Source: Candidatus Nanoarchaeia archaeon (GTDB lineage: Archaea; Nanobdellota; Nanobdellia; Woesearchaeales; ARS49). Taken from it: a stretch of DNA of 64,000 nt. Positions 1 through 64,000 of the stretch are shown here, piece by piece. The notes under the pieces were generated by a model. The model was not told where the DNA came from. It did not search any database and saw only the letters and a list, made by a program, of their open reading frames with translations. The stretch lies in contig JBGPSD010000004.1 of NCBI GenBank assembly GCA_041489925.1, forward strand, positions 25,143-89,142. Direction: 5' to 3'. Both the position numbers and the translations under genes were made by a program. Numbering within the stretch: position 1 is the first letter of the stretch; each line of letters starts with the position of its first letter.

Positions 1-72
1 GCGTATTGCCATTGGCTGATAGCCGTGCTGCAGCTGCGCCCGGACATATTCATTAAGGCTTGAGTTCACCAT
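1..72 (-). CDS. 5' end (first 24 codons) of an unidentified protein running off the left edge of the window
   Basis: The reverse complement of 1-72 reads ATG GTG AAC ... = MVNSSLNEYVRAQLQHGYQPMAIR and stays open to the window edge. GGTG lies about 10 nt upstream of the ATG (70-72). Too short for a functional call. Confidence 0.25.
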   Translation of the reverse strand, partial: MVNSSLNEYVRAQLQHGYQPMAIR

Positions 73-163
73 CTTTTTCACACCAAACTTGCGAGTGAGA
101 CTATATAAACTTTGCCGGATACAAATCTATTTAAAATGCAGCCATAAAGTGTGTGCGGGGGAT

Positions 164-811
164 ATGGCTGAAGAACAACAGAAGCGCCAGGTTGCGCGGA
201 AGCTGTGGATAAGGGACATTCTTGCAGGCACCTATATCAAGGAAGAGGGCTTTAGGCCAAACCATATTATCCTGAAAGACAATTCTGCTGCTGCAAGGGT
301 CAATCTTCTCGGTGTCGCTGTCTCTGCAAGCTCAGAGGGCCTGCCCACAATCGTGGTTGATGACGGCTCTGGCAGGATAAGTGTCAGGGCTTTTGAGCCA
401 AGCCAGCAGATGGCTGCTGTCCAGATTGGCGATGTTGTGCTTGTAATCGGCAGGCCAAGGCAGTTTGGCGCTGAAATGTATGTCCTTCCTGAAATTGTCC
501 GCAAGGTTCCTGACCTTGGCTGGATTGAAGTGCGGAAGCTTGAGCTTTCTGCCGCTCCTCCAATAGAAGGCGCTGCAGCCCCTGTTCAGCCGGCTCCAAA
601 CACTGTTACAGAAGAGGCTGTTGATGACTCATTTGGGCTGAGCGAGACAGTGATGAATGCAATACGCTCGCTTGACACTGGCGCAGGGGCAGATGTTGAT
701 GCTGTTATCGAGCAGGTGGGCGCAAGCAATGCGGAAAAGGCAATCCAGTTCCTCCTTCAGAGCGGGGATGTTTTTGAAGTGAGCCCTGGAAAGCTGAAAG
801 TTCTTGAGTAA
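164..811 (+). CDS. RPA-like single-stranded DNA-binding protein (OB fold plus C-terminal winged helix, RPA32-like)
   Basis: Internal ATG at 164 of ORF 89..811, with TATA-like tatttaaaa at 128-136 about 28 nt upstream. The central region (ARVNLLGVAV...IVVDDGSGRISVRAF...GDVVLVIGRPRQF) looks like an OB fold. The C-terminal ~60 aa resembles the RPA32 winged helix. Family recognised from memory, not searched. Confidence 0.55.
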   Translation: MAEEQQKRQVARKLWIRDILAGTYIKEEGFRPNHIILKDNSAAARVNLLGVAVSASSEGLPTIVVDDGSGRISVRAFEPSQQMAAVQIGDVVLVIGRPRQFGAEMYVLPEIVRKVPDLGWIEVRKLELSAAPPIEGAAAPVQPAPNTVTEEAVDDSFGLSETVMNAIRSLDTGAGADVDAVIEQVGASNAEKAIQFLLQSGDVFEVSPGKLKVLE

Positions 812-812
812 T

Positions 813-1664
813 TTACACGAAGAATGCAGGCGTCACAAAAACTTCGAGCAATGCCGCCACAAAAAGCACGAAAATCGCGATTAGTATCAGGTCAGAAGCA
901 TCAAGTAGCACTTTCTCAAAGTTTGTTGTGCCAAAGTCATGCCGTATTATTGCCACTGACATTATTCCTCCTGCAAGGCCAGCAATAAAGTACGCCGCGA
1001 CTTCAGGAACCCCGTGAATTGCATAGCGCAATACGCTCAGCACACTTCCGTGGAGGTATTCTGCGGCTTTTGTCAGCCCAACCGCGTCAGCTGCCTGCGA
1101 TAGGTGGCCCTTGATGAAGTTTCCGATTGCAGCGCCGATGACGCTCGCGTTCCAGCTGAGGATGAATATTGCGCCAGAGCCGTAAATGAACGAGAACAGG
1201 ATGCAGAATATCATCACTTTGACATTATTCAGGAATATCTTGTTCATCATCCCGATTTGTGCAATCGCGCCTGTGACTGCCTGGTTCAGGTTTGAAATTG
1301 TGTGCGTCTGGGTCATGAACAGCTGCTGTGAAAGCGCGTTCGGCAGTATTACATACCATGCTGAGAACCCGACAACAAACCCGAGGAACAATGTGAGGAA
1401 GAATGTGATTGCCTTTGCGTGCTCCTTGAGAAGCGTGCGTTCCTTGGTTTCCATTATGTCTTTTTCCTCTTCAAGGCGCAGGGTCTGGTACATCAGCGGC
1501 AATGCAGCCATCACCGTGAGGAAGACCATCACTATGCTTGCCTGTTCTTCAAATATCCACAGGCTGAGGAACATGCCGAGAGAGGAATAAAGAAATCCCA
1601 GCAAAATAAGCACCCAAGGCTGGCGCTCTGCGCGCAATGGGTTAAGCAGGGATTCAAGTACCAT
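813..1664 (-). CDS. SpoIIM/DUF95-like polytopic membrane protein
   Basis: ORF 813..1766 trimmed to the ATG at 1664 (MVLESLLNPL...). There are several hydrophobic helices and an HGVPEVAAYFIAGLAGG motif typical of the stage II sporulation protein M-like family. A TATA box at 1688-1695 lies 27 nt upstream. Confidence 0.55.
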   Translation of the reverse strand: MVLESLLNPLRAERQPWVLILLGFLYSSLGMFLSLWIFEEQASIVMVFLTVMAALPLMYQTLRLEEEKDIMETKERTLLKEHAKAITFFLTLFLGFVVGFSAWYVILPNALSQQLFMTQTHTISNLNQAVTGAIAQIGMMNKIFLNNVKVMIFCILFSFIYGSGAIFILSWNASVIGAAIGNFIKGHLSQAADAVGLTKAAEYLHGSVLSVLRYAIHGVPEVAAYFIAGLAGGIMSVAIIRHDFGTTNFEKVLLDASDLILIAIFVLFVAALLEVFVTPAFFV

Positions 1665-1678
1665 TGTGCACGAATGCG

Positions 1679-1703
1679 GCAAAAGGGTATAAATACCTTT
1701 TGC
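1679..1703. promoter_or_regulatory. TATA box (gtataaata) flanked by a perfect 8-bp inverted repeat gcaaaagg / ccttttgc
   Basis: Read directly: gcaaaagg-gtataaata-ccttttgc. It is centred 27 nt from the minus-strand ATG at 1664. A second TATA (ttttataaa, 1721-1729) lies 26 nt before the plus-strand ATG at 1752. Confidence 0.45.
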
Positions 1704-1751
1704 TCGGGCAAAACACACAGTTTTATAAACCAAGAACGGATTATCGCGGTT

Positions 1752-2162
1752 ATGGAATATGAGCAATTGCTAGAGAGGGCCAGGGAGCGTTTGCCTGCTT
1801 CTGTCGTGGAGCGCGAACGCTTTGAAATCCCAAAAGTAAAGGGCCACATGCAGGGCAACAAGACAGTAATCAGTAACTTTGCCCAGATAGCCGGCACCCT
1901 CAGGAGGCCTGTGGAGCACTTGCTTAAGTTCATTCTCAAGGAATTGGCTACACCCGGCGATGTATTGCGCTCAGGGCTTCTTGTGCTTGGAACAAAGGTT
2001 CCGGCAACAAGGATAAATGAGAAAATCCGCGAGTACGCGTATGAGTTCGTGCTTTGCCCGCAGGACGGCAAGCCTGACACTGACATCATAATGGAGGGAG
2101 AATTTGCCTTCCTGAAGTGCAATGCGTGCGGATACAAGCAGCCGGTGAAGTCAAAAATTTAA
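1752..2162 (+). CDS. eif2b: Translation initiation factor aIF-2 beta subunit
   Basis: Internal ATG at 1752 of ORF 1419..2162; the long N-terminal extension overlaps the opposite-strand membrane gene. The 136-aa product has the eIF2-beta/eIF5 core (RFEIPKVKGHMQGNKTVISNF...LLKFILKELATPG) and a C-terminal zinc-ribbon region (C..D....CNAC). Confidence 0.85.
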   Translation: MEYEQLLERARERLPASVVERERFEIPKVKGHMQGNKTVISNFAQIAGTLRRPVEHLLKFILKELATPGDVLRSGLLVLGTKVPATRINEKIREYAYEFVLCPQDGKPDTDIIMEGEFAFLKCNACGYKQPVKSKI

Positions 2163-2169
2163 TTTCACG

Positions 2170-2466
2170 ATGATTGTTAAAATACATAAGCGTGAGAACA
2201 GGGCTGTTGTTGCAGTCTGCGACTCTGACCTAGTTGGAAGGAAGTTTGAAGAGGGTGAGCGCCAGCTTGACCTCTCAGGAGACTTCTACAAGGGCGAGGA
2301 AAGGACTGACAAGGAAGTGGGCGATATTATCCGCAATGCAGACATTGTGAACCTTGTGGGCCCAAATGCTGTAAAGATCGGGCTTCAGGAAGAAGTCATC
2401 ACCCAGGACCACGTCATAACAATCGCAGGCATACCGCACGCGCAGGCGGTCATAAGCCACGAATAA
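2170..2466 (+). CDS. DUF424-family conserved archaeal protein
   Basis: 98-aa ORF directly after aIF2-beta. The sequence (VAVCDSDLVGRKFEEGERQLDLS..FYKGE) resembles the DUF424 family that often neighbours aIF2-beta. Recognised from memory. Confidence 0.6.
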   Translation: MIVKIHKRENRAVVAVCDSDLVGRKFEEGERQLDLSGDFYKGEERTDKEVGDIIRNADIVNLVGPNAVKIGLQEEVITQDHVITIAGIPHAQAVISHE

Positions 2467-2468
2467 TT

Positions 2469-5400
2469 CTATCCAAACCACGCTCCAAGACCCATTTGTT
2501 TGTCTTTTTCCTTTCCGAACACGCCTTCAACCCTGAACTGCAGGAGCTCAATTGCCTGCTGCAAATAAGCTGAAACATTGTATTTCTTAGCAAGCGAGAT
2601 TGTTGGCTGTAAATACTTTATGACAGAGCCTTCTGAAATCGTGAACAGAATTCTTCCGCCGCAGGCAGTGCATTTGCCGACAAGCGGAGGCCTCCTAAAT
2701 TTCTCATTGCAGGCGACACACCTGAATTCCTGCATCCCGAACTTGCGAAGGTTTCCTTTTGTGTCTTTCAAAAAGTGCTTTTCAATCACGAGCCTTGCGA
2801 CGTCAGACATATCAACAGCCCTCAGCTTTTCCGCAAGCTCCATCTGCCCTCTGAGCTTTTCTTCCATTGACGGCAAAGTCTTGTATGCAGAGCACCTGAC
2901 TGTTTCGTTCATGTCTGTGAAGTCATGGGTGAAGCCAAATCCCTCATACTGCTCTGGCTTGTTGAGCACGCCTTTGATTTGCTTGAGCTTGATTTCCCAT
3001 GGCATCTTGTACTGCATTGCCATTTCGTACAGCTCAAGAGGATACTGCCAGACAATGTCTATGTCAAAAACCATGTCGTCAACTTCTGCCGGCGCAAGTA
3101 TGGAAGTCAAAACAAGCGGCGCGTCCATTGTTGAGCCTCTTGAGCTTGGCAAATACTTTTTGGAAAAGTTCAGGAATGCGTCCATAAGCAGTATGACGCA
3201 GGCTTCATCTCCGTCACAGTCCCTTCTTGTGGCTGCGTGAAGGTATGGGTGGGCGAAAAACCCCTGCGTCTTGCTGAATCCGATAATCCTGCACACCATT
3301 CCTGCTGATGTGTGCGGCGCCAGCCCGACAGCGAGGTGGCCGACAAGGTCTTCTGGCTTCTGGAAGTTGTAAAACGGCTGGACTCCGTAAAGGTTTGTGA
3401 GTTCATCGTCGATAAAATTGGCAACCCGCATCAGCACCGCGCTGGCTCCTTCGTCAGGCGAGACATCGCAGTCAGGCAAAATTATGTCCTGCGGCTTCAG
3501 CTCAAGCACCTGTTCCGCATTCTCAAGCGGCTTTCCCTTGATATCCTTGTCATAGCCGAGCTCTTTGAGCCGGTCAATGCCGGTGCCGATTTCTTTTGGC
3601 TTGAAATGTGTCACAGGAAGCTGGGTCATGTCATAGCGTATTGTGCCGTCCTTGTTGACAGCGACTTCATGCTTTGACCTGAGCATTCCCTTTGCAAGGT
3701 GCTCTGGGATATGCTCCCTGTTGCTTGTTCCCTTTACGCCTTTTATCAGTTCGGGATGCGTCCTCATTCCCACTTTTTCCGCTGCCTTGCTGAAATACTG
3801 CTTTGCGTCAATTGCAATCTCATGAAACGGCGTTGTTTCGCCGTGCTTGGGGCATATTGCCTCGTGAATCCAGGCATTGCAGCCCTTGCAAAGCCAGGTC
3901 CTTTTCGCCGGCTTGTCACAGTTCTCGCAGACAGGCAAAACTGTTGTCCTGTTGCACCCTTCACACTCATATCTTGGGAATTCTGCTGTTATGACCCCTT
4001 TTTCCACTGCGCTCTGGAAGCTTCTGAATTTGCCCCCTTCATCCCCCACAGGGAAAAGGCAGTGCGGAGAGCCTGTGAGCTTTCTCATCTTTGCTTTTTC
4101 AGGCCTGCCCATCCTCGCGCCGATGAAAGTGCCTGCCTTGTCGCGTATCGGGACTGGTGAGAAAAGGTTTACCAGCTCAAGCGCGTTTTTGTCAGGATGC
4201 CTGTCAATTATGTCCAGCAGTGTTGCCGTGTTTTTCGTTGGCCAGCCGAATGTTGCGAGGATTGCCTGCGCGTGGTCTGATTCGATGACAATGTTTTCGT
4301 TAAGCACAACCTGGTGGGGCACTCCTGCGAGCTCGAGCGCCCTTTTTGGCTCATCCTGTTTTGGAAGGACGAGCTTTGCAACTGTCTTTCCATCTTCCCG
4401 CATGTGGACTGTTTTTTTGTCCATCCACTGGACAATTGCCCTCAGCTGTTCTGGATTGATTGTGCTCCAGTAATAAGTGTATGCCGAATGGAGCGGGATT
4501 CCGAATACTGTGCTGAGCTTTACAGCATCATGCGCTGGCGGGGTTGTGAGAAGCGGGTCATTGATTACTGCCTGCATTAATTCAGCCGGAACTCCTGCTT
4601 CTGCAGCGATTTTTTCAGCAGAAACCTCATTGTGCTTTGCTGTTGCTGCTTTTTCAAGCTCGCGCATCCACCATTCAGGGCAGTAGCCTGGCGGGATGAG
4701 CATATGGTTGCGGTTGAGGAAGTCTCCGTAATTAACAAGGATGTCGCCAAGGAAAAGTATTTCAACAATTTTGCCCTGCACTGCCTTGTAAGCGTTCATG
4801 CTCTGCACCTGCACGACAGAGCCGTCTGTGAGCTTGACTATTGGGCCGTCAATTGTGTCGCAGGCTGTGATTGCTGTCCCTTTCTTTGGCCTTTCTGTCT
4901 TCAGCTGTGTTCCTGTTGCGAGATAGTTTGTTGTTATCAGCATTGTTGCAGGATGCACGCAGTCTGTTGAGTATCCTGACATCCTGCTCCTGCCGTATCT
5001 CAGCCTGAATCCGCCTGCCCTGAGCGGGTGTGCAAAGACAGGCCTGCCTGCGACAAGGTCTGCGATGTAGCTGAAGTCAGGGGAGAGCTTGCTTGAGCTT
5101 TCCTTCTTGACAGCCCCTTTTGCTTTCACAGCTTTCTGGATTTTCAGGTATTCCTCAAGGAAGTTCCAGTGCTCTATGTTGAAGTCCTTTCCCCAGACAT
5201 TGAGCTTTCCCCAGATTTTTGGCGCCTTGAGCGGGATGCATTCTGTCATCATAAGGCAGAATCCACTTCTGATGAGGTTTGTCGGAATCCTTGGCAGGTC
5301 CTTGTAATTGGAGACTTCGAATTTTTCAGAAGGCTCGCCGCCAACCTCAATCGGCATGTGTTTCATCAGAAAATCTATTTCCTCATATGCCGGAAAGTAC

Positions 5401-6035
5401 TGCCTTGGCGCCACGCGCTCGCGGTAGTCTGTCATTTCCGTGTAAGTGCGCTTGATTTCAAGCTCCTGCGCGTCATAGACATCATAATGGAACATGTTCC
5501 TGACATAGTCTGCGATTACAAGGCACACTGTTGCTGCTGTTCCTCCTGCGTTTCTTATCGGTCCTGCCATATTGACGCAGAAATACTCGCCCCTGCCGTC
5601 CATTCTTTTCTTTATGTCAATGCCCACAAGCCCGTCAAGAGGCGATGAGACAACTCCGACAGTGACGTATGCAAATCCTGTCCTGATTCCGACGTCAATT
5701 GCCTCTTTCTGGTCCTTGAACTTGCAGAATTTTTGCTGGGCAATCTCTCCTGCTATGGAAAGCCCTACTCTCCAGTCAAGGGAGCCGTATTGTTTTTCCA
5801 GCTCGATAATCCTTTCAACAACTCCTGAGTTTGCAATTTGCGGCGCTATGACGCTGATTAACCCGACGACTCGCTCTGCCATGTTTGCAGCGAGCTTGAT
5901 TTCCACTGTTGTGTCAGGGTCATAGCCTTTTGCCCTTGCCTTTGATGCGAGCTTGTGCGCTGCGTCAACCTCTTTTTGTATGCCTTCAAAGTACTTCATC
6001 ATTGCAGGGCTGCATTGCACCTTGACTTCTGTCAT
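2469..6035 (-). CDS. polC: DNA polymerase II (PolD) large catalytic subunit DP2
   Basis: 1188-aa ORF with Cys4 zinc modules (CEGCNRTTVLPVCENC, CVACNEKF...CTACGG). A C-terminal PIP-box-like QMGLGAWF is present. It sits immediately downstream of DP1 in one operon. The length is normal, so no intein is evident. Confidence 0.95.
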   Translation of the reverse strand: MTEVKVQCSPAMMKYFEGIQKEVDAAHKLASKARAKGYDPDTTVEIKLAANMAERVVGLISVIAPQIANSGVVERIIELEKQYGSLDWRVGLSIAGEIAQQKFCKFKDQKEAIDVGIRTGFAYVTVGVVSSPLDGLVGIDIKKRMDGRGEYFCVNMAGPIRNAGGTAATVCLVIADYVRNMFHYDVYDAQELEIKRTYTEMTDYRERVAPRQYFPAYEEIDFLMKHMPIEVGGEPSEKFEVSNYKDLPRIPTNLIRSGFCLMMTECIPLKAPKIWGKLNVWGKDFNIEHWNFLEEYLKIQKAVKAKGAVKKESSSKLSPDFSYIADLVAGRPVFAHPLRAGGFRLRYGRSRMSGYSTDCVHPATMLITTNYLATGTQLKTERPKKGTAITACDTIDGPIVKLTDGSVVQVQSMNAYKAVQGKIVEILFLGDILVNYGDFLNRNHMLIPPGYCPEWWMRELEKAATAKHNEVSAEKIAAEAGVPAELMQAVINDPLLTTPPAHDAVKLSTVFGIPLHSAYTYYWSTINPEQLRAIVQWMDKKTVHMREDGKTVAKLVLPKQDEPKRALELAGVPHQVVLNENIVIESDHAQAILATFGWPTKNTATLLDIIDRHPDKNALELVNLFSPVPIRDKAGTFIGARMGRPEKAKMRKLTGSPHCLFPVGDEGGKFRSFQSAVEKGVITAEFPRYECEGCNRTTVLPVCENCDKPAKRTWLCKGCNAWIHEAICPKHGETTPFHEIAIDAKQYFSKAAEKVGMRTHPELIKGVKGTSNREHIPEHLAKGMLRSKHEVAVNKDGTIRYDMTQLPVTHFKPKEIGTGIDRLKELGYDKDIKGKPLENAEQVLELKPQDIILPDCDVSPDEGASAVLMRVANFIDDELTNLYGVQPFYNFQKPEDLVGHLAVGLAPHTSAGMVCRIIGFSKTQGFFAHPYLHAATRRDCDGDEACVILLMDAFLNFSKKYLPSSRGSTMDAPLVLTSILAPAEVDDMVFDIDIVWQYPLELYEMAMQYKMPWEIKLKQIKGVLNKPEQYEGFGFTHDFTDMNETVRCSAYKTLPSMEEKLRGQMELAEKLRAVDMSDVARLVIEKHFLKDTKGNLRKFGMQEFRCVACNEKFRRPPLVGKCTACGGRILFTISEGSVIKYLQPTISLAKKYNVSAYLQQAIELLQFRVEGVFGKEKDKQMGLGAWFG

Positions 6036-6038
6036 TTT

Positions 6039-7556
6039 TTAGAACCTCATCATCTTTACTGCCCTTGTCTGAAGGTTGATTATAGGAACTCTTCCTGGGT
6101 CTGGCTCGTGCCCCATTTTTTCCTGGAATGGCGTTTTTGCCTGGAAGCAGCTGCACGAGATAATGCTGACTCCGCGGTAGCTTGCCGCATTGCTCTTGTG
6201 GATGTGGCCTCCGATGAAAATGTCAGGCACTTTTTCCAGCACAAGCGGGTCTTTTTCAGGGTCTGGGAAGTAAAGTGTTGATGAATGTGTCGGAGCGAGG
6301 TGCCTTCTTTGCAGCAAAAACTTCATTATCGCGGGTGTCCTGTCAGAAATGTTCTTTGCAGAGTTCTTTATGCTGGGCACTATCTCGCCATAGTCGTCAA
6401 AGCTGTAGCCGTGATAGATAAGGACATCAAATCCGGGAAATATCTGCGAGCCGTGGATGTTTATTATGCATGGGTTTCCGAGCATTATTGCATTTGGCAG
6501 TTCATAAAGCGCTTTTGCATAATTCCTTGAAAGTGGAGGCTGAGGCTCTGAGATTCTGCCTGCGTCGTGGTTTCCCGGGCAGATTATTATTGGGATGTGC
6601 GCCGGAATCTGCTTCAGGAGCTTTGCTGCTTCCTTGTACTGCTCGTAGATGTCAAGGATTTCAAGCTCTTTTTCCTGGTTTTGGTAGATTCCAATGCCGT
6701 CAACAAGGTCTCCTGCGATTATTACGTATCCGACTTTGCTTGCGATTGCCTTTTGCTCTTCAGTTCCTGTTTCTCCCCTGAGCCACCTGATGAACTTGTC
6801 AAATGATTCTTTCAGGAACAGTGTTGAGCCGACGTGGATGCAGGAAAGCACTGCCACGTATGCCTCGTCAGGAGACTTCTTCAGTTCGCCTGTGAGCGGT
6901 ATGTCTGGGATGACAACATTGTTCGCGAAGACAACATTGTTTCCTGTTGAGCCCACTATGCCTATAACTTCGTCAGGCACTATGTCTTTGGCGGCTTCAT
7001 ATGTGTCTTGCTTGTTTTTGCTCACAATCACTTTTATCCTTCCGCTTGGGTCTTCGAGCAAAAGCACCAGGTTTTCTTTCTTTGTTGTCTGCTTGTCAGC
7101 CACAATTCCTATTATTGACACTGTTTCCCTGTCTTTTTTGTTGTTCAGCCTTCCTATTGATGTCAGGTTTTGGAGCTCTGACCGTTGGTGGAGCATTTTT
7201 TCTATTGCCTTGTATCGTGCATTAAAGTAGCTGACAAAGTGCTGGGGGGAGAGCTTTTGCGGCTTTTCCTGGTACTGAAATACAACCTTTACCCTTGAAA
7301 GATATGACTCTGGCGACGCTGTCTGGGGCTGGGCGATTGTCTGAAGCTGCGTTCCTGAGGCAGTCATTGAGACTTCCTGGCCTGACATTTTTTGCAGTAT
7401 CAGGCTTGCCGGCACTCCCTGCAAAACCTGCTGGTGCATAACCTCTACAAATTCAGGCTGTGACAAGGATGCTAGAAGCTCTGGCTTGACGAGCACTTGC
7501 TGGCTTAGGAGGTATTTTACAATTTCCTTTTTTTGTGTGTCTGTGTCAGGATTCAT
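6039..7556 (-). CDS. polB: DNA polymerase II (PolD) small exonuclease subunit DP1
   Basis: 505-aa ORF with calcineurin/Mre11-type phosphoesterase motifs (GDLVDG, GNHD, GGHIH) in the C-terminal half. Its start overlaps the cdc6 stop by 11 nt. Confidence 0.95.
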   Translation of the reverse strand: MNPDTDTQKKEIVKYLLSQQVLVKPELLASLSQPEFVEVMHQQVLQGVPASLILQKMSGQEVSMTASGTQLQTIAQPQTASPESYLSRVKVVFQYQEKPQKLSPQHFVSYFNARYKAIEKMLHQRSELQNLTSIGRLNNKKDRETVSIIGIVADKQTTKKENLVLLLEDPSGRIKVIVSKNKQDTYEAAKDIVPDEVIGIVGSTGNNVVFANNVVIPDIPLTGELKKSPDEAYVAVLSCIHVGSTLFLKESFDKFIRWLRGETGTEEQKAIASKVGYVIIAGDLVDGIGIYQNQEKELEILDIYEQYKEAAKLLKQIPAHIPIIICPGNHDAGRISEPQPPLSRNYAKALYELPNAIMLGNPCIINIHGSQIFPGFDVLIYHGYSFDDYGEIVPSIKNSAKNISDRTPAIMKFLLQRRHLAPTHSSTLYFPDPEKDPLVLEKVPDIFIGGHIHKSNAASYRGVSIISCSCFQAKTPFQEKMGHEPDPGRVPIINLQTRAVKMMRF

Positions 7557-8775
7557 TTGGGGATGTCAGCGCGAACTCTTCGGCGAGAGTCTGAAGGATT
7601 TGGGGGGTTAGCTCGTCATTTGTTGAAACCGAGATTTCCCTTGTCCTCCCATAGCGTCCCTTTGAGATGACCTTGGCGTTTATGATGCCAAGCATGTCAA
7701 GCTCGCCGATGATGTCCGAGATTCTGCGTTGGGTAAGCGGCCTTAGGCCGACCCTGCTGCAGAGCGACTGGTAAAGGTCATACACCTCCCCGGTGAAGAC
7801 CTGTTCTTTTTTCTTTGAGCAAATTGAGTAAATTGAGTAGAGTGCAGCCTGGTATTGCTGGGGCTGGGTCTTGATAATCTCAAAAATCCTGTCGGTTTCT
7901 ATCTTGTGTTCTGCGTGGTCAAGGTGCTCTGTTGTGACTTTTGACAAGCCTGCGCGTTCAGAGAGCTCTGCCGCAACCCTGAGAAGCTCTATTGCGCGCC
8001 TTGCGTCGCCGTGGTCTCGTGCTGCGAATGCCGCGCATTTTTCTATCAGCCCCGGAGTTATCGCTCCGTGGACAAATGCCTCTTCTGAGCGCTGCTTCAG
8101 TATGTCCTGCAGCTGCAGGGCGTTGTATGGCGGGAAGAAAAGCTCTTCCTGTGACAATGAGCTCTTGACTCTTGGGTCAAGCACGTTTATGAAGTTGGCA
8201 TTGTTTGAAATACCGATGATTGAAATCTGGGCTTTTTTCAGCTCTGTGTTGATTCTTGTAAGGTTGTAAAGCATGTCGTCGCCCTCTTTGTCCATCAGCT
8301 GGTCAATTTCGTCAAGGACAAGGAGGATGATTTGCCTCTTTGTATCAACAGCCCTTAGGAAGGCCGCGTAAATTTCCTCTGTTGGAAGCCCGGTTATCGG
8401 CAGGTTTGCATTGAATTTTTCCCTTGTGATGTGGGCTATGAGCCTGTACTGGGTGTCTGCAACTTTTTTCATCTTGCAGTTTATGTAAACAGGCACTATT
8501 GGGACTTCCCTGCCTGAGGCAACTTTTGCCAGGTTTTCAACAGTGTGCTGTGCAACAAGCGTTTTTCCTGTTCCTGTCTTGCCGTAAATGAAAATATTGG
8601 ATGGCTTTTCACCGCGCAGGCTCGGAGCCAGGATTGTAGCCAGGCCGTTAATCTGTGCTTCCCTGTGTGGTATTGTGTCAGGATTGAAATTTGACTGAAG
8701 AACTGCCTTGTTCTTGAACATTGATTTTCTGTCCAAGTACTTCTCAAAAAAATCTACCAACCCCTTTTCCTGCAT
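7546..8775 (-). CDS. cdc6: Orc1/Cdc6 replication initiator
   Basis: 409 aa with Walker A GKTGTGKT, Walker B LVLDEID and a C-terminal winged helix. It is adjacent to an AT-rich intergenic region. TATA (tatttata, 8801-8808) lies about 27 nt upstream of the ATG at 8775. Confidence 0.95.
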   Translation of the reverse strand: MQEKGLVDFFEKYLDRKSMFKNKAVLQSNFNPDTIPHREAQINGLATILAPSLRGEKPSNIFIYGKTGTGKTLVAQHTVENLAKVASGREVPIVPVYINCKMKKVADTQYRLIAHITREKFNANLPITGLPTEEIYAAFLRAVDTKRQIILLVLDEIDQLMDKEGDDMLYNLTRINTELKKAQISIIGISNNANFINVLDPRVKSSLSQEELFFPPYNALQLQDILKQRSEEAFVHGAITPGLIEKCAAFAARDHGDARRAIELLRVAAELSERAGLSKVTTEHLDHAEHKIETDRIFEIIKTQPQQYQAALYSIYSICSKKKEQVFTGEVYDLYQSLCSRVGLRPLTQRRISDIIGELDMLGIINAKVISKGRYGRTREISVSTNDELTPQILQTLAEEFALTSPNES

Positions 8776-8781
8776 CTCAAA

Positions 8782-8795
8782 GTTCCAAGTGAAAC
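8782..8795 (+). promoter_or_regulatory. ORB-like box gttccaagtgaaac (left of the AT-rich region)
   Basis: Matches 11 of 14 positions of the mini-ORB consensus GTTCCAGTGGAAAC as I recall it. It lies between the cdc6 TATA box and the cdc6 ATG. Confidence 0.45.
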
Positions 8796-9079
8796 GCAGG
8801 TATTTATACTTTTCTTTTGAGCAGACTGCATATCACACCCCATCGTTTCTTATGGAGAAATGGAAGTATTGGTTGTGTTGTATGTATGTATTGTATAGTA
8901 AAATATGTATATTATGTAGTATTTGTTCATGAAGCGAGGTTTTATATATTAATTAATATCTTTCTATATAATAAATAATAATGTGTTTAAAAACAACTCA
9001 AAAACATATATTTAAAAATAACTACTACAATATACCTATTATAAACAAATAAAACACACGTTCGACGATAAAAATGATG

Positions 9080-9093
9080 CTTTCCAAAGGAAC
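9080..9093 (-). promoter_or_regulatory. ORB-like box (reverse strand gttcctttggaaag) with an adjacent G-string (ggcgggg, 9096-9102)
   Basis: The reverse complement of ctttccaaaggaac matches 11 of 14 positions of GTTCCAGTGGAAAC. It is inverted relative to the 8782 box and lies on the other side of the AT-rich stretch. Confidence 0.4.
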
Positions 9094-9169
9094 TGGCGGG
9101 GTCACCCTTCGCCGTCTTAATTGTTGCTACTCCTCGATACTAAAAAATCAAAAGCTTTATATAGCGCAC

Positions 9170-9186
9170 ACTCCTACTCAGGAGTA
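9170..9186. promoter_or_regulatory. Palindrome actcct-actc-aggagt containing TACT-N4-AGTA; candidate TrmB operator
   Basis: Perfect 6-bp inverted repeat read directly. It sits between TATA tttatata (9156-9163) and the predicted transcription start (~9186) of the TrmB-family gene at 9237. Confidence 0.4.
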
Positions 9187-9236
9187 ACAAATCAAAGAAT
9201 GGAACCACAAACACTCGATGAAGGGGGCTCTCAAAA

Positions 9237-10040
9237 ATGATAGTTCAAAGGGATTTTTTGAATAAACTCAAGGATTTCGGACTGAACAGTTACGAAGCAA
9301 AATTGTGGACCGCACTTCTTTCCCGTGGTGTTGCAACCGCAGGAGAACTTTCTGACATTGCAAACGTGCCAAGATCGCGTTCTTATGACGTTTTGGAGAG
9401 CCTTGAGAGGAAGGGATTTGTTGTGATGAAGCTCGGCAAGCCAATCAAGTATATTGCGATTCCTCCTGCTGAAGTCCTTGAAAGGGTCAAGAAAAATGTT
9501 TCTGAGGAAGCAGGCAAGCAGGTTCAGTTGATTGAAAGTTTGAAAGGAAGCGAAGTCCTTGGCGACTTGAACACTTTGCACAAGCAGGGCGTTGAGCTCG
9601 TCGATCCGGCTGATTTGACTGGCGCAGTAAAGGGCCGCTCAAACCTTAACAGCCACCTTGCAGCCATGATTAAGGGCGCTGAGAAGTCAGTGTCAATAAT
9701 TACAACCGAACAGGGCATGGTTAGGAAGCTCGAGTCATTGGGTAATGTTCTTTCGAAGGCAAAGGAGCGCGGCGTAAGAATACGCATTGCGGCACCAATT
9801 ACCAAGGTTTCACAGGCAGCTGCAAAGGCTTTGTCTGCGCACGCACAAATCAGGCACATTGATGAGGTTAAGGCAAGGTTTGTTGTTATTGACGCTAAGA
9901 GCGCCACAGTGATGGTCCTTGACGACGCAACAACCCACCCAAGCTATGACTTCGGCGTCTGGGTTAACACAGAATTCTTTGCCAAATCCTTTGAGAACAT
10001 CTTCAACACACTCTGGGACAACGGCAAAGCCGTGAAGTGA
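9237..10040 (+). CDS. TrmB-family transcriptional regulator (paralog 1)
   Basis: 267 aa with an N-terminal winged HTH (YEAKLWTALLSRGVATAGELSDIANVPRSRSYDVLESLERKGFV). It is near-identical in the HTH to the ORF at 33063..33866. Confidence 0.85.
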   Translation: MIVQRDFLNKLKDFGLNSYEAKLWTALLSRGVATAGELSDIANVPRSRSYDVLESLERKGFVVMKLGKPIKYIAIPPAEVLERVKKNVSEEAGKQVQLIESLKGSEVLGDLNTLHKQGVELVDPADLTGAVKGRSNLNSHLAAMIKGAEKSVSIITTEQGMVRKLESLGNVLSKAKERGVRIRIAAPITKVSQAAAKALSAHAQIRHIDEVKARFVVIDAKSATVMVLDDATTHPSYDFGVWVNTEFFAKSFENIFNTLWDNGKAVK

Positions 10041-10045
10041 TTTTT

Positions 10046-10351
10046 ATGAAGCCAAAAAATCTTGTCCATCTTGTTGATTCTGCCGAGGCTAACAAAAGAC
10101 ATGCCAAGCCAATTAGCTGGCCAAAAATCATTACAAATATTCCTGCCATTACACGTACTGGTACAGTAAGCATGCAAGAGGTTATTGACTCTTTATTCAT
10201 TGAAGAAATAAATACCCAAAGACCCAGTTCAGCCAATGCTTATGTTCAAGGTGATCCGGACCGTAGTTTCGTAACTTCTTATCAATGTGCAGTCCAATAC
10301 TACAGGGTTCCTGATAAATACCTGCCAAAGCCAGGCAAGAAGTCTGAGTGA
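10046..10351 (+). CDS. Hypothetical soluble protein (101 aa)
   Basis: ATG at 10046 within ORF 10037..10351. No recognisable motif. The local GC looks lower than in the flanks. Coding status is uncertain. Confidence 0.35.
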   Translation: MKPKNLVHLVDSAEANKRHAKPISWPKIITNIPAITRTGTVSMQEVIDSLFIEEINTQRPSSANAYVQGDPDRSFVTSYQCAVQYYRVPDKYLPKPGKKSE

Positions 10352-10425
10352 TTTCCTTCTCGAACCCAAACCTTTTTATACTCTTTTAAGTCAGTTTTCT
10401 TTATTATTATCAATAAACGAGGTGG

Positions 10426-10629
10426 ATGATTATGGCTGTCGATGATATGGTCTTGAGGATTACCCTTGCTGTTATTGTGGGAACGCTTGCGGCAATTGTG
10501 TACTGCATCCGTGTGCTTATCCTGATGGAGCGCCGTGTCGCAAGGATTGAGGAGCACATTGACAACATTGCGCACAAGATTCTTGTTGAGGAGCAAACCA
10601 TAGAGAAATCAATGCGCAGGAAGCGCTGA
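10426..10629 (+). CDS. Small single-pass membrane protein with a charged coiled-coil tail
   Basis: SD-like gaggtgg at 10419-10425; ATG at 10426 or 10432. One hydrophobic helix (LRITLAVIVGTLAAIVYCIRVLIL) is followed by ERRVARIEEHIDNIAHKILVEEQ. Confidence 0.5.
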   Translation: MIMAVDDMVLRITLAVIVGTLAAIVYCIRVLILMERRVARIEEHIDNIAHKILVEEQTIEKSMRRKR

Positions 10630-10637
10630 GGATTTTC

Positions 10638-11354
10638 ATGGCTCGCAACCCTGTATCGAGCCTCGCACACGCATATCTGGGCGCTTTTTCAGAGCTGCTG
10701 CACAAGCACGCGCCTGAAAGCGCAGTTGCAAAGTTCTCAAAGCTTGTCGCAGGCAAAAAGCTTGATGCTATCAGTTCAAATGCGCTTTATTTTATCACGC
10801 ATCCTGCCAGCGGGAAAAACCTGAAAGAAGAGCTTCTCTCGAGGGCAAACCAAGCAAAAAATGTGATTGACCAATGCACAAGCCAGATGTCAGACTTTGC
10901 AAAGGAGCGCATGGCCAGCAAGACGGTTGTTGTCCACCCGCTGAGCACATTCAGCGCGCGGCTTTTGAGGGATGCAAAGGAAGTCCGCTTCACAAATGCT
11001 GACAATGAGGCAATAAAGCTTCTTCCGGAAACAGACATGGCGGTCCACCATCCGCTTACATCTTACACTGCTTTGGAAAACGCAGACCTTGTGCTTCTTG
11101 AGCCAAGCGCAATAACATCAAAGGGAGTGTTTGTGGAACGCGGCGGAAGGATTCTCGCAGAGCTTGCAAGAGCCCGCGGAATGCCTGTTTATGCACTGGC
11201 AACATCCTGGCACACCTCGCCGAACTGGAAGCCAGGCCAGACTGATGAGCACGTTCCGCAGGAGTTTTTGACAGGCATTATTTCAGAGCACGGCATTTAC
11301 GAACACAACGAATTTTTGGCAAAAGTTCAGAAAGCGTTTCCGTGGATGCTTTAA
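10638..11354 (+). CDS. eIF-2B alpha/beta/delta-family protein (short form)
   Basis: 238 aa. The C-terminal half (ADLVLLEPSAITSKGVFVERGGRILAELARARGMPVYALATSWH) resembles the IF-2B family fold. Recognised from memory. Confidence 0.55.
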   Translation: MARNPVSSLAHAYLGAFSELLHKHAPESAVAKFSKLVAGKKLDAISSNALYFITHPASGKNLKEELLSRANQAKNVIDQCTSQMSDFAKERMASKTVVVHPLSTFSARLLRDAKEVRFTNADNEAIKLLPETDMAVHHPLTSYTALENADLVLLEPSAITSKGVFVERGGRILAELARARGMPVYALATSWHTSPNWKPGQTDEHVPQEFLTGIISEHGIYEHNEFLAKVQKAFPWML

Positions 11355-11866
11355 TTCTTTACCTTTAATTCCTTCTCTAATTTTTGGAGCTCCTTTTCAA
11401 GCTCTTTTATCCTTGGCAGGTTGTCTTCCTGCTGGAGGATTTCGCCGCATTCAGGGCACTTGTACTCGAATTCTGTTGCCTGGTCAAAGTCAAGGCGTAT
11501 GCACTTGTTTGCGCAGGCGAAGAAATTGGTTGATTTCTCGCGGTGAAGGCGCTCTTTCAGCCTTTCTGCTTTTGTCTTTTTCAGGTTCCTCGCAATCTCC
11601 TTTATCCTCTTGGGGTTGAAAGTCCAGTAATAGATGTACCAGCCCTTTTTCTTGTCCTTCTTGCGTATGAATGTGACAAGGTGGTGGTCATAAAGCCTGT
11701 AAAGCATGTTTCTTGTGAGGTTTATTTCCTTCTTTATCGAGTCAGCCAGCTTGAATTCAGAAATGTTCTTCTTGTTCTTCAGCGACCTGACTAATGGCCA
11801 TACATCAGGTCCTGCGACTTCTGCAATGACGTCCTGGAGAAGCTTGTCAGATGCTTTCATCTTCAT
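11351..11866 (-). CDS. tfe: Transcription factor E (TFE alpha, TFIIE-alpha homolog)
   Basis: 171 aa with an N-terminal winged helix (ISEFKLADSIKKEINLTRNMLYRLYDHHLV), a zinc ribbon (CANKC...CPECG) and a charged tail. Confidence 0.85.
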   Translation of the reverse strand: MKMKASDKLLQDVIAEVAGPDVWPLVRSLKNKKNISEFKLADSIKKEINLTRNMLYRLYDHHLVTFIRKKDKKKGWYIYYWTFNPKRIKEIARNLKKTKAERLKERLHREKSTNFFACANKCIRLDFDQATEFEYKCPECGEILQQEDNLPRIKELEKELQKLEKELKVKN

Positions 11867-11887
11867 TCAAAAACGTTTGCCTGCTGT

Positions 11888-12289
11888 TTATATACCTTTC
11901 GCTGCGCTGAGCAATGCGTCAAGCAGCCTTCCGCTTTCCAGTGCAAGCTTCTTGCTCACCACGAACTGGGAGACTGTGACGTCAAGCTCGTCAGGATGCA
12001 GGAATCTCCATTCTTCGCGCGCAAAACGGACAGCGATGTATGGCTCTGCGCCTGTTATTTTGGCATACTCTTTCAGGTCGTCAACTTCCTCTTTTGTCAA
12101 ATACTGGCTGTCACTTTTTGTGGTCTTGCATTCTATCGCGAGCATCCTTTTGTTTTTTGAGGCGAGAATGTCAGGGACAGGGTATTTTATGCTTCCTGAG
12201 CCGGCAACTCTTGACGCAGCCCATTCTTTTGCCCAGAACAAGTGCACCAATTCCCTTTCTGCGCCTGTTCCTTTTGTTTTTGCGCCCAT
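11888..12289 (-). CDS. hjc: Holliday junction resolvase Hjc
   Basis: Hjc-like motifs are GAERELV, PDILAS and LAIECK (E-x-K). ORF 11888..12307 is trimmed to the ATG at 12289, which is 27 nt from the centre of the TATA at 12312-12322. 12307 remains possible. Confidence 0.85.
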   Translation of the reverse strand: MGAKTKGTGAERELVHLFWAKEWAASRVAGSGSIKYPVPDILASKNKRMLAIECKTTKSDSQYLTKEEVDDLKEYAKITGAEPYIAVRFAREEWRFLHPDELDVTVSQFVVSKKLALESGRLLDALLSAAKGI

Positions 12290-12311
12290 ACTATTCTCGT
12301 TTGGCACAATG

Positions 12312-12322
12312 TTTATATATAA
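12312..12322. promoter_or_regulatory. Shared TATA box (tttatatataa) between divergent hjc and the histone gene
   Basis: It is the only AT-rich element in the 65-nt gap. It lies about 27 nt from the hjc ATG at 12289 and about 38 nt from the histone ATG at 12355, which has an SD-like ggggtga. Confidence 0.45.
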
Positions 12323-12354
12323 TTTCCCTTCATTTGCAAAAATGGGGTGATTTT

Positions 12355-12576
12355 ATGGCGCAAACATCAAAAAGACTCATTCCTCTGGCTGCAATGGAGA
12401 AAATAATCAAGACTGCAGGCGCAGAGCGAGTTTCAGACAAGGCAAAGGCGGCTCTTAAGGAGGTTCTCGAGGAATATGCCGAGAAAATGGCCCAGAGCGC
12501 AGTCAAGCTTGCAATGCATGCAGGAAGAAAAACAGTCAAGGCAAGCGATATAAAACTGGCGGCAAAGCCTGCATGA
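12355..12576 (+). CDS. Archaeal histone (single histone fold, 73 aa)
   Basis: Internal ATG at 12355 of ORF 12040..12576. MAQTSKRLIPLAAMEKIIKTAGAERVSDKAKAALKEVLEEYAEKMAQSAVKLAMHAGRKTVKASDIKLA is a typical HMf-like histone fold. Confidence 0.9.
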   Translation: MAQTSKRLIPLAAMEKIIKTAGAERVSDKAKAALKEVLEEYAEKMAQSAVKLAMHAGRKTVKASDIKLAAKPA

Positions 12577-12632
12577 GACCGCAGTTGAATGCAGGCCAGC
12601 CAGCATCAGTTGGCGCTGCCTGCGTGAATCAA

Positions 12633-13232
12633 ATGAAAACTTTCCTCACTTTTATTTGCATACTTTTGCTTGTTTTTTCCATAGGCTGTTCAAAGCAGGA
12701 GGCAACAGAACCTGTGGCTGTACCAGTAGAACAGCCGCCGGCAGAGCCGACAGCACCAGTAGAGCCTGTGGCGCAAGAGGCACAGCCTGTCGCACCTGAG
12801 CAACAGCCGGCAGCGCAGCCAGCTCCGGTTCCAATTGTAACAGGTGCTACGGCGCTGATAAGCAACTGGTCTCTTGAAGAACAGTATGTCTGGGAGTCAA
12901 ACCAATGGGTTCCAGGAATAGTCCTTGATGACGGCACTGCAACAGAAATACCCCCTGAGCCGATTATAATGGAAATTCTCGGCGGGGTTGACAGCGCATG
13001 GTGCCCTGATGTGAAGCAGGAAAGCGGGGCAGAATACATCACAATTGTCCCTGGCGGCTGCTGGAAAGTTACAGGAAACACAATGACAGAAATTGACCTG
13101 CCTCCTGAAGCAGGCACTGGCTCAATGAACTGGCAGATAAAGGACTCAAAGCTTGAAATGGACATCACATTCAAGGACCAAAGCGGCACAGAAACAAACC
13201 GCAACAAGGCAGTCCTTTTGGCGTTGCGATAA
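12633..13232 (+). CDS. Secreted lipoprotein with a Pro/Ala/Glu-rich linker
   Basis: Internal ATG at 12633 (MKTFLTFICILLLVFSIGC, lipobox-like SIGC). A low-complexity PVAVPVEQPPAEPTAPVEPVAQEAQPVAPEQQPAAQPAPVP stretch follows, then a globular domain of unknown family. Confidence 0.6.
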   Translation: MKTFLTFICILLLVFSIGCSKQEATEPVAVPVEQPPAEPTAPVEPVAQEAQPVAPEQQPAAQPAPVPIVTGATALISNWSLEEQYVWESNQWVPGIVLDDGTATEIPPEPIIMEILGGVDSAWCPDVKQESGAEYITIVPGGCWKVTGNTMTEIDLPPEAGTGSMNWQIKDSKLEMDITFKDQSGTETNRNKAVLLALR

Positions 13233-13248
13233 TATTACGCAACGTTTT
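13222..13248 (+). terminator. Hairpin (cgttgcg-N9-cgcaacg) followed by TTTT, overlapping the stop codon of the lipoprotein gene
   Basis: Read directly at 13222-13244, with the T-run at 13245-13248. It lies in a convergent gap. Confidence 0.35.
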
Positions 13249-13380
13249 GGTCAGTTTCAACAGGCTCTTCAGAAACAGGGGGCTGTGGAAAATTGTCCTC
13301 TTTGGGCTTCCTGAGAGATATCCGCATTTCAACAACGATAAAGCGCTCAGGCTATTTAAAAGTTATTATATAATTTGCAA

Positions 13381-14166
13381 TTATCCGCCTGCGCTGGTGT
13401 ATTTTCTGATTGTGCTGTGCCAGGCCCACAAAGCAAGGACAAACAGCACAACAACAGGCATAATGACTCCTGCCATGCCAAGCGGCGTCATTCCGTGCAG
13501 CAATGCCTCAACAGGATAAAACGAGCTTACAGCTACAGGGAACAGGAATGTGAGCGCAAACTGCAGTCCAACTCCGTAAACTGTCAAAGGATACCTCGCA
13601 AAGTCAGCCAGCTTCATGTAAAGTATGACAAGAGACTCATTCTTGACTGCGATGAAGCTTCCTGCAGTGATTAATGTTATGACTGCGAACTGGAAAAGCA
13701 CTCCTGCGCCCATCAGCACCAAATACATTGCAAATCCAAGGCTTAGCGCGCTTATGTGCAGCTTTGTCATTGTGTAGATTATTATTGCTACTCCAAGAAT
13801 TGCCTCAAAAAAGCCATTCCAATCAATGCCCATTGCCATCAGGTAGAGCCAGGAATTGTACGGCTTGAGCAAATACTTGTCAAACTCCCCGCGGTTGATT
13901 GCTTCAAATGCCTTCCAGAAAAAATCACCTGTTAAAGCCCTTCCAACGCCGTAAACAAAGATGAGCGTCCCCTGGAACAGCAAAAACTGGTCAAAACTCC
14001 AGCCTGGAATGCCGACTGTTGTGCCGTAAATTATAAGCGCGAGCATTGGCCCGATAAGGTCATTTGCCACCATTCCCAGCATCATGATTATGAAGTTTGC
14101 CTTGTAAGCGAGCTCCTTGTTCAGGTAAATCTGCGCTGTTTTTGCTGCGAGTGTAAAGTATTTCAT
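13381..14166 (-). CDS. ABC-2 type transporter permease
   Basis: 261-aa polytopic membrane protein overlapping the upstream permease by 4 nt, in an operon with an ABC ATPase. Confidence 0.7.
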   Translation of the reverse strand: MKYFTLAAKTAQIYLNKELAYKANFIIMMLGMVANDLIGPMLALIIYGTTVGIPGWSFDQFLLFQGTLIFVYGVGRALTGDFFWKAFEAINRGEFDKYLLKPYNSWLYLMAMGIDWNGFFEAILGVAIIIYTMTKLHISALSLGFAMYLVLMGAGVLFQFAVITLITAGSFIAVKNESLVILYMKLADFARYPLTVYGVGLQFALTFLFPVAVSSFYPVEALLHGMTPLGMAGVIMPVVVLFVLALWAWHSTIRKYTSAGG

Positions 14167-14954
14167 AGTCCCACGCTCACAAAACGCCTTACTGCCAGCT
14201 TTGTGACAAAGTGTATGATTGTGTAAAGCACCACAACCCAGGCAAGCTGAATGAGCAATGACTGCACAAGAGGCGCCCTTTGCAGGTAAATCAGGATTGG
14301 CACTGACCTTGCGTATTCAAACGGCAAAAATTTCGAAACTGCCTGCACTCCGGCGGGGAAAAACGCAAGGGGAATAAAGCTTCCTCCAAGGAATGCGATT
14401 AGTGTCCTTCTGACGCGCCTTAATCCTGTGATGCGCCTCATCCAGAACGCGCCAAGACCAAGCAGGTATGCCATTCCGAAGTAAATCAGGAAAGCCAGCA
14501 CAAGTGAAGCTACAAATGCCGTAAGGTTTGCTATCGGGGCCATTGGCAGTCCGAAGAACAAAAGCCCGATCAGGAACACAGGAATCATCTGGCTCACAAT
14601 GTTGTAAGCGTTTATCCCCATTTCAAAGCTTAAATACCAGGGAGTGAGCCCTACTGGTTTCAGCATTCCCTTTGCCATCCAGCCATTAATCAGGTCGCTT
14701 TCCATCCACTTGTCAACCTCTGACCAGGTTACAAAGCCGACTATCATTGAGAGCACATAATAGCTTACCATTTCAGGAAAAGTGAATCCGCGAATCACAG
14801 GAGCGCCTGTGTAAGCGAAAACAGATTTCCACAAAAAGTAATAGATGACCAGCGAGATTGGAGTTGTGATTACAGACGCTATTGCTTCCCAGCGGTAGCG
14901 CGTTGCTACCTTTATCCCGACATTCGCCAGTCCGATGTGGTGGTGTATGTTCAT
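14163..14954 (-). CDS. ABC-2 type transporter permease
   Basis: 263-aa polytopic membrane protein with 4-nt overlaps on both sides. Confidence 0.7.
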   Translation of the reverse strand: MNIHHHIGLANVGIKVATRYRWEAIASVITTPISLVIYYFLWKSVFAYTGAPVIRGFTFPEMVSYYVLSMIVGFVTWSEVDKWMESDLINGWMAKGMLKPVGLTPWYLSFEMGINAYNIVSQMIPVFLIGLLFFGLPMAPIANLTAFVASLVLAFLIYFGMAYLLGLGAFWMRRITGLRRVRRTLIAFLGGSFIPLAFFPAGVQAVSKFLPFEYARSVPILIYLQRAPLVQSLLIQLAWVVVLYTIIHFVTKLAVRRFVSVGL

Positions 14955-15928
14955 GTTTTGTAAATCTTGGTGATTATTTCCTCAATTGGCGGGTCTGACA
15001 CTGTTATGTCTGCCACGTCAAAGTTTTTCAGCAGGTAGTTGATAAGGTCCTGGATTTTTGCCTTGCGCGTGTTCAGCTCAAGCATTAGGTCATAATCTTG
15101 CTGCTCTATCACTTTGCAGCCCTTAAACTTGAACTGCTTTGCCTTTTCCGCGAGCTTTACCTCTATGTGCTTGTCTGTGAGGTATTTCTTCCTGATTTCC
15201 TCCAGAGGGCCGTCATAAATGATTTTGCCGTGGTTGATTATTATGACCCTGTCACACAGGCGCTCAATGTCCTGCATGTCATGGGTTGTTATGATGAATG
15301 TTGTCTTTTGTTCCCTGTTCAGGCTTAGGATGAAGTCCCTGAGCTTTTCCTTTGCGATGATGTCAAGCCCGATTGATGGCTCGTCAAGGAATACAAGGCG
15401 CGGGTTGTGGAGCAGTGCCTGGATTATTTCGCATCTCATTCGTTCTCCAAGGCTTAAGTCCCTCACAGGTGTCTTTGCTATTTGTTCTGCCTCGAGCAGT
15501 TTGGTTAGCTTGTGCATCCTTTTTTCAAATTCCTTTGGTGGAACATCATAAAGGTCCCTGTGCAGGTAAAATGTGTCAACAGGCGGAAGGTCCCAGAACA
15601 GGCTTGATTTCTGCCCGAAGACAGCGCCGATGTTCTTAACGTACTTTACCCTGTCTTTCCAGGGCTGCATTCCCATTACGCTGGCGTCTCCGCTGTCAGG
15701 CCAGAGGAGCCCGCAGAGTATCTTGAGCGCCGTGCTCTTTCCTGCGCCGTTGGGGCCTATGAGTCCGACTATTTCACCTTCCTTGATGTCAAAGCTGATT
15801 CCTTTCAGGGCCTGCTTGTACTCTATTTTGGGCTTCAGGAAGCTCTTGAAAGCCGCGACAAGCCCTTGGCCTCGTTTGACTGTCTTGAACTGCTTCTTCA
15901 GGTCCTTTACTTGGATTATGTTGGTCAT
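14951..15928 (-). CDS. ABC transporter ATP-binding protein
   Basis: Walker A GPNGAGKST, signature LSLGERMR and Walker B LVFLDEPSIGLD. Confidence 0.9.
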   Translation of the reverse strand: MTNIIQVKDLKKQFKTVKRGQGLVAAFKSFLKPKIEYKQALKGISFDIKEGEIVGLIGPNGAGKSTALKILCGLLWPDSGDASVMGMQPWKDRVKYVKNIGAVFGQKSSLFWDLPPVDTFYLHRDLYDVPPKEFEKRMHKLTKLLEAEQIAKTPVRDLSLGERMRCEIIQALLHNPRLVFLDEPSIGLDIIAKEKLRDFILSLNREQKTTFIITTHDMQDIERLCDRVIIINHGKIIYDGPLEEIRKKYLTDKHIEVKLAEKAKQFKFKGCKVIEQQDYDLMLELNTRKAKIQDLINYLLKNFDVADITVSDPPIEEIITKIYKT

Positions 15929-16092
15929 TTTGTGTGTGCCTCGCTCTTGTGTGCTGTTAAACTTTTAGTACTCCCAGACAGGTATCACTGAAAGACTAGC
16001 GATGTAAATAGAAAAACCCAGAGCCAATGTGACTATTGGTTAAAGCTCATAGTGAACAGAAATAGGGTGTTGTTCTTATGTTTTTCGGTTTT

Positions 16093-17001
16093 TCACAGCT
16101 TTATCTTCATCAGGTCTTTTGCTGCCTGTGTGTTGTCAAAGATGTCCCTTGCGTCCTGTTCGAGTTCTGTGGTGTCCTTGTACCTTGCTGAGAAGTGGAT
16201 TAGTATGAGCTTTTTTGCGTTTGCCTGCGATGCGAGCTGTGCTGCTTCTTTTGCAGTCATGTGCGCGTACTGGTGTGCTTCTTCTGTGCGCTCGCTTGTG
16301 TAAGTTGATTCGCACATAACAATGTCAGCGTTTTCAGCGAGCTTTTGCGCCCCTGAGCACATTACTGAATCTGTTATGTAAGCCACTTTCTTTCCAGGAA
16401 CTACCTCGCTGACCATATCCGGAGTAATCTTCTTTCCGTTTACAGTCACAACATCGCCGTCCTGCAGTTTTCCAACCAGCGGTCCAAGAGGAACGCCGTG
16501 TTTCTTTAGGAGCTTGACATCCATTTTGCGCGTATCATTCTCGATAAATGCATATCCAACTGTTGGAACGCTGTGCTTTAATGGCGCGCACTCTACGCGG
16601 AAGTCTTCTGTTTCAAGGATTGTTCCTGACTTGACCTCATGCACGCGGATGTCAATGTTTTTTGCATACTCATACGCGCTGAAGATGTGCCCAAGGCGTT
16701 CTTTTGTTCCGGTAGGACCGTAAATTTCCATGGTTCCTGAATAATTGTAAATTGTGAGCCCAAGGCTGAAAAGCAAACCAGGCAGTCCGATGACATGGTC
16801 TCCGTGCCAGTGCGTGATGAATATGCGCGTGACCTTTGACAGTGGTATTCCTGCTATTTTCATCTGCCTTTGCGTGCCTTCTCCGCAGTCAAACAGCAAT
16901 CCCTCTGCCTTGTACTTCAAAAACACTGAAAGGACATTTCTCTCCTTGGTCGGCATTGAGCCTGCTGTTCCCAAAATTGTTATTTCCATAACAAAAGCCA
17001 T
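16093..17001 (-). CDS. rnz: Ribonuclease Z (tRNA 3' endonuclease)
   Basis: Metallo-beta-lactamase motif THWHGDH, an N-terminal ITILGTAGSMP and about 300 aa in length. The start is 17001 or 16989. Confidence 0.9.
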   Translation of the reverse strand: MAFVMEITILGTAGSMPTKERNVLSVFLKYKAEGLLFDCGEGTQRQMKIAGIPLSKVTRIFITHWHGDHVIGLPGLLFSLGLTIYNYSGTMEIYGPTGTKERLGHIFSAYEYAKNIDIRVHEVKSGTILETEDFRVECAPLKHSVPTVGYAFIENDTRKMDVKLLKKHGVPLGPLVGKLQDGDVVTVNGKKITPDMVSEVVPGKKVAYITDSVMCSGAQKLAENADIVMCESTYTSERTEEAHQYAHMTAKEAAQLASQANAKKLILIHFSARYKDTTELEQDARDIFDNTQAAKDLMKIKL

Positions 17002-17066
17002 TAGTCATGTGCTTTTTAAATATTTGTGAATAAATCACACTAAGCGCCTGCAAAAGAAGGCGATAC

Positions 17067-17576
17067 TTATTTGAAATATTGTTGTGCTTGTTTAAGAAAC
17101 TCAAGATCTCTTTTAACAATGAATTTACCATCGTAAGTATCTGGTTTACTGTTCTTTACTAGATTAATGGCTTCATCCAAGGTAACCCACACTAGCTGAA
17201 AACCATCCTGTATCTCGTCTGGTGTAAACTGAGGTTTGCCTTCTTTTTCAACTTCAGCCATAAAACAATGAGATGTCTGCACCACTTCCCATTGGCTTCT
17301 GTGCTCAAGTATCTCGCCCACTTCACCAAGAATACGAAATGTGCAGCCAGTCTCTTCAAGAATTTCTCTTTTCAGAGCTTCTTCAATAGTCTCGCCTTCG
17401 TCAAGACCGCCGCCCGGAAGCTTATAATAATTCTGTTTAGAGACTTTCAATAAAGCGATAAGATTTTCTTTCCTCAGTATCGCTCGAGAAGCAGTTCTGG
17501 GTTTATATTTAACATCAAGCTCTGTCTTTAATCCGATGTCAACATCGTTAATTTCCAAGATCCTTCTCATATGCAC
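17067..17576 (-). CDS. NUDIX hydrolase
   Basis: Nudix box GGGLDEGETIEEALKREILEETG. Confidence 0.85.
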   Translation of the reverse strand: MHMRRILEINDVDIGLKTELDVKYKPRTASRAILRKENLIALLKVSKQNYYKLPGGGLDEGETIEEALKREILEETGCTFRILGEVGEILEHRSQWEVVQTSHCFMAEVEKEGKPQFTPDEIQDGFQLVWVTLDEAINLVKNSKPDTYDGKFIVKRDLEFLKQAQQYFK

Positions 17577-17694
17577 TTCAGCTTTGAATCAAATTTATAA
17601 CGTTTTGGGTAATCCTGAGAAAAGTCCTATTATTTCTCAGAGTTTGTTATTTCTAATGATAACCTTTTTAAACTGCCCGTCGATGGTTTGTTTT

Positions 17695-18225
17695 ATGGCA
17701 GCAACAGTAAAAGCATTGCTTGAGGGCGATGTTGTAAGGACAGAGAATAATGATGAGGCAAGGGAGCTGTTCAGCAGGAGCCAGTTTGGCGGCTTGCTTG
17801 ATGACGGAAGAGTCCAGCTCTCTCCCATTGAGGCTGTTTATCTTACTGCCAAGAAGCGTTTGCAGGTTTATGATGGCAGGAACAAGCAGGTGAAGCTTGA
17901 CAAGCTTGTCGCAAAGGTGCGCAGGAAAGACAGGAACTTCTGGGTGAGGTATTCAACCTTCAAGGACTTGCGCGACAGGGGATACATTGTAAAGACCGCC
18001 CTAAAATTTGGCGCTGATTTCAGGGTTTACGACAGGGGCATCAAGCCTGGTGAAGGCCACGCAAAGTGGATTGCATACCCTGTGAGCGAGCACGAGCGCC
18101 TTAGCTGGCAGGAATTCGCTGCAAAGAACAGGGTTGCGCACAGCACAAAGAAGAATCTGCTTGTCTGCGTTGTTGATGATGAAGGCGATGTGAGCTACTG
18201 GGTAGTCCACTGGACAAAGCCCTGA
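17695..18225 (+). CDS. endA: tRNA-splicing endonuclease
   Basis: Internal ATG at 17695 of ORF 17536..18225, exactly 26-27 nt after TATA tttttaaa (17665-17672). The 176-aa product has the EndA C-terminal catalytic domain (KDLRDRGYIVKTALKFGADFRVYDRG...HAKW...STKK). Confidence 0.85.
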   Translation: MAATVKALLEGDVVRTENNDEARELFSRSQFGGLLDDGRVQLSPIEAVYLTAKKRLQVYDGRNKQVKLDKLVAKVRRKDRNFWVRYSTFKDLRDRGYIVKTALKFGADFRVYDRGIKPGEGHAKWIAYPVSEHERLSWQEFAAKNRVAHSTKKNLLVCVVDDEGDVSYWVVHWTKP

Positions 18226-18268
18226 ACTTGCATAATCTATTTATACCACGTTCTAATTGGTTTTTGAT

Positions 18269-19318
18269 ATGGCCGCTTTGGATTATCGCGACAAGATTCG
18301 CGCAATGGCAGAGCAGAAGCCAGTCCAGCCCACTGCTGTCGCAAAAGAGCTGATGACAAATTCAATGCTCTCAAGCGCAATGCTTTCTGAGATGACTGAG
18401 AAAGGCCTTCTGAAAGTCTCTTCCCTGAAAGTTGGCAGTTCGCCGATTTACTATCACCCAGACCATCCAGAGCACCTGCTTGACTATGTCCAGAACCTTA
18501 ATGAGAAAGACAGGAGGACAGTTGTATTGCTTAAGGAGCAAGGGGTGCTTAGCGACACTTCACAAGACCCATTGACCAGGGTTTCTTTGAGGAACGTGAA
18601 GGATTTTGCAAAGCCATTGGATGTCACAGTTGATGGCAACAAGTCAATGTTCTGGAAGTTTTACACGCTCACAGATGAGGAGGCAGCAGAGAAGATAAAA
18701 CAAATGCTTCAGCCTGCAGAACAGCCAAAAGCTCCAAAGGCAAGAAAGCCAAGGGCAAGAAAGCCAAAGGTTGCGATTGAGCCTCAGACACAATTGCAGG
18801 CAGCGCAGGCTCCTGTTGCCACTCAGAAAGCGCCAGTTGCTGCGCAGGTTGTAGCGCCTGTGGCTGCCAAAGCGTCTGTTGCTTCAGCTCCTGTTGTTTC
18901 TGCTTCTGTAAGGGAAGAGCCTGCACTAAAGCCCGCAGCAATTGAAGCGCCTTCAGATGAGCAAAAGCCAATTGCACCAGCAGAGGCAGCGAGCCAGGCA
19001 TTGACAGGAGATGACCCTTTCCTGCAGAAGCTGATGGCATTCTTTGCCTCAAACAACATCACAATCCTTGAACAGATTGCACTTAAGAAGAAAAGCGAGT
19101 ATGACTTTGTTCTCCAGCTTGCCTCTCCTGTTGGCCAGCTGCATTATTACTGCAAGGCCAAGAACAAGGCAAAAGTTGGCGAGGCTGACCTTAGCCACGC
19201 ATTTGTGCAGGGCCAGCTGAAAAAACTGCCTGTGCTTTTCCTTGCGCCTGGAATTCTGACAAAGCCAGCCCAGGACCTGATGAAAGAGCTAAAGGGGCTC
19301 ACTGTCAAGCAGGTGTAA
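18269..19318 (+). CDS. Hypothetical DNA-binding protein: two winged-helix-like modules, an Ala/Pro/Lys-rich linker and a C-terminal nuclease-fold-like domain
   Basis: ATG at 18269, 26 nt after TATA atttata (18239-18245). The N-terminal wH-like segments are followed by a low-complexity KAPKARKPRARKPK...APVATQKAPVAAQVVAPVAAKA stretch. The C-terminal SEYDFVLQL...YYCKAKNK weakly recalls the PD-(D/E)xK/Mrr fold. The function is not established. Confidence 0.5.
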   Translation: MAALDYRDKIRAMAEQKPVQPTAVAKELMTNSMLSSAMLSEMTEKGLLKVSSLKVGSSPIYYHPDHPEHLLDYVQNLNEKDRRTVVLLKEQGVLSDTSQDPLTRVSLRNVKDFAKPLDVTVDGNKSMFWKFYTLTDEEAAEKIKQMLQPAEQPKAPKARKPRARKPKVAIEPQTQLQAAQAPVATQKAPVAAQVVAPVAAKASVASAPVVSASVREEPALKPAAIEAPSDEQKPIAPAEAASQALTGDDPFLQKLMAFFASNNITILEQIALKKKSEYDFVLQLASPVGQLHYYCKAKNKAKVGEADLSHAFVQGQLKKLPVLFLAPGILTKPAQDLMKELKGLTVKQV

Positions 19319-19321
19319 GCA

Positions 19322-20353
19322 ATGGGAGTAAATCTCAAGGAAATTGTTGCGAAAAAGCCGATTACATTTGAGGAATTAGCAGGAAAAGTTCTTGCCGTTG
19401 ACGGCTACAACATACTTTACCAGTTCCTGACAACTATCCGCACACCTGACGGAAGGCCTTTGACAGACAGCAAGGGTAATGTAACATCGCACCTGATTGG
19501 CTTGTTCTCAAGGACTTCAAGCTTTCTCAAGCAGGGGCTGAAGCCTGTGTTTGTTTTTGACGGCAAGGTTCCTGAGCTCAAGCACCGAGAGTTGGAAAAG
19601 CGCGCTGAAATAAAGATGGAAGCGCAGAAAAAGTTTGAGGAGGCAGTTAAGGAAAAGGATGTTGAGGCAATGCAGAAATATGGCGGACGCACAGCCCGCC
19701 TGACAAAGGAAATGGTTGAGGACGCGAAAACACTTCTTACTTTAATGGGAGTTCCTGTGATTCAGTCTCCGAGCGAGGGCGATGCGCAGGCAGCATTCCT
19801 TGTCAAGAACGGCGATGCATGGGCGGTTGTGAGCCAAGACTATGACGCGCTCTTGCACGGCGCTGACAGGCTGATACAAAATTTGTCAATTGCCGGCAGG
19901 AGAAAAAAGACAAAAGTCCTTGCAACAGTTATTGTCAAGCCCGAAATGATTGTCCTAAAGGAACTGCTGAAAGAGCTTGGCATCAATCACGACCAGCTTA
20001 TTGCGCTGTCAATACTTGTCGGAACCGACTATCATCCTGGCGGAATAAAAGGCCTTGGCCCGAAAAAGTCCCTCGCCCTTGTAAAAGAGCACAAGACTCC
20101 TGAAAAAATCTTTGAAGCTGCAAAATGGTCAGAGAACTGCAGTGTTCCCTGGCAGGATATATTCAAATTGTTCAAGGAAATGCCTGTCACTCGAGATTAC
20201 AAGCTCGTTTTCAAGGCGCCTGACAAGGAAGGGATAAAGAAATTCCTTGTTGAAGGCCATGATTTTGGCATTGAGCGCGTTGAAAATACTCTTGAAGAAT
20301 TGAAAGAACAGCACAGCAAAAGGCAGCAAAAAGGACTGGGTGATTTCCAATGA
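19322..20353 (+). CDS. fen: Flap endonuclease 1
   Basis: 343 aa with the XPG N and I domains (MGVNLKEIV..., DGYNILYQFL, SEGDAQAA) and a C-terminal PIP box QKGLGDF. Confidence 0.95.
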   Translation: MGVNLKEIVAKKPITFEELAGKVLAVDGYNILYQFLTTIRTPDGRPLTDSKGNVTSHLIGLFSRTSSFLKQGLKPVFVFDGKVPELKHRELEKRAEIKMEAQKKFEEAVKEKDVEAMQKYGGRTARLTKEMVEDAKTLLTLMGVPVIQSPSEGDAQAAFLVKNGDAWAVVSQDYDALLHGADRLIQNLSIAGRRKKTKVLATVIVKPEMIVLKELLKELGINHDQLIALSILVGTDYHPGGIKGLGPKKSLALVKEHKTPEKIFEAAKWSENCSVPWQDIFKLFKEMPVTRDYKLVFKAPDKEGIKKFLVEGHDFGIERVENTLEELKEQHSKRQQKGLGDFQ

Positions 20354-21168
20354 AGCTAAAAGAAGCATTGAAAGGAAAATTAACAGACAAAGAATGTGAT
20401 TTGCTCCGCGGTTTTGACACCATCGGCGATATTGCAGTCCTTGAAATACCGCGCGAGCTTGAAAAGAAAAAGAAAATCATTGCAAAAACACTGCTTGGGC
20501 TTTTGCCTTACATCAAGGTCGCTGTGAAAAAGAAAGGCGGGCACAAAGGGGTTTACAGGAAGCAGCCTGTTGAGGTTCTTGCAGGCGAGAAAAGAAAGAC
20601 AACTGTCCACAAGGAATTTGGTGTTGAATTAGGAATGAACATTGAGACCTGCTATTTCTCGCCGAGGCTTGCGAATGAGCGAGAGAGGATTGCAAAGCAA
20701 ATCAAGCAAGGTGAAACAGTCCTTGTGATGTTCTCTGGCGTTGCGCCTTATCCGCTTATCATTGCAAAGCTCTCGCAGGCTTACAAAGTGTATGGAATTG
20801 AGGCAAATCCTGCAGCTCACAAGTATGCCGTAGAGAACGTTGCAAGGAACAAGCTTGGACACAAGGTCATCCTGATTAAGGGCGATGCGAAAAAAGCAAT
20901 TCCCAAGGTAAAGTTTGACAGGATTGTGATGCCCTGGCCTCAAAAGGCAGACGAATTCCTTGGCGCAGCATTAAAGGCTGCAAACAAAGGCACTTTCATG
21001 CACTTTTATGACTTCCAGCCAGAAGGAAAATGGGATGATGCGGCAGAAATTGTAAAGCAGGCCTGCAGGAAAGCAAAAAAGAAGTGCAAGATACTCAAAG
21101 TTGTCGAATGCGGCCAGGTTGGAGTCAGGCAGAACCGTGTTTGCGTGGATTTTGTCGTGCAGAACTAG
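20350..21168 (+). CDS. Trm5/Taw2-family (Met-10+ like) tRNA methyltransferase
   Basis: 272 aa with a class I AdoMet-dependent methyltransferase core ([21 protein letters not shown]). It overlaps fen by 4 nt. Confidence 0.75.
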
Positions 21169-22304
21169 CCAAACATCGCGACATAATCATTGTCATCAGC
21201 AGGACCGCCTGCCCTGATTTTCTCTATTGCCAGAAGGAAGTCTGCTTCCTCTACTTTTGTCCTGCTGTCTCGGATTGCAAAGTAGCCTGCCTCTGTGACA
21301 ACTGCATTGATTTCTGCGCCTGAGAATCCTTCCATTGCCCCCACGATGTCAGGCATGTTGATCTTTGCGGTGTTGACATTCTTGATGTGTATCTTGAAAA
21401 TTTCCTTGCGCGCGTCTGCGTCAGGGATTGGGACATAAATTCTCCTGTCAAGCCTTCCCGGGCGGATAATTGCGGCGTCAAGTATGTCCCTTCTGTTTGT
21501 GCAGCCGATTATCTTGACATTGCCCAATGGCTTGAAGCCGTCAATCTCTGCCAGTAATTGCATGAATGTCCTTTGCACTTCGCGTTCTCCAGAGGTGCCG
21601 ATGTCAATCCTTGTTGCTGCGATTGCGTCAAGCTCGTCAATGAATATGATGCTCGGCGCCTTCTCGCGCGCCAGCTGGAAAATCTCCTTGACAAGCTTTG
21701 CCCCTTCGCCGATGAACTTCTGAACTAATTCCGACCCAACCACCTGTATGAATGTGCTGTTTGTGCTTGCCGCGACTGCCTTTGCAAGCAATGTCTTTCC
21801 TGTTCCTGGCGGTCCGAAAAGCAATATTCCTTTTGGCGGGGTTATTCCGATCTGCTTGAACAGTTCAGGCTTTTTCAATGGAAGCTCTATGACTTCCTTT
21901 ATTTCCTGCACCTGCTCTGCAAGCCCGCCGACTTCGCTCCACTTCATGTCTGGCTTTTCAAGTATTACAAATTTTTCAACATCAAACTTCTTGTTCGCGC
22001 CGACCTTGCGCAGTATTGTGAGGTTTTTCTGCTCTGCAAGCACGCTGTCGCCGGGCAGGAGCCCTTCGCAGTTCGTGGCAATCTCAACAAGGAACTCATT
22101 TCCGTTCGGCAGCCTTATCAGCGCCTTGCCTTCAAGAATGTCGCGTATTTCGCACGCAATCAGGGGCACCTTGCGGAATTTTTCAACCTCTTTCTCAAGG
22201 TTGTCAACGCTTTCGCGCAAAAACCTGTTCTCTTCCTCGAGCCCGTTTACGTTTGTTGCGTAGGAATAGCTGACGTCATCAACTTTTGTATTGTTGTTCG
22301 TCAT
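21165..22304 (-). CDS. pan: Proteasome-activating nucleotidase (PAN, AAA+ ATPase)
   Basis: N-terminal coiled coil, Walker A GPPGTGKT and Walker B IIFIDELD, about 380 aa. The C-terminus is ...DYVAMFG. Confidence 0.9.
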   Translation of the reverse strand: MTNNNTKVDDVSYSYATNVNGLEEENRFLRESVDNLEKEVEKFRKVPLIACEIRDILEGKALIRLPNGNEFLVEIATNCEGLLPGDSVLAEQKNLTILRKVGANKKFDVEKFVILEKPDMKWSEVGGLAEQVQEIKEVIELPLKKPELFKQIGITPPKGILLFGPPGTGKTLLAKAVAASTNSTFIQVVGSELVQKFIGEGAKLVKEIFQLAREKAPSIIFIDELDAIAATRIDIGTSGEREVQRTFMQLLAEIDGFKPLGNVKIIGCTNRRDILDAAIIRPGRLDRRIYVPIPDADARKEIFKIHIKNVNTAKINMPDIVGAMEGFSGAEINAVVTEAGYFAIRDSRTKVEEADFLLAIEKIRAGGPADDNDYVAMFG

Positions 22305-22376
22305 TGGAATCGTTTTTACCCCAAGATTGTTTATAAGCTTTGTGGTGAAGCTTTTTATTGGCGAAATCAGCGTTTT

Positions 22377-23453
22377 TTACCGCGTGACGTCAAAGCTTTG
22401 CACCTGCTCAAGCAGCTGCTTTAACTTTCCCTTGCTGAAGTGCTTGCGCACAGGCTCAAGGTATGAGTTGATTGCCTCTGCAACAGCCTTTTTCAGGTCC
22501 ATTGGGTGAAGCTTGCCTGTTGCATATGCCTTTTCAAGCTCTTCAAAGCTCTTTAAGTTGATATCCCCGCCAAACTTTTCAGGCCTTTGTATCAGGAGTT
22601 CTTTTTGTTTTTCAAAAACAATGTATTTGCAGTACTCAATTATTGGGTTCTCCTCAAGCTGTTTTGCAGGGCAGTACGCGTTTCCAATCTTGCGCGAGAC
22701 ATCTGCGGCAGAGTCAGTCATGAAAATAGACGAGTCAGGGTTGCTTTTGCTCATTTTCAGCGAGATTGTGCGTTCTGTCTTGTCCTCCCCTGACGCCGCT
22801 GGCGGCTGCTGAAGCCCCATAAGCATGTGGTGGTGGACTGCGACAGGCTTGCTCCATCCGAGCTTGGGTCCTAGTTCGCGCGCAAGGATGTTTACCTTGC
22901 GCTGGTCCATTCCAAGCTGGCAGATGTCTACGTTAAGGTGGAAGATATCAGCTGCCTGCATTGCCGGATAAAGTATCTGGGACGCGTACTGGAGCTCTTT
23001 TTCCTCGCGCCCCATTATCTGTCCGCAGCGCATCATCCTTGGTATTGTCGCGTGCCTTGTTACCTGCACGACTTTTTTCCAGTAAGATTCGTCATTTACA
23101 AACTTGCTGCAGTTCACGAACTTGACTTTGTCAAGGTCCATTCCGCTTGCTTTCCAGACCTCCTCAAAATACTGCCCGACTGTGTGTATCTTGTCAAGGT
23201 CTCCGCCCATCTTGTTGTTGAGCCAGGCGTGCCAGTCAGCCACCAGCATTATGAAACTGCACCCCGCCTTTGTCATCTTATTGACATTTATCGCCCTCAG
23301 GATTCCCTGGGCTATGTGAATACGGCCAGAAGGCTCAAATCCGTCATAAGCGACGGGATTTTTCTTTTTCTCAAGAAGCTCTCTTAGTTCCTTCTCTGTG
23401 ATGATTTCCTCCCCAACCTGCTTTATTAGTGCAAGGCGCTCATCAATGTTCAT
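22377..23453 (-). CDS. tyrS: Tyrosine--tRNA ligase (archaeal/eukaryotic type)
   Basis: It aligns by eye along its length with the M. jannaschii TyrRS as I remember it (YDGFEPSGRIHIAQG, KMSKS, RPEKFGGD, LHPMDLKKAVAE). Confidence 0.9.
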   Translation of the reverse strand: MNIDERLALIKQVGEEIITEKELRELLEKKKNPVAYDGFEPSGRIHIAQGILRAINVNKMTKAGCSFIMLVADWHAWLNNKMGGDLDKIHTVGQYFEEVWKASGMDLDKVKFVNCSKFVNDESYWKKVVQVTRHATIPRMMRCGQIMGREEKELQYASQILYPAMQAADIFHLNVDICQLGMDQRKVNILARELGPKLGWSKPVAVHHHMLMGLQQPPAASGEDKTERTISLKMSKSNPDSSIFMTDSAADVSRKIGNAYCPAKQLEENPIIEYCKYIVFEKQKELLIQRPEKFGGDINLKSFEELEKAYATGKLHPMDLKKAVAEAINSYLEPVRKHFSKGKLKQLLEQVQSFDVTR

Positions 23454-23560
23454 GTCCTGTTCCCTTTCTCCGTCGTTATTTAAACTTTTCCCCTGATTTC
23501 AAAAGAAAACATTTAAATACAACCTACACTCATTCGGGAGGAGTAAATAAGGTGTAACTA

Positions 23561-23827
23561 ATGGCAACAACTGATGAAAAGAAATTCTCAAAGCAATTGA
23601 TGGGCAAAACCGTAGTAAGCAAGTCTGGCAAGCGGTTTGGTGAGGTTGGCGACATTGTTTTCGAGACCAAGTCCGGTGAGCTTATTCACTTGGTTCTCAC
23701 AAACCCGACAGCATACACTGAAAAGCTTGAGCTTGAAAAGGACAAGGAAGGGCGCATGCTTATACCGTACAGCGCGGTCATAGCATCAGGCGACTTCATG
23801 GTTGTGTCAGAAGAAGACATTGTCTGA
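23561..23827 (+). CDS. PRC-barrel domain protein
   Basis: 88 aa with a GKTVVSKSGKRFGEVGDIVFETKSGELIHLVL ... GDFMVVSEEDI pattern typical of PRC barrels. SD ggaggag lies upstream. Confidence 0.65.
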   Translation: MATTDEKKFSKQLMGKTVVSKSGKRFGEVGDIVFETKSGELIHLVLTNPTAYTEKLELEKDKEGRMLIPYSAVIASGDFMVVSEEDIV

Positions 23828-23879
23828 TTTCCCTAAATCTTTTTAAACTGGCGGCTGTTCGTGCTATTCAGGGGGATGC

Positions 23880-24842
23880 ATGGCTGAAGAAAGTTCTATA
23901 ATCTGGACAGAGAAATACCGCCCAAAGAAGTTCTCAGAGGTAAAGGGCCAGGAAGCGGTTGTCAGCAAGATACAGTCATTTGTCAGCCAGAAAAACCTGC
24001 CCCACCTGCTTTTTGCAGGACCGCCTGGTGTTGGCAAGAGCACTCTGGCTTTGGTCGCTGCCCGCGAGCTTTTTGGGGAGAACTGGCGCCAGAATTTCCT
24101 TGAGCTGAACGCATCTGATGAGCGCGGCATTGACGTTGTCAGGGTAAAGGTCAAGGACTTTGCAAGGACAAAAGCAATGGGCAATGTGCCTTTCAAGATT
24201 ATTTTCCTTGACGAATGCGATGCGCTCACAAAAGAAGCACAGCAGGCATTGAGGAGGACAATGGAGAACTACACCTCAACGTGCCGTTTCATACTCGCTG
24301 CAAACTATTCAAGCAAAATCCTTGACCCGATACAGTCGCGTTGCGCAGTATTCCGCTTCAGGCCGCTGCCAAAGGAGGAGGTCTTTGGAATAATTGAGGC
24401 AGTGGCAAAGCAGGAAGGGCTTACTCTCACGCAGGAAGGCAAGAGTGCGCTTTTCGAGGTTTCTGAGGGTGACTGCCGCCGTCTTGAGAACATAATGCAG
24501 AGCTGCGCCGCAATGCAGGACAAAATCACTCCAGAGCTTGTTTTCTCGCTCGCGAGCATGGCCCAGCCAAAGGAAATCGCGCAATTGCTCCAGACAGCGC
24601 TCACAGGCGATTTTGTAAAGGCAAGGAACTCTTTGCTTGACACAATGCTGAAGTACGGGCTGTCAGGGCTTGACGTAATCAGGCAGATTCAGAAGGAAGT
24701 CTGGAACCTTGGCATTGACAACCGCGAAAAAGTAAAGCTCATTGACAAGTGCGGAGAAATAGAATTCCGCATGGTCGAAGGCTCTGATGAATACATACAG
24801 CTCGAAGCTCTTCTTGCGCATGTTTCTGCTGTAGCAAAGTGA
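23880..24842 (+). CDS. rfcS: Replication factor C small subunit
   Basis: WTEKYRP box, Walker A GPPGVGKS, Walker B FLDECD and the SRC motif (QSRC). Confidence 0.95.
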   Translation: MAEESSIIWTEKYRPKKFSEVKGQEAVVSKIQSFVSQKNLPHLLFAGPPGVGKSTLALVAARELFGENWRQNFLELNASDERGIDVVRVKVKDFARTKAMGNVPFKIIFLDECDALTKEAQQALRRTMENYTSTCRFILAANYSSKILDPIQSRCAVFRFRPLPKEEVFGIIEAVAKQEGLTLTQEGKSALFEVSEGDCRRLENIMQSCAAMQDKITPELVFSLASMAQPKEIAQLLQTALTGDFVKARNSLLDTMLKYGLSGLDVIRQIQKEVWNLGIDNREKVKLIDKCGEIEFRMVEGSDEYIQLEALLAHVSAVAK

Positions 24843-24917
24843 TTTAATTTTCTGATAAGAACTTTTATGGTTGGTCTCTGTGGCGTAGCCACCCACTTTG
24901 GAGTTATTATTTTAGAA

Positions 24918-25880
24918 TCAGCTAGTTGCAGGCGTCTCAACTGGAGTTTCCCCTGAGCTCTTGACTGTCAGTTGTGTCTGCTTGTATTCTTCGTAGTCAT
25001 ATGTTACATCAATGCTTATCTGCTGTTCAAAGTCTGTCCTTGAGGTTACTGTCTGTGTGCATGTCACAATCTTCTTTCCTTCGTAGAGTGTCATAAATCC
25101 TGCTGCCTTTGTCCCTGTTGTTGTGAGCGGGGTGCAAACCAGCCCTGGCATTCCTGTGTCAACGCTCACATAAACCTTGTTTTCCTTTGCCCTGGTGCTC
25201 CTGTCGCATACAGAGCCCTGCTCAAATATCTGTCCTGTTCCTGCGTTGGAGATTTCAAAGCTGAAGCTGAGCTTGTCCTTTCCGCGCGCTGTCTCTTTTA
25301 CAGCTCCGACCTGCACTGGCGCCCCTGAGTTCTTGGCGTCTTTGTCCTCGTTGATTTCGCAGATTCCGCCTGCCTCTGGCGCGAGCAGGTTTGAACGTAT
25401 GCAAATCTTGCTGGCTGCCTGCGTCAGGTATGTGTAGCAGATGTCTGCGCGCAATGGGAATGTGACCTGTGAGCCTGATATTGGTGAGAAGTGGTTGAGC
25501 CCTGTGAATTCAATTGTTGACTGGCTTCCCGGGAGAATGTTTCCCTGCGCGTCCTTTTTAACGCCCATGAGCTCTTCTGAGCTTGCCTTTGTCAGCTCTT
25601 CCTCGTGCTTGCTGAATTCTGCAGGGTTGATTCCTGAAATCTTCACCCTTACCCTGCCTGTTGCAACAGTTGCCTCTCCCTTGTTTTCAATCTTGACAAC
25701 AACATCAAATGGGTCCCTTCCGCCGTCAAACACAGCGCTGCGGAAATCAAGGAAGTCAGCAACAAGACCTGCTGTGCCGCCAACAAAAGGCGATCCGAGG
25801 TCAACAGTCTCTCCTGTTTTTCCTCCAGTGCACGCAGTAAGCATTGCAAGAAGAACAATTATCGCTATAATCTTTCGCAT
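24918..25880 (-). CDS. Surface lipoprotein, paralog 3 of a three-member family (two NxG beta-sandwich-like modules)
   Basis: MRKIIAIIVLLAMLTAC lipobox. It shares ICYTYLTQAASKICI, SGAPVQVGAV and FSFEISNAGTGQI blocks with the two upstream genes. TATA (minus-strand tttatata, 25903-25910) lies about 26 nt from the ATG at 25880. 25886 and 25913 are alternative starts. Confidence 0.65.
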   Translation of the reverse strand: MRKIIAIIVLLAMLTACTGGKTGETVDLGSPFVGGTAGLVADFLDFRSAVFDGGRDPFDVVVKIENKGEATVATGRVRVKISGINPAEFSKHEEELTKASSEELMGVKKDAQGNILPGSQSTIEFTGLNHFSPISGSQVTFPLRADICYTYLTQAASKICIRSNLLAPEAGGICEINEDKDAKNSGAPVQVGAVKETARGKDKLSFSFEISNAGTGQIFEQGSVCDRSTRAKENKVYVSVDTGMPGLVCTPLTTTGTKAAGFMTLYEGKKIVTCTQTVTSRTDFEQQISIDVTYDYEEYKQTQLTVKSSGETPVETPATS

Positions 25881-25937
25881 AGGCATTTCCGAGGATAATT
25901 GGTATATAAACATTTCTATGGCGTATTTGTTTCTGGC

Positions 25938-26909
25938 TTATACGCCAGGCAGAATTGTAAGGTCCTGGAACAGCGAGTCCTTGTATCCATAGCGCAGGTT
26001 TACTGTTATCGGGCTCACATATGTTGCCTCTCCGCGCGGCCTGTCAAACTCGCAGTACACAACTCCCTGCCTGTTTGTCAGCCTTATGTGGCCTGAGTCA
26101 AGCGGCCTGCAGCTTCCCCTTATGGAAACTCCGCTCACGCTCACATCCCCAAGTTCAACATAGTCAACCTCGTCAAAGCCGAGCTGGCCTCCTGGTGCGC
26201 ATTTGTTGAGCATAGACCCGCCTGACCTGAAGACTTCTCCTCCTCCGACATTCTGGACATGTATCTTGAACCTTGTCTTGCCCGGGCTTGCGTCAACCTC
26301 TATTGTGTTTACCGAGATTGGCGCTCCCTGTCCGCCTCCAAGCCCGACATTCTGGGGTATGCAGACCTTTTGTATTACTGCAGCGGCATATGGCTCAGGG
26401 TCAATGCAGACATTTGCAGAGGCAACTGTCTCGTATTCATAGCACGCTGTTGCGAGAAGCCTTACCGGATACCTGTCTGTCAGCACCCGCGTCATTGCCT
26501 TGAATGAGACAGTGTCAAAGCCTCCCTGGCTGATGAACTGAGTCCTTCCCTCAAGCAATGGTATCTGTTCGCCTGCTGGTGAAATTCCGCTGATTATTGA
26601 CGGGTCAAAACCTGAGACATAAACGCGGTCTCCTGGCCCGCCAACAGTGTAAGTGCCCCTGTTTTCAAGTTCAAGGACAACCGCAAGCTGTTCTCCTGAG
26701 AAAAGCCTTGTTGGCGGCATGTTCTGGCTGAACCTCATCGCGAGCCCTTGCGAGCCTGTCCTGAATTCCTGGACAAAGGTCTGCTGTGTCTTGGATACTG
26801 TTCCAGACGTGCAGCCTGCGAGCAATAGTATGAGCATGATTCCTAAAACCAGGATTGCCTTTCGCATTGTGTTCAAGCCCGATTTTGAATTATATAAATG
26901 TTTGGTCAT
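25938..26909 (-). CDS. Surface lipoprotein, paralog 2
   Basis: Lipobox LLLAGC with shared blocks ACYEYETVASANVCID, GQGAPISVNTI and FKIHVQNVGGGEV. An ATGA overlap with the upstream gene occurs at 26906-26909. An internal ATG at 26867 gives a canonical signal peptide. Confidence 0.65.
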   Translation of the reverse strand: MTKHLYNSKSGLNTMRKAILVLGIMLILLLAGCTSGTVSKTQQTFVQEFRTGSQGLAMRFSQNMPPTRLFSGEQLAVVLELENRGTYTVGGPGDRVYVSGFDPSIISGISPAGEQIPLLEGRTQFISQGGFDTVSFKAMTRVLTDRYPVRLLATACYEYETVASANVCIDPEPYAAAVIQKVCIPQNVGLGGGQGAPISVNTIEVDASPGKTRFKIHVQNVGGGEVFRSGGSMLNKCAPGGQLGFDEVDYVELGDVSVSGVSIRGSCRPLDSGHIRLTNRQGVVYCEFDRPRGEATYVSPITVNLRYGYKDSLFQDLTILPGV

Positions 26910-27829
26910 TGTTGAAGTGCAGGCAGTAGTTTCACCTGCGTTGTTTTGCTTGCAATGTAGCCATAATCAAGCGCGACTGCGAGCGGGGCAGTGTATGTTC
27001 CAAGCCTTGAGTCAATCCCCTCTTCCACCTGGCAGATGACTTTTGTCTCACCCTGCGGCTTTATCTTGACTGTCTGGGGCGCGCAGGTCATTGGGCTGTC
27101 AGAGAGAACTGCGCCTACAGAAACAACATTCCATCCCCCTTCTCCAAGGGACCGTCCTGAGCACGCGTCGCGGTAGAGCGGGGATGATACAATCTGTCCG
27201 CTTCCCTGGTTCTTGAGAGTGAGTGTGAATTCAGGTATTACCCTGCCTGGCATTTCGTGCGGCGTCATCCTCTGGTCAACTGCTGCGACAGCGACAGGAG
27301 CGCCCTGCCCCTGCGGGAATGACTGCGCTTTTGCCGTGCAGACCTTGTCTGTTTTCTTTCCTGTTAGGTCTGTGTCTATGCACACTATTATTGCAGCGTT
27401 GGTAACATATGGATAGCAGGCATTGAATGTGATTGTGGTCGTGTAGCCCTGCAGCTGCGGCCCAAGCGCCTTTGTGGTGAATGGCAGGTTAACCTGTGTC
27501 TCCATTCCCTGCGGTATGAATTCTGACTTGCCCCTGACAATAAACCTGCCCTGCTGCTTGGGGGTGTAAAGGTATTGGGGCTCATAGCTGATTGAGAAAA
27601 CCCCTTCGTCAACATCTGTTGCGCCGAGGTTTGAGAGTGTTGTGAGCATTGTGAACTTGCTGTTCTCATAAACTTCAGGCGGAGGGGAATAAGGGGTGAA
27701 ATAAATTTCAACGCCCTGGTTGCCTATTTTTACTTCAGGCAGCGACATTGTGCTTTTGCTCTGGAAAAGCCCGTACTGGCAGCCCGCGAGCAGGACCAGA
27801 ATCATTGCCAGCGTGATTATTTTTTTCAT
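26906..27829 (-). CDS. Surface lipoprotein, paralog 1
   Basis: MKKIITLAMILVLLAGC lipobox with shared blocks ACYPYVTNAAIIVCID, GQGAPVAVAAV and FTLTLKNQGSGQI. ATGA overlap with the upstream gene. Confidence 0.65.
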   Translation of the reverse strand: MKKIITLAMILVLLAGCQYGLFQSKSTMSLPEVKIGNQGVEIYFTPYSPPPEVYENSKFTMLTTLSNLGATDVDEGVFSISYEPQYLYTPKQQGRFIVRGKSEFIPQGMETQVNLPFTTKALGPQLQGYTTTITFNACYPYVTNAAIIVCIDTDLTGKKTDKVCTAKAQSFPQGQGAPVAVAAVDQRMTPHEMPGRVIPEFTLTLKNQGSGQIVSSPLYRDACSGRSLGEGGWNVVSVGAVLSDSPMTCAPQTVKIKPQGETKVICQVEEGIDSRLGTYTAPLAVALDYGYIASKTTQVKLLPALQQ

Positions 27830-29379
27830 GCTGTTGCCTGCGGTTGTGATTCCCGCACTGTTGCGCTTGTTGTGCGCTCAAGCCTGTAGCGGTATTGCAC
27901 GCTTGCCTTGAAGTTCTGCACTCCAAGAGGCGCCTTGCCAAGCACTTTTTCAGAGTTTTCAATATCAATCGGGATGCGGAATGTCTTCATTGTGAGGTTT
28001 TTGTAAATTGCCTTTGAAAGCTCTTCTGTTGTTAGCGCGTAAACCTTTACAAGGGTGTCATCGCATGTTGCGCGCTCTTCTTCAGCCATGGCATCGCAGC
28101 TTGACTCAGTTATGCCAACTCCTTCAATATTGGCAATCTTCAGCCCTGCAGGAATTATTATGAACACATTTGTTAGGTCAAGCACTTTGCCTTCCCACGC
28201 ATTCTCAATTGTGAGCCCAAGGCTTGACAGCGGGTCTCCTGATGCTCCAATTGCAACAGGCTGCTGGCCGATTGACATTCCGATGCGCACAGGACCTGAT
28301 GTGTAAATTGCAATGGGATTCTTGTCAGGGATGTTTGCAAGAGGGTCAACATTCTGCCTCCTGTACTCCTTCAGCCTTTCCATGTCAATCATGTATGCCT
28401 TGAGATATGCTCTTGTTACAAATTCAAAATCAGCCCTAAGCCGCAAGGTGTGGCTGCCTTTTGGAAGTACTCCCTTGTTCCATATGCAGTCGATGTCATA
28501 CTGGCCTGAAGTCAGGACTGAGAATGACTCTTTTGGACGCACCACGCTTGCAGTGGTGTTTGAGTCTGCGTCGCACAGGATGTTTATGTTGAGCTCTTTG
28601 TCAATTGTTTCTGCTTTCATCGTGGCATATGCCATTACAGGGGTGTTGTCGTAAAATATTGGCTCAGAAGTCCTGAAGTTTTCAAGATAAACACCAAGGC
28701 GTTTTTTTGCAGCAGTGTCAACCTGGCCTGTGTAATAATCCCCTGTTGCCAGCCTATAAGAGCGGGTGGCTTCCTCTGTAAACATTGATGTTGTTTGTTT
28801 GCCATAATTTATCAGGTTTGTCCAGCCTTCCTGCGCTTTTTCCCAGGAATAGCTTAACACCATGCTTGGGCTCAGGCTGTTTGGCATTGGATAGCCGCTC
28901 TCCTGTGCGTATTGCTGGATGTTTGGGAAAAGCATGAACATGACTATGAAAAACCAGAGGATTGTGTAGCCGAGTGAGAACCAGGTTGGAGCTGCCTGTG
29001 TTGCGAATACGACTGCGAGCAGCCAGAATGGCGCAATAATCATCATTATTGCCGCGAGGTATTTTATTGCAGGGAAATAATTCGGGGCTATTGACCAAAG
29101 AGGGCCCCAGACATAGGCAATGAGCGCTATGATTACCAGGCTTTTTGTGCCGACATCCTTGAATGCCTCGAGCTTGTTTGCAATTAAAAAGACAACGCCA
29201 TAAAAGAAAGCGAACCCGAGCCACAGCCCTGGGCTTCCTGAGTTTCCTCCAATCGGGAAAGGCAGTGTGCCATAGCGTACGAAGCAGTCAAAAAAATGCA
29301 AAATAATAACCAATCCGAGGAACCCAACCAGTGACTTTCCTCCTGACGAAGGAGTTCCTGCTGGGGCAGGCATTTTCAC
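27826..29379 (-). CDS. Polytopic membrane protein (about 5 N-terminal TM helices) with a large extracytoplasmic beta-rich domain
   Basis: 517 aa. The first ~170 aa are hydrophobic helices and the remainder is a Cys-containing soluble domain. The GTG start at 29379 overlaps the upstream stop (GTGA). The ATG at 29373 is an alternative. Confidence 0.6.
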   Translation of the reverse strand: MKMPAPAGTPSSGGKSLVGFLGLVIILHFFDCFVRYGTLPFPIGGNSGSPGLWLGFAFFYGVVFLIANKLEAFKDVGTKSLVIIALIAYVWGPLWSIAPNYFPAIKYLAAIMMIIAPFWLLAVVFATQAAPTWFSLGYTILWFFIVMFMLFPNIQQYAQESGYPMPNSLSPSMVLSYSWEKAQEGWTNLINYGKQTTSMFTEEATRSYRLATGDYYTGQVDTAAKKRLGVYLENFRTSEPIFYDNTPVMAYATMKAETIDKELNINILCDADSNTTASVVRPKESFSVLTSGQYDIDCIWNKGVLPKGSHTLRLRADFEFVTRAYLKAYMIDMERLKEYRRQNVDPLANIPDKNPIAIYTSGPVRIGMSIGQQPVAIGASGDPLSSLGLTIENAWEGKVLDLTNVFIIIPAGLKIANIEGVGITESSCDAMAEEERATCDDTLVKVYALTTEELSKAIYKNLTMKTFRIPIDIENSEKVLGKAPLGVQNFKASVQYRYRLERTTSATVRESQPQATA

Positions 29380-30545
29380 TCCACCCGCACATCAACGCTG
29401 ATTATGTTGAGGTCAGCCATTGGTTCTATTCCGATGAAGTTGTTTCCGTCCCTGACCACTTCTGAGATGTCGCGTCCAAACTTGGGGGCTTTCTGCGAGA
29501 GCACATCAAGCCTTCCGTTCACATTGGTCTGGGCTTCCTTCAGCTGTCCGTCATCCACAAACTCAATCTCAAGTATTGCGTGCGCCTTTCCTGTTACGAT
29601 TGCGTTGTAGACATCGGATTTTACGAAGAAGAAATCAGAGTATCCCTTTGTGGGCTTGACAAATGTCTTTATCTTTATCTGCTCTATGCGCGCATTGCCT
29701 GAAGCGAGCCTGAAGCCGAGGGTGTTCTTTCCTGCTGCAAAGTCCTCCTTGAAGAGGTCCTCGCGCCCTGGGTTTTCGCATACCGGGACTGCAGAGTAAA
29801 TCACTTTTCCATTAAGCGTGATGTCAAGCACTCCGACAGTGTTCTGGTCGCAAATAGGGTAGAATCCAAGGTATGCTGTCTCAATGTTCTGGTGCTCTGC
29901 TTCAGGGATGCTGAACGCGTTTGCAGCCTGCTGTTTCTTGAGGTCTGTTATTTCGCCGATTATCTTCACGTCCTCCATGTTGTACTGGCGCTTGAATATG
30001 AGCCCAAAGCCCCACACCTGGAATTCAACAGAGTTTTCTGTCTTCAGCAATCCCCTTGGTATTGGTATCGGGTTAGGGTTCTGCACATTGATTGTGTTTT
30101 CAAATACAGGAACGCCATTGAATATTATTTTCAGCCTTCCACGCCTTATTGGCGTCTGGAATATGAGGAAGACATTGTCAACGCTTTCAAGGTCAGATAT
30201 GTAGAAGCTGACATTCCTGAACTGCCTGCTGAACCATCCTTTCTTAATGATAAATGGCGGAGCGTCTGCCATTACTTTTGCCTGGCGTTCCTCTGAAAGC
30301 AAAATGTTTGGAATGACGTGCTGGAATTCTGTCTGGCCGATATATGCCAGCCTGCCTGGCGCTCCCTTGAAGATTGTTTCGCCGCCTTCAGGAATTACCC
30401 CTGGCACGACTCCTTCCTGTTCTTCCTGCAGTAATTCCTTGCGCTCTGCCGGAGGGAGGAAAAGGATATAGAATATTATCAGGAGAGTGATGATGCCAAC
30501 CAGTGTCGATGCTGCTGAACCGCTTGCCTGTCCGCGTTTTCTCAC
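29376..30545 (-). CDS. Pilin-like protein with a class III (prepilin-type) signal peptide, 389 aa
   Basis: ORF 29376..30575 has no ATG. The GTG at 30545 lies 5 nt after the SD GGTGA (30551-30555) and gives MRKRGQASGSAASTLVGIITLLIIFYILFL. It is the first gene of the minus-strand operon. Confidence 0.6.
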   Translation of the reverse strand: MRKRGQASGSAASTLVGIITLLIIFYILFLPPAERKELLQEEQEGVVPGVIPEGGETIFKGAPGRLAYIGQTEFQHVIPNILLSEERQAKVMADAPPFIIKKGWFSRQFRNVSFYISDLESVDNVFLIFQTPIRRGRLKIIFNGVPVFENTINVQNPNPIPIPRGLLKTENSVEFQVWGFGLIFKRQYNMEDVKIIGEITDLKKQQAANAFSIPEAEHQNIETAYLGFYPICDQNTVGVLDITLNGKVIYSAVPVCENPGREDLFKEDFAAGKNTLGFRLASGNARIEQIKIKTFVKPTKGYSDFFFVKSDVYNAIVTGKAHAILEIEFVDDGQLKEAQTNVNGRLDVLSQKAPKFGRDISEVVRDGNNFIGIEPMADLNIISVDVRVE

Positions 30546-30667
30546 TTTATTCACCTTCTTTTTGTAAACGAGCAAATTCGTACATATATAAATGTATTGC
30601 CCTGTTTTACCGCAACCTTTTTAAGCACCGTTCACTACTTTTTAGTTAGAATACAGGGGGATTTGGT

Positions 30668-31189
30668 ATGAAACAGCTTCGACTGCTTGCACTTGCAATT
30701 GTGATGGTTCTTTCAGCTTTCAGTGTTTCTGCGTATTATTATGCAGACGACTATTATGACAATTATTATCCTGCTTATGGCAATGATTACAGCAGCTCAT
30801 ATTCGCGCTCCTCTAATTCAGAGAGTGTGAGTGTCCGCGAGTCAGAGAGTGAGAGCTCTTCAACAACCAGCGGCAGGGGAAGATATTATAATTCGGCAAA
30901 CACTTATAATTACGGCCGCTCGCGCGAGTTCACATTCTCACGAAGCTCAGAGACAGTGAGCGAGAGCAGTTCTTCAAATGGCGGATATTCTCCTTCAAGC
31001 AATTATTATTATGACGGCATTGATTACCAGTATCCATACCAGGATGTTGGCACTGATTATGGCTATGATTATCGGCCGTTCTCTGATTATTATGAGTACA
31101 GCCGTTCAGGTCCTTATTACAACCCTTATCGGTACTCGCGTGTGGGCGCGTACGAATCTGAATATCCGCCCTACGGCTACGGGTACTGA
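30668..31189 (+). CDS. Secreted Tyr/Ser-rich low-complexity protein
   Basis: Sec signal peptide (…SAFSVSA). By my hand count the mature part has about 36 Tyr in about 150 residues. It starts YYYADDYYDNYY and ends YPPYGYGY. Confidence 0.7.
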   Translation: MKQLRLLALAIVMVLSAFSVSAYYYADDYYDNYYPAYGNDYSSSYSRSSNSESVSVRESESESSSTTSGRGRYYNSANTYNYGRSREFTFSRSSETVSESSSSNGGYSPSSNYYYDGIDYQYPYQDVGTDYGYDYRPFSDYYEYSRSGPYYNPYRYSRVGAYESEYPPYGYGY

Positions 31190-31192
31190 CAT

Positions 31193-31828
31193 ATGAAAAA
31201 AACAGCACTTTTTTTCCTCATTGCATTGCTTCTTGTTGAGATTGTCTCTGCAAAAGTTTTCTATTATGCAGACGAGACTGACTACAATAACAATGTTGAT
31301 TATGCATTAAGCCATCCTTACTCAGGAGTTGACCCTGATGTTGTTGGTGACTTCAGGAATTATGCCTGCATTTCCCTTAATGATTACAACAGTTTTGCAC
31401 AGGCAGGCAGCTATGATACCTATGACGCGCTTGACGCAAGCACTGCATCGCGCGATGATTTGAAAAAGCTCAGGCGCGCAGACCAGCTCAGGATTGTTAA
31501 CGAAGACCCTTATGACAGCCTTGACCGCGAGGATATTGACGACAATTATGCTGACTGGAACTGCTACACTCTCAAGGACTATAATTCTCTTGCAAGGCAA
31601 AATCCTTATGACAGCAGGCGCGTTGTTGACTTCACTCACTTTGATGACATTTACGAAGTCCAGGAAATCGGCAAGTACAGGTATAACAATTTCTTCCAGC
31701 CAGACGACTTCAACAAGTTCAACCTGCAGTACACGCAGGCAAGGCAGCCATACTACGAGCCATACGATTACCGGGATTCTCCGTATCCGCTTTACGGCTA
31801 TGGCATTGTGCGCCGTGAAGATTATTAA
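31193..31828 (+). CDS. Secreted Asp/Tyr-rich protein, distant paralog of the preceding gene
   Basis: Signal peptide (…VEIVSA). The mature part starts KVFYYADETDY and ends SPYPLYGYGIVRREDY. An internal repeat is present: NYACISLNDYNSFAQAGSYD / DWNCYTLKDYNSLARQNPYD. Confidence 0.7.
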   Translation: MKKTALFFLIALLLVEIVSAKVFYYADETDYNNNVDYALSHPYSGVDPDVVGDFRNYACISLNDYNSFAQAGSYDTYDALDASTASRDDLKKLRRADQLRIVNEDPYDSLDREDIDDNYADWNCYTLKDYNSLARQNPYDSRRVVDFTHFDDIYEVQEIGKYRYNNFFQPDDFNKFNLQYTQARQPYYEPYDYRDSPYPLYGYGIVRREDY

Positions 31829-31851
31829 ACCACCTTGTGTTCTTGCGGCTT

Positions 31852-32901
31852 ATGAAGCAGCTCGCATTAAAGCTCAAGCAGGGAGAGGCAAAAGTATTAG
31901 TTGAAAATCCAGATGATTTGTGGTTTCTCAACAATATTATTGACAAGGGAGACCAGATTAAGGGAAAGACTCTCAGAAAATTAAAGGTGACAGAGGAAGC
32001 CTCGGCAGAGCGAAAGAAAGTTTTTCTCGCCATACAAGTTGAAAAAGTTGAATTCACAGCAACAGAGCTGAGGGTTTCAGGAAAAGTCACAGAGGCCCCT
32101 GAGGATATTCCGCGCGGAAGCTACCACACTTTCGCAATAGAGGTTGGAAGCACAATCACAATTATCAAGACTGAATGGCTCGGCTACCAGCTGGATTATC
32201 TCAAGGAAGCCACAACTGCAAAGGTTCCGAAGATTGTGCTTTGCGTCTTTGACCGCGAGGAGGCTTTGTTTGCAAAGCTCACGCGCGACGGCTATGAAAT
32301 GCTTACAACAATCAAGGGAAAGGTCACTAAAAAAGCAGTTCAGGAAAAAGTAAAGGAGACATTTTACGAGAGCATAGTTGACCAGCTTGAGCAGTATGAC
32401 AAGCGCTTTGAGCTTGACAAAATCATCCTCGCGAGCCCTGCGTTCTGGAAAGAGGACTTGTACAAGGTTCTTGGCAACCAGAAATTAAAGGAAAAAATAA
32501 TCCAGGCAACGTGCTCAGGTGTTGACGAAACAGCAATCGCAGAAGTCCTGAAAAGAAAAGAAACACAGGAAGCACTGCGCCAGGAGCGTGTCAGCAGGGA
32601 AATGTCAATTGTTGAGGAATTGTTCAGCAAAATCGCAAAACAGGGCCCAGCAGCTTATGGAATGAAAGAGACAGCAATTGCCGCAGAAGCAGGCGCAGTG
32701 GAGCACCTGTTAGTCACAGACAAGATTATCCAGAAAGCGCGCGAAGCAGACAAGTTTGCAGCGCTTGACAAAATAATGAAGCAGGTTGACCGCGCAAAAG
32801 GAAAGGTCTGGATTGTCTCGACAGAGCATGAGGGCGGCAAGCGCCTGGAAGGGCTTGGCGGCATTGGAGCAATACTGAGATACAAGATGTCATGGGAATA
32901 G
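31852..32901 (+). CDS. pelA: Pelota (Dom34 homolog, ribosome rescue)
   Basis: Internal ATG at 31852. The 349-aa product has the typical N-terminus (LKQGEAKVLVENPDDLWFLNNII.KGD) and eRF1-like domains. Confidence 0.85.
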   Translation: MKQLALKLKQGEAKVLVENPDDLWFLNNIIDKGDQIKGKTLRKLKVTEEASAERKKVFLAIQVEKVEFTATELRVSGKVTEAPEDIPRGSYHTFAIEVGSTITIIKTEWLGYQLDYLKEATTAKVPKIVLCVFDREEALFAKLTRDGYEMLTTIKGKVTKKAVQEKVKETFYESIVDQLEQYDKRFELDKIILASPAFWKEDLYKVLGNQKLKEKIIQATCSGVDETAIAEVLKRKETQEALRQERVSREMSIVEELFSKIAKQGPAAYGMKETAIAAEAGAVEHLLVTDKIIQKAREADKFAALDKIMKQVDRAKGKVWIVSTEHEGGKRLEGLGGIGAILRYKMSWE

Positions 32902-32957
32902 TGCATAATCTGATTCTCGACCACAACAATCATTATATACAAGCACCCCAAATTGAG

Positions 32958-32969
32958 TACTAGGGAGTA
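32958..32969. promoter_or_regulatory. TACT-N4-AGTA palindrome (tactagggagta) upstream of TrmB paralog 2
   Basis: Read directly. It has the same half-sites and spacing as the element at 9175-9186. It lies about 40 nt upstream of the candidate TATA attttaata (33004-33012). Confidence 0.35.
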
Positions 32970-33062
32970 AATATCCCCCTTGTGCGGTGGTTAAAATCGT
33001 AACATTTTAATACCCGCCTTGATTTACCCCAGTCACATAACAACAAAAGGGGGGAGGTAAGT

Positions 33063-33866
33063 ATGATTGTCAAAGAAGAATTTTTGAGCAAGCTCCGTCG
33101 ATATTTCTCATTGAACCTCTATGAGGTCAAGATTTGGACGGCGCTTCTTTCCCGTGGTGTTGCAACCGCAGGAGAACTTTCTGACATTGCAAACGTTCCA
33201 AGGTCAAGGAGCTATGACGTCCTTGAAAGCCTTGAGCGCAAGGGATTTGTCATAATGAAGCTCGGCAAGCCAATCAAGTACATTGCGGTTCCACCGCAGG
33301 AAGTGCTTGAGCGTGTCAAGAAGAACATGAAAGAAGAGGCAGACGAAAAAGTCAAGCGCCTCGAGCAGCTCAAAACAACAGATGTCCTCAACGAGCTTAA
33401 CCTGCTCCACACGCAGGGAATCGAGCTTATCGAGCCGGCTGACCTTTCAGGTTCGCTGCGCGGACGACACAACCTCTACTCGCACCTCGAGCTCACCATT
33501 AGGAACGCCGAGAAGAGCGTGACCATAATGACAACCTCACAGGGCTTCCTCAGGAAAGTTGAAGGCCTGAAGCCGGTCTTTGAGAAGCTGAAGCGAAAGG
33601 GAGTCAAGGTCCGCATCGCAGCCCCGATGACAAAGGAGACAAGAGATGCATTGAAGGATGTCTCTGAAGTCGCAGAGGTCAGGCACACTGATTCCAAGGC
33701 AAGGTTTGTTGTTGTTGACGGCAAAGACATCGTGTTTATGATCCTGGACGACAAGGAAGTCCACCCGACGTATGACGTTGGAATATGGGTCAACACGCCG
33801 TTCTTCGCGTCAGCAGTAGAGAACCTGTTCGACACTGCCTGGAAGAACATGAAGCCAGGCAAGTAA
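33063..33866 (+). CDS. TrmB-family transcriptional regulator (paralog 2)
   Basis: 267 aa with SD ggggggaggt upstream. The wHTH region is identical in protein to the 9237 paralog, and 53 consecutive nt are identical. Confidence 0.85.
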   Translation: MIVKEEFLSKLRRYFSLNLYEVKIWTALLSRGVATAGELSDIANVPRSRSYDVLESLERKGFVIMKLGKPIKYIAVPPQEVLERVKKNMKEEADEKVKRLEQLKTTDVLNELNLLHTQGIELIEPADLSGSLRGRHNLYSHLELTIRNAEKSVTIMTTSQGFLRKVEGLKPVFEKLKRKGVKVRIAAPMTKETRDALKDVSEVAEVRHTDSKARFVVVDGKDIVFMILDDKEVHPTYDVGIWVNTPFFASAVENLFDTAWKNMKPGK

Positions 33867-33875
33867 ATGGGCGTG

Positions 33876-33892
33876 TTTTCTTTTTTTTTCTT
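33876..33892 (+). terminator. Oligo-T terminator (ttttctttttttttctt)
   Basis: The T-rich run begins 10 nt after the trmB-like stop codon. Archaeal termination typically occurs at oligo-T. Confidence 0.5.
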
Positions 33893-33911
33893 GTAATTTT
33901 CCAGGTAGCAC

Positions 33912-35444
33912 ATGAACCTAGACAAGCTCGCACAAAGCTTGCACCCGCTGGAACGCAAGGTGCTTCCGGTACTGGATAAGCACACAACGGTTCCTGCGAT
34001 ATGCACGGCCACAGGATTGAAAGATGTTGAGGTAGTCAGGGCTTTGCAGTGGCTTGAGAACCGCAAGGCAGTCAAGGTTGACATTTCTTCAAATGAGGTT
34101 GTTGTTCTGGACAAGAACGGCGAGCTGTACAAAAAGCAGGGATTGCCAGAGCGCAGGTTCCTGCAGGCGCTTGGCGACAAGGAGCTTGGCGTTGACAAAA
34201 TCTGCGACAAGGCAAAGCTTTCCCGCGACGAGCTTAACATCTGCCTCGGGCTGCTCAGGAGAAAGGCGCTTATCAACATTTCCCAGGACAAGGGGCTGAA
34301 GATAAAGCTCACAGACCAGGGAAAGGCTGCGCTGAAAAAAGAATTCCTTGAGGAATTATTCCTGAGAAAGGATTTCCCGCTTCACGTGAATGCCCTTGCG
34401 GCAGAGGAAAAGGCGACACTGCAGGCATTGCGCCAGAGAAAGGCGATTGTGCGCGTTGACCAGCAGAAAACAAAATCAGTCACACTTCTTCCAATGGGTA
34501 GGCAATTGCTCGAGCTTGGTGTCCGCGATGAAAAAATCATTGATTCACTTTCTCCGCAGATAATTTTGTCAGGCGAATGGAAGAAAAAGCCAATACGCAG
34601 GTACGATGTCGCAATACAGGTTCCGAAGATTTCAGGAGGAAGAAGGCATTTTGTCAGCGACGCAATCAACAACATGAAGCAGATATGGCGTGAAATGGGA
34701 TTCAGCGAGATGACTGGCTCGATTGTTCAGTCAGCATTCTGGAACATGGATGCACTGTATATCCCGCAGGACCATCCCGCAAGGGAAATGCAGGACACTT
34801 TCTACTTAAAGAAGCCGAACAAGGCATTGCTGCCCAAGGAATTTGTGAATGACATCAAGGCAGTGCATGAATACGGCGGAAAGACAGGAAGCACTGGCTG
34901 GCAGCAGCCCTGGAGCGAGGAAAAGGCAAAAGACCTTTTGTTAAGGACGCACAGCACAGTCCTCAGCGCACAGGCAATCTCGCGCCTTACCGAGGCAGAC
35001 CTGCCTGCAAAATTCTTCAGCGTTGTAAAAGTCTTCCGCAATGAAACCCTTGACTGGAAGCACTTGTTTGAGTTCTACCAGGTTGAGGGAATTGTTATTG
35101 ACCCAAAGGCAAACCTTTCAAATTTGCAGGGCTACCTTAAGGAATTTTTTGCAAAGCTCGGATTCAAGAATATCAGGCTCAGGCCGTCATATTTCCCATA
35201 CACAGAGCCCTCAATGGAAGTTGATGTCTGGCATCCTGTGAGAAATGAATGGGTTGAGCTTGGCGGCTCAGGAATTTTCCGGCCTGAAGTTGTTGAGCCA
35301 TTGCTTGGAAAGGCAGTGCCTGTGCTCGCATGGGGCTTGGGAATGGAGCGCATAATCACCGATTATTACAAAATCACAGACCTTCGCGATGTTTACAAGA
35401 ATGATGTCCAGCAATTGCGCGAAGCAAAGCTCTTGGTGAAATAA
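33912..35444 (+). CDS. pheS: Phenylalanine--tRNA ligase alpha subunit
   Basis: 510 aa with N-terminal winged-helix repeats and a C-terminal class II core (FRNETLDWKHLFEFYQVEG, PYTEPSMEVDV, GMERI). Confidence 0.9.
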   Translation: MNLDKLAQSLHPLERKVLPVLDKHTTVPAICTATGLKDVEVVRALQWLENRKAVKVDISSNEVVVLDKNGELYKKQGLPERRFLQALGDKELGVDKICDKAKLSRDELNICLGLLRRKALINISQDKGLKIKLTDQGKAALKKEFLEELFLRKDFPLHVNALAAEEKATLQALRQRKAIVRVDQQKTKSVTLLPMGRQLLELGVRDEKIIDSLSPQIILSGEWKKKPIRRYDVAIQVPKISGGRRHFVSDAINNMKQIWREMGFSEMTGSIVQSAFWNMDALYIPQDHPAREMQDTFYLKKPNKALLPKEFVNDIKAVHEYGGKTGSTGWQQPWSEEKAKDLLLRTHSTVLSAQAISRLTEADLPAKFFSVVKVFRNETLDWKHLFEFYQVEGIVIDPKANLSNLQGYLKEFFAKLGFKNIRLRPSYFPYTEPSMEVDVWHPVRNEWVELGGSGIFRPEVVEPLLGKAVPVLAWGLGMERIITDYYKITDLRDVYKNDVQQLREAKLLVK

Positions 35445-37097
35445 ATGTCAGCAATAACTGTCAACAAAAAGGAACTTTTGCACCTTGTTGGGAAAAAGCT
35501 GAGTGACAAGGAGATAGAAGACAGGCTTTCAATGATGGGCGCTCCTGTTGATGCTGTCCTTGAGACAGAACTTGAGGTTGATGTTTCTCCAAACAGGCCT
35601 GACTGGCTCAGCGAGCAGGGCTTGGCAAGGTCATTGAGCTCTTTTGTCGGTGCAAGGACAGGGCTGAAGCAGTACAAGGTGGCAAAAGAGCGCTTCCAGG
35701 TTGTTGTTGACAAGGCAGTGCACTCTGTCCGCCCTTACACTGCCTGCGCTGTTGTCAGGGGATTGAAGCTTGATGATGAAAAAATAAGGGAAATAATTCA
35801 GGTGCAGGAAAAACTGCACATGACTTTCTGCAGGAACCGCAAAAAAGCGGCAATTGGCATTTATCCGCTTGAAAAAATCCAGTTTCCAATCACTTACACT
35901 GCGAAAAAGCCCCAGGAAATTGTTTTTATCCCGCTTGAAAGCACCAGGGAAATGAATGCCAGCCAAATGCTTGCCCAGCATCCGACAGGAAGGGCTTATG
36001 CGCACTTGCTTGAAGGCCAGTCAAAGTTCCCTGTTTTTATTGACGGAAAAGGACAGGTGCTCAGCGTTCCTCCGATTATCAATTCGCAGCTTACTGGCAA
36101 GGTTGAGGCATCAACAAAGGATGTTTTCATTGAATGTTCTGGATTTGACCTGCGAATACTGAAGATTTTGCTCAACATCATTGTCACAATGCTTGCTGAC
36201 ATGGGCGGAAGGATTGTTTCTGTTGATGTGAAATATTCAAAGAAGATTACAACTCCTGATTTGTCTCCAAGAAAGATGAAAATCGACATTGACGCAATTA
36301 GCAGCCTTATCGGAATTGAATTGAAAGAAGCTGAGCTCAAGAAACTGCTCGAGAGGATGGGCTTTGGCTACCAGAACAAGCAGGTTTTGATTCCTGCCTG
36401 GCGCGCAGACATAATGCACCTTGTTGACATTGCAGAGGATGTTGCGATTGCATACGGCTACAACAACATAAAGCCTGAAATCCCGCAGGTCGCGACAATC
36501 GGCTCGCTTGACGCATTCAATGATTTCAAGGAAGTTGTTGCCAATTTCCTTGTCGGACTTGGAATGCTTGAGGCGCACACTTATCACATAACAAATGTTC
36601 CTGTGCAGACAAAGGCAATGAACTGCAATGCAGAAGTGATTGAGCTTGCGAATGCGCTCACGCCTGATTTCAATGCATTGCGCGCATGGATGCTTCCTTC
36701 CTTGATGGAAGTGCTTAAGGTCAACAAGATGAAGGATTATCCGCAGAAATTATTCACCATGGGAACTGTGTTCTCCCCAAATCCAAAGACTCCAACACAG
36801 GTTGAGGAAATCACAAAGATGGCAGTTGTTTCTGCGCAGCCAAAGGCAGACTACACTGACATAAGGCAGATTCTTGAGTATCTTTTCAGGGCTCTTGGGC
36901 TTAATGTTTCTTTTGAGGAAACAGAGCATTCAAGCTTTGTTGCGGGCAGGGTTGCTCAGGTAAAGCTTGACAACCACGCGATTGCAACAATCGGAGAAGT
37001 TCATCCGCAGGTCATAACTAACTTCGGATTGGAAATGCCTGTTGCTGCAGCAGAGATAAACCTGACAGAGTTATTCTTCCACCTGAAAAAAGTTTAA
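35445..37097 (+). CDS. pheT: Phenylalanine--tRNA ligase beta subunit
   Basis: 550 aa starting 1 nt after the pheS stop, with the archaeal B3/4-B5 architecture (VSPNRPDWLSEQGLARSL...). Confidence 0.9.
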   Translation: MSAITVNKKELLHLVGKKLSDKEIEDRLSMMGAPVDAVLETELEVDVSPNRPDWLSEQGLARSLSSFVGARTGLKQYKVAKERFQVVVDKAVHSVRPYTACAVVRGLKLDDEKIREIIQVQEKLHMTFCRNRKKAAIGIYPLEKIQFPITYTAKKPQEIVFIPLESTREMNASQMLAQHPTGRAYAHLLEGQSKFPVFIDGKGQVLSVPPIINSQLTGKVEASTKDVFIECSGFDLRILKILLNIIVTMLADMGGRIVSVDVKYSKKITTPDLSPRKMKIDIDAISSLIGIELKEAELKKLLERMGFGYQNKQVLIPAWRADIMHLVDIAEDVAIAYGYNNIKPEIPQVATIGSLDAFNDFKEVVANFLVGLGMLEAHTYHITNVPVQTKAMNCNAEVIELANALTPDFNALRAWMLPSLMEVLKVNKMKDYPQKLFTMGTVFSPNPKTPTQVEEITKMAVVSAQPKADYTDIRQILEYLFRALGLNVSFEETEHSSFVAGRVAQVKLDNHAIATIGEVHPQVITNFGLEMPVAAAEINLTELFFHLKKV

Positions 37098-37098
37098 C

Positions 37099-37140
37099 TT
37101 TTTTCAGACCAGCTGACTTCAGTCAGCGCTGCACGAAAAA
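37099..37140. terminator. Bidirectional terminator region: T6, hairpin gctgac-ttca-gtcagc, A5
   Basis: It lies between convergent pheT and rpl14e. T-run 37099-37104, 6-bp stem 37112-37127, and A-run 37136-37140 (a T-run on the minus strand). Confidence 0.45.
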
Positions 37141-37153
37141 GGTTTAATCCTTC

Positions 37154-37633
37154 TTACGCGAGCTTCTTTTGCACTGCAGGCTTTGGCGCAGCTGGTTTTG
37201 CCGCTGGCTTATTTTCTGCCGGTGCTTTTACTGCAGCAGTATTTGCGGGTGCTGCGGCTGGTGCCTTAGGAGCTGCTGCGTTGGCAGGAGCCTTTGCAGC
37301 CGCTGGCTTTGCCGCTGCTTTTGGAGCTGCAGTTTTTCCTGCGAGCTTGCTCTTTCTTGCCTTTCTCGGGCGAGCTGCCTTCTTTGGCTTTGTCTTTGGT
37401 GCAAATACGCCGTAGCCTGCCGTCTCAAATGCCTTTGCGACCTGCTCGTGGCTTGCCCCTTTTTTTATGTCAAGAACCTTGTCAAGCGGCTCGATGTGGA
37501 GTATGTTGCACTTTCTCCTCCTTGTCTCGCCGTCTATGAGCACGAAATTGTCATCAATAATATCAACTACAACGCATTTCAGCCCTGCGTCTCTTCCTGC
37601 TATTTTCACGCACAATCTTCCGATGTCAATCAT
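37154..37633 (-). CDS. rpl14e: Ribosomal protein L14e with a long Ala/Lys/Pro-rich C-terminal extension
   Basis: KOW-like N-terminus MIDIGRLCVKIAGRDAGLKCVVV... followed by ~75 aa of KPKKAARPRKARKSKLAGKTAAPKAAAKPAAAKAPANAAAPKAP... Confidence 0.85.
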   Translation of the reverse strand: MIDIGRLCVKIAGRDAGLKCVVVDIIDDNFVLIDGETRRRKCNILHIEPLDKVLDIKKGASHEQVAKAFETAGYGVFAPKTKPKKAARPRKARKSKLAGKTAAPKAAAKPAAAKAPANAAAPKAPAAAPANTAAVKAPAENKPAAKPAAPKPAVQKKLA

Positions 37634-37683
37634 TTTGTTCCTCCGCTCTCCTCAAGGGAATTCGTCACCGAGATTCCAAGAGC

Positions 37684-37950
37684 TTACATTCTTGCTTGTT
37701 CGATTATTTTGCGGCGCATGCATTGAGAACACAGCACGCCGCCATAAGGCCTTTCAGGCCTCTTCTGGCTTTTGGGCATTGAGTGCAAAGCGCGCGGAAT
37801 AACAGCCTTTGAACCGTGCAGCACAGAGCCGCAGCTGGCGCAGTGTGGCCTGCTTTTCTTGCGCACCTTGTAGTGTATGACGTTCCTTCCGCCAGGTGTG
37901 CGTACGAATACGCGCCTGAACGTCCTTGAACGCTTCTTGCCTTCAACCAT
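37684..37950 (-). CDS. rpl34e: Ribosomal protein L34e
   Basis: 88 aa with RTFRRVFVRTPGGR and zinc-ribbon cysteines CASCG...CSQC. Confidence 0.9.
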   Translation of the reverse strand: MVEGKKRSRTFRRVFVRTPGGRNVIHYKVRKKSRPHCASCGSVLHGSKAVIPRALHSMPKSQKRPERPYGGVLCSQCMRRKIIEQARM

Positions 37951-38026
37951 AAGCTGGAACTTCCAGAGGGGTATTTAAAAAGGTTTCGGAGTATATTTAA
38001 TAGGTCTGGTGCGTCCTGGGTTTTCT

Positions 38027-38866
38027 ATGGTTGTACTTGTGAGGTATGCTGAAATCGGGATAAAGGGCAAAAACCGTGATAAGTTTGAGCACGCCCTTGT
38101 CGCATGCATAGAGCGCAGCCTGCGCAAGCATGATGTGAAATTCTCAAAAGTCCGCAGGATGTACGGCAGGATTTGCATCGAGACAGATGACCCCTGCCCG
38201 TGCCTGAAGCGCGTTTTCGGAATTGCCTCTTTCTCATTCGCAATTCCAACTGGCAAAACCATTGAGGATGCATTTGCAGCATCAAAGCAGCTTGTCGCAA
38301 AGCTGTCTGAAAACGATTCTTTCCGTGTTTCCTGTCAGCGGCTTGACAAAAAATTCGCACTTAAGTCACAGGAGGTCTGTTCCAAGCTGGGTGAAATGCT
38401 AAGGGCTGTGACAAAGGCAAAAGTAAAAATGGAAAAGCCGACGGTTGATGTCGCCCTTGAAATAATTGAGGGCACAATTTATCTGCTCACCGGCAGGACA
38501 GAAGGCCCTGGCGGAATGCCCATCGGCTCTGAAGGCAAAGTCATTGCGCTTATCGAGGATGATTCTTCAGTCCTTGCAGCCCTGCTGATTATGAAGCGCG
38601 GCTGTGAAATTATTCCTGCAATGCTCAAGGAAACTGATTTGTCCCTGCTGAAAGAGTTTGCCTGCGGCCAGGAGATAAAGCCATGGCACATAAGCGCAAT
38701 TAATGAGATTGATGAAATCGCTGAAAAGCGCAAGGCATTGGCAGTTGTGATTAATGACACGTTTGAAAAAATACGCAGCATTGACCTGAAGTTGCTTGTG
38801 CTCAGGCCGCTTTCAGGATTAACAGGAGATGAAATTGCAAATGAGAGAAATGCAATGCAGTGTTGA
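38027..38866 (+). CDS. ThiI-like THUMP-domain protein with a degenerate PP-loop
   Basis: ATG at 38027. The N-terminus (VVLVRYAEIGIKGKNR) matches the ThiI ferredoxin-like/THUMP region. Where ThiI has LLSGGIDSPVAA..MKRG, this protein reads LIEDDSSVLAALLIMKRG. The RPLSGLTGDEI motif is retained. It is only ~280 aa. Confidence 0.65.
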   Translation: MVVLVRYAEIGIKGKNRDKFEHALVACIERSLRKHDVKFSKVRRMYGRICIETDDPCPCLKRVFGIASFSFAIPTGKTIEDAFAASKQLVAKLSENDSFRVSCQRLDKKFALKSQEVCSKLGEMLRAVTKAKVKMEKPTVDVALEIIEGTIYLLTGRTEGPGGMPIGSEGKVIALIEDDSSVLAALLIMKRGCEIIPAMLKETDLSLLKEFACGQEIKPWHISAINEIDEIAEKRKALAVVINDTFEKIRSIDLKLLVLRPLSGLTGDEIANERNAMQC

Positions 38867-39758
38867 AGCGCCTGAAAAGGCTGCCTGGGCAGGGGATGAC
38901 GTGCGATTTGTTGATAATTTTGAGAAAAAAGTCAGCAAGACCATAACGCAGTACAGGCTCCTGTCAAAAAATGAGAAAATAATTGTTGCAGTCAGCGGCG
39001 GAAAAGACAGCACTGCAATCCTGCACATCCTGAAAAAGCTCAGCTATCCTGTTGAGGCAGTAACTGTTGACGCCCACATCGGCTGTTACACAGAGGAGAA
39101 CCTGAAAAATCTTCGGGCGACGTGCAAACAGCTCAATGTGAAGCTGCACGAGGTGCCTTTCAGGAAAGTTTTTGGCGCCTCATTGTGCTACATCAGGGAT
39201 TATTTGAAGGAAAAAGGCCACAATTTCAAGTCCTGCACTGTCTGCGGCGTCCTGAGGCGGTATTTGCTGAACAAAAAGGCAAAAGAACTCAGGGCAGACA
39301 AGCTTGTCCTCGGCCACAATCTTGATGATGAAGCCCAGTCTGTGCTGATGAACTTGTTAAAGAACCGCCCGGAGCTAAACGCGAGGCTTGGGCCAAAGGT
39401 TGACAGTGTCAAGGATAGGAAATTTGTGCCGCGGGTAAAGCCTTTTTACAATATCCGCGAGGACGAGATTGTCCGTTACTCAAGGCTTATGGAGTTTCCT
39501 GTCAAGTACACGCGGTGCCCGTGCTCTGTTGAGGGCTTCAGGAGCGCTGTGAGGAATTTCCTGACTGATTTTGAGCAGGTTCAGCCGGGAATCAAGGAGA
39601 ATGTTGTCAAAAGATTTCTTGCACAGAGGGAAAAACTGCAGAAGCGCTATGCAAAAGGAAAGCATGCATTTTGCGTCCAATGCGGGGAATTCTCAAGCGG
39701 AAATGTCTGCAAGGCGTGCACTTTACTCGGGCTGCTGCACAAGCCTTTGAAGTCCTAG
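38829..39758 (+). CDS. TtuA/Ncs6-family PP-loop ATPase (tRNA 2-thiolation type)
   Basis: PP-loop AVSGGKDS, the CTVCG and GHNLDDEAQ motifs and a C-terminal CVQCG...CKAC zinc finger. It overlaps the ThiI-like gene by up to 38 nt. Confidence 0.75.
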   Translation: MKLQMREMQCSVEAPEKAAWAGDDVRFVDNFEKKVSKTITQYRLLSKNEKIIVAVSGGKDSTAILHILKKLSYPVEAVTVDAHIGCYTEENLKNLRATCKQLNVKLHEVPFRKVFGASLCYIRDYLKEKGHNFKSCTVCGVLRRYLLNKKAKELRADKLVLGHNLDDEAQSVLMNLLKNRPELNARLGPKVDSVKDRKFVPRVKPFYNIREDEIVRYSRLMEFPVKYTRCPCSVEGFRSAVRNFLTDFEQVQPGIKENVVKRFLAQREKLQKRYAKGKHAFCVQCGEFSSGNVCKACTLLGLLHKPLKS

Positions 39759-40433
39759 AAGCTCAGCGCGGGTTAGTTCCCTGTACCCTCCTGATGGCAA
39801 ATCCCTGAGGGAAATGTTTGCAATCTGGGTCCTCTTCAAACGCGCGACAGTGTAGCCGAGCTTTTTGAAAATAATCTTGACAATGTGCTTCATTCCCTCG
39901 TGCAGCGCAATCTCAATGTGTGACGGCGTGTGCAAAACCACTTTGTCAGTTATCACCAGGTGCCTTCCCAAGCGTATTCCCTTTTTCAGCCTGCGCACGT
40001 CCTTGCGGTCAATCTCCCCTGTCAATGTGATGTGATAAGTTTTTTCTGTCTCATACCGCGGGTGCATAAGCCTGTTCGCGAGCTCGCCGTCATTTGTCAT
40101 CAGGATTAACCCTTCTGCATCGCGGTCAAGCCTTCCGACAGGATACACGCGCGCGCCAGGCGGCACAAGCTGCATCACAGTTGGCCTTCCCTCAGGGTCA
40201 GAAACAGTGCTAACGACTCCGCGTGGCTTGTTGATGACAAAATATTTTTTTACCTCAGGCTTCCTGATTCTCGCGCCATCTACGCGTATATCGTCAAGCT
40301 CTATGTCTGCCTGGTCGCCCAGCTTGATAGTCTTGCCATTGACAATGACCTTTCCTGCAGCGATAATCTCCTCGCATTTTCTTCGCGAGGCAATCCCTGC
40401 CCTTGCCATTATTTTCTGCAATCTTTCTCGCAT
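39723..40433 (-). CDS. RsuA/RluB-family pseudouridine synthase with an S4 domain
   Basis: ATG at 40433 (MRERLQKIMARAGIASRRKCEEIIAAGKVIVNGK = S4 domain). The catalytic motif is VYPVGRLDRDAEGLILMTNDGELANRL. Confidence 0.85.
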   Translation of the reverse strand: MRERLQKIMARAGIASRRKCEEIIAAGKVIVNGKTIKLGDQADIELDDIRVDGARIRKPEVKKYFVINKPRGVVSTVSDPEGRPTVMQLVPPGARVYPVGRLDRDAEGLILMTNDGELANRLMHPRYETEKTYHITLTGEIDRKDVRRLKKGIRLGRHLVITDKVVLHTPSHIEIALHEGMKHIVKIIFKKLGYTVARLKRTQIANISLRDLPSGGYRELTRAELLGLQRLVQQPE

Positions 40434-40455
40434 AAGTGCTGATTTAATGCGAATG

Positions 40456-40464
40456 TTTATATAA
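40456..40464. promoter_or_regulatory. Single TATA box (tttatataa) equidistant from two divergent start codons
   Basis: The centre at ~40460 is 27 nt from the minus-strand ATG at 40433 and 27 nt from the plus-strand ATG at 40487. Confidence 0.5.
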
Positions 40465-40486
40465 TTATGGTCGGTAAACAAAATTC

Positions 40487-41074
40487 ATGATTGACATTGT
40501 GTTTCCTGAGAAAAACGAGCAGGAATTTTTTGAAATGGCAAAAAAGCTCGGCTACAAGGGGCTTGTGCTTGTTTATCCCTCGCCTGCTGCTGCGAAAAGC
40601 GCTCCCAAGGCGCCGGCAGGGCTGAGTGTCAGGACTGCTGTTCTTGCTGAGCCAAAAAAGGCATTTCAGCTGAGAAGCCAGGGCATCCTGACTTTTGTGC
40701 AGTGCTCTGACCAGGATAGGGCAGTGCTTGAGCGCGGCTCTGCAGATGTGATTTTCGGAGCAGAAAGCACAATGCCAAAGGATTACATGCACCAGCGCGG
40801 CTCAGGATTAAACCATGTGATGTGTGAGCTCGCTAAAAAGAACAAGGTAGCGATTGGATTCAGCTTTGCAGGCATACTCGCGTCAAGCCAGCGCTCGCAA
40901 TTGCTCGGCAGGATATCGCAGAACATAATGCTGTGCAGGAAATACAAAGTCAGTACAGTCATCGCTTCATTTGCAAAAGACCCGTGGAAAATGCGCTCTC
41001 CGCACGACTTGCAGGCATTCTTTACTGTGCTTGGAATGCATCCTTCTGAGGCAAAAAGCGCATTAAAATTCTAG
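40487..41074 (+). CDS. rnp3: RNase P protein component 3 (Rpp30 homolog)
   Basis: 195 aa. The MIDIVFPEK.. start and TIM-barrel-like alternating pattern (DVIFGAE, LNHVMCELAKKNKVAIGFSF, VIASFAKDPWKMRSPHDL) resemble archaeal Rpp30. Recognised from memory. Confidence 0.65.
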   Translation: MIDIVFPEKNEQEFFEMAKKLGYKGLVLVYPSPAAAKSAPKAPAGLSVRTAVLAEPKKAFQLRSQGILTFVQCSDQDRAVLERGSADVIFGAESTMPKDYMHQRGSGLNHVMCELAKKNKVAIGFSFAGILASSQRSQLLGRISQNIMLCRKYKVSTVIASFAKDPWKMRSPHDLQAFFTVLGMHPSEAKSALKF

Positions 41075-41457
41075 CTTGAGGTTTCAAGAACCGCAGCCAC
41101 TTCGCCAATTCCTGACTGCCTTGCGCACTCACCGGGGTTTTCTGAATTTATGCATTCAGCAATCGCCTTGCACTCAGGAAGCTCTGGCTGTTCACTGCAG
41201 GCGATTGGCTCTTCCCTGGGCCCTGTTACTGATTCAACACATTTCTTCAAATCTTCTATGCCTTTTTCGCCAGGCGCCATATTTTCCTGGCATTTCAGGA
41301 GCCGTTTTTCTTCCCGTATGCACGCACTTTTGTCAGGGGTGTTTTCACATTCCTTGATTCTGGCTTCGTCAAGCTTTGGCTGGCTTTGCCAATATAGAAT
41401 TGCTACTGCAACAACCACCACAAGAATGATTACCGCGATTAAAATGCCTCTTTTCAT
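41071..41457 (-). CDS. Membrane-anchored small Cys-rich protein (8 Cys)
   Basis: MKRGILIAVIILVVVVAVAILYW anchor followed by a charged domain with spaced cysteines. TATA (41481-41486) lies about 26 nt upstream. Confidence 0.6.
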   Translation of the reverse strand: MKRGILIAVIILVVVVAVAILYWQSQPKLDEARIKECENTPDKSACIREEKRLLKCQENMAPGEKGIEDLKKCVESVTGPREEPIACSEQPELPECKAIAECINSENPGECARQSGIGEVAAVLETSS

Positions 41458-41500
41458 GGCTTAAAAAAACGCCCTTTGGTTTATAAGCCTTTTCATCATG

Positions 41501-41548
41501 TCGGAAACCGCTTGTTAAGAATTTTAGAGGATACTAAGCGGTTTCCGA
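41501..41548. promoter_or_regulatory. Perfect 13-bp inverted repeat tcggaaaccgctt-N22-aagcggtttccga in the divergent promoter region
   Basis: Read directly; arms at 41501-41513 and 41536-41548. A second 7-bp inverted repeat caagaac-aaggg-gttcttg is at 41556-41574. Both lie upstream of TATA tttaaata at 41583-41590. Confidence 0.5.
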
Positions 41549-41582
41549 GCATGCTCAAGAACAAGGGGTTCTTGACATAAAG

Positions 41583-41590
41583 TTTAAATA
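41583..41590 (+). promoter_or_regulatory. TATA box of the large surface-protein cluster (leaderless first gene)
   Basis: tttaaata is centred 27 nt upstream of the ATG at 41614. Confidence 0.5.
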
Positions 41591-41613
41591 CTCTCGTCTG
41601 TAAAATCCTCTGC

Positions 41614-43551
41614 ATGGGAAAAAAGAGGTTGTTGGCGCTAATTACATTTCTGGCTCTCCTAGGCGCATCTGCAGCAGCAGGCGCTACTGTTGCAGGATAT
41701 GCTGAAGAATACATTTATACAAACCCCGGATGCATCCCTTTTTGTTTTGGAAATAACAAAACATACGACCTTGGCGGAACATTCCAGATTTTTGAAGCGA
41801 CAAAAGTGGGTGGCCACTATAACCATGAGGCAGAGTGGTTTGACGGCGGACTTGCGCTCTTTGCTGACAATGTCCAAACAGCGACCTGGTCATTTTTGGG
41901 AGCTGCAAACAGCGCTCTGCAGACATATTACCATGATTTTAACGGCGCATATGCAGACCGCGTTGTTGCCTGCGGCTGCAGTTATGACTACCACCAGGGT
42001 ACCCACCCTTTTTCAATACGATTCAACAGGAATACCTTTGTCAGAAGGACAAATGTATTAGACGACCCAGACGAGCCGCTCGGTGAGGCTGGAAGCTTCT
42101 TTACTAAGTTTTCAAACCTGACCAATGATTCAGGATGGAGGATAAGAGTGGATGCTGTCCGCCCAGGCTCAATGGTTTGGCTTGGCGATGAGGAAAGCTA
42201 CACCACGCATGAAACCTCTGATGTGACTGCTAAAGTGTATGGCTGCGCAGACACAAACCAAAACCAAATCTGCGATGTTAGAGAGCCGAGCTTCATGTTA
42301 TGCAATGATGTGGGCGGCGACTGGTACAATGACTGGTGTTGCGGAACAAACTTCACAGAAGGATTTGTGAAATCAGTGCCGAATCTGACAACCCAGGTGT
42401 GCGCTCAATATGCATATCTTGGTAGCGCGTGTGTGCGTTGGATGACTGTTGTCGGTAACAAGAGCATTAATGCCATTTGCGGAAAGACTTCTGAAGGAAA
42501 ATGGAAGTGGGCTCCGCTTGATGAGTCTGGTGAGGTTTTTGACCTGCTCGGCTGGCCAAATGCGTCTGTTGTTTCTGATGGAACAAATCTTTACAGCTGC
42601 GGAAACCAGATTGAAAACTATACCGTGCCTGATGATGTTTACGGAGTGTGCGTTAAAACAGAGAGGCAAAGAGTGTGCACGCCTTCGTGGTTTGGTCAGT
42701 CATGTTCTTATCAGGATGTTTGCGTGAAAAAAGAGTACTTGTGGAGAAGCACAGTGCTTATCAACAGCCCTGCAACAACCCTGTTTGGGCAATTCATCAG
42801 TGTCGCTGTCGGCAATGCAAGGCATATGTATTCCTGCAAGGATAAGGTTGTTTACGAATGCTCTGGCAAGACAGGGTCTTTCTCAACAAACAATGGCGCT
42901 GAGATGGGCACAACAAACCCGAGCTTTACTAATGAAACATTTTACTGCGCATCTGACGGTGACTGGACAAAAGACCTTGACATAAAGGACAATGAGAGCT
43001 GCGAGGCAGCAGGATTTTCATGGACAGGCTCGCGCTGCTGCAGCGAGGCAGATGACCCTGCAGAATACTACAATGACCCCAAGTTCCCAAATGCAACAGG
43101 CGGCTGCTGGAACAAGATGTATGTCAGGTCAGGCGATTACGCAGTTACTGACAGGATTCTCAACTACAATGGCAAATTCTTCGGCTGCAGACTCAGCCTG
43201 ATAAATGATGCAATCCTGCTTAATCTCAAGGATTACCACGTGGATAACCTGCTTATTGACAACAGCATAACCCCCTGCGGCATGGTGCTTATGGATGCCC
43301 AGCCAGGGGGAATGCCCCACGCAAAGTGCCAGCCAAATGGCCAGTGGATGTTTACTGACGAGCCTGGCGGAGTAATCAATAAGAGCATAAAGTGGGCAGG
43401 CCTTGTCGGATCGGGAATAGCATTGTCAGGCTGTTGCGCTCCAGACCAGTGCTGGAATGGCACAAAATGCCAGAAGCTCGGTACTTATTACAGGCTTGGC
43501 GAAGAGGGTTTCATTTGCAAGATGCTGCCGTCAACTTCAATGCCGCCATAA
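41614..43551 (+). CDS. Large secreted Cys/Trp-rich protein (645 aa to the first stop) of unknown family
   Basis: Sec signal peptide MGKKRLLALITFLALLGASAAAG. It has more than 40 Cys and many N-x-S/T sequons. The reading frame stays open and motif-bearing for 56 codons past the TAA at 43549-43551. Confidence 0.7.
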   Translation: MGKKRLLALITFLALLGASAAAGATVAGYAEEYIYTNPGCIPFCFGNNKTYDLGGTFQIFEATKVGGHYNHEAEWFDGGLALFADNVQTATWSFLGAANSALQTYYHDFNGAYADRVVACGCSYDYHQGTHPFSIRFNRNTFVRRTNVLDDPDEPLGEAGSFFTKFSNLTNDSGWRIRVDAVRPGSMVWLGDEESYTTHETSDVTAKVYGCADTNQNQICDVREPSFMLCNDVGGDWYNDWCCGTNFTEGFVKSVPNLTTQVCAQYAYLGSACVRWMTVVGNKSINAICGKTSEGKWKWAPLDESGEVFDLLGWPNASVVSDGTNLYSCGNQIENYTVPDDVYGVCVKTERQRVCTPSWFGQSCSYQDVCVKKEYLWRSTVLINSPATTLFGQFISVAVGNARHMYSCKDKVVYECSGKTGSFSTNNGAEMGTTNPSFTNETFYCASDGDWTKDLDIKDNESCEAAGFSWTGSRCCSEADDPAEYYNDPKFPNATGGCWNKMYVRSGDYAVTDRILNYNGKFFGCRLSLINDAILLNLKDYHVDNLLIDNSITPCGMVLMDAQPGGMPHAKCQPNGQWMFTDEPGGVINKSIKWAGLVGSGIALSGCCAPDQCWNGTKCQKLGTYYRLGEEGFICKMLPSTSMPP

Positions 43552-43722
43552 GAACAGCCGCCATCAGAACAATGTCAGCAGAACCACGACTGCCCTGCAG
43601 GGCAATACTGCACAAATCACGAGTGCGTCAGTGGCCCGCTTCCAGATACCTGCGCTAACAATAATGCGTGTCCTTCAGGATATCACTGCCAACAACACGA
43701 ATGTGTTGAAGAGCCAGTATAA
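43552..43722 (+). other. In-frame open extension after the TAA stop, encoding two Cys-motif repeats (possible readthrough, recent nonsense mutation or assembly variant)
   Basis: Translation is EQPPSEQCQQNHDCPAGQYCTNHECVSGPLPDTCANNNACPSGYHCQQHECVEEPV then TAA. It contains no ATG/GTG/TTG start. It ends 9 nt before the next gene's start, matching the tight spacing of the rest of the cluster. Confidence 0.5.
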
Positions 43723-43731
43723 AAAAGAGGA

Positions 43732-44931
43732 ATGATGGGAATGAAATGGGTTTGGGCATTGGTATTTTTGATACTTGCAGTTCTGCCATTTGTTGCCGCA
43801 GAAGACCAGGCTGACTGGTTCGCAATTCCGATACGCTACTCTTGGGACCTGTCAATGGGTGGCTCGTGCGAAAACAGCACCCAGTGCCTCATACACCTGC
43901 TCGGAAACGACACTTATGACGGCGACATCCAAAGATATTTCCAGCAGTTGGAAACACCCTGGCTCGGTCCGAGGTGTGCAAACAATTCGCAGTACATACT
44001 TGATTATTCCTGTGATGCAGGAAACTGGACAACACGCACAAAATATCTTGCGCTTTACCTTTTGAAATATGCTGAGGCAAATTCAGCAGGCGCATTCACA
44101 CTTTACTGCGACACTTACGAGCGCGTGCTGAACCAGTTCAGTTATTATGTGAAGAACGTGCTTGTGTCTGATTATTTCGGAGATGCCTGCGTCATTCAGG
44201 GAAAGACTGTTCCCTGCATTAACAAAATCTGCGTGCTGAGAACGCCCCAGGTTGTTGCAATCGGGACCACAATCAATGGCCCAATCAATGACCCTGCCCG
44301 CTCATTCCTGCTTGCGCTGAATGAAAGCACTTCATTGTGCGACGGCCACGATGCTGAGCACGGAACTGATTTCACAAAATGTGACGCTGAAAAGCCGGTG
44401 TGGTATAACCCCTCATTGCAGGCGGTTGTCTGGCTTTCAGAAGGCTCCCTTGCCCCGCCAACAGCAGACACCAGGGCAAAAATCACAGCGCCAATGGGCA
44501 GCATGAGCTCTTATGTGATGAATGTCCTGCACAATGAGGCAAATCCCGGCATGAATTTCATTTATTTCCCGCGCACAAGATTGTTCAACCACATTTATGT
44601 TGCGCAGAACGGCCCGCGTGGGATATTTGGCTTCCTTGAGGCAGGCTTGCGCCCCGAGTACACGCTCTTGCCTGACAATGAGTCAGAGCCAATCCCGCTT
44701 GACTACATCGGTGTGCGTTACACAGGAATAGAGCTGTATGAACACAGCAACCTCACCTGCCTGAATCTCATCAAGAGGTATGACAGAAATGCATTCTGCG
44801 AAAACCAGACAGCAACAGGATTCAATGTAATCGCAAGGCACCGCTGCGAGCCTGGCTATGAGGATCGATGCAATGGCGCAAGCCCGATTGTTGGCGTGTG
44901 GCCTGCCTTGGCAGGAAAGCTGAGGCCATGA
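43732..44931 (+). CDS. Secreted Cys-rich protein (399 aa) of unknown family
   Basis: Signal peptide MMGMKWVWALVFLILAVLPFVAA, multiple sequons and cysteines, and SD agagga upstream. Confidence 0.7.
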   Translation: MMGMKWVWALVFLILAVLPFVAAEDQADWFAIPIRYSWDLSMGGSCENSTQCLIHLLGNDTYDGDIQRYFQQLETPWLGPRCANNSQYILDYSCDAGNWTTRTKYLALYLLKYAEANSAGAFTLYCDTYERVLNQFSYYVKNVLVSDYFGDACVIQGKTVPCINKICVLRTPQVVAIGTTINGPINDPARSFLLALNESTSLCDGHDAEHGTDFTKCDAEKPVWYNPSLQAVVWLSEGSLAPPTADTRAKITAPMGSMSSYVMNVLHNEANPGMNFIYFPRTRLFNHIYVAQNGPRGIFGFLEAGLRPEYTLLPDNESEPIPLDYIGVRYTGIELYEHSNLTCLNLIKRYDRNAFCENQTATGFNVIARHRCEPGYEDRCNGASPIVGVWPALAGKLRP

Positions 44932-46244
44932 AAATGAAAGCGCAGCTTACGCTGATGATGCTAATGGGGCTTGTAATGCTTATCGCGGTTGGAATTGTTT
45001 TGTACATCGGCGGGTCTTCAATGACAAAAAGCACAGAGCGCGGAGCTGAGCAGCAGCGTTTGAGCCAGTCTGCAATCCAGACAATCAGGGATTATGTCCA
45101 CTCGTGCCTTGACGCAACGACAACTGCTGCATTGGACCTTATCGGAAAGCAGGGCGGAGTCCTCTACAGGGCGCAGGGCGGCTTGACTCCTGATATCCTG
45201 CCTTCAGACCCGCAGGGCGGGCGCCATGTTATTTATGACGGGCTGAATGTCAGCTACCTCATCCGCAGGCCTGGCCAGAATGTTGGCAGGCTTTACTTTG
45301 CAGAGCCCCCTGATTATCCATGGGTCACGTTCCCGTATGTCCTTAACAAATCAGACATGTCAGTCATGAGGACAACATACACTGGCTACTTTGGCATATC
45401 GCTTTTGCCCCCGCTTTTCAAGCCAGGCAAGGACTCCATCCAGGAACAGCTTGAATCATACATCAGCTTTAACCTTCCGCGCTGCACAGACTGGAGCTCA
45501 TTCAAGGGGCTTTCAATCACTGCTGACAAGCCAAATGTCTCTGTAATAATCGCAGAGAACAGGACGCAGATTGAAACCGAGCAGTATTTCTCAGTGGTTG
45601 CGAACTGGCAGGTGAACATCACTGACAGTTCCACAGGTTCCAACACCACACTTGACATGTTCTCGCGCGGTTATCCTGTCCACCTCGCAAAATTCTATGT
45701 TTTCGTGCAGAGCCTGATTTACAGCGAGATAAATGATTCGTCGTTTGACCCGCTCTCGCAAAGCTCGCCTGCAAGCCCCGTTTTTGTTTTCAAGGACATT
45801 TTCAAGAATCCTGAGGATGAGGGCGCTGATGACCTGATTATTGTAAAGGATGCAGAGTCAGAGTTGCGCGGCAAGCCATTGGAATTCAGGATACTGAGGC
45901 AGAACCGCTATCCTGCGCTCTTCTGGATAAACCAGTCTGACATCAACAGCTATGCGTTTTACAGGATGGGCGAATGCCCAGCAGAAGCGCAGTCAATATT
46001 CCTCGAAGGCAACCAGCTCAAAATCACTTATGCAACAGACTCTCCATATGAATGGTCTGGCACGCTTTCAGCAATTGACCCTGATGAGGACAATGTCAGC
46101 TACAGCATCAAGCCTGTGGACGGAAAAATAGACGCCCCGCCAAATGTCGCGCTGTTCATGCTGTATGTTTATGCCTCTGACGGCGGAAACACAAAGGATT
46201 ACCAGATTGTAAACCTGACACTGGCAGGTTGTCCTGAAGAATGA
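44928..46244 (+). CDS. Pilin-like protein with a class III signal peptide (438 aa)
   Basis: Internal ATG at 44928, overlapping the upstream stop as ATGA. The N-terminus is MKMKAQLTLMMLMGLVMLIAVGIVLYIGG. Confidence 0.6.
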   Translation: MKMKAQLTLMMLMGLVMLIAVGIVLYIGGSSMTKSTERGAEQQRLSQSAIQTIRDYVHSCLDATTTAALDLIGKQGGVLYRAQGGLTPDILPSDPQGGRHVIYDGLNVSYLIRRPGQNVGRLYFAEPPDYPWVTFPYVLNKSDMSVMRTTYTGYFGISLLPPLFKPGKDSIQEQLESYISFNLPRCTDWSSFKGLSITADKPNVSVIIAENRTQIETEQYFSVVANWQVNITDSSTGSNTTLDMFSRGYPVHLAKFYVFVQSLIYSEINDSSFDPLSQSSPASPVFVFKDIFKNPEDEGADDLIIVKDAESELRGKPLEFRILRQNRYPALFWINQSDINSYAFYRMGECPAEAQSIFLEGNQLKITYATDSPYEWSGTLSAIDPDEDNVSYSIKPVDGKIDAPPNVALFMLYVYASDGGNTKDYQIVNLTLAGCPEE

Positions 46245-49200
46245 GAAAACTTTTGCTTATCGCGGTGGCTGCAGCGTTTTTCTACATGGCACTCTTTTCC
46301 CAGCAGGCATCCGGCCAGGAGCAGGGATGCTGCTGCGAGCCGATTTATCACCAGGGTGTCATTGAGGAGCGCTCTGCGTGCGAGGCAAAAGGATATAACT
46401 TCACAGCAGAGCTTCCTGCTGAGGTTGGTGAAAGCTGCGACCCAATCTGTGATTCAAAATTCGGCATTCCAATCATCATAACCCCGCCTGCTGACTGCGA
46501 GTCCCCGTTTTTCAACCCTGCTCCAATGAGTGTGGTTGCAAAGGCAGTCAAGGGAAAGAAGCAGATCAGGCTAATCTACACTGTTCCGTGTCCGATGCAG
46601 GCAATCGCTGTTAACATCTCGCGCTGCACAGGTGATGATTGCGAGGACTTTTCCCAGATTGCCCAGATGTCGCCCACAGGGGTTTACACTGACGCATCAC
46701 CTGAGCTTCTCTGGAACACCCCTTACACTTACATGGTTGTCATCACCTCGCGGATTTCAGGCGCTTCAGAGCCAGGTTATGCAATTGGCAATGCTGGTGA
46801 CATTGAATGCTGGTATCAGGGATTTGACAAGTTCTGCATTTCAGATTACTACTACACCCGCTTCCAGGAATATTTGTCAATGTACGGCTACTATGACACC
46901 CCTGCAGATGCATTCGCAGGCGATTTACAGTCTTCTGTTGAGCTGACATTTGCTGACAAGTTTAATACCGGGAGATACTGCAATGACATCAACCTGCTCA
47001 GCGACACTGGCTTAAGCTGCCCTGAAGGAAAGAAGTGCGTCTCAGGAAAGCTCGGGCTTGCGTGCATCACTCCAACACTCTGCGAAGGCGGCGGATTGTT
47101 CGGGCTTTACTCATCACCTGAAACCTGCGAGGGAACAGAATCTGCGAAGAAGTACTGCTTCTTTGACCGCTCGCACAGTTCTGTTGACAGGTGCTACTCT
47201 TGCAGCCCGCAGATGAGCTGCGCTGACTACAGGTCAGAGGGCGCGTGCAACCGCGACAACTGCTTTGCAGGCAACTGCTCATGGAAGCCTGTTTTCCCTG
47301 ACATCGGAATAGGAGTCTGTGTTGACAGCAGGTTCCCAAACTGCGCGTGGTGTACAAAGCAGGGCACAGACGGGCTTGAGAATGCAGATGCTTACAATGA
47401 AGTGTTTGACCAGTGCACTGCAAGGAAATCAATAGCGCTCACTGTTCCAAATTATCTTTGCACATTTGACAAGAACGCCCAGGAAAGCAATGGCTGTGAC
47501 GCCACTGCCTGCATGGATTACAATGACACTGACTGCGGCTCGCCTGCAGGAGGCATTCAGCTTAATCCTGACAACTCGCTTGAGGTTGGAAGCACTGACC
47601 CGTGCAGCATAAAGGTCTGCCAGCTTCAGTCTGGCATTGGCTGCCTGAAGAATGCTGACGGAAACGGGCTCTTTGACTGCGGCATAAAATCTGATGACCG
47701 AAGGCAGTGCGAGCTTGACCATTATCCGCCGAACACGACTTTTGTCGCAACATCTTACAAGCCAAACCGCATGGACTGGCTCGAGGCAAGGATGCTTGAC
47801 CAGGTGAATGGCACTGCAGATGCGTATTACATGGAGGGCAAGCCAGGTTACAGGCTGAGGGTTTGCGTTGACAGCGAAGAAACACCCTGCGCTGAAGCCA
47901 CAACATTTGCCGAGACAAATCTTTCCTTGCTGAACTTCAATGACCTTTACCTGCAGGCAGGCAGGGATGTGCTTGCCACGATGTCCGACGGCGAGAACAC
48001 GCTGAAATATTATGGCGTTGACCGCAGCAACAACCCAGAGGTTGTCAAGGAAATGACAATACTTGCCTGCGACAAATGCCAGGGGCCGAAAGTGCTTGGC
48101 ATCAATGTCACCCCGAGCAAAAGCTATGAAGGGAAGTTTTACACAATATCCGAAATTCCAGTAATAACTGTCGCGTTCAATGAGCTTTCAACCCTGACCA
48201 CTGCCACGCTGTCAATCGGCAACAAGGTGATGCCTGTAAACGTCATGCCTCTTGGAGGGGCGAATTATGATTACACTTTTATCCCGATAAACACGCTTGA
48301 GGATGGCGAATACCTGCTGGCATTTAATGCAAAGGACAGCAATGGGCGGCTTATGGACTTGCCTGGCTCTGCAATTATTGTTGTTGACACAACCCCAGGG
48401 GATGTTACAATAATTCCGCGTGACGGCACTGTCATCAATGAAACATCAGTTCAAATCTCTTTCACCTTCAATCAGCCTCCTGTCAGCCTGCTTGGCGCCT
48501 ACCTTGACAATGAAGTCTGGATTAGCAAGTATGCCACGAAGAAAAAAATAATGAACCTGACATCAAGCCTTGTGGAAACAGAGCCAAATAAGGTCTATGA
48601 CACCACTGTCGATGAGCTTTACGGCGGAAAGAAGAACATCAGGGTTTATGCAGAGGACTTGGCAGGCAATCCTGTAATAGGAAAGTCAAGCTTCTGGATT
48701 AACAGCGGCCCATTGCAGATTAGGATGCGCGAGCCGAGCTGGGGGGTAAGCGCAACATACGTGTTTGACATCGCGATTGACACATCAATAGCTGCCACCT
48801 GCAAGTATGCATATGACCTGCCTGCGCCTGTTCCTGTTGCGGCGTTTAATGACTTCCTTGCCCCATTCCCAGAGGAAACAGAGGTTGTCCACAAGATTCC
48901 CGGATTTAACAAGATTTCTTTCGGCGACCTGAAAGCGCACAAGCTGAGTGTTTATTGCAAGGCAGGGACCAATATATCTGTGGAGACCTTTGAGCTACGC
49001 GTTGACCCAAGCCCGCCAACCATCAAGTCTGCTTACGCAGACCCTGCTGTCATAATCGAGCGGAGGACTCCAAGCGCAGACATATTCACAACATACCTGA
49101 AGGCTCAGACAGATGATGACGGCTTCTGCAGGTACAGCCTCGAGAACAGGCCGTTCATACTTATGGAAGGGCTGTTCTCAGGCTTTGACGAATACCCCAA

Positions 49201-51319
49201 GAAATCTCACAGCGCTGAAATAAACGTAACTAAAGACATGACGTCATACACTTATTATGTTGCCTGCAAGAACACTGCAGAGCTGCCTTCTGCAACAGTG
49301 CCTGTCAAATTCAGCGTTGACACAACAATACCATTTGCGATAACAAGCCTCACCCCGCCATACTCCAACTCAACAGAATTCAGCATCGCCCTGCAGACAA
49401 ACAAGCGCGCATTATGCTACATTGCAGAAGACCCTGAAGTCACTCCCACTTTCATGGGATTGATGGGTCATTCGCACGTCTACCCTGTTGAAGTCAATAA
49501 GTCAGGCAATTATTCCTGGTATGTGAAGTGCAGCACTGGCGCAGGAAGCGAGGTTGCTGATATCTGGATTCCTGTGCTTGTTGACACAACCCCGCCCGTA
49601 ATGCTGTACGTGAATGACAGTTCCAACCTGGCTGAGACTCCTGATGTCTCTTACTTCCTTGACCAGCTGATGGTAAAATTCCTTGGAATTGACAATGAGA
49701 CTGCTGTTAATGCGTATTATTACCGCCTGCAGACTTTCTTCGCGAACGCCACAATCCTCAACTGGACTCTCAGCACAAACACAAACGGCACAGCATTTTA
49801 TGTGACTGGGTTGAACCTCACAGATGGCAACAAGTACAGGTTCGAGGTCTATCCTGTGAACATTATCGGGCTGCAGGGCGGTGCAAAGCAGAGCGATGGT
49901 GTGACAATTGACTCAACCAAGAAGCCTGCTGACTGCGTCAATGACATTCAGGATGGAAATGAAACAGACCTTGACTGCGGAGGACCATGCCCTGGCTGCA
50001 ATGATGGCGGCAAGTGCAATGCAGACACAGACTGCCTGTCAGGATTCTGCAACAGTGGACTCTGCGCACTGGTCGGCTGCGATGATGTTGCAAAGAATGG
50101 CAATGAAACAGATGTTGACTGCGGCGGAGGAGTGTGCCTGCCGTGCGGAATGAACAAGAGCTGCGTGCAGGATGCTGACTGCGCGAGCGGCAGCTGCAAT
50201 TATGGCACGTGCGGCGACCCGATACCATGCTCAGACGGCTTGCTCACAGGAACAGAATCAGACATTGACTGCGGAGGCTCATGCCCGAACAAGTGCGGCG
50301 AGGGAAAGAACTGCCAGGTGCCTTCTGACTGCGCAGGCGCACTGCTTTGCATTGACGAAACCTGCCAGGGATTGCTCGACAGCGACAATGACGGCGTTGA
50401 GGACGCAAAGGACAAGTGCCCGAACACGCCCACCGGTGAAACAGTTGATGAAAACGGCTGCTCTGCTTCGCAAAGGTTCACCTGCGGCGATGAGATATCT
50501 GACGGCTGGAGGATAAAGTACTTTGGCAGCGTGCTTTGCGATGGAGACGGCGCCCCTGATGCAGACCCTGACAAGGACGGCCTTACAAATGTTGAGGAAT
50601 ACAGGGCGCGCACTGACCCGGCAAACGCAGACACTGATGGCGATGGATGGAATGACAAGGTTGAGCTTGACAAGGGCTATGACCCTCTTGACCCTGCTTC
50701 GCACCCGCCAAGCAAGGTGCGCATTTTGCTCTGGACTCTGCTCATACTTCTTTTGCTTGCAGTTCTGGGCGTCGGAGGCTGGCTCGGCTACCAGTATTAC
50801 ATGGAGAAGAGGCTTGAAGCCCTTCCGCCTTCAATACCCGCAAAGCCAGAAGCCCCTGAGCGCAAGTACAGGAAGTGGCCTTCAATAATTGAAAAGCTGC
50901 GCAGGATAGCGCGCAAGGAAGAGCCTGGTGTCATTGACCGCGACTGGGTATCGCTCGCAGAGCTTTCAGAGCGCCTGAAGGAAGGGAAAGTGCACGTGCA
51001 CAAGGATGTCTTTGAACGCCTTGAGGGCCTGATAAGCGGAAAGATTCCCAAAGAGGAGACAGAAAGCATCCTTGAGGCAATCCAGAAGGCGCCAAAGGCA
51101 TTCAAGCTTTTGCGCAGGATTTCATTTGAGAAGCTCTCCCCTGCTGAAAAGGAGTTTGTGCGCAAGCGCCTTGCATTCCTGAAGTCAGGAAAGCTCACAT
51201 CAGCAGAGCTTGAGGAAGTGCTCACAAAGCTGCGTATAACCGCGGCATATTACAGGACTCACAGGGCAGAGCTTGAGCGCGAGCTTGAGGAATGGCTTGA
51301 TGAGCGGAGGCACAAATGA
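46241..51319 (+). CDS. Giant type-I membrane surface protein (1692 aa): signal peptide, Cys-rich region, at least 5 Ig-like modules, 3 Cys-knot repeats, TSP3-like Ca-binding repeats, TM anchor and a charged cytoplasmic tail
   Basis: ATGA overlap with the upstream gene. Recurrent VDTTP-type module boundaries are IVVDTTPGD, RVDPSPPTI, SVDTTIPFA, LVDTTPPVM and TIDSTKKPA. Three repeats of NGNETD.DCGG.C..C....C...DC..G.C....C are present. DxDxDG motifs are DSDNDGVED, DPDKDGLTN and DTDGDGWND. The TM segment ILLWTLLILLLLAVLGVGGWLGY is followed by ~170 aa of K/E/R-rich tail. Confidence 0.8.
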   Translation: MRKLLLIAVAAAFFYMALFSQQASGQEQGCCCEPIYHQGVIEERSACEAKGYNFTAELPAEVGESCDPICDSKFGIPIIITPPADCESPFFNPAPMSVVAKAVKGKKQIRLIYTVPCPMQAIAVNISRCTGDDCEDFSQIAQMSPTGVYTDASPELLWNTPYTYMVVITSRISGASEPGYAIGNAGDIECWYQGFDKFCISDYYYTRFQEYLSMYGYYDTPADAFAGDLQSSVELTFADKFNTGRYCNDINLLSDTGLSCPEGKKCVSGKLGLACITPTLCEGGGLFGLYSSPETCEGTESAKKYCFFDRSHSSVDRCYSCSPQMSCADYRSEGACNRDNCFAGNCSWKPVFPDIGIGVCVDSRFPNCAWCTKQGTDGLENADAYNEVFDQCTARKSIALTVPNYLCTFDKNAQESNGCDATACMDYNDTDCGSPAGGIQLNPDNSLEVGSTDPCSIKVCQLQSGIGCLKNADGNGLFDCGIKSDDRRQCELDHYPPNTTFVATSYKPNRMDWLEARMLDQVNGTADAYYMEGKPGYRLRVCVDSEETPCAEATTFAETNLSLLNFNDLYLQAGRDVLATMSDGENTLKYYGVDRSNNPEVVKEMTILACDKCQGPKVLGINVTPSKSYEGKFYTISEIPVITVAFNELSTLTTATLSIGNKVMPVNVMPLGGANYDYTFIPINTLEDGEYLLAFNAKDSNGRLMDLPGSAIIVVDTTPGDVTIIPRDGTVINETSVQISFTFNQPPVSLLGAYLDNEVWISKYATKKKIMNLTSSLVETEPNKVYDTTVDELYGGKKNIRVYAEDLAGNPVIGKSSFWINSGPLQIRMREPSWGVSATYVFDIAIDTSIAATCKYAYDLPAPVPVAAFNDFLAPFPEETEVVHKIPGFNKISFGDLKAHKLSVYCKAGTNISVETFELRVDPSPPTIKSAYADPAVIIERRTPSADIFTTYLKAQTDDDGFCRYSLENRPFILMEGLFSGFDEYPKKSHSAEINVTKDMTSYTYYVACKNTAELPSATVPVKFSVDTTIPFAITSLTPPYSNSTEFSIALQTNKRALCYIAEDPEVTPTFMGLMGHSHVYPVEVNKSGNYSWYVKCSTGAGSEVADIWIPVLVDTTPPVMLYVNDSSNLAETPDVSYFLDQLMVKFLGIDNETAVNAYYYRLQTFFANATILNWTLSTNTNGTAFYVTGLNLTDGNKYRFEVYPVNIIGLQGGAKQSDGVTIDSTKKPADCVNDIQDGNETDLDCGGPCPGCNDGGKCNADTDCLSGFCNSGLCALVGCDDVAKNGNETDVDCGGGVCLPCGMNKSCVQDADCASGSCNYGTCGDPIPCSDGLLTGTESDIDCGGSCPNKCGEGKNCQVPSDCAGALLCIDETCQGLLDSDNDGVEDAKDKCPNTPTGETVDENGCSASQRFTCGDEISDGWRIKYFGSVLCDGDGAPDADPDKDGLTNVEEYRARTDPANADTDGDGWNDKVELDKGYDPLDPASHPPSKVRILLWTLLILLLLAVLGVGGWLGYQYYMEKRLEALPPSIPAKPEAPERKYRKWPSIIEKLRRIARKEEPGVIDRDWVSLAELSERLKEGKVHVHKDVFERLEGLISGKIPKEETESILEAIQKAPKAFKLLRRISFEKLSPAEKEFVRKRLAFLKSGKLTSAELEEVLTKLRITAAYYRTHRAELERELEEWLDERRHK

Positions 51320-51834
51320 ATAATCGTGCGCAAATGATAGGCCAGGTTTTCATCTTCATCATAGCAGGGCTTGTCTTCGTGCTTATCCTTGGCTATGGCT
51401 ACAAGGCAATAATGGGCTTAATGGAAAAAGGCGAGAAGGTCCAGCTGATTGACTTCCGCAATAAGCTTGACTCCTCAATCAACATCATAAAAAGGGATTA
51501 TGGGAGCGTGCAGCGCGTTGACCTTATTGTGCCTTCAAATACAGATGAAGTCTGCTTTGCGACTTCTGACAAGAATGATGTGCGCTCGGGCGAATGGGAA
51601 AAGAATTTCCAGGAAGAGCGTCCATTGTTTTACGGCGCTTGGGTAACAGGCACTGAGAATGTCTTCTTTGTGCCAAAACAGTCCACTCCAATACCTGAAA
51701 AGGATATTGTCGTTGACCCTGAAGGCAAGGGCTATCTGTGCGTCAATGCTGCAGGAGGCAGGATAAGCCTGCGCATGGAGGGCATTGGAAGCAAGGTGCT
51801 GATAACAGAATGGCCTGTGCAGGGGGCAGAATGA
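51316..51834 (+). CDS. Pilin-like protein with a class III signal peptide (172 aa)
   Basis: SD ggagg and an ATGA overlap with the giant gene. The N-terminus is MNNRAQMIGQVFIFIIAGLVFVLILG. Confidence 0.6.
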   Translation: MNNRAQMIGQVFIFIIAGLVFVLILGYGYKAIMGLMEKGEKVQLIDFRNKLDSSINIIKRDYGSVQRVDLIVPSNTDEVCFATSDKNDVRSGEWEKNFQEERPLFYGAWVTGTENVFFVPKQSTPIPEKDIVVDPEGKGYLCVNAAGGRISLRMEGIGSKVLITEWPVQGAE

Positions 51835-52913
51835 GCAAGCGCGCGATTGAAATGCAGTTCAACTGGATTTTCATCCTGATAGCAGGCGCTGTCATCCTTG
51901 CTTTCTTTTTCAACGTTGTGCAAAAGCAGCGCACGCTCAGCGAGGAAAAGCTTTCAATAAAGCTCGCATCGCAGATGGACGCTATTTTTTCAGGCGCAAT
52001 AGAAAGCAAGGGCACAATTCAGCCGCTCGCAACCCCCCAGCCAGGGATTGCGTTTTCCTGCAGTGATACCTGCGTCTGCAAATACCACGTAGGCAAAAGC
52101 GGAATAGAGTTTAATGACAAACTGATTTTCGCGCCGCCCTTAATCAAGGAACAGGACGCAAGGGCGTGGGCTGTTGAGTGGAAGCTGCCATTCCGCATTG
52201 CAAACTTTTTGATGCTCACAAATCCCGCAATAAAGTATTACCTTGTTTATGATTCTGCAAACCCGCTGTCAGCGCAGGCTTTCCAGCGCATCAGCAAAGG
52301 GCTGCCAAAGGAAATCAACAGGGAAACAATCTCATCCCCTTCAGGAGCAGGGGATGTTTCACCAGGTGGTTATGTGCAGACGCGCTTTGTTTTCATCGGC
52401 ACATCAGAGCCTGACCTTGGCAATCTCAGGATGGAATTTCAGAGCGAGGATGTTTCAGGCGTTTGGCTGGATGACACCCTGGAGAAAGTTGTGTTTTACG
52501 AGAAATCAGACCCTGACAGGCTTGAATTCAACCAGTACCCTTCGTCGCTTGCAGGCGAGGAGACTGCTTATGCTGCAATATTTGCCGCAGACCACATGAT
52601 GTACAACTGCATGATGGAGCGCGCATTTGACAAGCTCGGCGCAATAGCAGGCGTGCACGAAGCCCGCGCCCGTGCTTTGCAGGAAACTATGGGCGCGCTT
52701 GACACTCCGCGGCTTGACTGTGTTGGCGCTTATGACCCGATTATCACATCGCTTGCGAATATGAGGCAGAAGGCAGTATTGCTTGGCACTTCCTTTTCCC
52801 AGGAAGCCGATGCGCAGGGCGCAGGAGCCCTTGCTGGAATCCTCGGAGTCCAGACAGAGCTTAACACCCAGAATACAAACCTGATAAAGCAGAACTGCCC
52901 GGAGATTTACTGA
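51831..52913 (+). CDS. Pilin-like protein (variant class III signal, 360 aa)
   Basis: Internal ATG at 51831 overlapping the upstream stop (ATGA). The N-terminus is MSKRAIEMQFNWIFILIAGAVILAFFF. Confidence 0.55.
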   Translation: MSKRAIEMQFNWIFILIAGAVILAFFFNVVQKQRTLSEEKLSIKLASQMDAIFSGAIESKGTIQPLATPQPGIAFSCSDTCVCKYHVGKSGIEFNDKLIFAPPLIKEQDARAWAVEWKLPFRIANFLMLTNPAIKYYLVYDSANPLSAQAFQRISKGLPKEINRETISSPSGAGDVSPGGYVQTRFVFIGTSEPDLGNLRMEFQSEDVSGVWLDDTLEKVVFYEKSDPDRLEFNQYPSSLAGEETAYAAIFAADHMMYNCMMERAFDKLGAIAGVHEARARALQETMGALDTPRLDCVGAYDPIITSLANMRQKAVLLGTSFSQEADAQGAGALAGILGVQTELNTQNTNLIKQNCPEIY

Positions 52914-53395
52914 TGAAAAAAGCGCAGATACAGATGTTTGAGACTGTTGGCGTGCTTGTGGTATTCTTCTTCCTGCTTGTTGCCGGCGCAGTGTTTTATT
53001 TCAACATCCAGAAGTCATCAATGCAGAAGGAGCTTGTCCAGCAGGCTCAGCTCAGGAGCCTGCAGTCAGCCCAGCGCGCTGTCTTTTTGCCAGAGCTTGA
53101 CTGCAGCTTTGCCCGTGTGACGCGCGACAACTGCTTTGACCGCTTCAAGATCGCGGCATTGCATGAAATTATCGCAAATGATGACCACACGCGCCAGGTT
53201 TATACCCGCTCTTTCGGATATGCAAACATCTCTGTAACAGAGGTCTTTCCAGGCTCTGGGACGACTGTGATTTACGACTATCCGCCTGAGGAATACCGTG
53301 GCGTACTGAAGTCGCAGCTGCCTGTCCTGCTTTATGACCCTGTGACATGGGATGCTGCATTTGGAATAATGGAGGTCACAACATATGCGTCGTGA
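52913..53395 (+). CDS. Pilin-like protein with a class III signal peptide (160 aa)
   Basis: TGATG overlap. The N-terminus is MKKAQIQMFETVGVLVVFFFLLVAGAVFYF. Confidence 0.6.
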   Translation: MKKAQIQMFETVGVLVVFFFLLVAGAVFYFNIQKSSMQKELVQQAQLRSLQSAQRAVFLPELDCSFARVTRDNCFDRFKIAALHEIIANDDHTRQVYTRSFGYANISVTEVFPGSGTTVIYDYPPEEYRGVLKSQLPVLLYDPVTWDAAFGIMEVTTYAS

Positions 53396-53876
53396 TAAGC
53401 GCGGCCAGATGGAGATAATGGGCCTGGCAATAATAGTGATACTTGTTTCCCTTGCGATGCTCTTTGCAGTGCAGTGGATGCTTAAGCCTTCAACAGCAAC
53501 TGTCCAGAAGACAAAGCAGTCTGTTCTAGCAGCAAGCCTGCTCACCACAATGGTCGGCACAACAACAGACTGCAACAAGCGCACAGTTGGCGAATTGCTT
53601 GGCGACTGCGCGCTCACGCAGGGTGCGACAAAATGCGCTGACATGACATCCTGCGATTATGTGCGCGGGGTAATGGGCAGCATCTTTAACGCGACAATGA
53701 AGAAATGGAATCTTGATTATTATTTCCACATCACCGGCGCCTCTTCTGTTGAGGGCATGAAGTTCGGAAGCGGCTCCACACCGCAGCCGTGCAAAGGCGC
53801 AAAGCAGGGCAAGGAATACCCCCTTGTCGTAACCCAGACATATGAGCTCAAGCTCTACCTTGATATCTGCGGGTGA
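53385..53876 (+). CDS. Pilin-like protein with a class III signal peptide (163 aa)
   Basis: SD ggaggt lies 8 nt upstream, and the gene overlaps the upstream gene by 11 nt. The N-terminus is MRRDKRGQMEIMGLAIIVILVSLAMLFAV. Confidence 0.6.
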   Translation: MRRDKRGQMEIMGLAIIVILVSLAMLFAVQWMLKPSTATVQKTKQSVLAASLLTTMVGTTTDCNKRTVGELLGDCALTQGATKCADMTSCDYVRGVMGSIFNATMKKWNLDYYFHITGASSVEGMKFGSGSTPQPCKGAKQGKEYPLVVTQTYELKLYLDICG

Positions 53877-53924
53877 GAATATCGTCGCCGAAGATTTAAA
53901 AGCGGCCGCGGTTTAGATTCCCAT

Positions 53925-55823
53925 ATGGGGCTGTGGGACAGGATAAAGCGGCTTATTCCAATCGCGCTTTTTGCAGCCGGAGCCACGTATTTGCTTGCCA
54001 ACCGCCCGCAGGTGGTTCCTCCAAATCCGGCATATTCTGTTAATGAGCAGGCAGAGAGGTCAAGAAGGGGTGATGAGAGATTTTGGAAATTTGTTTTGTA
54101 TGGCACAGCGCTTTCCGTTGGTGCGCTTGGCGCCACGCATGTTATCCAAAGAATGAAAGGGAAAACGCCATCATTTTTACAGCCTGCTGTTGAAAAACCA
54201 GGACTGGCAGGCATTGCCGCAGGGGCATCATACGGTCTTGCTTACTATTCCCAGCTGCCAAAGCAGGAGGATGCGCCTTATGCGCTCGGCATTGCAGCAA
54301 TGTCAGGCATTCTTTCTTATATTTTATCTGCAATATGGAGCAACTACAATCCGCCTTATTTAATTAACCACGCCAAAAACATTTACTGGGCGTTCCCGCT
54401 GGTAAGCCTCAAGGACCCTGCAAAGAAACAGGCAATTCTTGAAAAACTAAGACCAGGGCAGGCAATCCCTGTTAAGTTGGACATTGAACTTGTTGACTTA
54501 TTGTTTGAGCAGGGCAAAGTTGATGAGGCATGCAATCTTCTTAAGGACACAGCAAGGACTGCTGCAAAGGCACTTCCATCCACAGATTTTGAGCGTTATT
54601 TTACCCTGCCGCTTTCATCTGAAATAGTCAGGGGGAGGGCTGGCTCAAAGAGCCCGTTTAGCCTGATGTGCGAATACCTGCGCCAGGGCGACCTTGAAGA
54701 GGCGCTTTCAGCAGCAGACAATTTCGCGGCTGGGGAAAAAACACCAAGCAGGCTGGCTGCGCGGGCTTATGCAGTCCAGTCAGTGGCTGAAATGCTTCCT
54801 TCGCTGAAAGGGATTTTTCCGCATTTGTTGCTCAGGGAGACTGAGCTTGACGAACGCACCAGCCGCGCATGGAATGATGCCATCGGTGCAATCCTGTCAG
54901 ACCCGTCGCGCGAGCAGAAATTCCGCGTGATGGGCGAATCACGCAATGAAGTGCTTGAGTATGCCGCAAGCGAATTCCTCAAGGGTCTGCTCGTGTTTAA
55001 GCGCTGTGATGCAAGGCAGGGCTCAAGGCTGGTGCAGGAGCGTGAGAATATTATTTCCCTGAAAAACTCATTGGGGGACAGGATTGTGCAGTCAATCGCG
55101 TATGTTGAGCGCGATGGCAAGGCGTATCATGTCCTGAAGCACGGCACTTCCCGCACTCTTGAGGATGTTATGCGCACAGGCTCTCCTGAAGAAAAGCTAA
55201 AGTGCATGGACGAAGCTGCCCGTTTGCTCGCGAAAATACATCAGAGTATGATTCCTGAGCCGCAGGTTATTGCATGCGAGTCATATTACCAAAACAGGCT
55301 TTCATCCTGCTTTTATGACCAGCTTGCGAACAGCCCGATGTGCAAAGAAATTCCTTCATCAATAAAGGATGAGTTTCAATTTTTGGGCGAAAGGGTCAAG
55401 GACGAGCTTTCTGACGCGCCGACAGGCTGGTACAAGGATGCAAACCCGAGGAACTGGCTTGTTGAGGACAATGGTAATGTTGTGGCGATTGATTTTGAGC
55501 ACCGCATAAGGCTTCCTGTTCTTTTTGACCTTGTCAGCCTGCTTGAATTCGGCCCTGTGCCTGCGTCAACTGAGATTAAGGACAGGGTAATTGAGTATTA
55601 TCTTGGCGAATTCTACTCCATTAGCAAGGCTCCTATGAAAAAATTCATGCGGCACTACAAGATTGCAGCCCTCCAGCGCCACCTTGAACTTGCAGGCTAC
55701 AGGGTAAGGGACAGGGATGCAAAGGCAGCAGCATTCCACATTGACCGCGCACAGTCATACGCCTATGAGCTTGGCGAGGATATATTGGCAGAAAAGCTTG
55801 GCAAGATAATCATAAGTGCATAA
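53925..55823 (+). CDS. Membrane-anchored protein with a C-terminal kinase-like (aminoglycoside/choline kinase fold) domain
   Basis: There are about 4 N-terminal hydrophobic helices and a helical middle region. The C-terminal motifs YKDANPRNWLV (D-x4-N catalytic loop type) and VVAIDFEH (metal-binding D) are typical of the APH/ChoK protein-kinase-like family. Confidence 0.55.
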   Translation: MGLWDRIKRLIPIALFAAGATYLLANRPQVVPPNPAYSVNEQAERSRRGDERFWKFVLYGTALSVGALGATHVIQRMKGKTPSFLQPAVEKPGLAGIAAGASYGLAYYSQLPKQEDAPYALGIAAMSGILSYILSAIWSNYNPPYLINHAKNIYWAFPLVSLKDPAKKQAILEKLRPGQAIPVKLDIELVDLLFEQGKVDEACNLLKDTARTAAKALPSTDFERYFTLPLSSEIVRGRAGSKSPFSLMCEYLRQGDLEEALSAADNFAAGEKTPSRLAARAYAVQSVAEMLPSLKGIFPHLLLRETELDERTSRAWNDAIGAILSDPSREQKFRVMGESRNEVLEYAASEFLKGLLVFKRCDARQGSRLVQERENIISLKNSLGDRIVQSIAYVERDGKAYHVLKHGTSRTLEDVMRTGSPEEKLKCMDEAARLLAKIHQSMIPEPQVIACESYYQNRLSSCFYDQLANSPMCKEIPSSIKDEFQFLGERVKDELSDAPTGWYKDANPRNWLVEDNGNVVAIDFEHRIRLPVLFDLVSLLEFGPVPASTEIKDRVIEYYLGEFYSISKAPMKKFMRHYKIAALQRHLELAGYRVRDRDAKAAAFHIDRAQSYAYELGEDILAEKLGKIIISA

Positions 55824-56709
55824 TCATCAGGGCGCCGTTCAGCTCAAATGTCTTCTCCGCGATGTCCTCAAGCCAGAAAAAAAGCCTTTGCTCTTCAGGT
55901 TTTGCCTTCCTGCCTGATTTTGATATCTCCTCAAGCAGCGGCCTCCGTCTTGCCACGAACTTGCTGAGCCCTGGCAGGCTGAACCTGTAGAAGCATTCGT
56001 AGAAGCTGTTGAGATAATCAGTCACCTGCGAGTAAATGCGCATGAATTCCTTGCTTGGCGCGAGCTTTTTTTGGGATGCAACCATGCTTATGTCGCTGTA
56101 CTTGTCGCTTATCTTCTCCAGCTGCTCAACAATGATGTAAAGCCCGGTGGCATTTGACGCCATGTTCTTGTTTATGAGCCTCCTGCAGAAGTCAGCGAGC
56201 TTGTTGACATCCTTGTCCCTCAGCACAAGGCGCTTCAGCCAGCCATAGTCCCTTTTCTGAAGGGCTGTTGAAATTTCAGACGCGTAATCTTTTATCACAA
56301 GGAACTGGCGCCTGAGGACTGCATCAAACTGCTCAGGGTTTGGCTGGGATATTTCACGCACGACAATGTGGTTTTTTCCGTGCTGGACAACCTCAAAGCC
56401 GGTGAATGCCTCGCGGATTACGCCATAGGCGGTTTCAAGCTCATCATTGCTGCTGAAGTGCACTGTGAATTCATCGTATCCTTTCTTGTAAAGCGCGCCC
56501 AGCACCCTCCTTATCGCGGGATTGAGCCCGGTTATGTCTATTGCCGCCTTGTTTCCTGCAGGCATGCTTGTGCTTTGCAGGACAAGCTTTCCCTCCTTTT
56601 CCTCGACAGAAATCTCATCACCCTTTCTTATGCCGTGCTGCTGCACCCACTTGCTTGGCAGGCTGACAAGAAGTGAGTTCTCCCCCAGCTTTATGACCTT
56701 GCGCCGCAT
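55810..56709 (-). CDS. AbrB/SpoVT-domain plus PhoU-like domain regulator
   Basis: The N-terminal MRRKVIKLGENSLLVSLPSKWVQQHGIRKGDEISVEEKEGKLVL is a swapped-hairpin AbrB-type domain. The remainder is helical and PhoU-like, as in archaeal 'phosphate uptake regulator' homologs. Confidence 0.65.
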   Translation of the reverse strand: MRRKVIKLGENSLLVSLPSKWVQQHGIRKGDEISVEEKEGKLVLQSTSMPAGNKAAIDITGLNPAIRRVLGALYKKGYDEFTVHFSSNDELETAYGVIREAFTGFEVVQHGKNHIVVREISQPNPEQFDAVLRRQFLVIKDYASEISTALQKRDYGWLKRLVLRDKDVNKLADFCRRLINKNMASNATGLYIIVEQLEKISDKYSDISMVASQKKLAPSKEFMRIYSQVTDYLNSFYECFYRFSLPGLSKFVARRRPLLEEISKSGRKAKPEEQRLFFWLEDIAEKTFELNGALMIMHL

Positions 56710-56774
56710 GGATGGAATTAGCTGTTCTCCGTATATAAAACTTGCGGCGTATAAGCGTATAAGGGAATATATAT

Positions 56775-56797
56775 GGTATATGGAAAAAGTATATACC
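56775..56797. promoter_or_regulatory. AT-rich inverted repeat ggtatat-N9-atatacc in the divergent promoter region
   Basis: Read directly. The 127-nt gap contains at least five TATA-like elements. The repeat lies 40 nt upstream of the Lrp-family gene. Confidence 0.3.
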
Positions 56798-56836
56798 CTT
56801 TCCGGATATATTACGGTCTATTGCGAGGTGATTCCG

Positions 56837-57313
56837 ATGGTTTCGAAAAAAGAACTGTTGATTGTGGCGAATTTGCGGAAGAACGCGCGGGTGAAGCTCA
56901 CAGAGCTGTCGCGCAGGACAGGCCTGCCGGTGAGCACGCTGTTTGACCGCGTCCATAATCTCTGCGATTTGGGCATAACAAGGCTCAGCGCACTGCTTGA
57001 CTTTCCCGCGATGGGCTTTGGGACCTGCGCCACGATTCTTTTGAAGGTCGCAAAGGAAAAGCGCGATGAGCTCAGGGAGCATTTGATTGTTGCCCATTCC
57101 GTGAATTCCCTGATGCGCGTCAATAACGGCTATGACTTCCTGGCAGAGTGTGTTTTCAGGGACATGCGCGAGCTTGAGGAGTTTTGCGAAAATCTCGAGC
57201 AGGCTTATGGCGTCAGGGGAAAGGAGCTGCATTTTGTAATTGAGGAGCTGAAGCGCGAGGGATTTCTTTCAGAGCCTTCGCTTGTCAGGCAGGTGGTAAA
57301 GGATGGGAAGTGA
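56837..57313 (+). CDS. Lrp/AsnC-family transcriptional regulator
   Basis: Internal ATG at 56837 after the SD gaggtga. The HTH is LLIVANLRKNARVKLTELSRRTGLPVSTLFDRVHNL, followed by a RAM-like C-terminal domain. Confidence 0.8.
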   Translation: MVSKKELLIVANLRKNARVKLTELSRRTGLPVSTLFDRVHNLCDLGITRLSALLDFPAMGFGTCATILLKVAKEKRDELREHLIVAHSVNSLMRVNNGYDFLAECVFRDMRELEEFCENLEQAYGVRGKELHFVIEELKREGFLSEPSLVRQVVKDGK

Positions 57314-57614
57314 GCGGCTTGGTCCTGCAGGGTTTGCGCTTGCCCTCACTATTGCAACTCTTGGCTCCGGGCTGATGATGTACCGCGGCTACTGCCACCT
57401 TGTCGCAACAGGTGTTTTTCCTCCTGTTGTGCGCAGGGAGGAGAAGCGCACCTTGTCTTACGAATCAAAAGAGGTTGAGCAGCTTGTGGAGAGCACGCTG
57501 TACAGGCGGGCTGTTCCTCTTGACGCAAGGGAAAGGGAGCTCTACAGGATGGACAAGGATAGGGATTGCAAAATCACAGAGAATGAAGTTATGTTTTATG
57601 TCAGGAACAAATAG
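57303..57614 (+). CDS. Small membrane-anchored protein with one EF-hand-like loop
   Basis: N-terminal hydrophobic segment FALALTIATLGSGLMMY. The C-terminal loop DKDRDCKITENE fits D-x-D-x-D-x-x-I-x-x-x-E, with Cys at the usual Gly position. Confidence 0.55.
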   Translation: MGSERLGPAGFALALTIATLGSGLMMYRGYCHLVATGVFPPVVRREEKRTLSYESKEVEQLVESTLYRRAVPLDARERELYRMDKDRDCKITENEVMFYVRNK

Positions 57615-57626
57615 GAGGTGTTTGAA

Positions 57627-57968
57627 ATGGATGAAACAATTGATTCAAAGGTGGAGGGTGCAAAAACTCCTTCAAAGATTGGAAGGTTTTTTGGCAATGC
57701 GGTTATGTACTTGGTTGTAATCGGCGCTGCAGGAGGAATTGGCGCAATCGGCAAGCAGGTGTATTATGACATCAAGGGAATCAGGCCTGTTGTGATGACT
57801 AATGATGAGTATAATCAGTTTTCAGAGATTATGTCTGACTTGAGCAAAGCAAGGCATGAATACCTCTGCGAGCAGGCAAGGTATATCCGCGAAACTGTTA
57901 TGCCCACTATTGACAAGAATGGCGATGGCCATATCACCCGAGAGGAAGTGGGTTTGCCTCCAAAATAG
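57627..57968 (+). CDS. Small membrane-anchored protein with one canonical EF-hand loop
   Basis: SD aggagg lies 8 nt upstream of the ATG at 57627. The TM segment is FFGNAVMYLVVIGAAGGIGAIG. The C-terminal DKNGDGHITREE is a textbook EF-hand loop. Confidence 0.6.
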   Translation: MDETIDSKVEGAKTPSKIGRFFGNAVMYLVVIGAAGGIGAIGKQVYYDIKGIRPVVMTNDEYNQFSEIMSDLSKARHEYLCEQARYIRETVMPTIDKNGDGHITREEVGLPPK

Positions 57969-58037
57969 CACTAACCAAGGAGTAAAGCTTATATACCTAA
58001 ATATTTCCCGAAGCAACATTGTAAGAGGTGTTCAAAT

Positions 58038-58343
58038 ATGGATAAGAAAGCTCAGGGACTACCAATAACAACAATTATCATAGCTATCCTTGGACTGGTT
58101 GTTCTGGTCATTTTGTTTGCAATCACTACAGGCAGGCTTGCAATATTTGGAAGGGCTACTGCAGAATGCCAGGGCATTTGTGTCGGTGAATACACAGGCG
58201 CAACCCCTGACCAAAATGCCCGCGAATGCACAGCTGGTTTTGAGAAAGAAGTTGGCGGCAATTATGTTAAGCCAGGACAGCCGCAGAGTATCAAGGCCGA
58301 GGAAATACTCAAGTGCTCGCGCTGCTGCCTGCCAATTGCCTGA
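58038..58343 (+). CDS. Small type IV pilin-like protein (101 aa), candidate major pilin, paralog A
   Basis: TATA ttatatac at 57989-57996 and SD agaggtg. The N-terminus is MDKKAQGLPITTIIIAILGLVVLVILFAI, and the C-terminus has a KCSRCC motif. Confidence 0.7.
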   Translation: MDKKAQGLPITTIIIAILGLVVLVILFAITTGRLAIFGRATAECQGICVGEYTGATPDQNARECTAGFEKEVGGNYVKPGQPQSIKAEEILKCSRCCLPIA

Positions 58344-58477
58344 TGGCGCTTATCACAGAAGCAACGCCTGGAAAAATCGTTGTTTTGATTTTCCTCGCGC
58401 TGCTGCTAATATACCTTGTCACCACATTGTTTGTGCTTGACAAGCAGCTTGTAATACCAATAATACCCGTACCATGA
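58343..58477 (+). CDS. Unlisted micro-ORF: 44-aa single-TM peptide
   Basis: Hand translation gives MALITEATPGKIVVLIFLALLLIYLVTTLFVLDKQLVIPIIPVP. Its ATG overlaps the upstream pilin stop (TGATG) and its stop overlaps the next pilin start (ATGA). It is below the 60-aa ORF-track cutoff. Confidence 0.5.
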   Translation: MALITEATPGKIVVLIFLALLLIYLVTTLFVLDKQLVIPIIPVP

Positions 58478-58752
58478 AGAAAGCACAAGGGCTTCCAATA
58501 ACAACAATCATTATTGCAGTTCTTGGGCTGGTTGTTCTGATTGTTATTATGGGAATATTCGGAGTCCGCAGCCAGAAGTTCGGCAAGGGCGTAAGCGAGG
58601 TAGCTGAGCCTGTCTGTCAGGCGCAGTATGTTGCTTCCATGACTGACTGCGATGCACGTGGCGGCGAAGCCCAGGTTGGCAGCTTTGTTAAGGAAGACAA
58701 GAGCCGCCTTGGCTTTACAGAAGTCTGTTGCTCTAAGGGGCAATCGCCCTAA
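58474..58752 (+). CDS. Small type IV pilin-like protein (92 aa), paralog B
   Basis: N-terminus MKKAQGLPITTIIIAVLGLVVLIVIMGIF with a C-terminal EVCCSKG. An oligo-T run (58758-58766) follows. Confidence 0.7.
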   Translation: MKKAQGLPITTIIIAVLGLVVLIVIMGIFGVRSQKFGKGVSEVAEPVCQAQYVASMTDCDARGGEAQVGSFVKEDKSRLGFTEVCCSKGQSP

Positions 58753-58806
58753 ACCCCTTCTTTTTTCACCGAAAGCCTTATATAAATAGTATTCTCGGAA
58801 TTGCTT

Positions 58807-58920
58807 ATGAAAAAAGAGGCTGTGACATACACACTACTTTTGTGGCTCGCAATGCTTCTTATACTCTTCTTAATCATAATTTCTGTCATGAGGCGCATGA
58901 CAGCAGGCGGTGCCCCATGA
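58807..58920 (+). CDS. Unlisted micro-ORF: 37-aa single-TM peptide
   Basis: Hand translation gives MKKEAVTYTLLLWLAMLLILFLIIISVMRRMTAGGAP. TATA ttatataaata (58778-58788) lies about 22 nt upstream. Its stop overlaps the next start (ATGA at 58917-58920). Confidence 0.45.
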   Translation: MKKEAVTYTLLLWLAMLLILFLIIISVMRRMTAGGAP

Positions 58921-59837
58921 GGCGAGGCGAAATCGGGGTTTACCCACTTATCAATCTGGCAGTGCTGCTTATCGTGGTTTTTGTGATGCTTGGCCTTATT
59001 CCGGGATTTACGCAAAATCTTCATGCAGCTGAAAGCACGAGCACATGCTCGTGGTCTATCCTTCTTGCGTCTGTGCAAAAGCTCGGCTCGGCAGGCATTG
59101 CAGAGGGAATTCCAGAGGGCTGCAAGGCAATAATGGTCAATGTCTCAATGAAAGACCTTGAGAAAAACCAGAGGCTCGCAAGCAACCGCATAACAGAGTT
59201 CAAGAACAAGCCTGACATTTACAAATCACAGTACTTCACAAACACAAACAAGGAAACACTTAACGAATTCGCGCTTGACAAGATAATCGCCGATGAGCTC
59301 GTTGACTGCTGGGAAAAAGTCTTCAAGGGAAAAATGCCCCTCTTTGATAACTGGTGGCGGTTGTACAGTTGGACGGATAACTCCCCACAAAGCGGTCCAG
59401 AAGCAATGAAACTCTGGTTTGGGCTCGGCACTATCCGTGGCCCGCCTGTCAACTGCATTATTTGTTCGCGAATAACATTTTCAGATGAAGTGATTTCACA
59501 ATTTAAGCAAAAGCAAATAATCTCACTTGAAAACTGGATGTCCCTGAATCCAGTTCCTCGGACAAATACTCCGTATCTTCAGTATATTTATGAAGGCCAG
59601 ACTGGCACAGACTTGTTCAAGCCAAAATACAGCTTTGTTGCTGATGAGCGTGGATTGGCGGTTCTTTATCAGCGCGTGAATGTCCACGAACTTGAAAGCG
59701 CGATTACAACCCCGTTGAAATGGCTTGGTGCAATTCCTGAAAAAACGCCAGACCTGAACTACCTGAAGCTTGTGCCTTACTCGCAGGAAGCCATAATTTC
59801 GCAGGATGGCGAGGGCTGCACGCTTATAATTGACTAA
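58917..59837 (+). CDS. Membrane-anchored extracytoplasmic protein with a variant class III-like N-terminus (306 aa)
   Basis: Internal ATG at 58917 of ORF 58842..59837. The N-terminus is MRRGEIGVYPLINLAVLLIVVFVMLGLIPGF. Confidence 0.55.
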   Translation: MRRGEIGVYPLINLAVLLIVVFVMLGLIPGFTQNLHAAESTSTCSWSILLASVQKLGSAGIAEGIPEGCKAIMVNVSMKDLEKNQRLASNRITEFKNKPDIYKSQYFTNTNKETLNEFALDKIIADELVDCWEKVFKGKMPLFDNWWRLYSWTDNSPQSGPEAMKLWFGLGTIRGPPVNCIICSRITFSDEVISQFKQKQIISLENWMSLNPVPRTNTPYLQYIYEGQTGTDLFKPKYSFVADERGLAVLYQRVNVHELESAITTPLKWLGAIPEKTPDLNYLKLVPYSQEAIISQDGEGCTLIID

Positions 59838-59880
59838 AATGATACAAACACTTTATTCGTTGTGGAAAAACAGGAAGGCG

Positions 59881-60003
59881 ATGGATATTCCCGGATGGGC
59901 TTATGTTATCGCTTTGATTATCGGTCTGTTTGTGATACTTTTTGCAATCTGGATTGCTGCAAAATCAGGTTCCAAGCAGTCCGGCTTCCTGGAGCAAATA
60001 TAA
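59881..60003 (+). CDS. Unlisted micro-ORF: 40-aa single-TM peptide (54 aa if started at 59839)
   Basis: Hand translation gives MDIPGWAYVIALIIGLFVILFAIWIAAKSGSKQSGFLEQI. SD-like aggaagg is at 59872-59878. The stop TAA lies 1 nt before the ATG at 60005. Confidence 0.45.
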   Translation: MDIPGWAYVIALIIGLFVILFAIWIAAKSGSKQSGFLEQI

Positions 60004-60004
60004 G

Positions 60005-63000
60005 ATGCACAAGAAAGGCCAATTCCTGGGAATTCCAATCCCAATAATACTGGGGATTGTCGTGATTCTGATAGTTTCAGGAGGGCTTCTATGGAGCATG
60101 GGCGGAGGAATTGCGCAAAAAATATTTGGAGAGCGCGGCATACTGCCAATTATGCAGGGGAACCAAACGTTTGTGCCTTACCAGCTGCAACTTACAGAAA
60201 GCGACCGCATAGCAATTAATTCAATGAATGCGCTCGTGTGTGCGATTAATGCAGTTTCCGGCGGCAGCCCTGAAAAGTGCGAGCAAAAAGACACATCAAT
60301 TGCTGCGGGCACAATCGGGAATGAAATACAAGGGGCAGCAGTTGCAGAAACTGGTACTCAGGAAACCTGCAATGCACAATTCGGAAACACTTGTGTGAAA
60401 TGCGGCCAGCCCACAATTCTGGGAACGGATAAAAGGCTTACAGTGGCCGACCTTGGCAAAATGATAGAGCAGTGCGCCCTAAAAACCAATTTCGCTGACG
60501 TAGACACTTATTGCGGTTATGTTCTTGGCGGAAAGTTTGATGCGCCAGTCACAAAGGAAGAGCTTGTGCAATGGCTGAAGACTCAAGCAAGCCCCGAAGT
60601 AAAAGCTGCAATAAACACCAAGTTCTGGATTGACATGAAGCCTGAAGTATTGAAGCCAGAGGGCGGTTATCATATCTGCGCAGATAATGATGGAGACAAT
60701 GAAATTTATATTTATGACCGCGTTGACTATGACAATGACTGCAAAGACCGCTATGATGCGTGGAAAAAAGAAAAGAAAGGAAACCTTTTCGCGACTGAAT
60801 GCATGGTGAAATCATTTGAGCTTCCGCAAAAGATTGAGAAGGTTGGAATTTTTAACCCGGTTTCATGGGTCGCAGGAAACAACGATCCTGATTATGTTGC
60901 GTACTTTGAAGCATTCCCCAGAGGGATGGAAAAGTTCTGGCAGGTTGATGAAATGAGCATTGTAAGTGTCTCATTGGTTGTTGGATTTGCAGTATTTGAT
61001 GCGATTCCAGGAGTAGGCAGGCTGGCAAAGGGTCTTTATAAGGGTTTCAAGACAGGCGCAAAGGAAACAGCAGAAGTAATGGCTGAGAAGACAGTTCGTG
61101 AGGGATTCCAGCAATTCTTTGAAATGGTTGGCAAACGCGGCTGGAAAAATACAATACGGACACAATTCATAGAGGACTTTGCAGAAGGATATGCCTATGG
61201 GATTGAGAAAGACCTTGCCAAGAAAGTATCAGGCAAGGTAGATGATGTGTTGCTGTCTGCGGCCAAGCGCAAAATCACGCGTGCAGAGGCGACAAAAGAA
61301 TTGGAAGAAAGCATTGTTTCTTTATTTGACGCCAGCAAAATGCGCGTTGACCCTGGTTTCCTTGATAAGACCGCGAGGGAAATTGCAGAGGGCGCCGGCA
61401 AAAACCTTGACACAATGACTGTTGAGGAACGGCAGGTTGTTTTTGAAGAGGTTGTTAAGAGATATCGAAAACAGGTGGCGTCAGAGCTTTCCGAGCAGAG
61501 CGCAGAGCTTTACAGCAAGCGCATGACCAAGGGCTTTGCCCGTGAGCTTGCACGCAGGATGGCAGTCAAGAACTTCTTCAAGGAGATGGTCAAGGAGGGC
61601 GCTGAAGAGGTTGACAAAGAAGCTGTCCAGGCATCAATAAAGAAAACACTGCGAAAGTTTGTATCGCTGCCAGAAGCAGAGCGCGAGAAAGCAGTCCAGG
61701 CAGGAATTGATCTGTCAGAGCAGTTTATGACCAAAGAAGGGCTGCTTGATTTCACGAAAATAACCGGCAGGTCATTTATTGACCCGGATATGGCAACTCG
61801 CAAGATGACAAGTCAGTTCGTTGATGCAATTGCAACAGATCAGGGCACTACGCTTGCCGAGTATTTTACGCGCGCAGGCTGGGGGGCAGCACGTGGCATC
61901 AAGCGCGGAACAGTTGGACCGCATAATCCGCTTACAGAGCCATTCAAGTTCTTTGGAGATCAGATTCCGATAAGCTTCGGCAAATTGGGCCTTGATACTG
62001 TTCCAAAGGCAGCGCAGTGGATTAACAACCACAAATATCCGATTATTGCGGCTTTGGCATTTTATGCTGCTGCCGCAGACGCTGCGAATGAGAAATTTGA
62101 GCCTGTAGGAATGAATTCGCTTGCCCTTACCAGGCCTTATCTGCGTGGAGAACCAAAGGCATTCCCGATGCAGCCAACCGTGACACCATATTATATCACC
62201 CCCCAAGACCAGGGAGGAAATGTGCGCACAGGAGAACGGCTTTACCTCGCCAGCCCATGCAAGGCAGACCTGACAGTCCAAACACAACTTTGCGAGTGCA
62301 ACCGCGTGCCATTAGGAGTCCAGCACTGGAAGTTTGCCGATGACATGCCTAAACTTGATGTGACTGGAATCAACCCGAATCTGAATGCGCTTGAGAATGA
62401 TGAGGTTATTTACGCCAATTTTGTAAAATGGCACGCAAATGAGCAGTTTAAAAGTGCGTATTTGACAATGCCTGAAGATGAAGCAGTTAATAAAATTAAA
62501 AAGGAAAAGCTTTCAGAGCGTGCCACTGATCCAATTTACAAGAAATATACATTCCTATGGGAATTTAACCCTGATTATGCTACAATAAAAACTCGTAAGG
62601 AGGCAATTGCAGCTTGGCAGCGTCTTGAGGCAGTTGATTTCTTTGAAAAGACTGTTAATGGTCTTGCTCTTGGCGCGGTTAATGGTTATGGAGTTTTGGT
62701 GGGGGTTCGTTCTGAAGAGTCAAAAGATGGGCTTCCGCAAGTGACATGGGATGAGTTTTCAGCATATTATGACTTCAGTGGCATGCAAAAGACCTGCACC
62801 CAACGCGATGTATTTACTGAATACATTGACTGGATAAAGATGGACTATACCATAATCGCAGGACAAGAAATAAAGATTCAGGATAATGTATTTGCGCACC
62901 CTGTTTACAAAACAGACTGCATCACAGTTGGAATAACCAGGGACCCCAAGTATAGGGAAACAACTGGTGCCAATTACTGCATAGATGAGTATCCGTTCAT

Positions 63001-63256
63001 GAAGCCGGTAAGATGGGCGCTTTTCGGAATTGAGATTACTGCATCCATTGCTCTTACCGCAATGACAGGCGGTACTGCTGCGCCATTCCTGATTGCATCA
63101 ACAGGAATCGTATCCGGGCTTACAGAAGAATTGCTTACCCGCGAGACCAAGTGGCCTGCTTACAATACTGAGGCTGCTCTGAATCAGGTGCCTATAGCTC
63201 AAAAAACAGTTTCGGAAGCAGAATGGTCTGCATTGGGAGGACCCCGTGGCACGTAA
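60005..63256 (+). CDS. Large (1083 aa) polytopic protein with a class III-type N-terminus, two Cys-containing external domains and a ~340-aa Lys/Glu-rich internal region
   Basis: Internal ATG at 60005 of ORF 59942..63256. The N-terminus is MHKKGQFLGIPIPIILGIVVILIVSGG. Further hydrophobic segments are MSIVSVSLVVGFAVFDAIPGVG, YPIIAALAFYAAAADAA (weak) and WALFGIEITASIALTAMTGGTAAPFLIASTGIVSGL. Confidence 0.6.
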   Translation: MHKKGQFLGIPIPIILGIVVILIVSGGLLWSMGGGIAQKIFGERGILPIMQGNQTFVPYQLQLTESDRIAINSMNALVCAINAVSGGSPEKCEQKDTSIAAGTIGNEIQGAAVAETGTQETCNAQFGNTCVKCGQPTILGTDKRLTVADLGKMIEQCALKTNFADVDTYCGYVLGGKFDAPVTKEELVQWLKTQASPEVKAAINTKFWIDMKPEVLKPEGGYHICADNDGDNEIYIYDRVDYDNDCKDRYDAWKKEKKGNLFATECMVKSFELPQKIEKVGIFNPVSWVAGNNDPDYVAYFEAFPRGMEKFWQVDEMSIVSVSLVVGFAVFDAIPGVGRLAKGLYKGFKTGAKETAEVMAEKTVREGFQQFFEMVGKRGWKNTIRTQFIEDFAEGYAYGIEKDLAKKVSGKVDDVLLSAAKRKITRAEATKELEESIVSLFDASKMRVDPGFLDKTAREIAEGAGKNLDTMTVEERQVVFEEVVKRYRKQVASELSEQSAELYSKRMTKGFARELARRMAVKNFFKEMVKEGAEEVDKEAVQASIKKTLRKFVSLPEAEREKAVQAGIDLSEQFMTKEGLLDFTKITGRSFIDPDMATRKMTSQFVDAIATDQGTTLAEYFTRAGWGAARGIKRGTVGPHNPLTEPFKFFGDQIPISFGKLGLDTVPKAAQWINNHKYPIIAALAFYAAAADAANEKFEPVGMNSLALTRPYLRGEPKAFPMQPTVTPYYITPQDQGGNVRTGERLYLASPCKADLTVQTQLCECNRVPLGVQHWKFADDMPKLDVTGINPNLNALENDEVIYANFVKWHANEQFKSAYLTMPEDEAVNKIKKEKLSERATDPIYKKYTFLWEFNPDYATIKTRKEAIAAWQRLEAVDFFEKTVNGLALGAVNGYGVLVGVRSEESKDGLPQVTWDEFSAYYDFSGMQKTCTQRDVFTEYIDWIKMDYTIIAGQEIKIQDNVFAHPVYKTDCITVGITRDPKYRETTGANYCIDEYPFMKPVRWALFGIEITASIALTAMTGGTAAPFLIASTGIVSGLTEELLTRETKWPAYNTEAALNQVPIAQKTVSEAEWSALGGPRGT

Positions 63257-63884
63257 AGCCCTGATTATTGGAATAATAGTATTGCTGATAATCGCGGGCA
63301 TTGTTTACTTCCTTGTTAAACCAGCAGCACCTTACTATTCTGATAAGCCTGCAGACTGGACAGAGAAAACTGCTGAAGGAGTGTCTGTTGACATTGAAAA
63401 GGCAACAAAAGGGCAGTCATTTGACAATGGAAGGAATGAATATTTCCTTGTAAACGGCACAAAAACCTCGTTCAAGTATGAAGGTTTCTATAAGGGCAAT
63501 TATTTTGCTGAAGAATATGCAGAGAATGGCGCTGTCAAAATGCGGGTTAGCACCACGTTCAATCCCAATGACGGAATAATTGAGGGAGTGGCAACTGAGC
63601 GCATTAACAACGGCGTTCACGAAGTATTGATTTTTGTTGATGAGGACTGGAAAAAGCAGATGCCCAGCACAAATATCATTTGGGGTGCAAAATACCAGCT
63701 TTCAAGGCCGTACGAATTCAAGCAGGTTACTAATGGGATTTATATGGACCTGATTCAGGACGACCCGAACAGATTTGGGGATAATTACAGGACATCATAT
63801 GCAGGAATAATTGTCGGAGCAATTAACCCCACAGATATCATCGAAGGCAAATCAGAAGGCAAGACCCTGATGATTTTCCAGTAA
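63246..63884 (+). CDS. Membrane-anchored extracytoplasmic protein (212 aa)
   Basis: The GTG start overlaps the upstream gene by 11 nt. The N-terminus is MARKALIIGIIVLLIIAGIVYFLV. Confidence 0.55.
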   Translation: MARKALIIGIIVLLIIAGIVYFLVKPAAPYYSDKPADWTEKTAEGVSVDIEKATKGQSFDNGRNEYFLVNGTKTSFKYEGFYKGNYFAEEYAENGAVKMRVSTTFNPNDGIIEGVATERINNGVHEVLIFVDEDWKKQMPSTNIIWGAKYQLSRPYEFKQVTNGIYMDLIQDDPNRFGDNYRTSYAGIIVGAINPTDIIEGKSEGKTLMIFQ

Positions 63885-63916
63885 TGTTTAAATAATCAAG
63901 CCATAAAGAGGGCTAC

Positions 63917-64000
63917 ATGAAACGCGCTCAGGGGCTTCCAATCAACACTATTATTCTTGCAGTGCTTGGGCTGGCTGTACTTGTCATCCTTCTTTTCCTT
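63917..64000 (+). CDS. Small type IV pilin-like protein, paralog C (5' part only; runs off the window)
   Basis: ATG at 63917 after an SD-like agaggg. The N-terminus MKRAQGLPINTIILAVLGLAVLVILLF matches paralogs A and B. Confidence 0.6.
   Translation, partial: MKRAQGLPINTIILAVLGLAVLVILLFL

What the first reader, a model, noticed from the sequence alone, without database searches (positions are those of the whole stretch)
24918..30545. Five-gene surface operon: pilin-like protein, polytopic membrane protein and three paralogous double-module lipoproteins
All five minus-strand genes are joined by ATGA or GTGA overlaps, apart from a short gap before the last gene, which has its own TATA.

Gene 1 starts at a GTG 5 nt after GGTGA and gives MRKRGQ followed by a hydrophobic helix, i.e. 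a class III signal.

Gene 2 has about 5 TM helices and a 340-aa external domain.

Genes 3-5 are lipobox proteins (LLAGC, LLAGC, LTAC). They share ordered blocks: ACY.Y....A..(V/I)CI, (G/S)(G/Q)?GAP(V/I).V and F.(L/I/F).(L/V/I).N.G.G(Q/E)(I/V). Each has two N-x-G beta-sandwich-like modules reminiscent of CARDB-type domains.

I know of no described archaeal system with this composition. It could be a pseudo-periplasmic or cell-envelope scaffold, or an anchoring complex for a filament.
Basis: partly seen in the sequence, partly recalled or inferred. Interest (0 to 1): 0.7.

Follow-up and report, generated by a model that had tools for sequence, protein, structure and literature searches.

The report
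Conserved Woesearchaeal five-protein envelope complex
Five adjacent genes encode an uncharacterised cell-surface complex that sits at the same genomic spot across Woesearchaeota-type DPANN archaea, and because its membrane subunit carries bacterial cell-wall-cutting enzymes in many relatives, it is a candidate for how these tiny archaea contact bacteria.

Summary
The five minus-strand genes are real. Their order g1-g2-g3-g4-g5 is complete in 55 of 85 loci, and most of the rest are cut by contig ends. The cluster nearly always lies between Pelota and the RFC small subunit in Woesearchaeota/Nanoarchaeia MAGs.

The three lipobox proteins are clear paralogues (hhalign E 1e-32 to 1e-69). AlphaFold gives g4 two beta-sandwich domains (pLDDT 91). 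The g2 ectodomain looks like a fourth, remote paralogue (P = 2.5e-5, same strand pattern). g1 has a pilin-like K-R-G-Q N-terminus and at least two repeated modules.

Pfam, NCBIfam, PHROGs, PADLOC, PDB sequence profiles and Foldseek give nothing specific, only generic Ig-like tandems.

The main new clue concerns g2. Its family has 1313 cluster representatives, most of the best-scoring ones longer than the window protein. Of 48 long members, 26 carry SLT, and others carry M23, Amidase_2, Amidase_3, NlpC/P60 or glucosaminidase domains. So the complex probably presents murein hydrolases to bacterial cell walls. The window's own g2 lacks any hydrolase.

The function is inferred, not shown.

The parts
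29376..30545 (-). g1: 389-aa bitopic or pilin-like protein. The N-terminus is M-R-K-R-G-Q, a short polar spacer, a 19-20 residue hydrophobic helix and then LPPxER. The beta-rich ectodomain has at least two homologous modules and two invariant Cys (C232, C256).
   Evidence: 118 homologues, all unnamed or 'hypothetical'. The alignment shows a conserved [KR][GA]Q...LIGII.LL.IFYILFLPP.ER. Module A versus module B gives hhalign E = 5e-11. No Pfam, NCBIfam or PDB hit.
27826..29379 (-). g2: 517-aa polytopic membrane protein (likely start ATG 29373). It has 5 TM helices (N-in, C-out), a long stalk helix (residues 171-211), an invariant GDYYTG motif (213-218) and a tandem beta-sandwich ectodomain (about 229-509) with conserved Cys pairs. 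It has no hydrolase domain.
   Evidence: AlphaFold mean pLDDT 84.4, ectodomain blocks mostly above 93. The family has 1313 representatives. Long members carry SLT, M23, Amidase_2, Amidase_3, NlpC/P60 or Glucosaminidase domains. hhalign against the merged g3-5 profile gives P = 2.5e-5.
26906..27829 (-). g3: 307-aa lipobox protein (LLAGC, Cys codon 27779-27781) and first of the three paralogues. It overlaps g2 by ATGA.
   Evidence: LPAM_1 21.9 bits, above the cut-off of 20. BLASTP to g4 E = 2e-24. hhalign E = 3e-69 to the g4 family.
25938..26867 (-). g4: 309-aa lipobox protein (LLAGC, Cys codon 26811-26813). It is the most conserved of the five: the 120 listed hits are 47-99% identical. It has two beta-sandwich domains, each ending in a long strand or hairpin, and six conserved ectodomain Cys.
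   Evidence: AlphaFold pLDDT 91.2, pTM 0.82. Foldseek gives only generic tandem Ig-like hits with TM at most 0.28.
24918..25880 (-). g5: 320-aa lipobox protein (LTAC, Cys codon 25830-25832) and third paralogue.
   Evidence: BLASTP to g3 E = 1e-10 and to g4 E = 5e-13. hhalign E = 1e-32 to 1e-39. LPAM_1 19.9 bits against a cut-off of 20.
30585..30592 (-). TTTATATA promoter-like box upstream of g1. The GGTGA Shine-Dalgarno-like motif lies at 30551-30555, 5 nt before the GTG.
   Evidence: 11 copies in the window against 0.38 expected.
26891..26898 (-). TTTATATA box 23 nt upstream of the g4 ATG at 26867. This implies g4 has its own promoter and a leaderless or short-leader mRNA.
   Evidence: The g4 start is supported by homologue lengths.
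25903..25910 (-). TTTATATA box 22 nt upstream of the g5 ATG at 25880.
30668..31828 (+). Two divergently transcribed small secreted Tyr/Ser/Asp-rich proteins (173 and 211 aa) between g1 and Pelota. They may be accessory, and they are found only in close relatives.
   Evidence: No family hits. Homologues sit at the same position in only 8 and 12 of the related loci and in L001.

Best explanation
The cluster encodes a vertically inherited cell-envelope complex specific to Woesearchaeota/Pacearchaeota-type DPANN archaea (GTDB Nanoarchaeota/Nanobdellota).

**Proposed architecture**
- g2 sits in the membrane through five TM helices. It projects a helical stalk and a two-domain Ig-like 'leg' outward.
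- Three lipid-anchored paralogues (g3, g4, g5) have the same two-domain, disulfide-stabilised architecture. They are proposed to assemble around or alongside the g2 leg into a hetero-oligomeric pillar.
- g1 is held by a pilin-type N-terminal helix and adds further beta-modules.

**Proposed function**
- In many lineages the distal C-terminus of g2 carries a murein hydrolase: lytic transglycosylase, M23 endopeptidase, amidase, NlpC/P60 or glucosaminidase.
- The complex would therefore act as a platform that presents cell-wall-binding or cell-wall-cutting activity at the archaeal surface, to attach to or locally breach the peptidoglycan of bacterial partners or prey.
- In the window's lineage g2 has no hydrolase. 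Here the complex would be the bare scaffold or adhesion unit, or it would recruit a hydrolase in trans.

**Shown versus inferred**
- Shown: the genes, their paralogy, predicted folds, predicted topology, synteny and the hydrolase fusions.
- Inferred: that the five products form one complex, that the complex is on the surface, and that it targets bacterial murein.
For: - **Synteny.** The order g1-g2-g3-g4-g5 is complete in 55 of 85 loci, and most others are truncated by contig ends. It persists where g2 identity is only 25-30%. Pelota lies directly upstream in 48 loci and RFC-S directly downstream in 67.
- **Coupling.** g1/g2 and g2/g3 overlap or nearly abut, which fits stoichiometric co-production.
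- **Extracellular features.** The lipobox Cys is invariant and six further Cys are conserved in g3-5. g2 has Cys pairs in its ectodomain and an N-in, C-out arrangement by charge distribution.
- **Shared fold.** g4 (pLDDT 91) and the g2 ectodomain (pLDDT above 93) have the same two-domain strand pattern and return the same generic Foldseek targets: integrin alpha legs, complement MG domains, RbmA and transglutaminase barrels. hhalign of the g2 ectodomain against the merged g3-5 profile gives P = 2.5e-5 over 166 collinear columns.
- **Hydrolase fusions.** Among 48 long g2 relatives, SLT is found in 26 (best E = 5e-24), Peptidase_M23 in 3, Amidase_2 in 2, Amidase_3 in 1, NlpC/P60 in 2 and Glucosaminidase in 1.
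- **Position of the hydrolases.** In every case checked individually the domain lies C-terminal to the core. Examples are P0378 (M23, 62.6 bits), P0371 (NlpC/P60, 32.1 bits), P0344 (SLT, 75.6 bits), L085 (Glucosaminidase, 71.6 bits) and L084 (SLT, 25.7 bits).
- **Same cluster.** Hydrolase-bearing g2 genes lie in the same five-gene cluster or neighbourhood.
- **Published speculation.** The literature independently suggests that Woese/Pacearchaeal 'murein-like lytic transglycosylase' proteins target bacterial walls (PMC8204110, PMC9723730).
Against: - The window's own g2, and 48 of 68 g2 genes in the loci closest to it, have no hydrolase tail. Murein attack therefore cannot be the universal activity of the complex.
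- No experiment, expression data or interaction prediction shows that the five proteins assemble.
- The g2-to-lipoprotein homology is only moderately supported: hhalign probability 75%, and single-family comparisons give P = 0.002-0.01.
- Strong sequence conservation and a fixed position among informational genes would fit a housekeeping envelope role equally well.
- No Woesearchaeal host is known. Whether these archaea touch bacteria at all is still speculation in the literature.
Confidence: 0.45

Rival explanations
1. The complex is a housekeeping envelope scaffold. The five proteins would form a structural layer or pillar system that defines a pseudo-periplasm or anchors the outer sheath or S-layer of the archaeon itself. 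Hydrolase tails in some lineages would be secondary add-ons that simply use an exposed C-terminus.
For: - The cluster has a nearly invariant position among core informational genes.
- Sequence conservation is high: the 120 listed g4 hits are 47-99% identical.
- Hydrolase-less g2 is the majority form among the loci closest to the window.
- The folds are Ig-like 'leg' domains typical of structural surface proteins.
- Separate TATA boxes for g4 and g5 would allow higher expression of those subunits.
Against: - There is no similarity to any known S-layer, SlaB-like or sheath family.
- Six different enzyme classes that all act on one substrate (murein) are fused at the same position, which is hard to explain as a neutral add-on.
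- Lipid-anchored proteins of about 310 aa are small for lattice formers.
Confidence: 0.3
2. The complex is the base or anchor of a type IV pilus-like filament. g1 would be a large pilin or minor pilin processed by a prepilin peptidase, and g2-g5 would form its membrane and envelope base.
For: - The g1 N-terminus, [KR][GA]Q followed by a hydrophobic helix, is conserved across the family.
- It matches the K-K-[AG]-Q N-termini of other pilin-like ORFs in the same window, at 58038-58343 and 59942-63256.
- From my own knowledge, archaeal class III signals with Q at +1 are known for EppA-type pilins.
Against: - Neither the cluster nor its conserved flanks contain a PilB/FlaI-type ATPase, a PilC/FlaJ-type platform or a prepilin peptidase.
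- Pfam gave no class III signal or pilin hit for g1.
- An invariant LPP.ER motif follows the helix directly, and a variable polar spacer precedes it. This fits a stable signal anchor just as well.
- In archaea, class III signals also occur on non-filament surface proteins, such as the Sulfolobus sugar-binding proteins (my own knowledge).
Confidence: 0.1
3. The complex is an uptake or transport machine. The g2 TM domain would be a channel or permease, and the lipoproteins would be substrate-capture subunits for material scavenged from lysed cells, such as muropeptides.
For: - The composition is a polytopic membrane protein plus several lipoproteins.
- TM1 of g2 carries nearly invariant polar residues, H28 and D31.
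- Hydrolase tails would generate muropeptides close to the membrane.
Against: - The lipoproteins are beta-sandwich tandems, not the alpha/beta fold of substrate-binding proteins.
- No ATPase or known permease fold is present, and Foldseek found no match to the TM region.
- The TM region is the least conserved part of the family. Invariant columns in the long-form alignment are all in the ectodomain.
Confidence: 0.07

Closest known systems
Large 'murein-like lytic transglycosylase' proteins of Woesearchaeota/Pacearchaeota (fam00969 in Castelle et al. 2021, PMC8204110; GH23 proteins in Vigneron et al. 2022, PMC9723730). NCBI annotates them 'transglycosylase SLT domain-containing protein'.
   Same: Long members of the g2 family carry exactly this annotation (P0344 and P0335 from Ca. 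Woesearchaeota, P0404 from Nanobdellota). They match the g2 profile at E around 1e-85 to 1e-97. The taxonomic range is the same.
   Different: The window's g2 has no SLT or other hydrolase domain. The papers I read treat these as single large enzymes. They do not describe the conserved TM-plus-tandem-beta-sandwich core, the five-gene cluster, the three paralogous lipoproteins or the swapping of hydrolase classes. I did not verify that fam00969 is the same family.
Cell-wall hydrolases of monoderm conjugative type IV secretion systems (PrgK, TraG of pIP501: a TM anchor plus SLT and CHAP/NlpC-P60 domains). This comparison is from my own knowledge.
   Same: Both are membrane-anchored proteins that combine SLT and NlpC/P60-type domains to open peptidoglycan locally for an envelope machine. 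P0038 combines NlpC/P60 and SLT near threshold.
   Different: The cluster and its flanks contain no VirB4/VirD4 ATPases and no VirB6- or VirB8-like components. The core domains are unrelated. Here the wall being cut would belong to another organism.
WxL / WxLIP surface complexes of Enterococcus (PDB 9i1y, 9i25)
   Same: These are operon-encoded, multi-protein surface assemblies built from beta-sandwich modules that associate with peptidoglycan. WxLIP is among the Foldseek hits for g4 (E about 5e-4 to 7e-4).
   Different: The TM-scores are only 0.22-0.28. There is no sequence similarity, the anchoring differs, and the host organism is an archaeon without murein.
Integrin alpha thigh/calf 'leg' domains, complement MG domains and Vibrio RbmA (tandem Ig-like or FnIII-like sandwiches)
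   Same: These are the best Foldseek matches for both g4 and the g2 ectodomain, with E down to 2e-7. They show that the fold class is a rigid tandem beta-sandwich.
   Different: The global TM-scores are only 0.1-0.3 with 6-13% identity. The resemblance is at the level of fold class, not family membership.
   Same: The N-x-G strand motif at the start of each module, and weak Pfam alignments to the first module of g3 and g5.
   Different: The scores are 12.6 and 13.4 bits against a gathering cut-off of 22.7. g4 and g2 give no hit.

Membership tests
CARDB (PF07705) | Pfam HMM score at or above the gathering threshold (22.7 bits) | tested here: not met
   g3 scores 12.6 bits (E = 0.16) and g5 13.4 bits (E = 0.09). 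g4, g2 and g1 give no hit.
Bacterial-type lipoprotein (lipobox; Pfam LPAM_1 PF08139) | N-terminal signal peptide ending in [LVI][ASTVI][GAS]C, with a conserved Cys | tested here: met
   The sequences are LLAGC (g3), LLAGC (g4) and LTAC (g5). LPAM_1 scores 21.9 bits for g3 (above the cut-off of 20) and 19.9 bits for g5. The Cys is invariant in 74 sequences. A crude regex finds a lipobox-like Cys in 59 of 76, 66 of 84 and 65 of 78 orthologues.
Bacterial-type lipoprotein (lipobox; Pfam LPAM_1 PF08139) | Actual lipid modification of the Cys and signal-peptide cleavage | not testable with these tools
   This needs mass spectrometry or labelling. The archaeal lipoprotein machinery was not searched for in this genome.
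Archaeal class III signal peptide / type IV pilin-like protein | A charged N-terminus, [KR][GA] at positions -2/-1, then a hydrophobic helix of about 20 residues | tested here: inconclusive
   g1 reads MRKRG|QASGSAAS-TLVGIITLLIIFYILFL. The family consensus is [KR][GA]Q. Other ORFs in the window have similar K-K-[AG]-Q N-termini. Against this, a polar spacer of 0-8 residues precedes the helix, and Pfam gives no class III signal hit.
Archaeal class III signal peptide / type IV pilin-like protein | A prepilin peptidase and an assembly ATPase and platform encoded with it, or cleavage demonstrated | tested here: not met
   No such genes are in the cluster or its conserved flanks. The rest of the genome was not available. 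Cleavage cannot be tested here.
Lytic transglycosylase, SLT/GH23 (PF01464) | An SLT domain in the protein | tested here: not met
   The window's g2 has no Pfam hit and ends 8 residues after its last strand. The domain is present in 26 of 48 long homologues and in L084.
S-layer / surface-layer protein families | A match to any S-layer Pfam or NCBIfam model, or to a solved S-layer structure | tested here: not met
   No such hits appear or 54-56.
ABC transporter substrate-binding lipoprotein | A two-lobed alpha/beta SBP fold, with an adjacent permease and ATPase | tested here: not met
   The g4 model is all-beta with two sandwiches. The cluster has no ABC ATPase or permease.
Type IV secretion / conjugation system | VirB4/VirD4-type ATPases and VirB6-like components next to the hydrolase | tested here: not met
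   The flanking genes are Pelota, TrmB, PheRS, RFC-S, a PRC-barrel protein, TyrRS and PAN in nearly all loci.
Anti-phage defence systems (PADLOC) and phage protein families (PHROGs) | A significant HMM hit | tested here: not met
   PADLOC gave none. PHROGs gave only two weak hits to unknown-function families, at E = 0.005-0.006.

The most novel reading that the evidence does not exclude
The five genes encode a previously unrecognised, lineage-defining nanomachine of Woese/Pacearchaeales. It would be a membrane-anchored pillar built from four paralogous Ig-like legs (one on a 5-TM base, three lipid-anchored) plus a pilin-like subunit. Its distal tip is an exchangeable murein-hydrolase 'warhead'. 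That would make it the molecular interface by which these archaea attach to, and locally open, the cell wall of bacterial hosts. It would be the first concrete machinery for archaeon-on-bacterium episymbiosis or predation.
Probability: 0.3. Interest if true: 0.85.

Novelty: categorically new. Interest (0 to 1): 0.66.

Why it matters
Woesearchaeota and Pacearchaeota are among the most abundant and diverse uncultured archaea. Their hosts and their means of attachment are unknown. The literature so far only notes isolated 'murein transglycosylase' genes as a hint that some may target bacteria.

This analysis places those enzymes in a core, syntenic five-gene module with a defined architecture. 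That yields testable objects:
- a complex to look for by cryo-ET;
- ectodomains and hydrolase tails to express and assay on bacterial sacculi;
- a marker locus (Pelota | g1-g5 | RFC-S) for comparing hydrolase-bearing and hydrolase-less lineages against candidate hosts.

It also adds a family of archaeal lipobox proteins whose triplication predates the divergence of the sampled lineages. If the complex turns out to be a purely structural envelope element, it would still be the first candidate envelope architecture for this clade.

Tried and rejected
- **Family libraries.** Pfam and NCBIfam scans of all five products and the two neighbouring small proteins gave only LPAM_1 and sub-threshold CARDB. 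PHROGs and PADLOC gave nothing useful.
- **PDB sequence profiles.** Searches with the g1, g2 and g4 alignments gave no hit with E below 0.1.
- **Foldseek.** g4 and g2 against the PDB, and g2 against BFVD, returned only generic tandem beta-sandwich matches with TM at most 0.3. Nothing matched the TM domain. I rejected integrin, complement, transglutaminase, AglB, DUF11 and WxLIP as meaningful homologues.
- **Pairwise homology.** BLASTP of g1 and g2 against g3 found nothing. The first hhalign runs, g2 (A2) and g1 (A1) each against the g4-family alignment A3, were non-significant. Only larger merged alignments raised g2 against g3-5 to P = 2.5e-5. g1 stayed unrelated to the others.
- **Trans-acting hydrolase or pilus machinery.** I found none in the window. 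No SLT motif appeared in any ORF, and Pfam on ten large or pilin-like ORFs at 41.6-63.9 kb was uninformative.
- **ORF artefact, mobile element or virus origin.** I rejected these because of order-wide synteny among housekeeping genes.
- **ABC-SBP, protease and S-layer readings.** I rejected these (see the membership tests).
- **Literature.** Four full-text searches and five papers read turned up no description of the cluster. The searches were limited, so a description could exist elsewhere.
- **Limits.** I could not test taxonomic spread beyond the record titles.

Full report
**1. What is in the sequence**

The region 24918-30545 holds five consecutive minus-strand ORFs.

- **g1** (29376-30545, 389 aa from the GTG). 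It starts 5 nt after a GGTGA and reads (M)RKRGQASGSAAS-TLVGIITLLIIFYILFL-PPAER. Hydropathy finds a single N-terminal helix.
- **g2** (27826-29379, 517 aa). It overlaps the g1 stop by GTGA. Its homologues begin MP or MA, so the ATG two codons downstream (29373) is the likelier start, and the two genes then nearly abut.
- **g3** (26906-27829, 307 aa). It overlaps g2 by ATGA.
- **g4.** The longest ORF begins in an ATGA overlap with g3. However, the 120 listed homologues are mostly 307-312 aa and align from the inner ATG at 26867 (MRKAILVLG...).
- **g5.** It begins at the ATG at 25880 (MRKIIAII...).

The octamer TTTATATA occurs 11 times in the window against 0.38 expected from shuffles. Three of these copies are on the minus strand:
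- 39 nt before the g1 GTG (30585-30592);
- 23 nt before the g4 ATG (26891-26898);
- 22 nt before the g5 ATG (25903-25910).

The most economical reading is three transcription units: g1-g2-g3, g4 and g5, the last two leaderless or nearly so.

**2. The proteins**

*The three lipoproteins.*
- g3, g4 and g5 carry LLAGC, LLAGC and LTAC lipoboxes. Pfam LPAM_1 scores 21.9 bits for g3, above its cut-off of 20, and 19.9 bits for g5.
- The lipobox Cys is invariant in a 74-sequence alignment. Six further Cys positions are invariant too, which suggests three extracellular disulfides.
- They are unambiguous paralogues: BLASTP E = 2e-24, 1e-10 and 5e-13, and profile-profile E = 3e-69, 2e-32 and 1e-39.
- AlphaFold2 with the family alignment gives a confident g4 model (pLDDT 91.2, pTM 0.82). 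After the signal helix and a disordered linker there are two beta-sandwich domains, each closed by a very long strand or hairpin at residues 133-155 and 283-306.

*g2.*
- The model has mean pLDDT 84.4, with most ectodomain blocks above 93.
- It shows membrane helices between residues 14 and 160 and a 40-residue helix at 171-211. The invariant GDYYTG motif (213-218) follows, and then two beta domains with the same layout as g4, with long closing strands at 308-332 and 485-509.
- Charge distribution fits an N-in, C-out topology.

*Is the g2 ectodomain related to the lipoproteins?*
- Pairwise BLAST sees no relation between g2 and g3.
- Single-family hhalign is marginal, with P = 0.002-0.01.
- The g2 ectodomain profile against a merged g3+g4+g5 profile gives P = 2.5e-5, probability 75%, over 166 collinear columns. 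The alignment pairs F.F.T.AY with ACY.Y.T.A, QPI.I with GAPV.V, LGITL.N.W.GKI with F.I.I.N.G.G.V, and the C-terminal Y.Y motifs.
- With the matching strand pattern and identical Foldseek target lists, I consider the g2 ectodomain a probable fourth paralogue.

*g1.*
- g1 is unrelated to the others.
- It contains at least two homologous internal modules: residues about 60-190 against 191-295 give E = 5e-11.
- It has two invariant Cys.

**3. Database and structure comparisons**

- None of the five products reaches threshold in Pfam or NCBIfam apart from the lipobox model.
- PHROGs and PADLOC give nothing meaningful.
- Profile searches of PDB sequences are empty.
- Foldseek against the PDB returns tandem Ig-like or FnIII-like proteins for both models: integrin alpha legs, complement MG domains, RbmA, transglutaminase C-terminal barrels, AglB soluble domain and WxLIP. 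E-values reach 2e-7, but TM-scores are 0.1-0.3 and identity is 6-13%.
- BFVD hits are equally generic, and nothing matches the g2 membrane domain.
- The fold class is therefore clear, a rigid tandem of beta-sandwiches, but no family assignment follows.

**4. Distribution and synteny**

- All named homologues come from Candidatus Woesearchaeota, Nanoarchaeota, Nanoarchaeia or Nanobdellota MAGs.
- A pattern-seeded scan of one genome per GTDB species found 116 genomes that encode a g4 relative. The closest, at 98% identity, is contig CAYGVI010000003.1. Its record title, 'uncultured Methanosarcinales archaeon', appears on many of the hit records, and I read it as a mislabel because the named relatives are Woesearchaeota/Nanoarchaeia MAGs.
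- I called ORFs in the 85 related loci fetched and classified them with phmmer. Fifty-five of these loci, plus the window itself, show g1-g2-g3-g4-g5 in one orientation. Most of the remainder are cut by contig ends.
- The three lipoprotein paralogues keep their order, so the triplication predates the divergence of these lineages.
- The surroundings are equally fixed. Pelota is divergent and directly upstream of g1 in 48 loci (median gap 92 nt). The RFC small subunit follows g5 in 67 loci (median gap 66 nt). PheRS and TrmB lie on one side, with PRC-barrel, TyrRS and PAN on the other.
- This is a stable, vertically inherited core-genome locus, not a mobile island.

**5. The functional clue**

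- An exhaustive HMMER search with the g2 profile against 1.84 billion cluster representatives found 1313 relatives at E up to 1e-3, and 797 at E up to 1e-30. Most of the best 150 are longer than the window protein, at 600-1470 aa.
- Pfam scans of 48 long members found the following:

| Pfam domain | Members (of 48) | Best E-value |
|---|---|---|
| SLT | 26 | 5e-24 |
| Peptidase_M23 | 3 | 7e-18 |
| Amidase_2 | 2 | 1e-29 |
| Amidase_3 | 1 | 6e-20 |
| NlpC/P60 | 2 | 1e-7 |
| Glucosaminidase | 1 | 6e-5 |

- A few members also carry PKD or fn3 modules.
- In the cases inspected individually, the enzyme lies C-terminal to the conserved core. These are P0344, P0335 and P0420 (SLT, 63-76 bits), P0378 (M23, 62.6 bits), P0371 (NlpC/P60, 32.1 bits), L085 (Glucosaminidase, 71.6 bits), L084 (SLT 25.7 bits plus fn3), and P0038 (NlpC/P60 and SLT, both just under threshold).
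- These long genes sit in the same five-gene cluster (L004, L072, L073, L084, L085). The M23 form sits in the same PheRS-TrmB-Pelota neighbourhood.
- NCBI names such proteins 'transglycosylase SLT domain-containing protein [Candidatus Woesearchaeota archaeon]'.
[quoted passage not shown] 2021 (PMC8204110) and the GH23 genes behind the 'vampiristic' proposal of Vigneron et al. 2022 (PMC9723730). I did not verify family identity.
- Six enzyme classes are swapped onto one position, and their only common denominator is bacterial peptidoglycan. I read that as strong comparative evidence that the tip of g2 operates at a murein surface. From established biochemistry, amidases and SLT enzymes act on MurNAc-containing murein rather than pseudomurein, and DPANN archaea are not known to make murein. 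The target is therefore most likely a bacterial wall.
- The important caveat is that the window's g2 ends 8 residues after its last strand. Among the 68 g2 genes in the loci nearest the window, 48 have no tail, 9 have a tail of 31-150 aa, and 11 have more than 150 aa, of which 9 carry an SLT-like motif.

**6. Most likely mechanism**

I propose a hetero-oligomeric envelope pillar.
- g2 provides the membrane base, the stalk helix and one Ig-like leg.
- The three lipid-anchored paralogues provide equivalent legs.
- g1 is held by a pilin-type helix and contributes further beta-modules.
- The distal end of g2 is a docking or fusion point for murein hydrolases.
- In hydrolase-bearing lineages the complex would bind and locally open the bacterial wall at a contact site. 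In the window's lineage it would be the scaffold or adhesion version, or it would work with a separately encoded enzyme.

Shown here: the genes, paralogy, predicted folds and topology, synteny and fusions. Inferred: assembly into one complex, surface display and the bacterial target. I put the confidence at about 0.45.

Rivals are given in the structured fields:
- a housekeeping envelope scaffold with opportunistic hydrolase add-ons (0.3);
- a pilus base with g1 as pilin (0.1);
- an uptake machine (0.07).

On the class III signal, the conserved [KR][GA]Q motif recurs on other pilin-like ORFs of the window. That makes prepilin-type processing plausible. However, there is no Pfam support, no peptidase or ATPase nearby, and an invariant LPP.ER juxtamembrane motif that fits a permanent anchor equally well.

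**7. Comparison with what is known, and novelty**

- At the fold level the legs resemble integrin, complement and RbmA-type tandems.
- At the level of working logic, the nearest analogues are membrane-anchored wall hydrolases of monoderm conjugation systems (PrgK, TraG) and peptidoglycan-associated WxL/WxLIP complexes.
- Every membership test for a named family failed except the lipobox test.
- I found no description of the five-gene module in four full-text searches and five papers read. That is a limited search.
- I therefore rate it as lying outside described kinds of system, while stressing that its function is inferred from comparative genomics only.
- Interest is moderate to high. The finding turns a vague literature hint, isolated murein hydrolase genes in Woese/Pacearchaeota, into a defined, conserved and experimentally addressable module.

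Noticed in passing
window 30668-31189 and 31193-31828 (+): Two small secreted proteins with signal peptides and extreme Tyr/Ser/Asp/Asn-rich, low-complexity bodies (YYADDYYDNYYPAYGNDYSSSYS...). They lie between g1 and Pelota. Homologues are found at the same position in only 8 and 12 related loci, so they are a recent lineage-specific insertion into an otherwise fixed neighbourhood. No family hits.
   Followed up: partly
window-wide; 102-109, 8941-8948, 9156-9163, 11887-11894, 12312-12319, 25903-25910, 26891-26898, 30585-30592, 40456-40463, 56732-56739, 58779-58786: The octamer TTTATATA occurs 11 times against 0.38 expected. The three copies I examined sit just upstream of the g1, g4 and g5 starts, so it is evidently this organism's TATA-box consensus. 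The spacing of about 22-23 nt to the ATG of g4 and g5 suggests leaderless mRNAs. I did not check the other eight copies.
   Followed up: partly
window 57303-63884 (+): A run of ORFs with pilin-like N-termini: MDKKAQGLPITTIIIAILG at 58038-58343 (101 aa), MHKKGQFLGIPIPIILG at 59942-63256 (1104 aa) and MARKALIIGIIVLLII at 63246-63884. This may be a type IV pilus-like or adhesin gene set. Pfam was uninformative.
   Followed up: partly
window 46241-51319 (+): A 1692-aa secreted protein with only a sub-threshold bacterial TSP3 repeat hit. It is flanked by other unannotated secreted or membrane ORFs (41614-43551, 44868-46244, 51738-52913). This is a second block of surface 'dark matter'.
   Followed up: partly
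window 9237-10040 and 33063-33866 (+): Two TrmB-family regulator paralogues with nearly identical N-terminal helix-turn-helix segments (...WTALLSRGVATAGELSDIANVP). The second sits in the conserved Pelota-TrmB-PheRS block.
   Followed up: no
L006 (CAYGVI010000003.1) and many other loci: Many of the hit records are titled 'uncultured Methanosarcinales archaeon'. Their gene content and their closest named relatives are Woesearchaeota/Nanoarchaeia, so I read the titles as a systematic mislabel from a bulk MAG submission. I did not test this further.
   Followed up: no
L072 4651-6153 (g5 orthologue, 500 aa): One g5 orthologue carries a C-terminal extension of three Cys-rich repeats (CPGG..GCGG.SRE.L..CSG.W.Y..N.QY..WC...AGESR.YCY.C) with no Pfam hit. 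So the lipoprotein subunits can also acquire distal modules.
   Followed up: no
locus (JGI 3300072015, P0426): In the M23-bearing variant, the g1-like gene is 570 aa long. Two opposite-strand genes of 1446 and 186 aa, with no Pfam hit, are inserted between g2 and the presumed g3/g4 genes. The cluster can therefore be interrupted.
   Followed up: no
g2 residues 28 and 31 (window about 29287-29298) and 213-218 (window 28726-28743): Nearly invariant His28 and Asp31 lie inside TM1, and an invariant GDYYTG motif lies at the junction of the stalk helix and the ectodomain. These could be functional sites (ion or ligand binding, or a subunit interface) that nothing here explains.
   Followed up: no

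Follow-up and report, generated by a model that had tools for sequence, protein, structure and literature searches.

A conserved Woesearchaeota operon of pilin-like proteins and Cys-rich surface glycoproteins: a candidate module of an archaeal type IV filament system

Positions 41614-53876 of the 64-kb window (the whole stretch of DNA analysed) hold a tightly packed operon of eight plus-strand genes, here called A to H, none of whose products is annotated. Five of the products are pilin-like, and the other three are large Cys-rich surface glycoproteins. According to the list of open reading frames and a base-by-base check of the junctions, ATGA overlaps are located at 44928, 46241, 51316 and 51831, F and G are joined by a TGATG junction at 52911-52915, and G and H overlap by 11 nt (53385-53395). 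The gene lengths and junctions given for eight overlapping genes in an earlier, sequence-only reading of this DNA were thereby confirmed. A TATA-like box, TTTAAATA, can be read at 41583-41590 on the same strand, about 24 nt upstream of the start codon of A, and is probably the promoter of a leaderless operon transcript. The flanks of the cluster consist of housekeeping genes (MCM, TBP and RNase P p30). The DNA belongs to an archaeon of the Woesearchaeota type, among the DPANN.

The first two genes encode secreted proteins. Gene A (41614-43551, plus strand) encodes a Cys/Trp-rich glycoprotein of 645 aa with a Sec-type signal peptide. Its N-terminal portion of about 400 aa varies by lineage, and in orthologues this part contains the adhesin or lectin domains SdrD_B or Laminin_G_3, whereas the C-terminal portion of about 200 aa is conserved. 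In the window, a 6-nt insertion (CCATAA) creates an in-frame TAA that severs the C-terminus of A at 43552; an alignment with a 96%-identical relative (L003) shows that the following segment (43552-43731, plus strand) is an in-frame remnant of this C-terminus with two Cys-rich repeats. In L003, the open reading frame of A continues through the equivalent of this segment to 689 aa, and what the sequence-only reading had called a post-stop extension is real coding sequence there. Gene B (43732-44931, plus strand) encodes a Cys-rich protein of 399 aa with a signal peptide, which bears the near-invariant motif W-x-D-L-T-[SA]-K-L-R at its extreme C-terminus. In most lineages A and B are a single fused protein, a fusion that the earlier reading had missed. 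The high Cys content and the density of N-x-S/T sequons that it had noted in A, B and D were borne out: Cys amounts to 5.0%, 3.5% and 4.5% of residues, and sequons are enriched over shuffled sequences with z-scores of 3.4, 3.5 and 4.4, respectively. C is also enriched in sequons (z = 5.0).

Gene D (46241-51319, plus strand) encodes a giant protein of 1692 aa with a signal peptide, a TM helix at residues 1493-1511 and a charged cytoplasmic tail of 181 aa. These features make it a type I membrane protein. The ectodomain comprises a Cys-rich N-terminal region with a GCCC motif, Ig-like repeats, three CGGxC modules and TSP3 Ca-binding repeats; among 21 orthologues, TSP3_bac is found in 18 and bacterial Ig-like domains in 12. 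The 27 long orthologues have a single C-terminal TM helix followed by a basic, K/R-rich cytoplasmic tail of 130-270 aa, with one exception that may be incomplete. Most orthologues contain 76-121 Cys residues, a distant one 45. The earlier reading had likened D to the bacterial tip adhesin PilY1. This parallel fails: PilY1 is soluble and secreted, with a C-terminal β-propeller domain and no membrane anchor, whereas a protein with a TM anchor and a cytoplasmic tail cannot sit at the end of an extended fibre as PilY1 does, and profile comparison detected no PilY1, DUF2341 or vWA signature in D. The PilY-like DUF2341 domain is likewise absent from A and B, from the 21 D orthologues and from 23 A/B orthologues. 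In architecture only, D matches S-layer-like proteins of the arCOG05471 type, with a signal peptide, a Cys-rich ectodomain, a single C-terminal TM helix and a gene located among pilin genes.

The remaining products are pilin-like, all encoded on the plus strand: C (44928-46244, 438 aa from the ATG at 44928) starts with MKMKA/QLTL and a hydrophobic helix (slashes mark predicted cleavage sites), E (51316-51834, 172 aa) with MNNRA/QMIGQ, F (51831-52913, 360 aa) with the variant leader MSKRA/IEMQFNW, G (52913-53395, 160 aa) with MKKA/QIQMFET and H (53385-53876, 163 aa, six Cys) with MRRDKRG/QMEIMG. Gln6 of E is invariant in 25 orthologues; in G, Gln5 and Glu10 are invariant, and in H, Gln8 and Glu10. 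All five N-termini combine a basic leader with [AGS]-Q and about 20 hydrophobic residues, the F family having the variant KK[AG]-[FIV]-E-x-Q; in all other respects the five families are unrelated. The motif [KR][AGS]Q ahead of a hydrophobic stretch is far from a chance occurrence: 44/46 orthologues of C, 20/26 of E, 23/23 each of G and H and 20/20 of a small pilin encoded downstream (see below) have it, against a background of 2/343 other ORFs in the same loci. Orthologues without it retain [AGS]-Q but have the basic residue shifted upstream by one position. Over about 25 species, C, E, G, H and the small pilins carry a basic leader ending in [KR]-[GAS] ahead of about 20 hydrophobic residues, as is characteristic of class III leaders, and F carries a variant of it. 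The Gln at +1, characteristic of Epd-type pilins, never varies in E, G, H and the small pilins, and every C orthologue has it. The conservation of this motif over five unrelated families supports the earlier assignment of class III signal peptides with Gln at +1, and the N-termini of C, E, F, G and H are predicted to behave as prepilin-type signal peptides that are cleaved.

In AlphaFold2 models, C and F have the long N-terminal α-helix bearing a globular domain that is expected of pilins. The model of C (pLDDT 87) consists of a 71-residue helix (residues 4-74), an α/β domain and cadherin-like β-sandwiches bearing an invariant DPDED motif; that of F (pLDDT 92) consists of a 51-residue helix (residues 3-53), β and α/β domains and a C-terminal three-helix bundle. 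Neither model has a convincing match in the PDB, including solved pilins and minor pilins. For F, the best Foldseek match to the PDB had E = 0.15 and TM < 0.2, with no pseudopilin among the matches. F was also considered as a large minor pilin of the GspK/PilX type, which was rejected because the comparison with the PDB revealed no recognizable pilin fold with an inserted α-domain. None of the curated pilin, archaellin or class III signal models of Pfam and NCBIfam reached its threshold for any protein of the cluster. The best match below threshold was that of G to BasB (19 bits, cut-off 230), confined to the leader and helix region, and others were to UpsA/XpsI (E about 0.01). These profile and fold comparisons agree with the earlier statement that no globular domain belongs to a nameable family.

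Further genes on the plus strand follow the operon. Directly adjacent to H lies a gene (53925-55823) for a membrane protein with a hydrophobic N-terminal region containing at least one TM helix and an APH-type kinase-like C-terminal domain. It adjoins H only in the sub-clade of the window; its product is a possible regulator, and its membership in the cluster is uncertain. Two genes encode small pilins of 101 aa (58038-58343, MDKKA/QGLPITTIIIAILGLVVLVILF) and 92 aa (58474-58752, MKKA/QGLPITTIIIAVLGLVVL). In at least 12 relatives, one to three tandem copies of such genes (about 92 aa) are located directly downstream of H. The family has a near-invariant N-terminus of 33 residues and a small, variable, Cys-rich C-terminus; together with the tandem copies next to H this is a classic signature of major pilins, and the two small pilins are probably major pilins. 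A pilin-like protein with the probable start MRRGEIG is encoded at 58917-59837, and its family adjoins the 3' side of the small pilins in relatives. Another gene (60005-63256) encodes a pilin-like surface protein of 1083 aa with a KKG/Q leader and a hydrophobic helix. The sequence-only reading had overlooked these pilin-like genes between 58038 and 63256.

Conservation was assessed in 48 species-level Woesearchaeota genomes, 25 of which provided loci long enough for gene order to be counted. The order A/B-C-D-E-F-G-H is kept in 19 of these 25 at 25-60% identity, so that the cluster passed the comparison with related lineages proposed earlier. The +1 Gln and the gene overlaps are conserved as well, and the operon is inherited vertically across the order amid MCM, TBP and RNase P p30. 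As reported before for the window, no T2SSE-type assembly ATPase, platform protein or A24 prepilin peptidase is encoded in its 64 kb, and none was found in about 0.9 Mb of flanks from the 48 relatives. Neither the window nor any of the 48 flanks contains the ATPase, the two TadC-like genes or EppA that are typical of clade 1. In archaea, ATPase/TadC pairs are known to serve unlinked pilin sets (PMC4858521). System 1 has been reported from DPANN (preprint 10.64898/2026.04.22.720090), and flaB/H/I/J/K genes, including flaK, have been reported for the majority of the Woesearchaeota MAGs in one study (PMC11606122). In contrast, a groundwater study describes DPANN as lacking type IV pilus components (preprint 10.1101/2020.05.14.094862).

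With moderate confidence, we regard the cluster as a module that supplies the pilins, adhesin and anchor for an archaeal type IV filament system of the Epd-like or system 1 type, whose pilins have Gln at +1. What the analysis shows is how the genes are arranged and conserved, which motifs the N-termini carry, and the topology and predicted folds of the products; cleavage, assembly into a fibre or complex, the part played by each protein and adhesion are inferred, in the following course. A single leaderless transcript would start from the TATA box at 41583 and be translated by coupled re-initiation, which is proposed to keep the products at fixed and roughly equimolar levels. C, E, F, G and H would be inserted into the membrane by their N-terminal hydrophobic helix and cleaved after [KR]-[AGS] by a class III signal peptidase of the EppA/FlaK/PibD type encoded elsewhere; in Methanococcus pilins, the +1 Gln is needed for processing by EppA (PMC4390842). 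As minor pilins they may then form a defined complex through their N-terminal helices, which would prime, cap or anchor a fibre of the small pilins (58038 and 58474), polymerized by a FlaI/PilB-type ATPase and a FlaJ/TadC-type platform that are presumably encoded elsewhere. The secreted A/B, which has a lineage-variable head and a conserved, putative docking motif at its C-terminus, is a candidate adhesin that this complex would hold. D, with its Ig-like, Ca-binding ectodomain of about 1470 residues, single anchor and basic tail, would stay in the cell's own membrane as an S-layer-like envelope stalk surrounding or bracing the apparatus.

Archaeal type IV pilus loci that combine five or more minor pilins with large adhesins, with major pilins that are small and stand alone, and with an S-layer-like protein that is rich in Cys and anchored at its C-terminus have been modelled before (Makarova et al. 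2016, PMC4858521), and the novelty of the cluster is therefore smaller than the sequence-only reading implied. With the Epd or clade 1 (system 1) loci of Methanococcus, Methanobacteriales and Thermococcales (PMC4858521; preprint 10.64898/2026.04.22.720090), the cluster shares +1 Gln pilins, at least five minor pilin-like proteins in one co-expressed cluster, multiple small major-pilin paralogues, large secreted adhesin-like proteins and N-glycosylated components, which are predicted here. It differs in that its proteins resemble no Epd family by sequence or profile, in having no DUF2341 adhesin, in lacking the ATPase, the two TadC genes and EppA at the locus, in the giant type I membrane protein embedded in the operon and in small pilins that retain a Cys-knotted C-terminal domain. 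The Thermoproteales loci 4B, 4D and 4E (arCOG05471; PMC4858521) likewise combine several small minor pilins with two large proteins, one with a signal peptide and the other anchored by a C-terminal TM helix, and cysteines are conserved throughout. This likeness is architectural. These loci belong to another phylum, the cytoplasmic tail of D is long and basic, D has TSP3 and Ig-like repeats, and the Woesearchaeota locus is unlinked from an ATPase. The bacterial T4aP priming/tip complex (FimU-PilVWX-PilE with PilY1) and the GspHIJK tip of the T2SS share with the cluster the co-transcription of four to five minor pilin-like genes and a gene for a large Ca-binding adhesin-like protein, as well as one minor pilin that far exceeds the others in size. 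However, D has no PilY1 domains and is held in the membrane with a tail in the cytoplasm, the fold of F is unlike GspK/PilX, and the leaders follow the archaeal pattern [KR][AGS]/Q and not the Glu5 convention.

The anchor and tail of D have no counterpart in characterized pilus tip complexes, which argues against the filament reading, and the housekeeping neighbours and order-wide conservation fit a constitutive envelope component equally well. It is possible, if rather unlikely, that the cluster forms a non-filamentous, membrane-anchored surface complex, in which the processed pilin-like proteins stay in the membrane or form a pseudopilus- or bindosome-like stub and organize D and A/B into a constitutive, S-layer-like envelope lattice or docking plate, with no extended pilus. 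Such a complex would suit the type I topology and conserved tail of D, the vertically inherited position amid housekeeping genes, the fixed stoichiometry suggested by coupled translation and the lack of a linked ATPase in the window and flanks. The Sulfolobus bindosome (BasABC with BasEF; PMC3047682) is a precedent for class III signal peptides on organizers of a non-fibre surface assembly, and G has the weak N-terminal match to BasB. Yet the bindosome too requires an ATPase and platform pair, while the Woesearchaeota locus lacks solute-binding proteins as well as a linked ATPase and membrane protein, and the BasB match lies far below its cut-off. The major-pilin-type genes adjoining the operon in many genomes also speak against such a complex, and profile comparisons of the cluster proteins and D orthologues found no similarity to any S-layer family.

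Four consecutive pilin-like genes (172, 360, 160 and 163 aa) followed by a small major pilin recall comGC-GG and gspG-K, and many biosynthetic pathways are missing in DPANN archaea. Hence E, F, G and H could be counterparts of the four minor pilins capping Com/T2SS pseudopili, in a competence pilus or a type II secretion-like pseudopilus for the uptake of DNA or nutrients. This is improbable, as F matches neither GspK nor any pseudopilin in fold or sequence, the locus has no DNA-binding or ComEC-like component, and the large Ig-like, lectin-type, sequon-rich proteins point to adhesion. It is very improbable that the N-termini are ordinary uncleaved signal anchors and that the operon encodes a set of unrelated membrane proteins which have nothing to do with type IV filaments, although no curated pilin model matched and no peptidase was found in the window and flanks. 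A signal anchor needs just charge and hydrophobicity, which leaves unexplained the invariant [AGS]-Q in six independent families at 25-60% identity; the adjoining small pilin-type proteins bear the identical motif, which is rare in the background ORFs.

The cluster is specific to Woesearchaeota-type DPANN archaea. As a module of a type IV filament system, it would likely serve the attachment of these archaea to a surface or host cell, and in the latter case may act as the host-contact machine that the sequence-only reading had envisaged.

The eight plus-strand genes A-H of the cluster (41614-53876) are all present with the lengths given by the sequence-only reading. They encode three large Cys-rich proteins (A, 41614-43551; B, 43732-44931; D, 46241-51319, 1692 aa) and five pilin-like proteins (C, 44928-46244; E, 51316-51834; F, 51831-52913; G, 52913-53395; H, 53385-53876). 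From B onward, each gene overlaps the next: by ATGA at 44928, 46241, 51316, and 51831, by TGATG at 52911-52915, and by 11 nt at 53385-53395. A TATA-like TTTAAATA box is located 24 nt upstream of the start codon of A, which suggests a leaderless operon transcript. An Rfam search found no RNA family in the window. The extension behind the stop codon of A, already noted in the sequence-only reading, is truly coding in L003, a relative with 96% identity. Compared with L003, gene A carries a 6-nt insertion (CCATAA, 43546-43551) that introduces an in-frame TAA, and the 59 codons behind it (43552-43731), encoding two Cys-rich repeats, are intact and in frame. As these repeats are still intact, either gene A was truncated very recently or the TAA is a variant of this strain or of the assembly.

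Searching for homologues of C returned 39 proteins, all of them hypothetical and, where the organism is named, from Candidatus Woesearchaeota. A scan with the alignment of C, covering one genome for each GTDB species, yielded 48 loci, all in Woesearchaeota or 'Nanoarchaeia' MAGs save one 2.6-kb contig in a bacterial bin. This bin is named 'Acidiferrobacteraceae', and several other loci (L003, L007, L009, and others) are in third-party MAGs titled 'uncultured Methanosarcinales archaeon'; these labels look like placeholders or mis-binning. According to tblastn and ORF clustering, the gene order A/B-C-D-E-F-G-H is kept at 25-60% identity, with A and B fused into a single protein in most lineages, a point absent from the sequence-only reading. 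The conservation proposed there for comparison is borne out: D, E, F, G, and H are complete in 19 of the 25 sufficiently long loci, and N-runs, contig ends, or divergence account for the missing genes in most of the other six. Tight coupling is kept as well, since junctions in the relatives are mostly overlapping or separated by at most 30 nt. The cluster is flanked by housekeeping genes (MCM, TBP, RNase P p30, PheRS, polyamine enzymes), and the window itself contains the archaeal marker genes PolD DP2/DP1, Cdc6, PheRS, RFC, and RNase P p30. The conserved gene order and the housekeeping flanks mark the cluster as a core feature that this order inherits vertically and not as a mobile island. 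In a search space of 1.84 billion representatives, a profile of the F family matched 1788 of the representative clusters (50% identity) at E <= 1e-3; at E <= 1e-30 the number was 770. None of the 1788 has a Pfam domain on record, and the taxonomy listed for cluster members went no further than 'Candidatus Woesearchaeota'.

The N-termini of the five pilin-like families each follow a leader pattern conserved across about 25 species: K-[AGS]-Q-[LIV]-[TS] in C, [AGS]-Q-x-x-[GS]-Q-[IV]-F-I in E, KK-[AG]-[FIV]-E-x-Q-F-[NH]-W in F, K-[AGS]-Q-[IV]-[QK]-[MI]-x-E-T in G, and [KR]-[AGS]-Q-[MT]-E-I in H. About 20 hydrophobic residues directly follow each pattern. The Gln column is invariant in E, G, and H and universal in C, and the leader motif occurs in only 2 of 343 other ORFs in the same loci. 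In pilins of Methanococcus maripaludis, Gln at position +1 is essential for cleavage by EppA, their dedicated prepilin peptidase (PMC4390842). Comparison of the E, G, and H families by hhalign found similarity confined to the leader and the helix, so these proteins are not recent paralogues; sharing this region alone is typical of pilins. None of the cluster proteins reached a curated Pfam or NCBIfam pilin model. An assignment of E, G, and H to FlaF/FlaG-type archaellum stator proteins was dropped, as they had no Arch_flagellin-type match.

AlphaFold2 models from natural alignments are of high confidence and place the hydrophobic segments in long helices. The C model (pLDDT 87) consists of helix 4-74, an alpha/beta domain, and beta-sandwiches carrying an invariant DPDED motif, and the F model (pLDDT 92, pTM 0.87) of helix 3-53, beta and alpha/beta domains, and a three-helix bundle at the C-terminus. 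In Foldseek searches, the C model had weak matches to cadherin-like tandem beta-sandwiches (TM <= 0.27) and none to a pilin, and the F model matched nothing in the PDB or BFVD. Profiles of the F, G, and H families, as well as D alone, gave only noise against PDB sequences.

The sequence-only reading described A, B, and D as secreted, Cys-rich, and dense in sequons, and this is confirmed: all three have Sec-type signal peptides, contain 5.0, 3.5, and 4.5% Cys, respectively, and exceed shuffled sequences in sequons (z = 3.4-4.4), as does C (z = 5.0). The proposed parallel between D and PilY1 fails; D instead has a C-terminal TM helix followed by a K/R-rich tail. Of 27 long D orthologues, all but L020 (1396 aa), which may be incomplete, have a single C-terminal TM helix with a K/R-rich tail of 130-270 aa. 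Most of these orthologues also score for an N-terminal signal peptide. A tail of this length, and not of a few residues, rules out an archaeosortase-type C-terminal sorting signal. The orthologues have 76-121 cysteines (45 in one distant orthologue), and TSP3_bac (best E = 1e-18) and bacterial Ig-like domains were detected in 18 and 12 of 21, respectively, with D of the window itself below threshold for both. Together with the TM helix and tail, these matches mark D as a membrane-anchored, Ca-binding Ig-like stalk. The N-terminal part of A is variable: in distant relatives the alignment begins at about residue 400, and this part matches SdrD_B in one orthologue and Laminin_G_3 in another. The extreme C-terminus of B, or of the A-B fusion, carries a near-invariant motif, W-x-D-L-T-[SA]-K-L-R, followed by 1-4 residues (44890-44931 in the window; W in 37 and R in 38 of 39 orthologues). 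This motif resembles a docking strand or a sorting signal.

A leader scan of the window revealed further pilin-like genes that the sequence-only reading had missed, at 58038-58343, 58474-58752, 58917-59837, and 60005-63256, and on the minus strand at 29376-30554. The first two are small genes of a family of about 92 aa, in which the first 33 residues are near-invariant (KK-[AGS]-Q-S-I-S-I-N-T-I-I-I-A-A-I-A-L-A-V-L-V-V-L-F) and the short, variable C-terminus is Cys-knotted. One to three tandem copies directly follow H in at least 12 distant relatives, often with other pilin-like genes next in line. These small proteins fit the signature expected of major pilins and are regarded as candidates for this role. 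The sub-clade of the window has an insert between H and the small pilins (53925-57968), encoding a membrane protein that carries an APH-type kinase-like domain, an AbrB/MazE-like protein on the minus strand, an AsnC-like regulator, and two small proteins whose DxDxDG loops resemble those of EF-hands. As this extended layout is shared with GCA_019322895.1 (L052) at about 40% identity, it may be a regulatory module of the sub-clade. Each of the two small pilin genes, and also the pilin-like gene after them, is preceded by a TTATATA-type box (57988-57995, 58408-58417, and 58778-58790), which suggests that these three genes have their own promoters, in contrast to the single box of A-H. A small hydrophobic peptide (MKKEAVTYTLLLWLAMLLILFLIIISVM...) is encoded by a 37-codon ORF at 58808-58921. 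An ATGA overlap joins this ORF to the 58917-59837 gene, whose true start is probably at 58917, and genes of 50-55 aa are called at the equivalent position in two relatives (L051, L052). A second surface-protein cluster on the minus strand (24918-30575) encodes a 392-aa pilin-like protein with an RGQ leader, a 517-aa protein that has five TM helices at its N-terminus and matched no Pfam family, and three paralogous lipobox proteins of 307, 323, and 331 aa.

The window contains no assembly ATPase, platform protein, or prepilin peptidase, as had been stated before. Neither a T2SSE-type Walker motif or Pfam match nor T2SSF or an A24 peptidase was found in the window or the flanks of the 48 loci, where the conserved genes encode MCM, TBP, spermidine synthase, AdoMet decarboxylase, an arginase-like protein, and similar functions. 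Published accounts of such machinery differ. In one study, flaB/H/I/J/K were present in most Woesearchaeota MAGs and 'archaellin type IV' genes were among the most expressed (PMC11606122). TFF system 1 has been reported in DPANN by a 2026 preprint (10.64898/2026.04.22.720090), and a groundwater survey reported T4P components to be missing in DPANN (10.1101/2020.05.14.094862).

The best-supported reading is that the cluster is the pilin, adhesin, and anchor module of a type IV filament system like Epd, the archaeal pilus system with Gln+1 pilins. The five co-translated proteins C, E, F, G, and H would act as minor pilins, A/B as a candidate secreted adhesin, and D as an envelope stalk anchored in the membrane, with the separately promoted small major pilins next door; an ATPase, a platform, and a peptidase from unlinked genes would serve them all. 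The cleavage and assembly of these proteins, their stoichiometry, and a role in adhesion or host contact are inferred. Models for other archaea have already proposed at least five minor pilins with large adhesins, small stand-alone major pilins, unlinked pilin sets, and a Cys-rich, C-terminally anchored 'S-layer-like' protein (PMC4858521). The cluster would thus follow a known general plan with new families, for which relatives were not detectable.

The main rival to a filament module, compatible with the same data, is a constitutive surface complex that forms no fibre, which is favoured by the topology of D and by the housekeeping context. A further, rather unlikely reading is that the operon encodes a Woesearchaeota-specific, membrane-spanning contact organelle and not the decoration of a conventional pilus. 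The basic tail of D would then join the cytoplasm to a Ca-stiffened Ig-like stalk of about 1470 residues, the five processed pilin-like subunits would form a membrane-proximal collar, and A/B, with its lineage-variable head, would be the host-recognition tip.

Among DPANN archaea, Woesearchaeota rank with the most abundant and diverse, and, to our knowledge, none of them has been cultured. The cluster occupies about 12 kb of presumably very small genomes (about 20 kb if the downstream pilins are counted), and every one of its genes is annotated as hypothetical. Its recognition as a module provides targets for annotation models, metatranscriptomics markers, and imaging antigens, and the variable-head protein A may track host specificity. 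If the contact organelle were real, the largest uncultured DPANN order would dock or feed by means of pilin parts that work without fibre extension.

Follow-up and report, generated by a model that had tools for sequence, protein, structure and literature searches.

Locus and interrupted reading frame

The DNA analysed here, referred to as the window, is a stretch of 64,000 nucleotides from the assembly of a Candidatus Nanoarchaeia archaeon (GCA_041489925.1, contig JBGPSD010000004.1, positions 25,143 to 89,142 of the forward strand), and coordinates are counted from its first letter. It carries an archaeal marker, the gene for the p30 subunit of RNase P (40487-41074), and, at 41614-55823, a co-directional and tightly packed gene cluster whose products are secreted or cysteine-rich and have essentially no Pfam domains. 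The products measure 645/702, 399, ~438-458, 1692, ~166, ~360, 160, ~155 and 632 aa, and the only Pfam matches among them are both weak: one to the bacterial TSP3 repeat in the 1692-aa protein, the other, precomputed, to APH in the 632-aa protein. Related MAGs share part of the gene order, including at minimum the first two genes.

The first gene of the cluster is read as an ORF of 645 aa on the plus strand (41614-43551), which is terminated by a TAA at 43549-51. Translation could nevertheless continue in the same frame (frame 1) through 56 open codons (43552-43719; translation EQPPSEQCQQNHDCPAGQYCTNHECVSGPLPDTCANNNACPSGYHCQQHECVEEPV) up to a second TAA at 43720-22, and neither ATG, GTG nor TTG occurs in frame across 43552-43719. 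The ATG of the next gene, at 43732, lies 9 nt beyond the full-length ORF but 180 nt beyond the short one. The remaining junctions of the cluster measure -4, -4, 14, -4, -1 and 13 nt, and a gap of 180 nt would be unique. Both the stop followed by an open extension without a start codon and the exceptional spacing that results from it had been described in an earlier, sequence-only reading of this DNA, and the coordinates bear that description out. A scan of 43300-43900 for promoters and terminators, of the bacterial type only, found nothing, making the 180 nt unlike a real intergenic regulatory region. The features of the locus are as follows.

41614..43548, plus strand: protein body (645 codons, secreted, cysteine-rich), with an N-terminal hydrophobic segment resembling a signal peptide and numerous NxS/T sequons, but without a Pfam domain
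43543..43572, plus strand: tandem 15-nt duplication in a Pro/Ser/Glu-rich linker, CCGCCATAAGAACAG (43543-57) followed by CCGCCATCAGAACAA (43558-72)
43549..43551, plus strand: TAA, the premature stop, with the variant at base 43550: A in the window, C in the intact version (TCA, Ser646)
43552..43719, plus strand: stranded tail of 56 codons, made up of the last part of the linker plus two Cys modules that together resemble one DUF7107-like disulfide domain
43720..43722, plus strand: native stop TAA of the full-length 702-aa ORF, which in a sister assembly (L019) is called as a gene at 2804-4912, equivalent to 41614-43722 of the window
43732..44931, plus strand: next cluster gene (399 aa, secreted), with a GAGG Shine-Dalgarno-like motif upstream, 9 nt past the native stop

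The premature stop thus lies in the first of two 15-nt repeat units, which encode PP*EQ and PPSEQ, respectively. Since the second unit has TCA at the matching position, the same ancestry (TCA) is predicted for the stop codon.

Two further observations concern the neighbouring genes. In a Woesearchaeota MAG (L011, JAFGCE010000085.1, positions 3535-4300), the C-terminal 'GCCAPDQCWNG' region of gene 1 runs in frame into a homolog of the 399-aa gene ('...YTLFCDTYENILN...'), and this fusion suggests that the two neighbouring genes may work together. The start of the third gene is placed differently by different calls: at 44868 in the ORF list, which creates a 64-nt overlap with the previous gene, at 44928 in L019, which gives a 4-nt overlap of the ATGA type, and at 44898 in a further assembly (L021/L025). 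The shorter start, at 44928, seems the more likely one.

The cysteine-rich tail and its relatives

The extension contains two copies of a cysteine motif, as the sequence-only reading had proposed, at 43573-43626 and 43651-43704. Both are spaced C-x4-(D/A)C-x2-G-x2-C-x4-C, and the tail (which includes CPAGQYCTNHECVSGPLPDTCANNNACPSGYHCQQHECVEEPV) carries eight regularly spaced Cys residues in all. The same reading had linked these copies to motifs in the giant 1692-aa protein of the cluster. Three loosely similar motifs do occur there, at aa 1259, 1308 and 1358, but they read C-x4-DC rather than C-x3-DC, and comparison of the tail with the giant protein by BLASTP was not significant (E ~0.5), so that the resemblance is at the level of the motif only.

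When the tail is compared in isolation with Pfam DUF7107 (PF23416), a family without known function, it scores 28.2 bits over 47/48 profile positions and passes the cut-off of 24.6, whereas the full-length proteins P0036 and P0002 score 16.2 and 17.9 bits, respectively, both below this gathering threshold. Membership of DUF7107 is therefore borderline, and the match may reflect the spacing of the Cys residues more than common ancestry. A match to the Dickkopf N-terminal cysteine-rich region (PF04706) is weaker than that to DUF7107. Nevertheless, the DUF7107 match, together with homology to the tails at the C-terminus of the closest orthologs, indicates that the tail is real coding sequence and not a chance open frame. 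Against orthologs, dN/dS of the tail is 0.40-0.59 versus ~0.30 for the body, and all of the tail Cys residues are conserved; on these comparisons, the tail is evidently under purifying selection within the clade.

Among the closest orthologs (P0001/L001, P0035/L003, P0034 and P0037), body and two-module tail form one continuous ORF, and in the next clade (P0002/L002 and L016) a three-module tail is likewise uninterrupted, so that the ORF is continuous in 6/6 tail-bearing close orthologs (L001, L003, P0034, P0037, L002 and L016). The linker of L001 and L003 is 6 nt shorter than that of the window and has no stop, and a stop between body and tail is absent from all relatives compared. The sequence-only reading had named, as evidence that would tell against it, orthologs that end at this position and lack the motif-coding region; the close motif-bearing orthologs instead read through. 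Several homologs at greater distance (P0003, P0007 and P0010) terminate only a few residues from the conserved Cys of the '...GFxC' motif ahead of the linker. No hidden Cys-coding frames were found past the stops of L004, L005 and L007, which argues against a readthrough architecture shared by the whole family. With 0, 2 or 3 modules among homologs, the tail is a variable accessory module. One of these orthologs, L016, came from a scan of metagenome DNA for which the conserved beginning of the next gene served as query and which yielded three loci; the other two, L017 and L018, were chance matches.

At the native C-terminus (43714-43722), the window reads GAG CCA GTA TAA (..EEPV*), while L001 and L003 read GAG TAA GCA TAA (..EE*A*), a tandem stop. 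The stop at the natural end is thus displaced by two codons between the window and these two relatives.

Where an organism name is attached to them, homologs of the protein occur only in MAGs of the Woesearchaeota/Nanoarchaeia type, apart from three whose source is labelled 'uncultured Methanosarcinales archaeon'. These three records (L003, CAYGVI010000003.1; L008, CAYYLN010000041.1; L009, CAYGYR010000001.1) carry close homologs, and L003 is ~92% identical to the window in DNA. Because the gene is otherwise confined to Woesearchaeota/Nanoarchaeia MAGs, the Methanosarcinales label is probably wrong. Exact-product look-ups for the 645-aa product and for a TTG-started ORF of 1104 aa gave no record, and genes next to them were used in their place. 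An AlphaFold model of the ortholog P0001 is mostly beta, with a mean pLDDT of 70.4; residues 613-640, corresponding to the linker, fall below 50, and the tail is modelled as separate small beta-hairpins with pLDDT ~66-72. A search of PDB structures with this model gave no match at E <= 0.001 and only weak ones of the jelly-roll/CBM-like kind.

An intact allele and the origin of the stop

A protein of 702 aa from another assembly (P0036, GCA_041480225.1) consists of the 645 aa of the window's product, a Ser residue and the 56-aa tail, and it falls in the same 90% identity cluster as the 645-aa protein. At the DNA level, the sister contig L019 (JBGOZN010000001.1) aligns with window positions 38811-53722 over 14,912 bp with 0 gaps and 1 mismatch. 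That sole mismatch is at 43550, where L019 has C (TCA, Ser) and the window has A (TAA). The tails of the window and of the intact allele are 100% identical; there has been no time since the mutation for change to accumulate, and conservation of the tail is therefore no evidence that it continues to be translated.

The stop itself recurs in JGI 3300052988 contig Ga0534151_0000455 (L021/L025), which matches window positions 28632-46008 and also carries TAA, a recurrence to be read with the limit that the assemblies compared may share reads or samples. At 31072, L021 has C where the window has T, a synonymous TAC/TAT (Tyr) difference in the ORF at 30668-31189, and this difference marks it as a separately built consensus that shares the stop. 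The Logan per-run assembly of SRR29604878 covers 38827-43549 and 43551-46009 in two contigs at 100% identity, and only base 43550 is missing. Judging from the behaviour of the assembler and the points at which contigs break, this split would correspond to a de Bruijn bubble with ample reads for each of the two alleles. The remaining overlaps, of 18,016 bp (L020), 6,414 bp (L022) and 5,610 bp (L023), are 100% identical to the window. The sample and assembly accessions had no hits in a literature search. The nonsense difference at 43550 and the synonymous one at 31072 are the only two across the assemblies compared, and by this measure the population appears nearly clonal.

Several independent assemblies break in the same two places. 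Near 38747-38827, L022 ends at 38747, L023 at 38776 and the L019 contig at 38811, while L028 starts at 38827; near 45985-46009, L020 begins at 45985, and the ends of L021 and L026 fall at 46008 and 46009, respectively. The contig of the window is continuous across both sites, and the shared breaks probably stem from additional variation among strains or from branching of the assembly graph in this population.

The sequence-only reading had offered three accounts of the stop: readthrough giving short and long isoforms, a nonsense mutation of very recent date or a variant within the population, and an error in sequencing. The second is the one that stands, given TCA in an otherwise identical assembly, TAA in a second consensus and the Logan split; programmed readthrough finds neither a stop among orthologs nor an RNA structure, and a sequencing error has become unlikely. 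It is therefore with considerable confidence that the TAA at 43549-51 is interpreted as a genuine nonsense single-nucleotide variant of very recent origin (C to A at 43550, turning TCA, Ser646, into TAA) that segregates in a nearly clonal, Woesearchaeota-type (DPANN) population.

It is unlikely that the TAA allele is kept as useful, either through an adaptive switch-off of the Cys-knot domain that alters interaction with a host or virus, or through low-level near-cognate readthrough of UAA that yields a major tail-less and a minor tailed form. If true, such low-level readthrough would make this the first described case in Archaea of an extension produced by reading through UAA.

Marginally less probable still is an error of sequencing or of the assembly consensus, in which the organism truly has TCA and the window's assembly shows a spurious A at 43550. 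The window departs from an otherwise identical assembly by a single base, and the change is a C-to-A transversion, which is a typical artefact of oxidative damage. However, the same A is present in the second consensus, L021, which is distinct from the window at 31072, and the Logan graph splits exactly at 43550, which requires substantial reads for each allele. Misassembly of the 15-nt repeat cannot have created the A, since C stands at the corresponding position of the neighbouring unit.

Selection for loss of the tail, with the nonsense allele rising because it alters, for example, attachment to a host or permits escape from a virus or other binder, rather than being neutral or slightly harmful, is very unlikely as a specific account. 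The stop falls neatly in the linker between domains, the tail that it removes varies between 0, 2 and 3 modules among homologs, and one of only two observed differences is nonsense, compared with 4.3% expected per random coding substitution. Such a nonsense change among two differences is mildly unusual (p ~0.08) and leaves room for selection or artefact, but two variants carry no statistical power. Furthermore, adaptive loss is a sub-case of the nonsense-variant explanation rather than a true alternative to it.

Programmed readthrough, in which the TAA would be decoded at a useful rate to give a short isoform of 645 aa and a long one of 702 aa, has the lowest probability of these readings and is extremely unlikely. 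Known readthrough extensions include the A1 extension of the Q-beta coat protein, retroviral gag-pol and archaeal Sec/Pyl recoding, the last of which uses UGA and UAG, not UAA. What the locus shares with programmed extensions is an in-frame stop with an open, coding-quality extension after it: the 56 codons are coding and selected, and they end 9 nt before the next gene. It differs from them in that the stop is unconserved, the codon is UAA instead of UGA or UAG, no stimulatory element was found and the sister genome encodes Ser. None of the orthologs, nor the sister assembly, has this stop; at this position they carry a sense codon or lack a codon altogether, and a very recent mutation with zero other changes fully explains the intact tail. 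Purifying selection on the tail is equally expected for a very young stop and does not discriminate between the two. The RNA from 43540 to 43660 (121 nt) is predicted to fold at -25.8 kcal/mol versus a mean of -28.0 for shuffled sequences (z = +0.67), with no stable structure, although this is a weak test, as archaeal UAA readthrough signals are undefined. Scans of the window for tRNA genes and Rfam elements were empty, which leaves it without a suppressor tRNA or a known recoding element, and TAAG is an ordinary terminator that ends 5 ORFs in the window. According to one published source, readthrough recoding in Archaea has been shown unequivocally only for insertion of Sec and Pyl (PMC8037382).

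Reassignment of TAA throughout the genome, which the sequence-only reading had rightly thought unlikely, is excluded: the 52 long ORFs in the window end in TGA (23), TAA (22) or TAG (7), and TAA also forms the native end of this gene.

Predicted consequences of the nonsense allele

The intact allele encodes a secreted, cysteine-rich protein of 702 aa, the last ~50 residues of which form a small, disulfide-rich and DUF7107-like double module, and the C-to-A transversion places TAA inside the Pro/Ser/Glu-rich linker that joins body and tail. Under the nonsense-variant explanation, ribosomes would then terminate 57 codons early and produce a protein of 645 aa that lacks only the accessory tail. 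Because many natural homologs end at the same linker, the truncated protein can probably still fold and function. The tail-coding 168 nt would become an untranslated spacer that is too young to have decayed. The downstream gene would keep its own GAGG ribosome-binding site, while the terminating ribosome would stand 180 instead of 9 nt away from it, and coupling by termination and reinitiation may be weakened or lost. Background readthrough of UAA by near-cognate tRNAs may occur here, as at any stop, and nothing points to programming.

The nonsense polymorphism itself is an ordinary event. As in other segregating nonsense polymorphisms of microbes, one base change turns a sense codon into a stop, an intact allele exists alongside it within one nearly clonal population, the codons downstream remain perfect and a dispensable terminal domain is lost. 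The present case is unusual only in its setting, an uncharacterised, secreted and cysteine-rich protein of a DPANN archaeon. For annotation, the locus is a 702-aa gene with a premature-stop allele, rather than a 645-aa gene with a 180-nt spacer behind it, or a site of recoding. The variant represents micro-diversity at a domain boundary of such a protein, and it may offer a small lead toward surface-protein variation in episymbiotic archaea.
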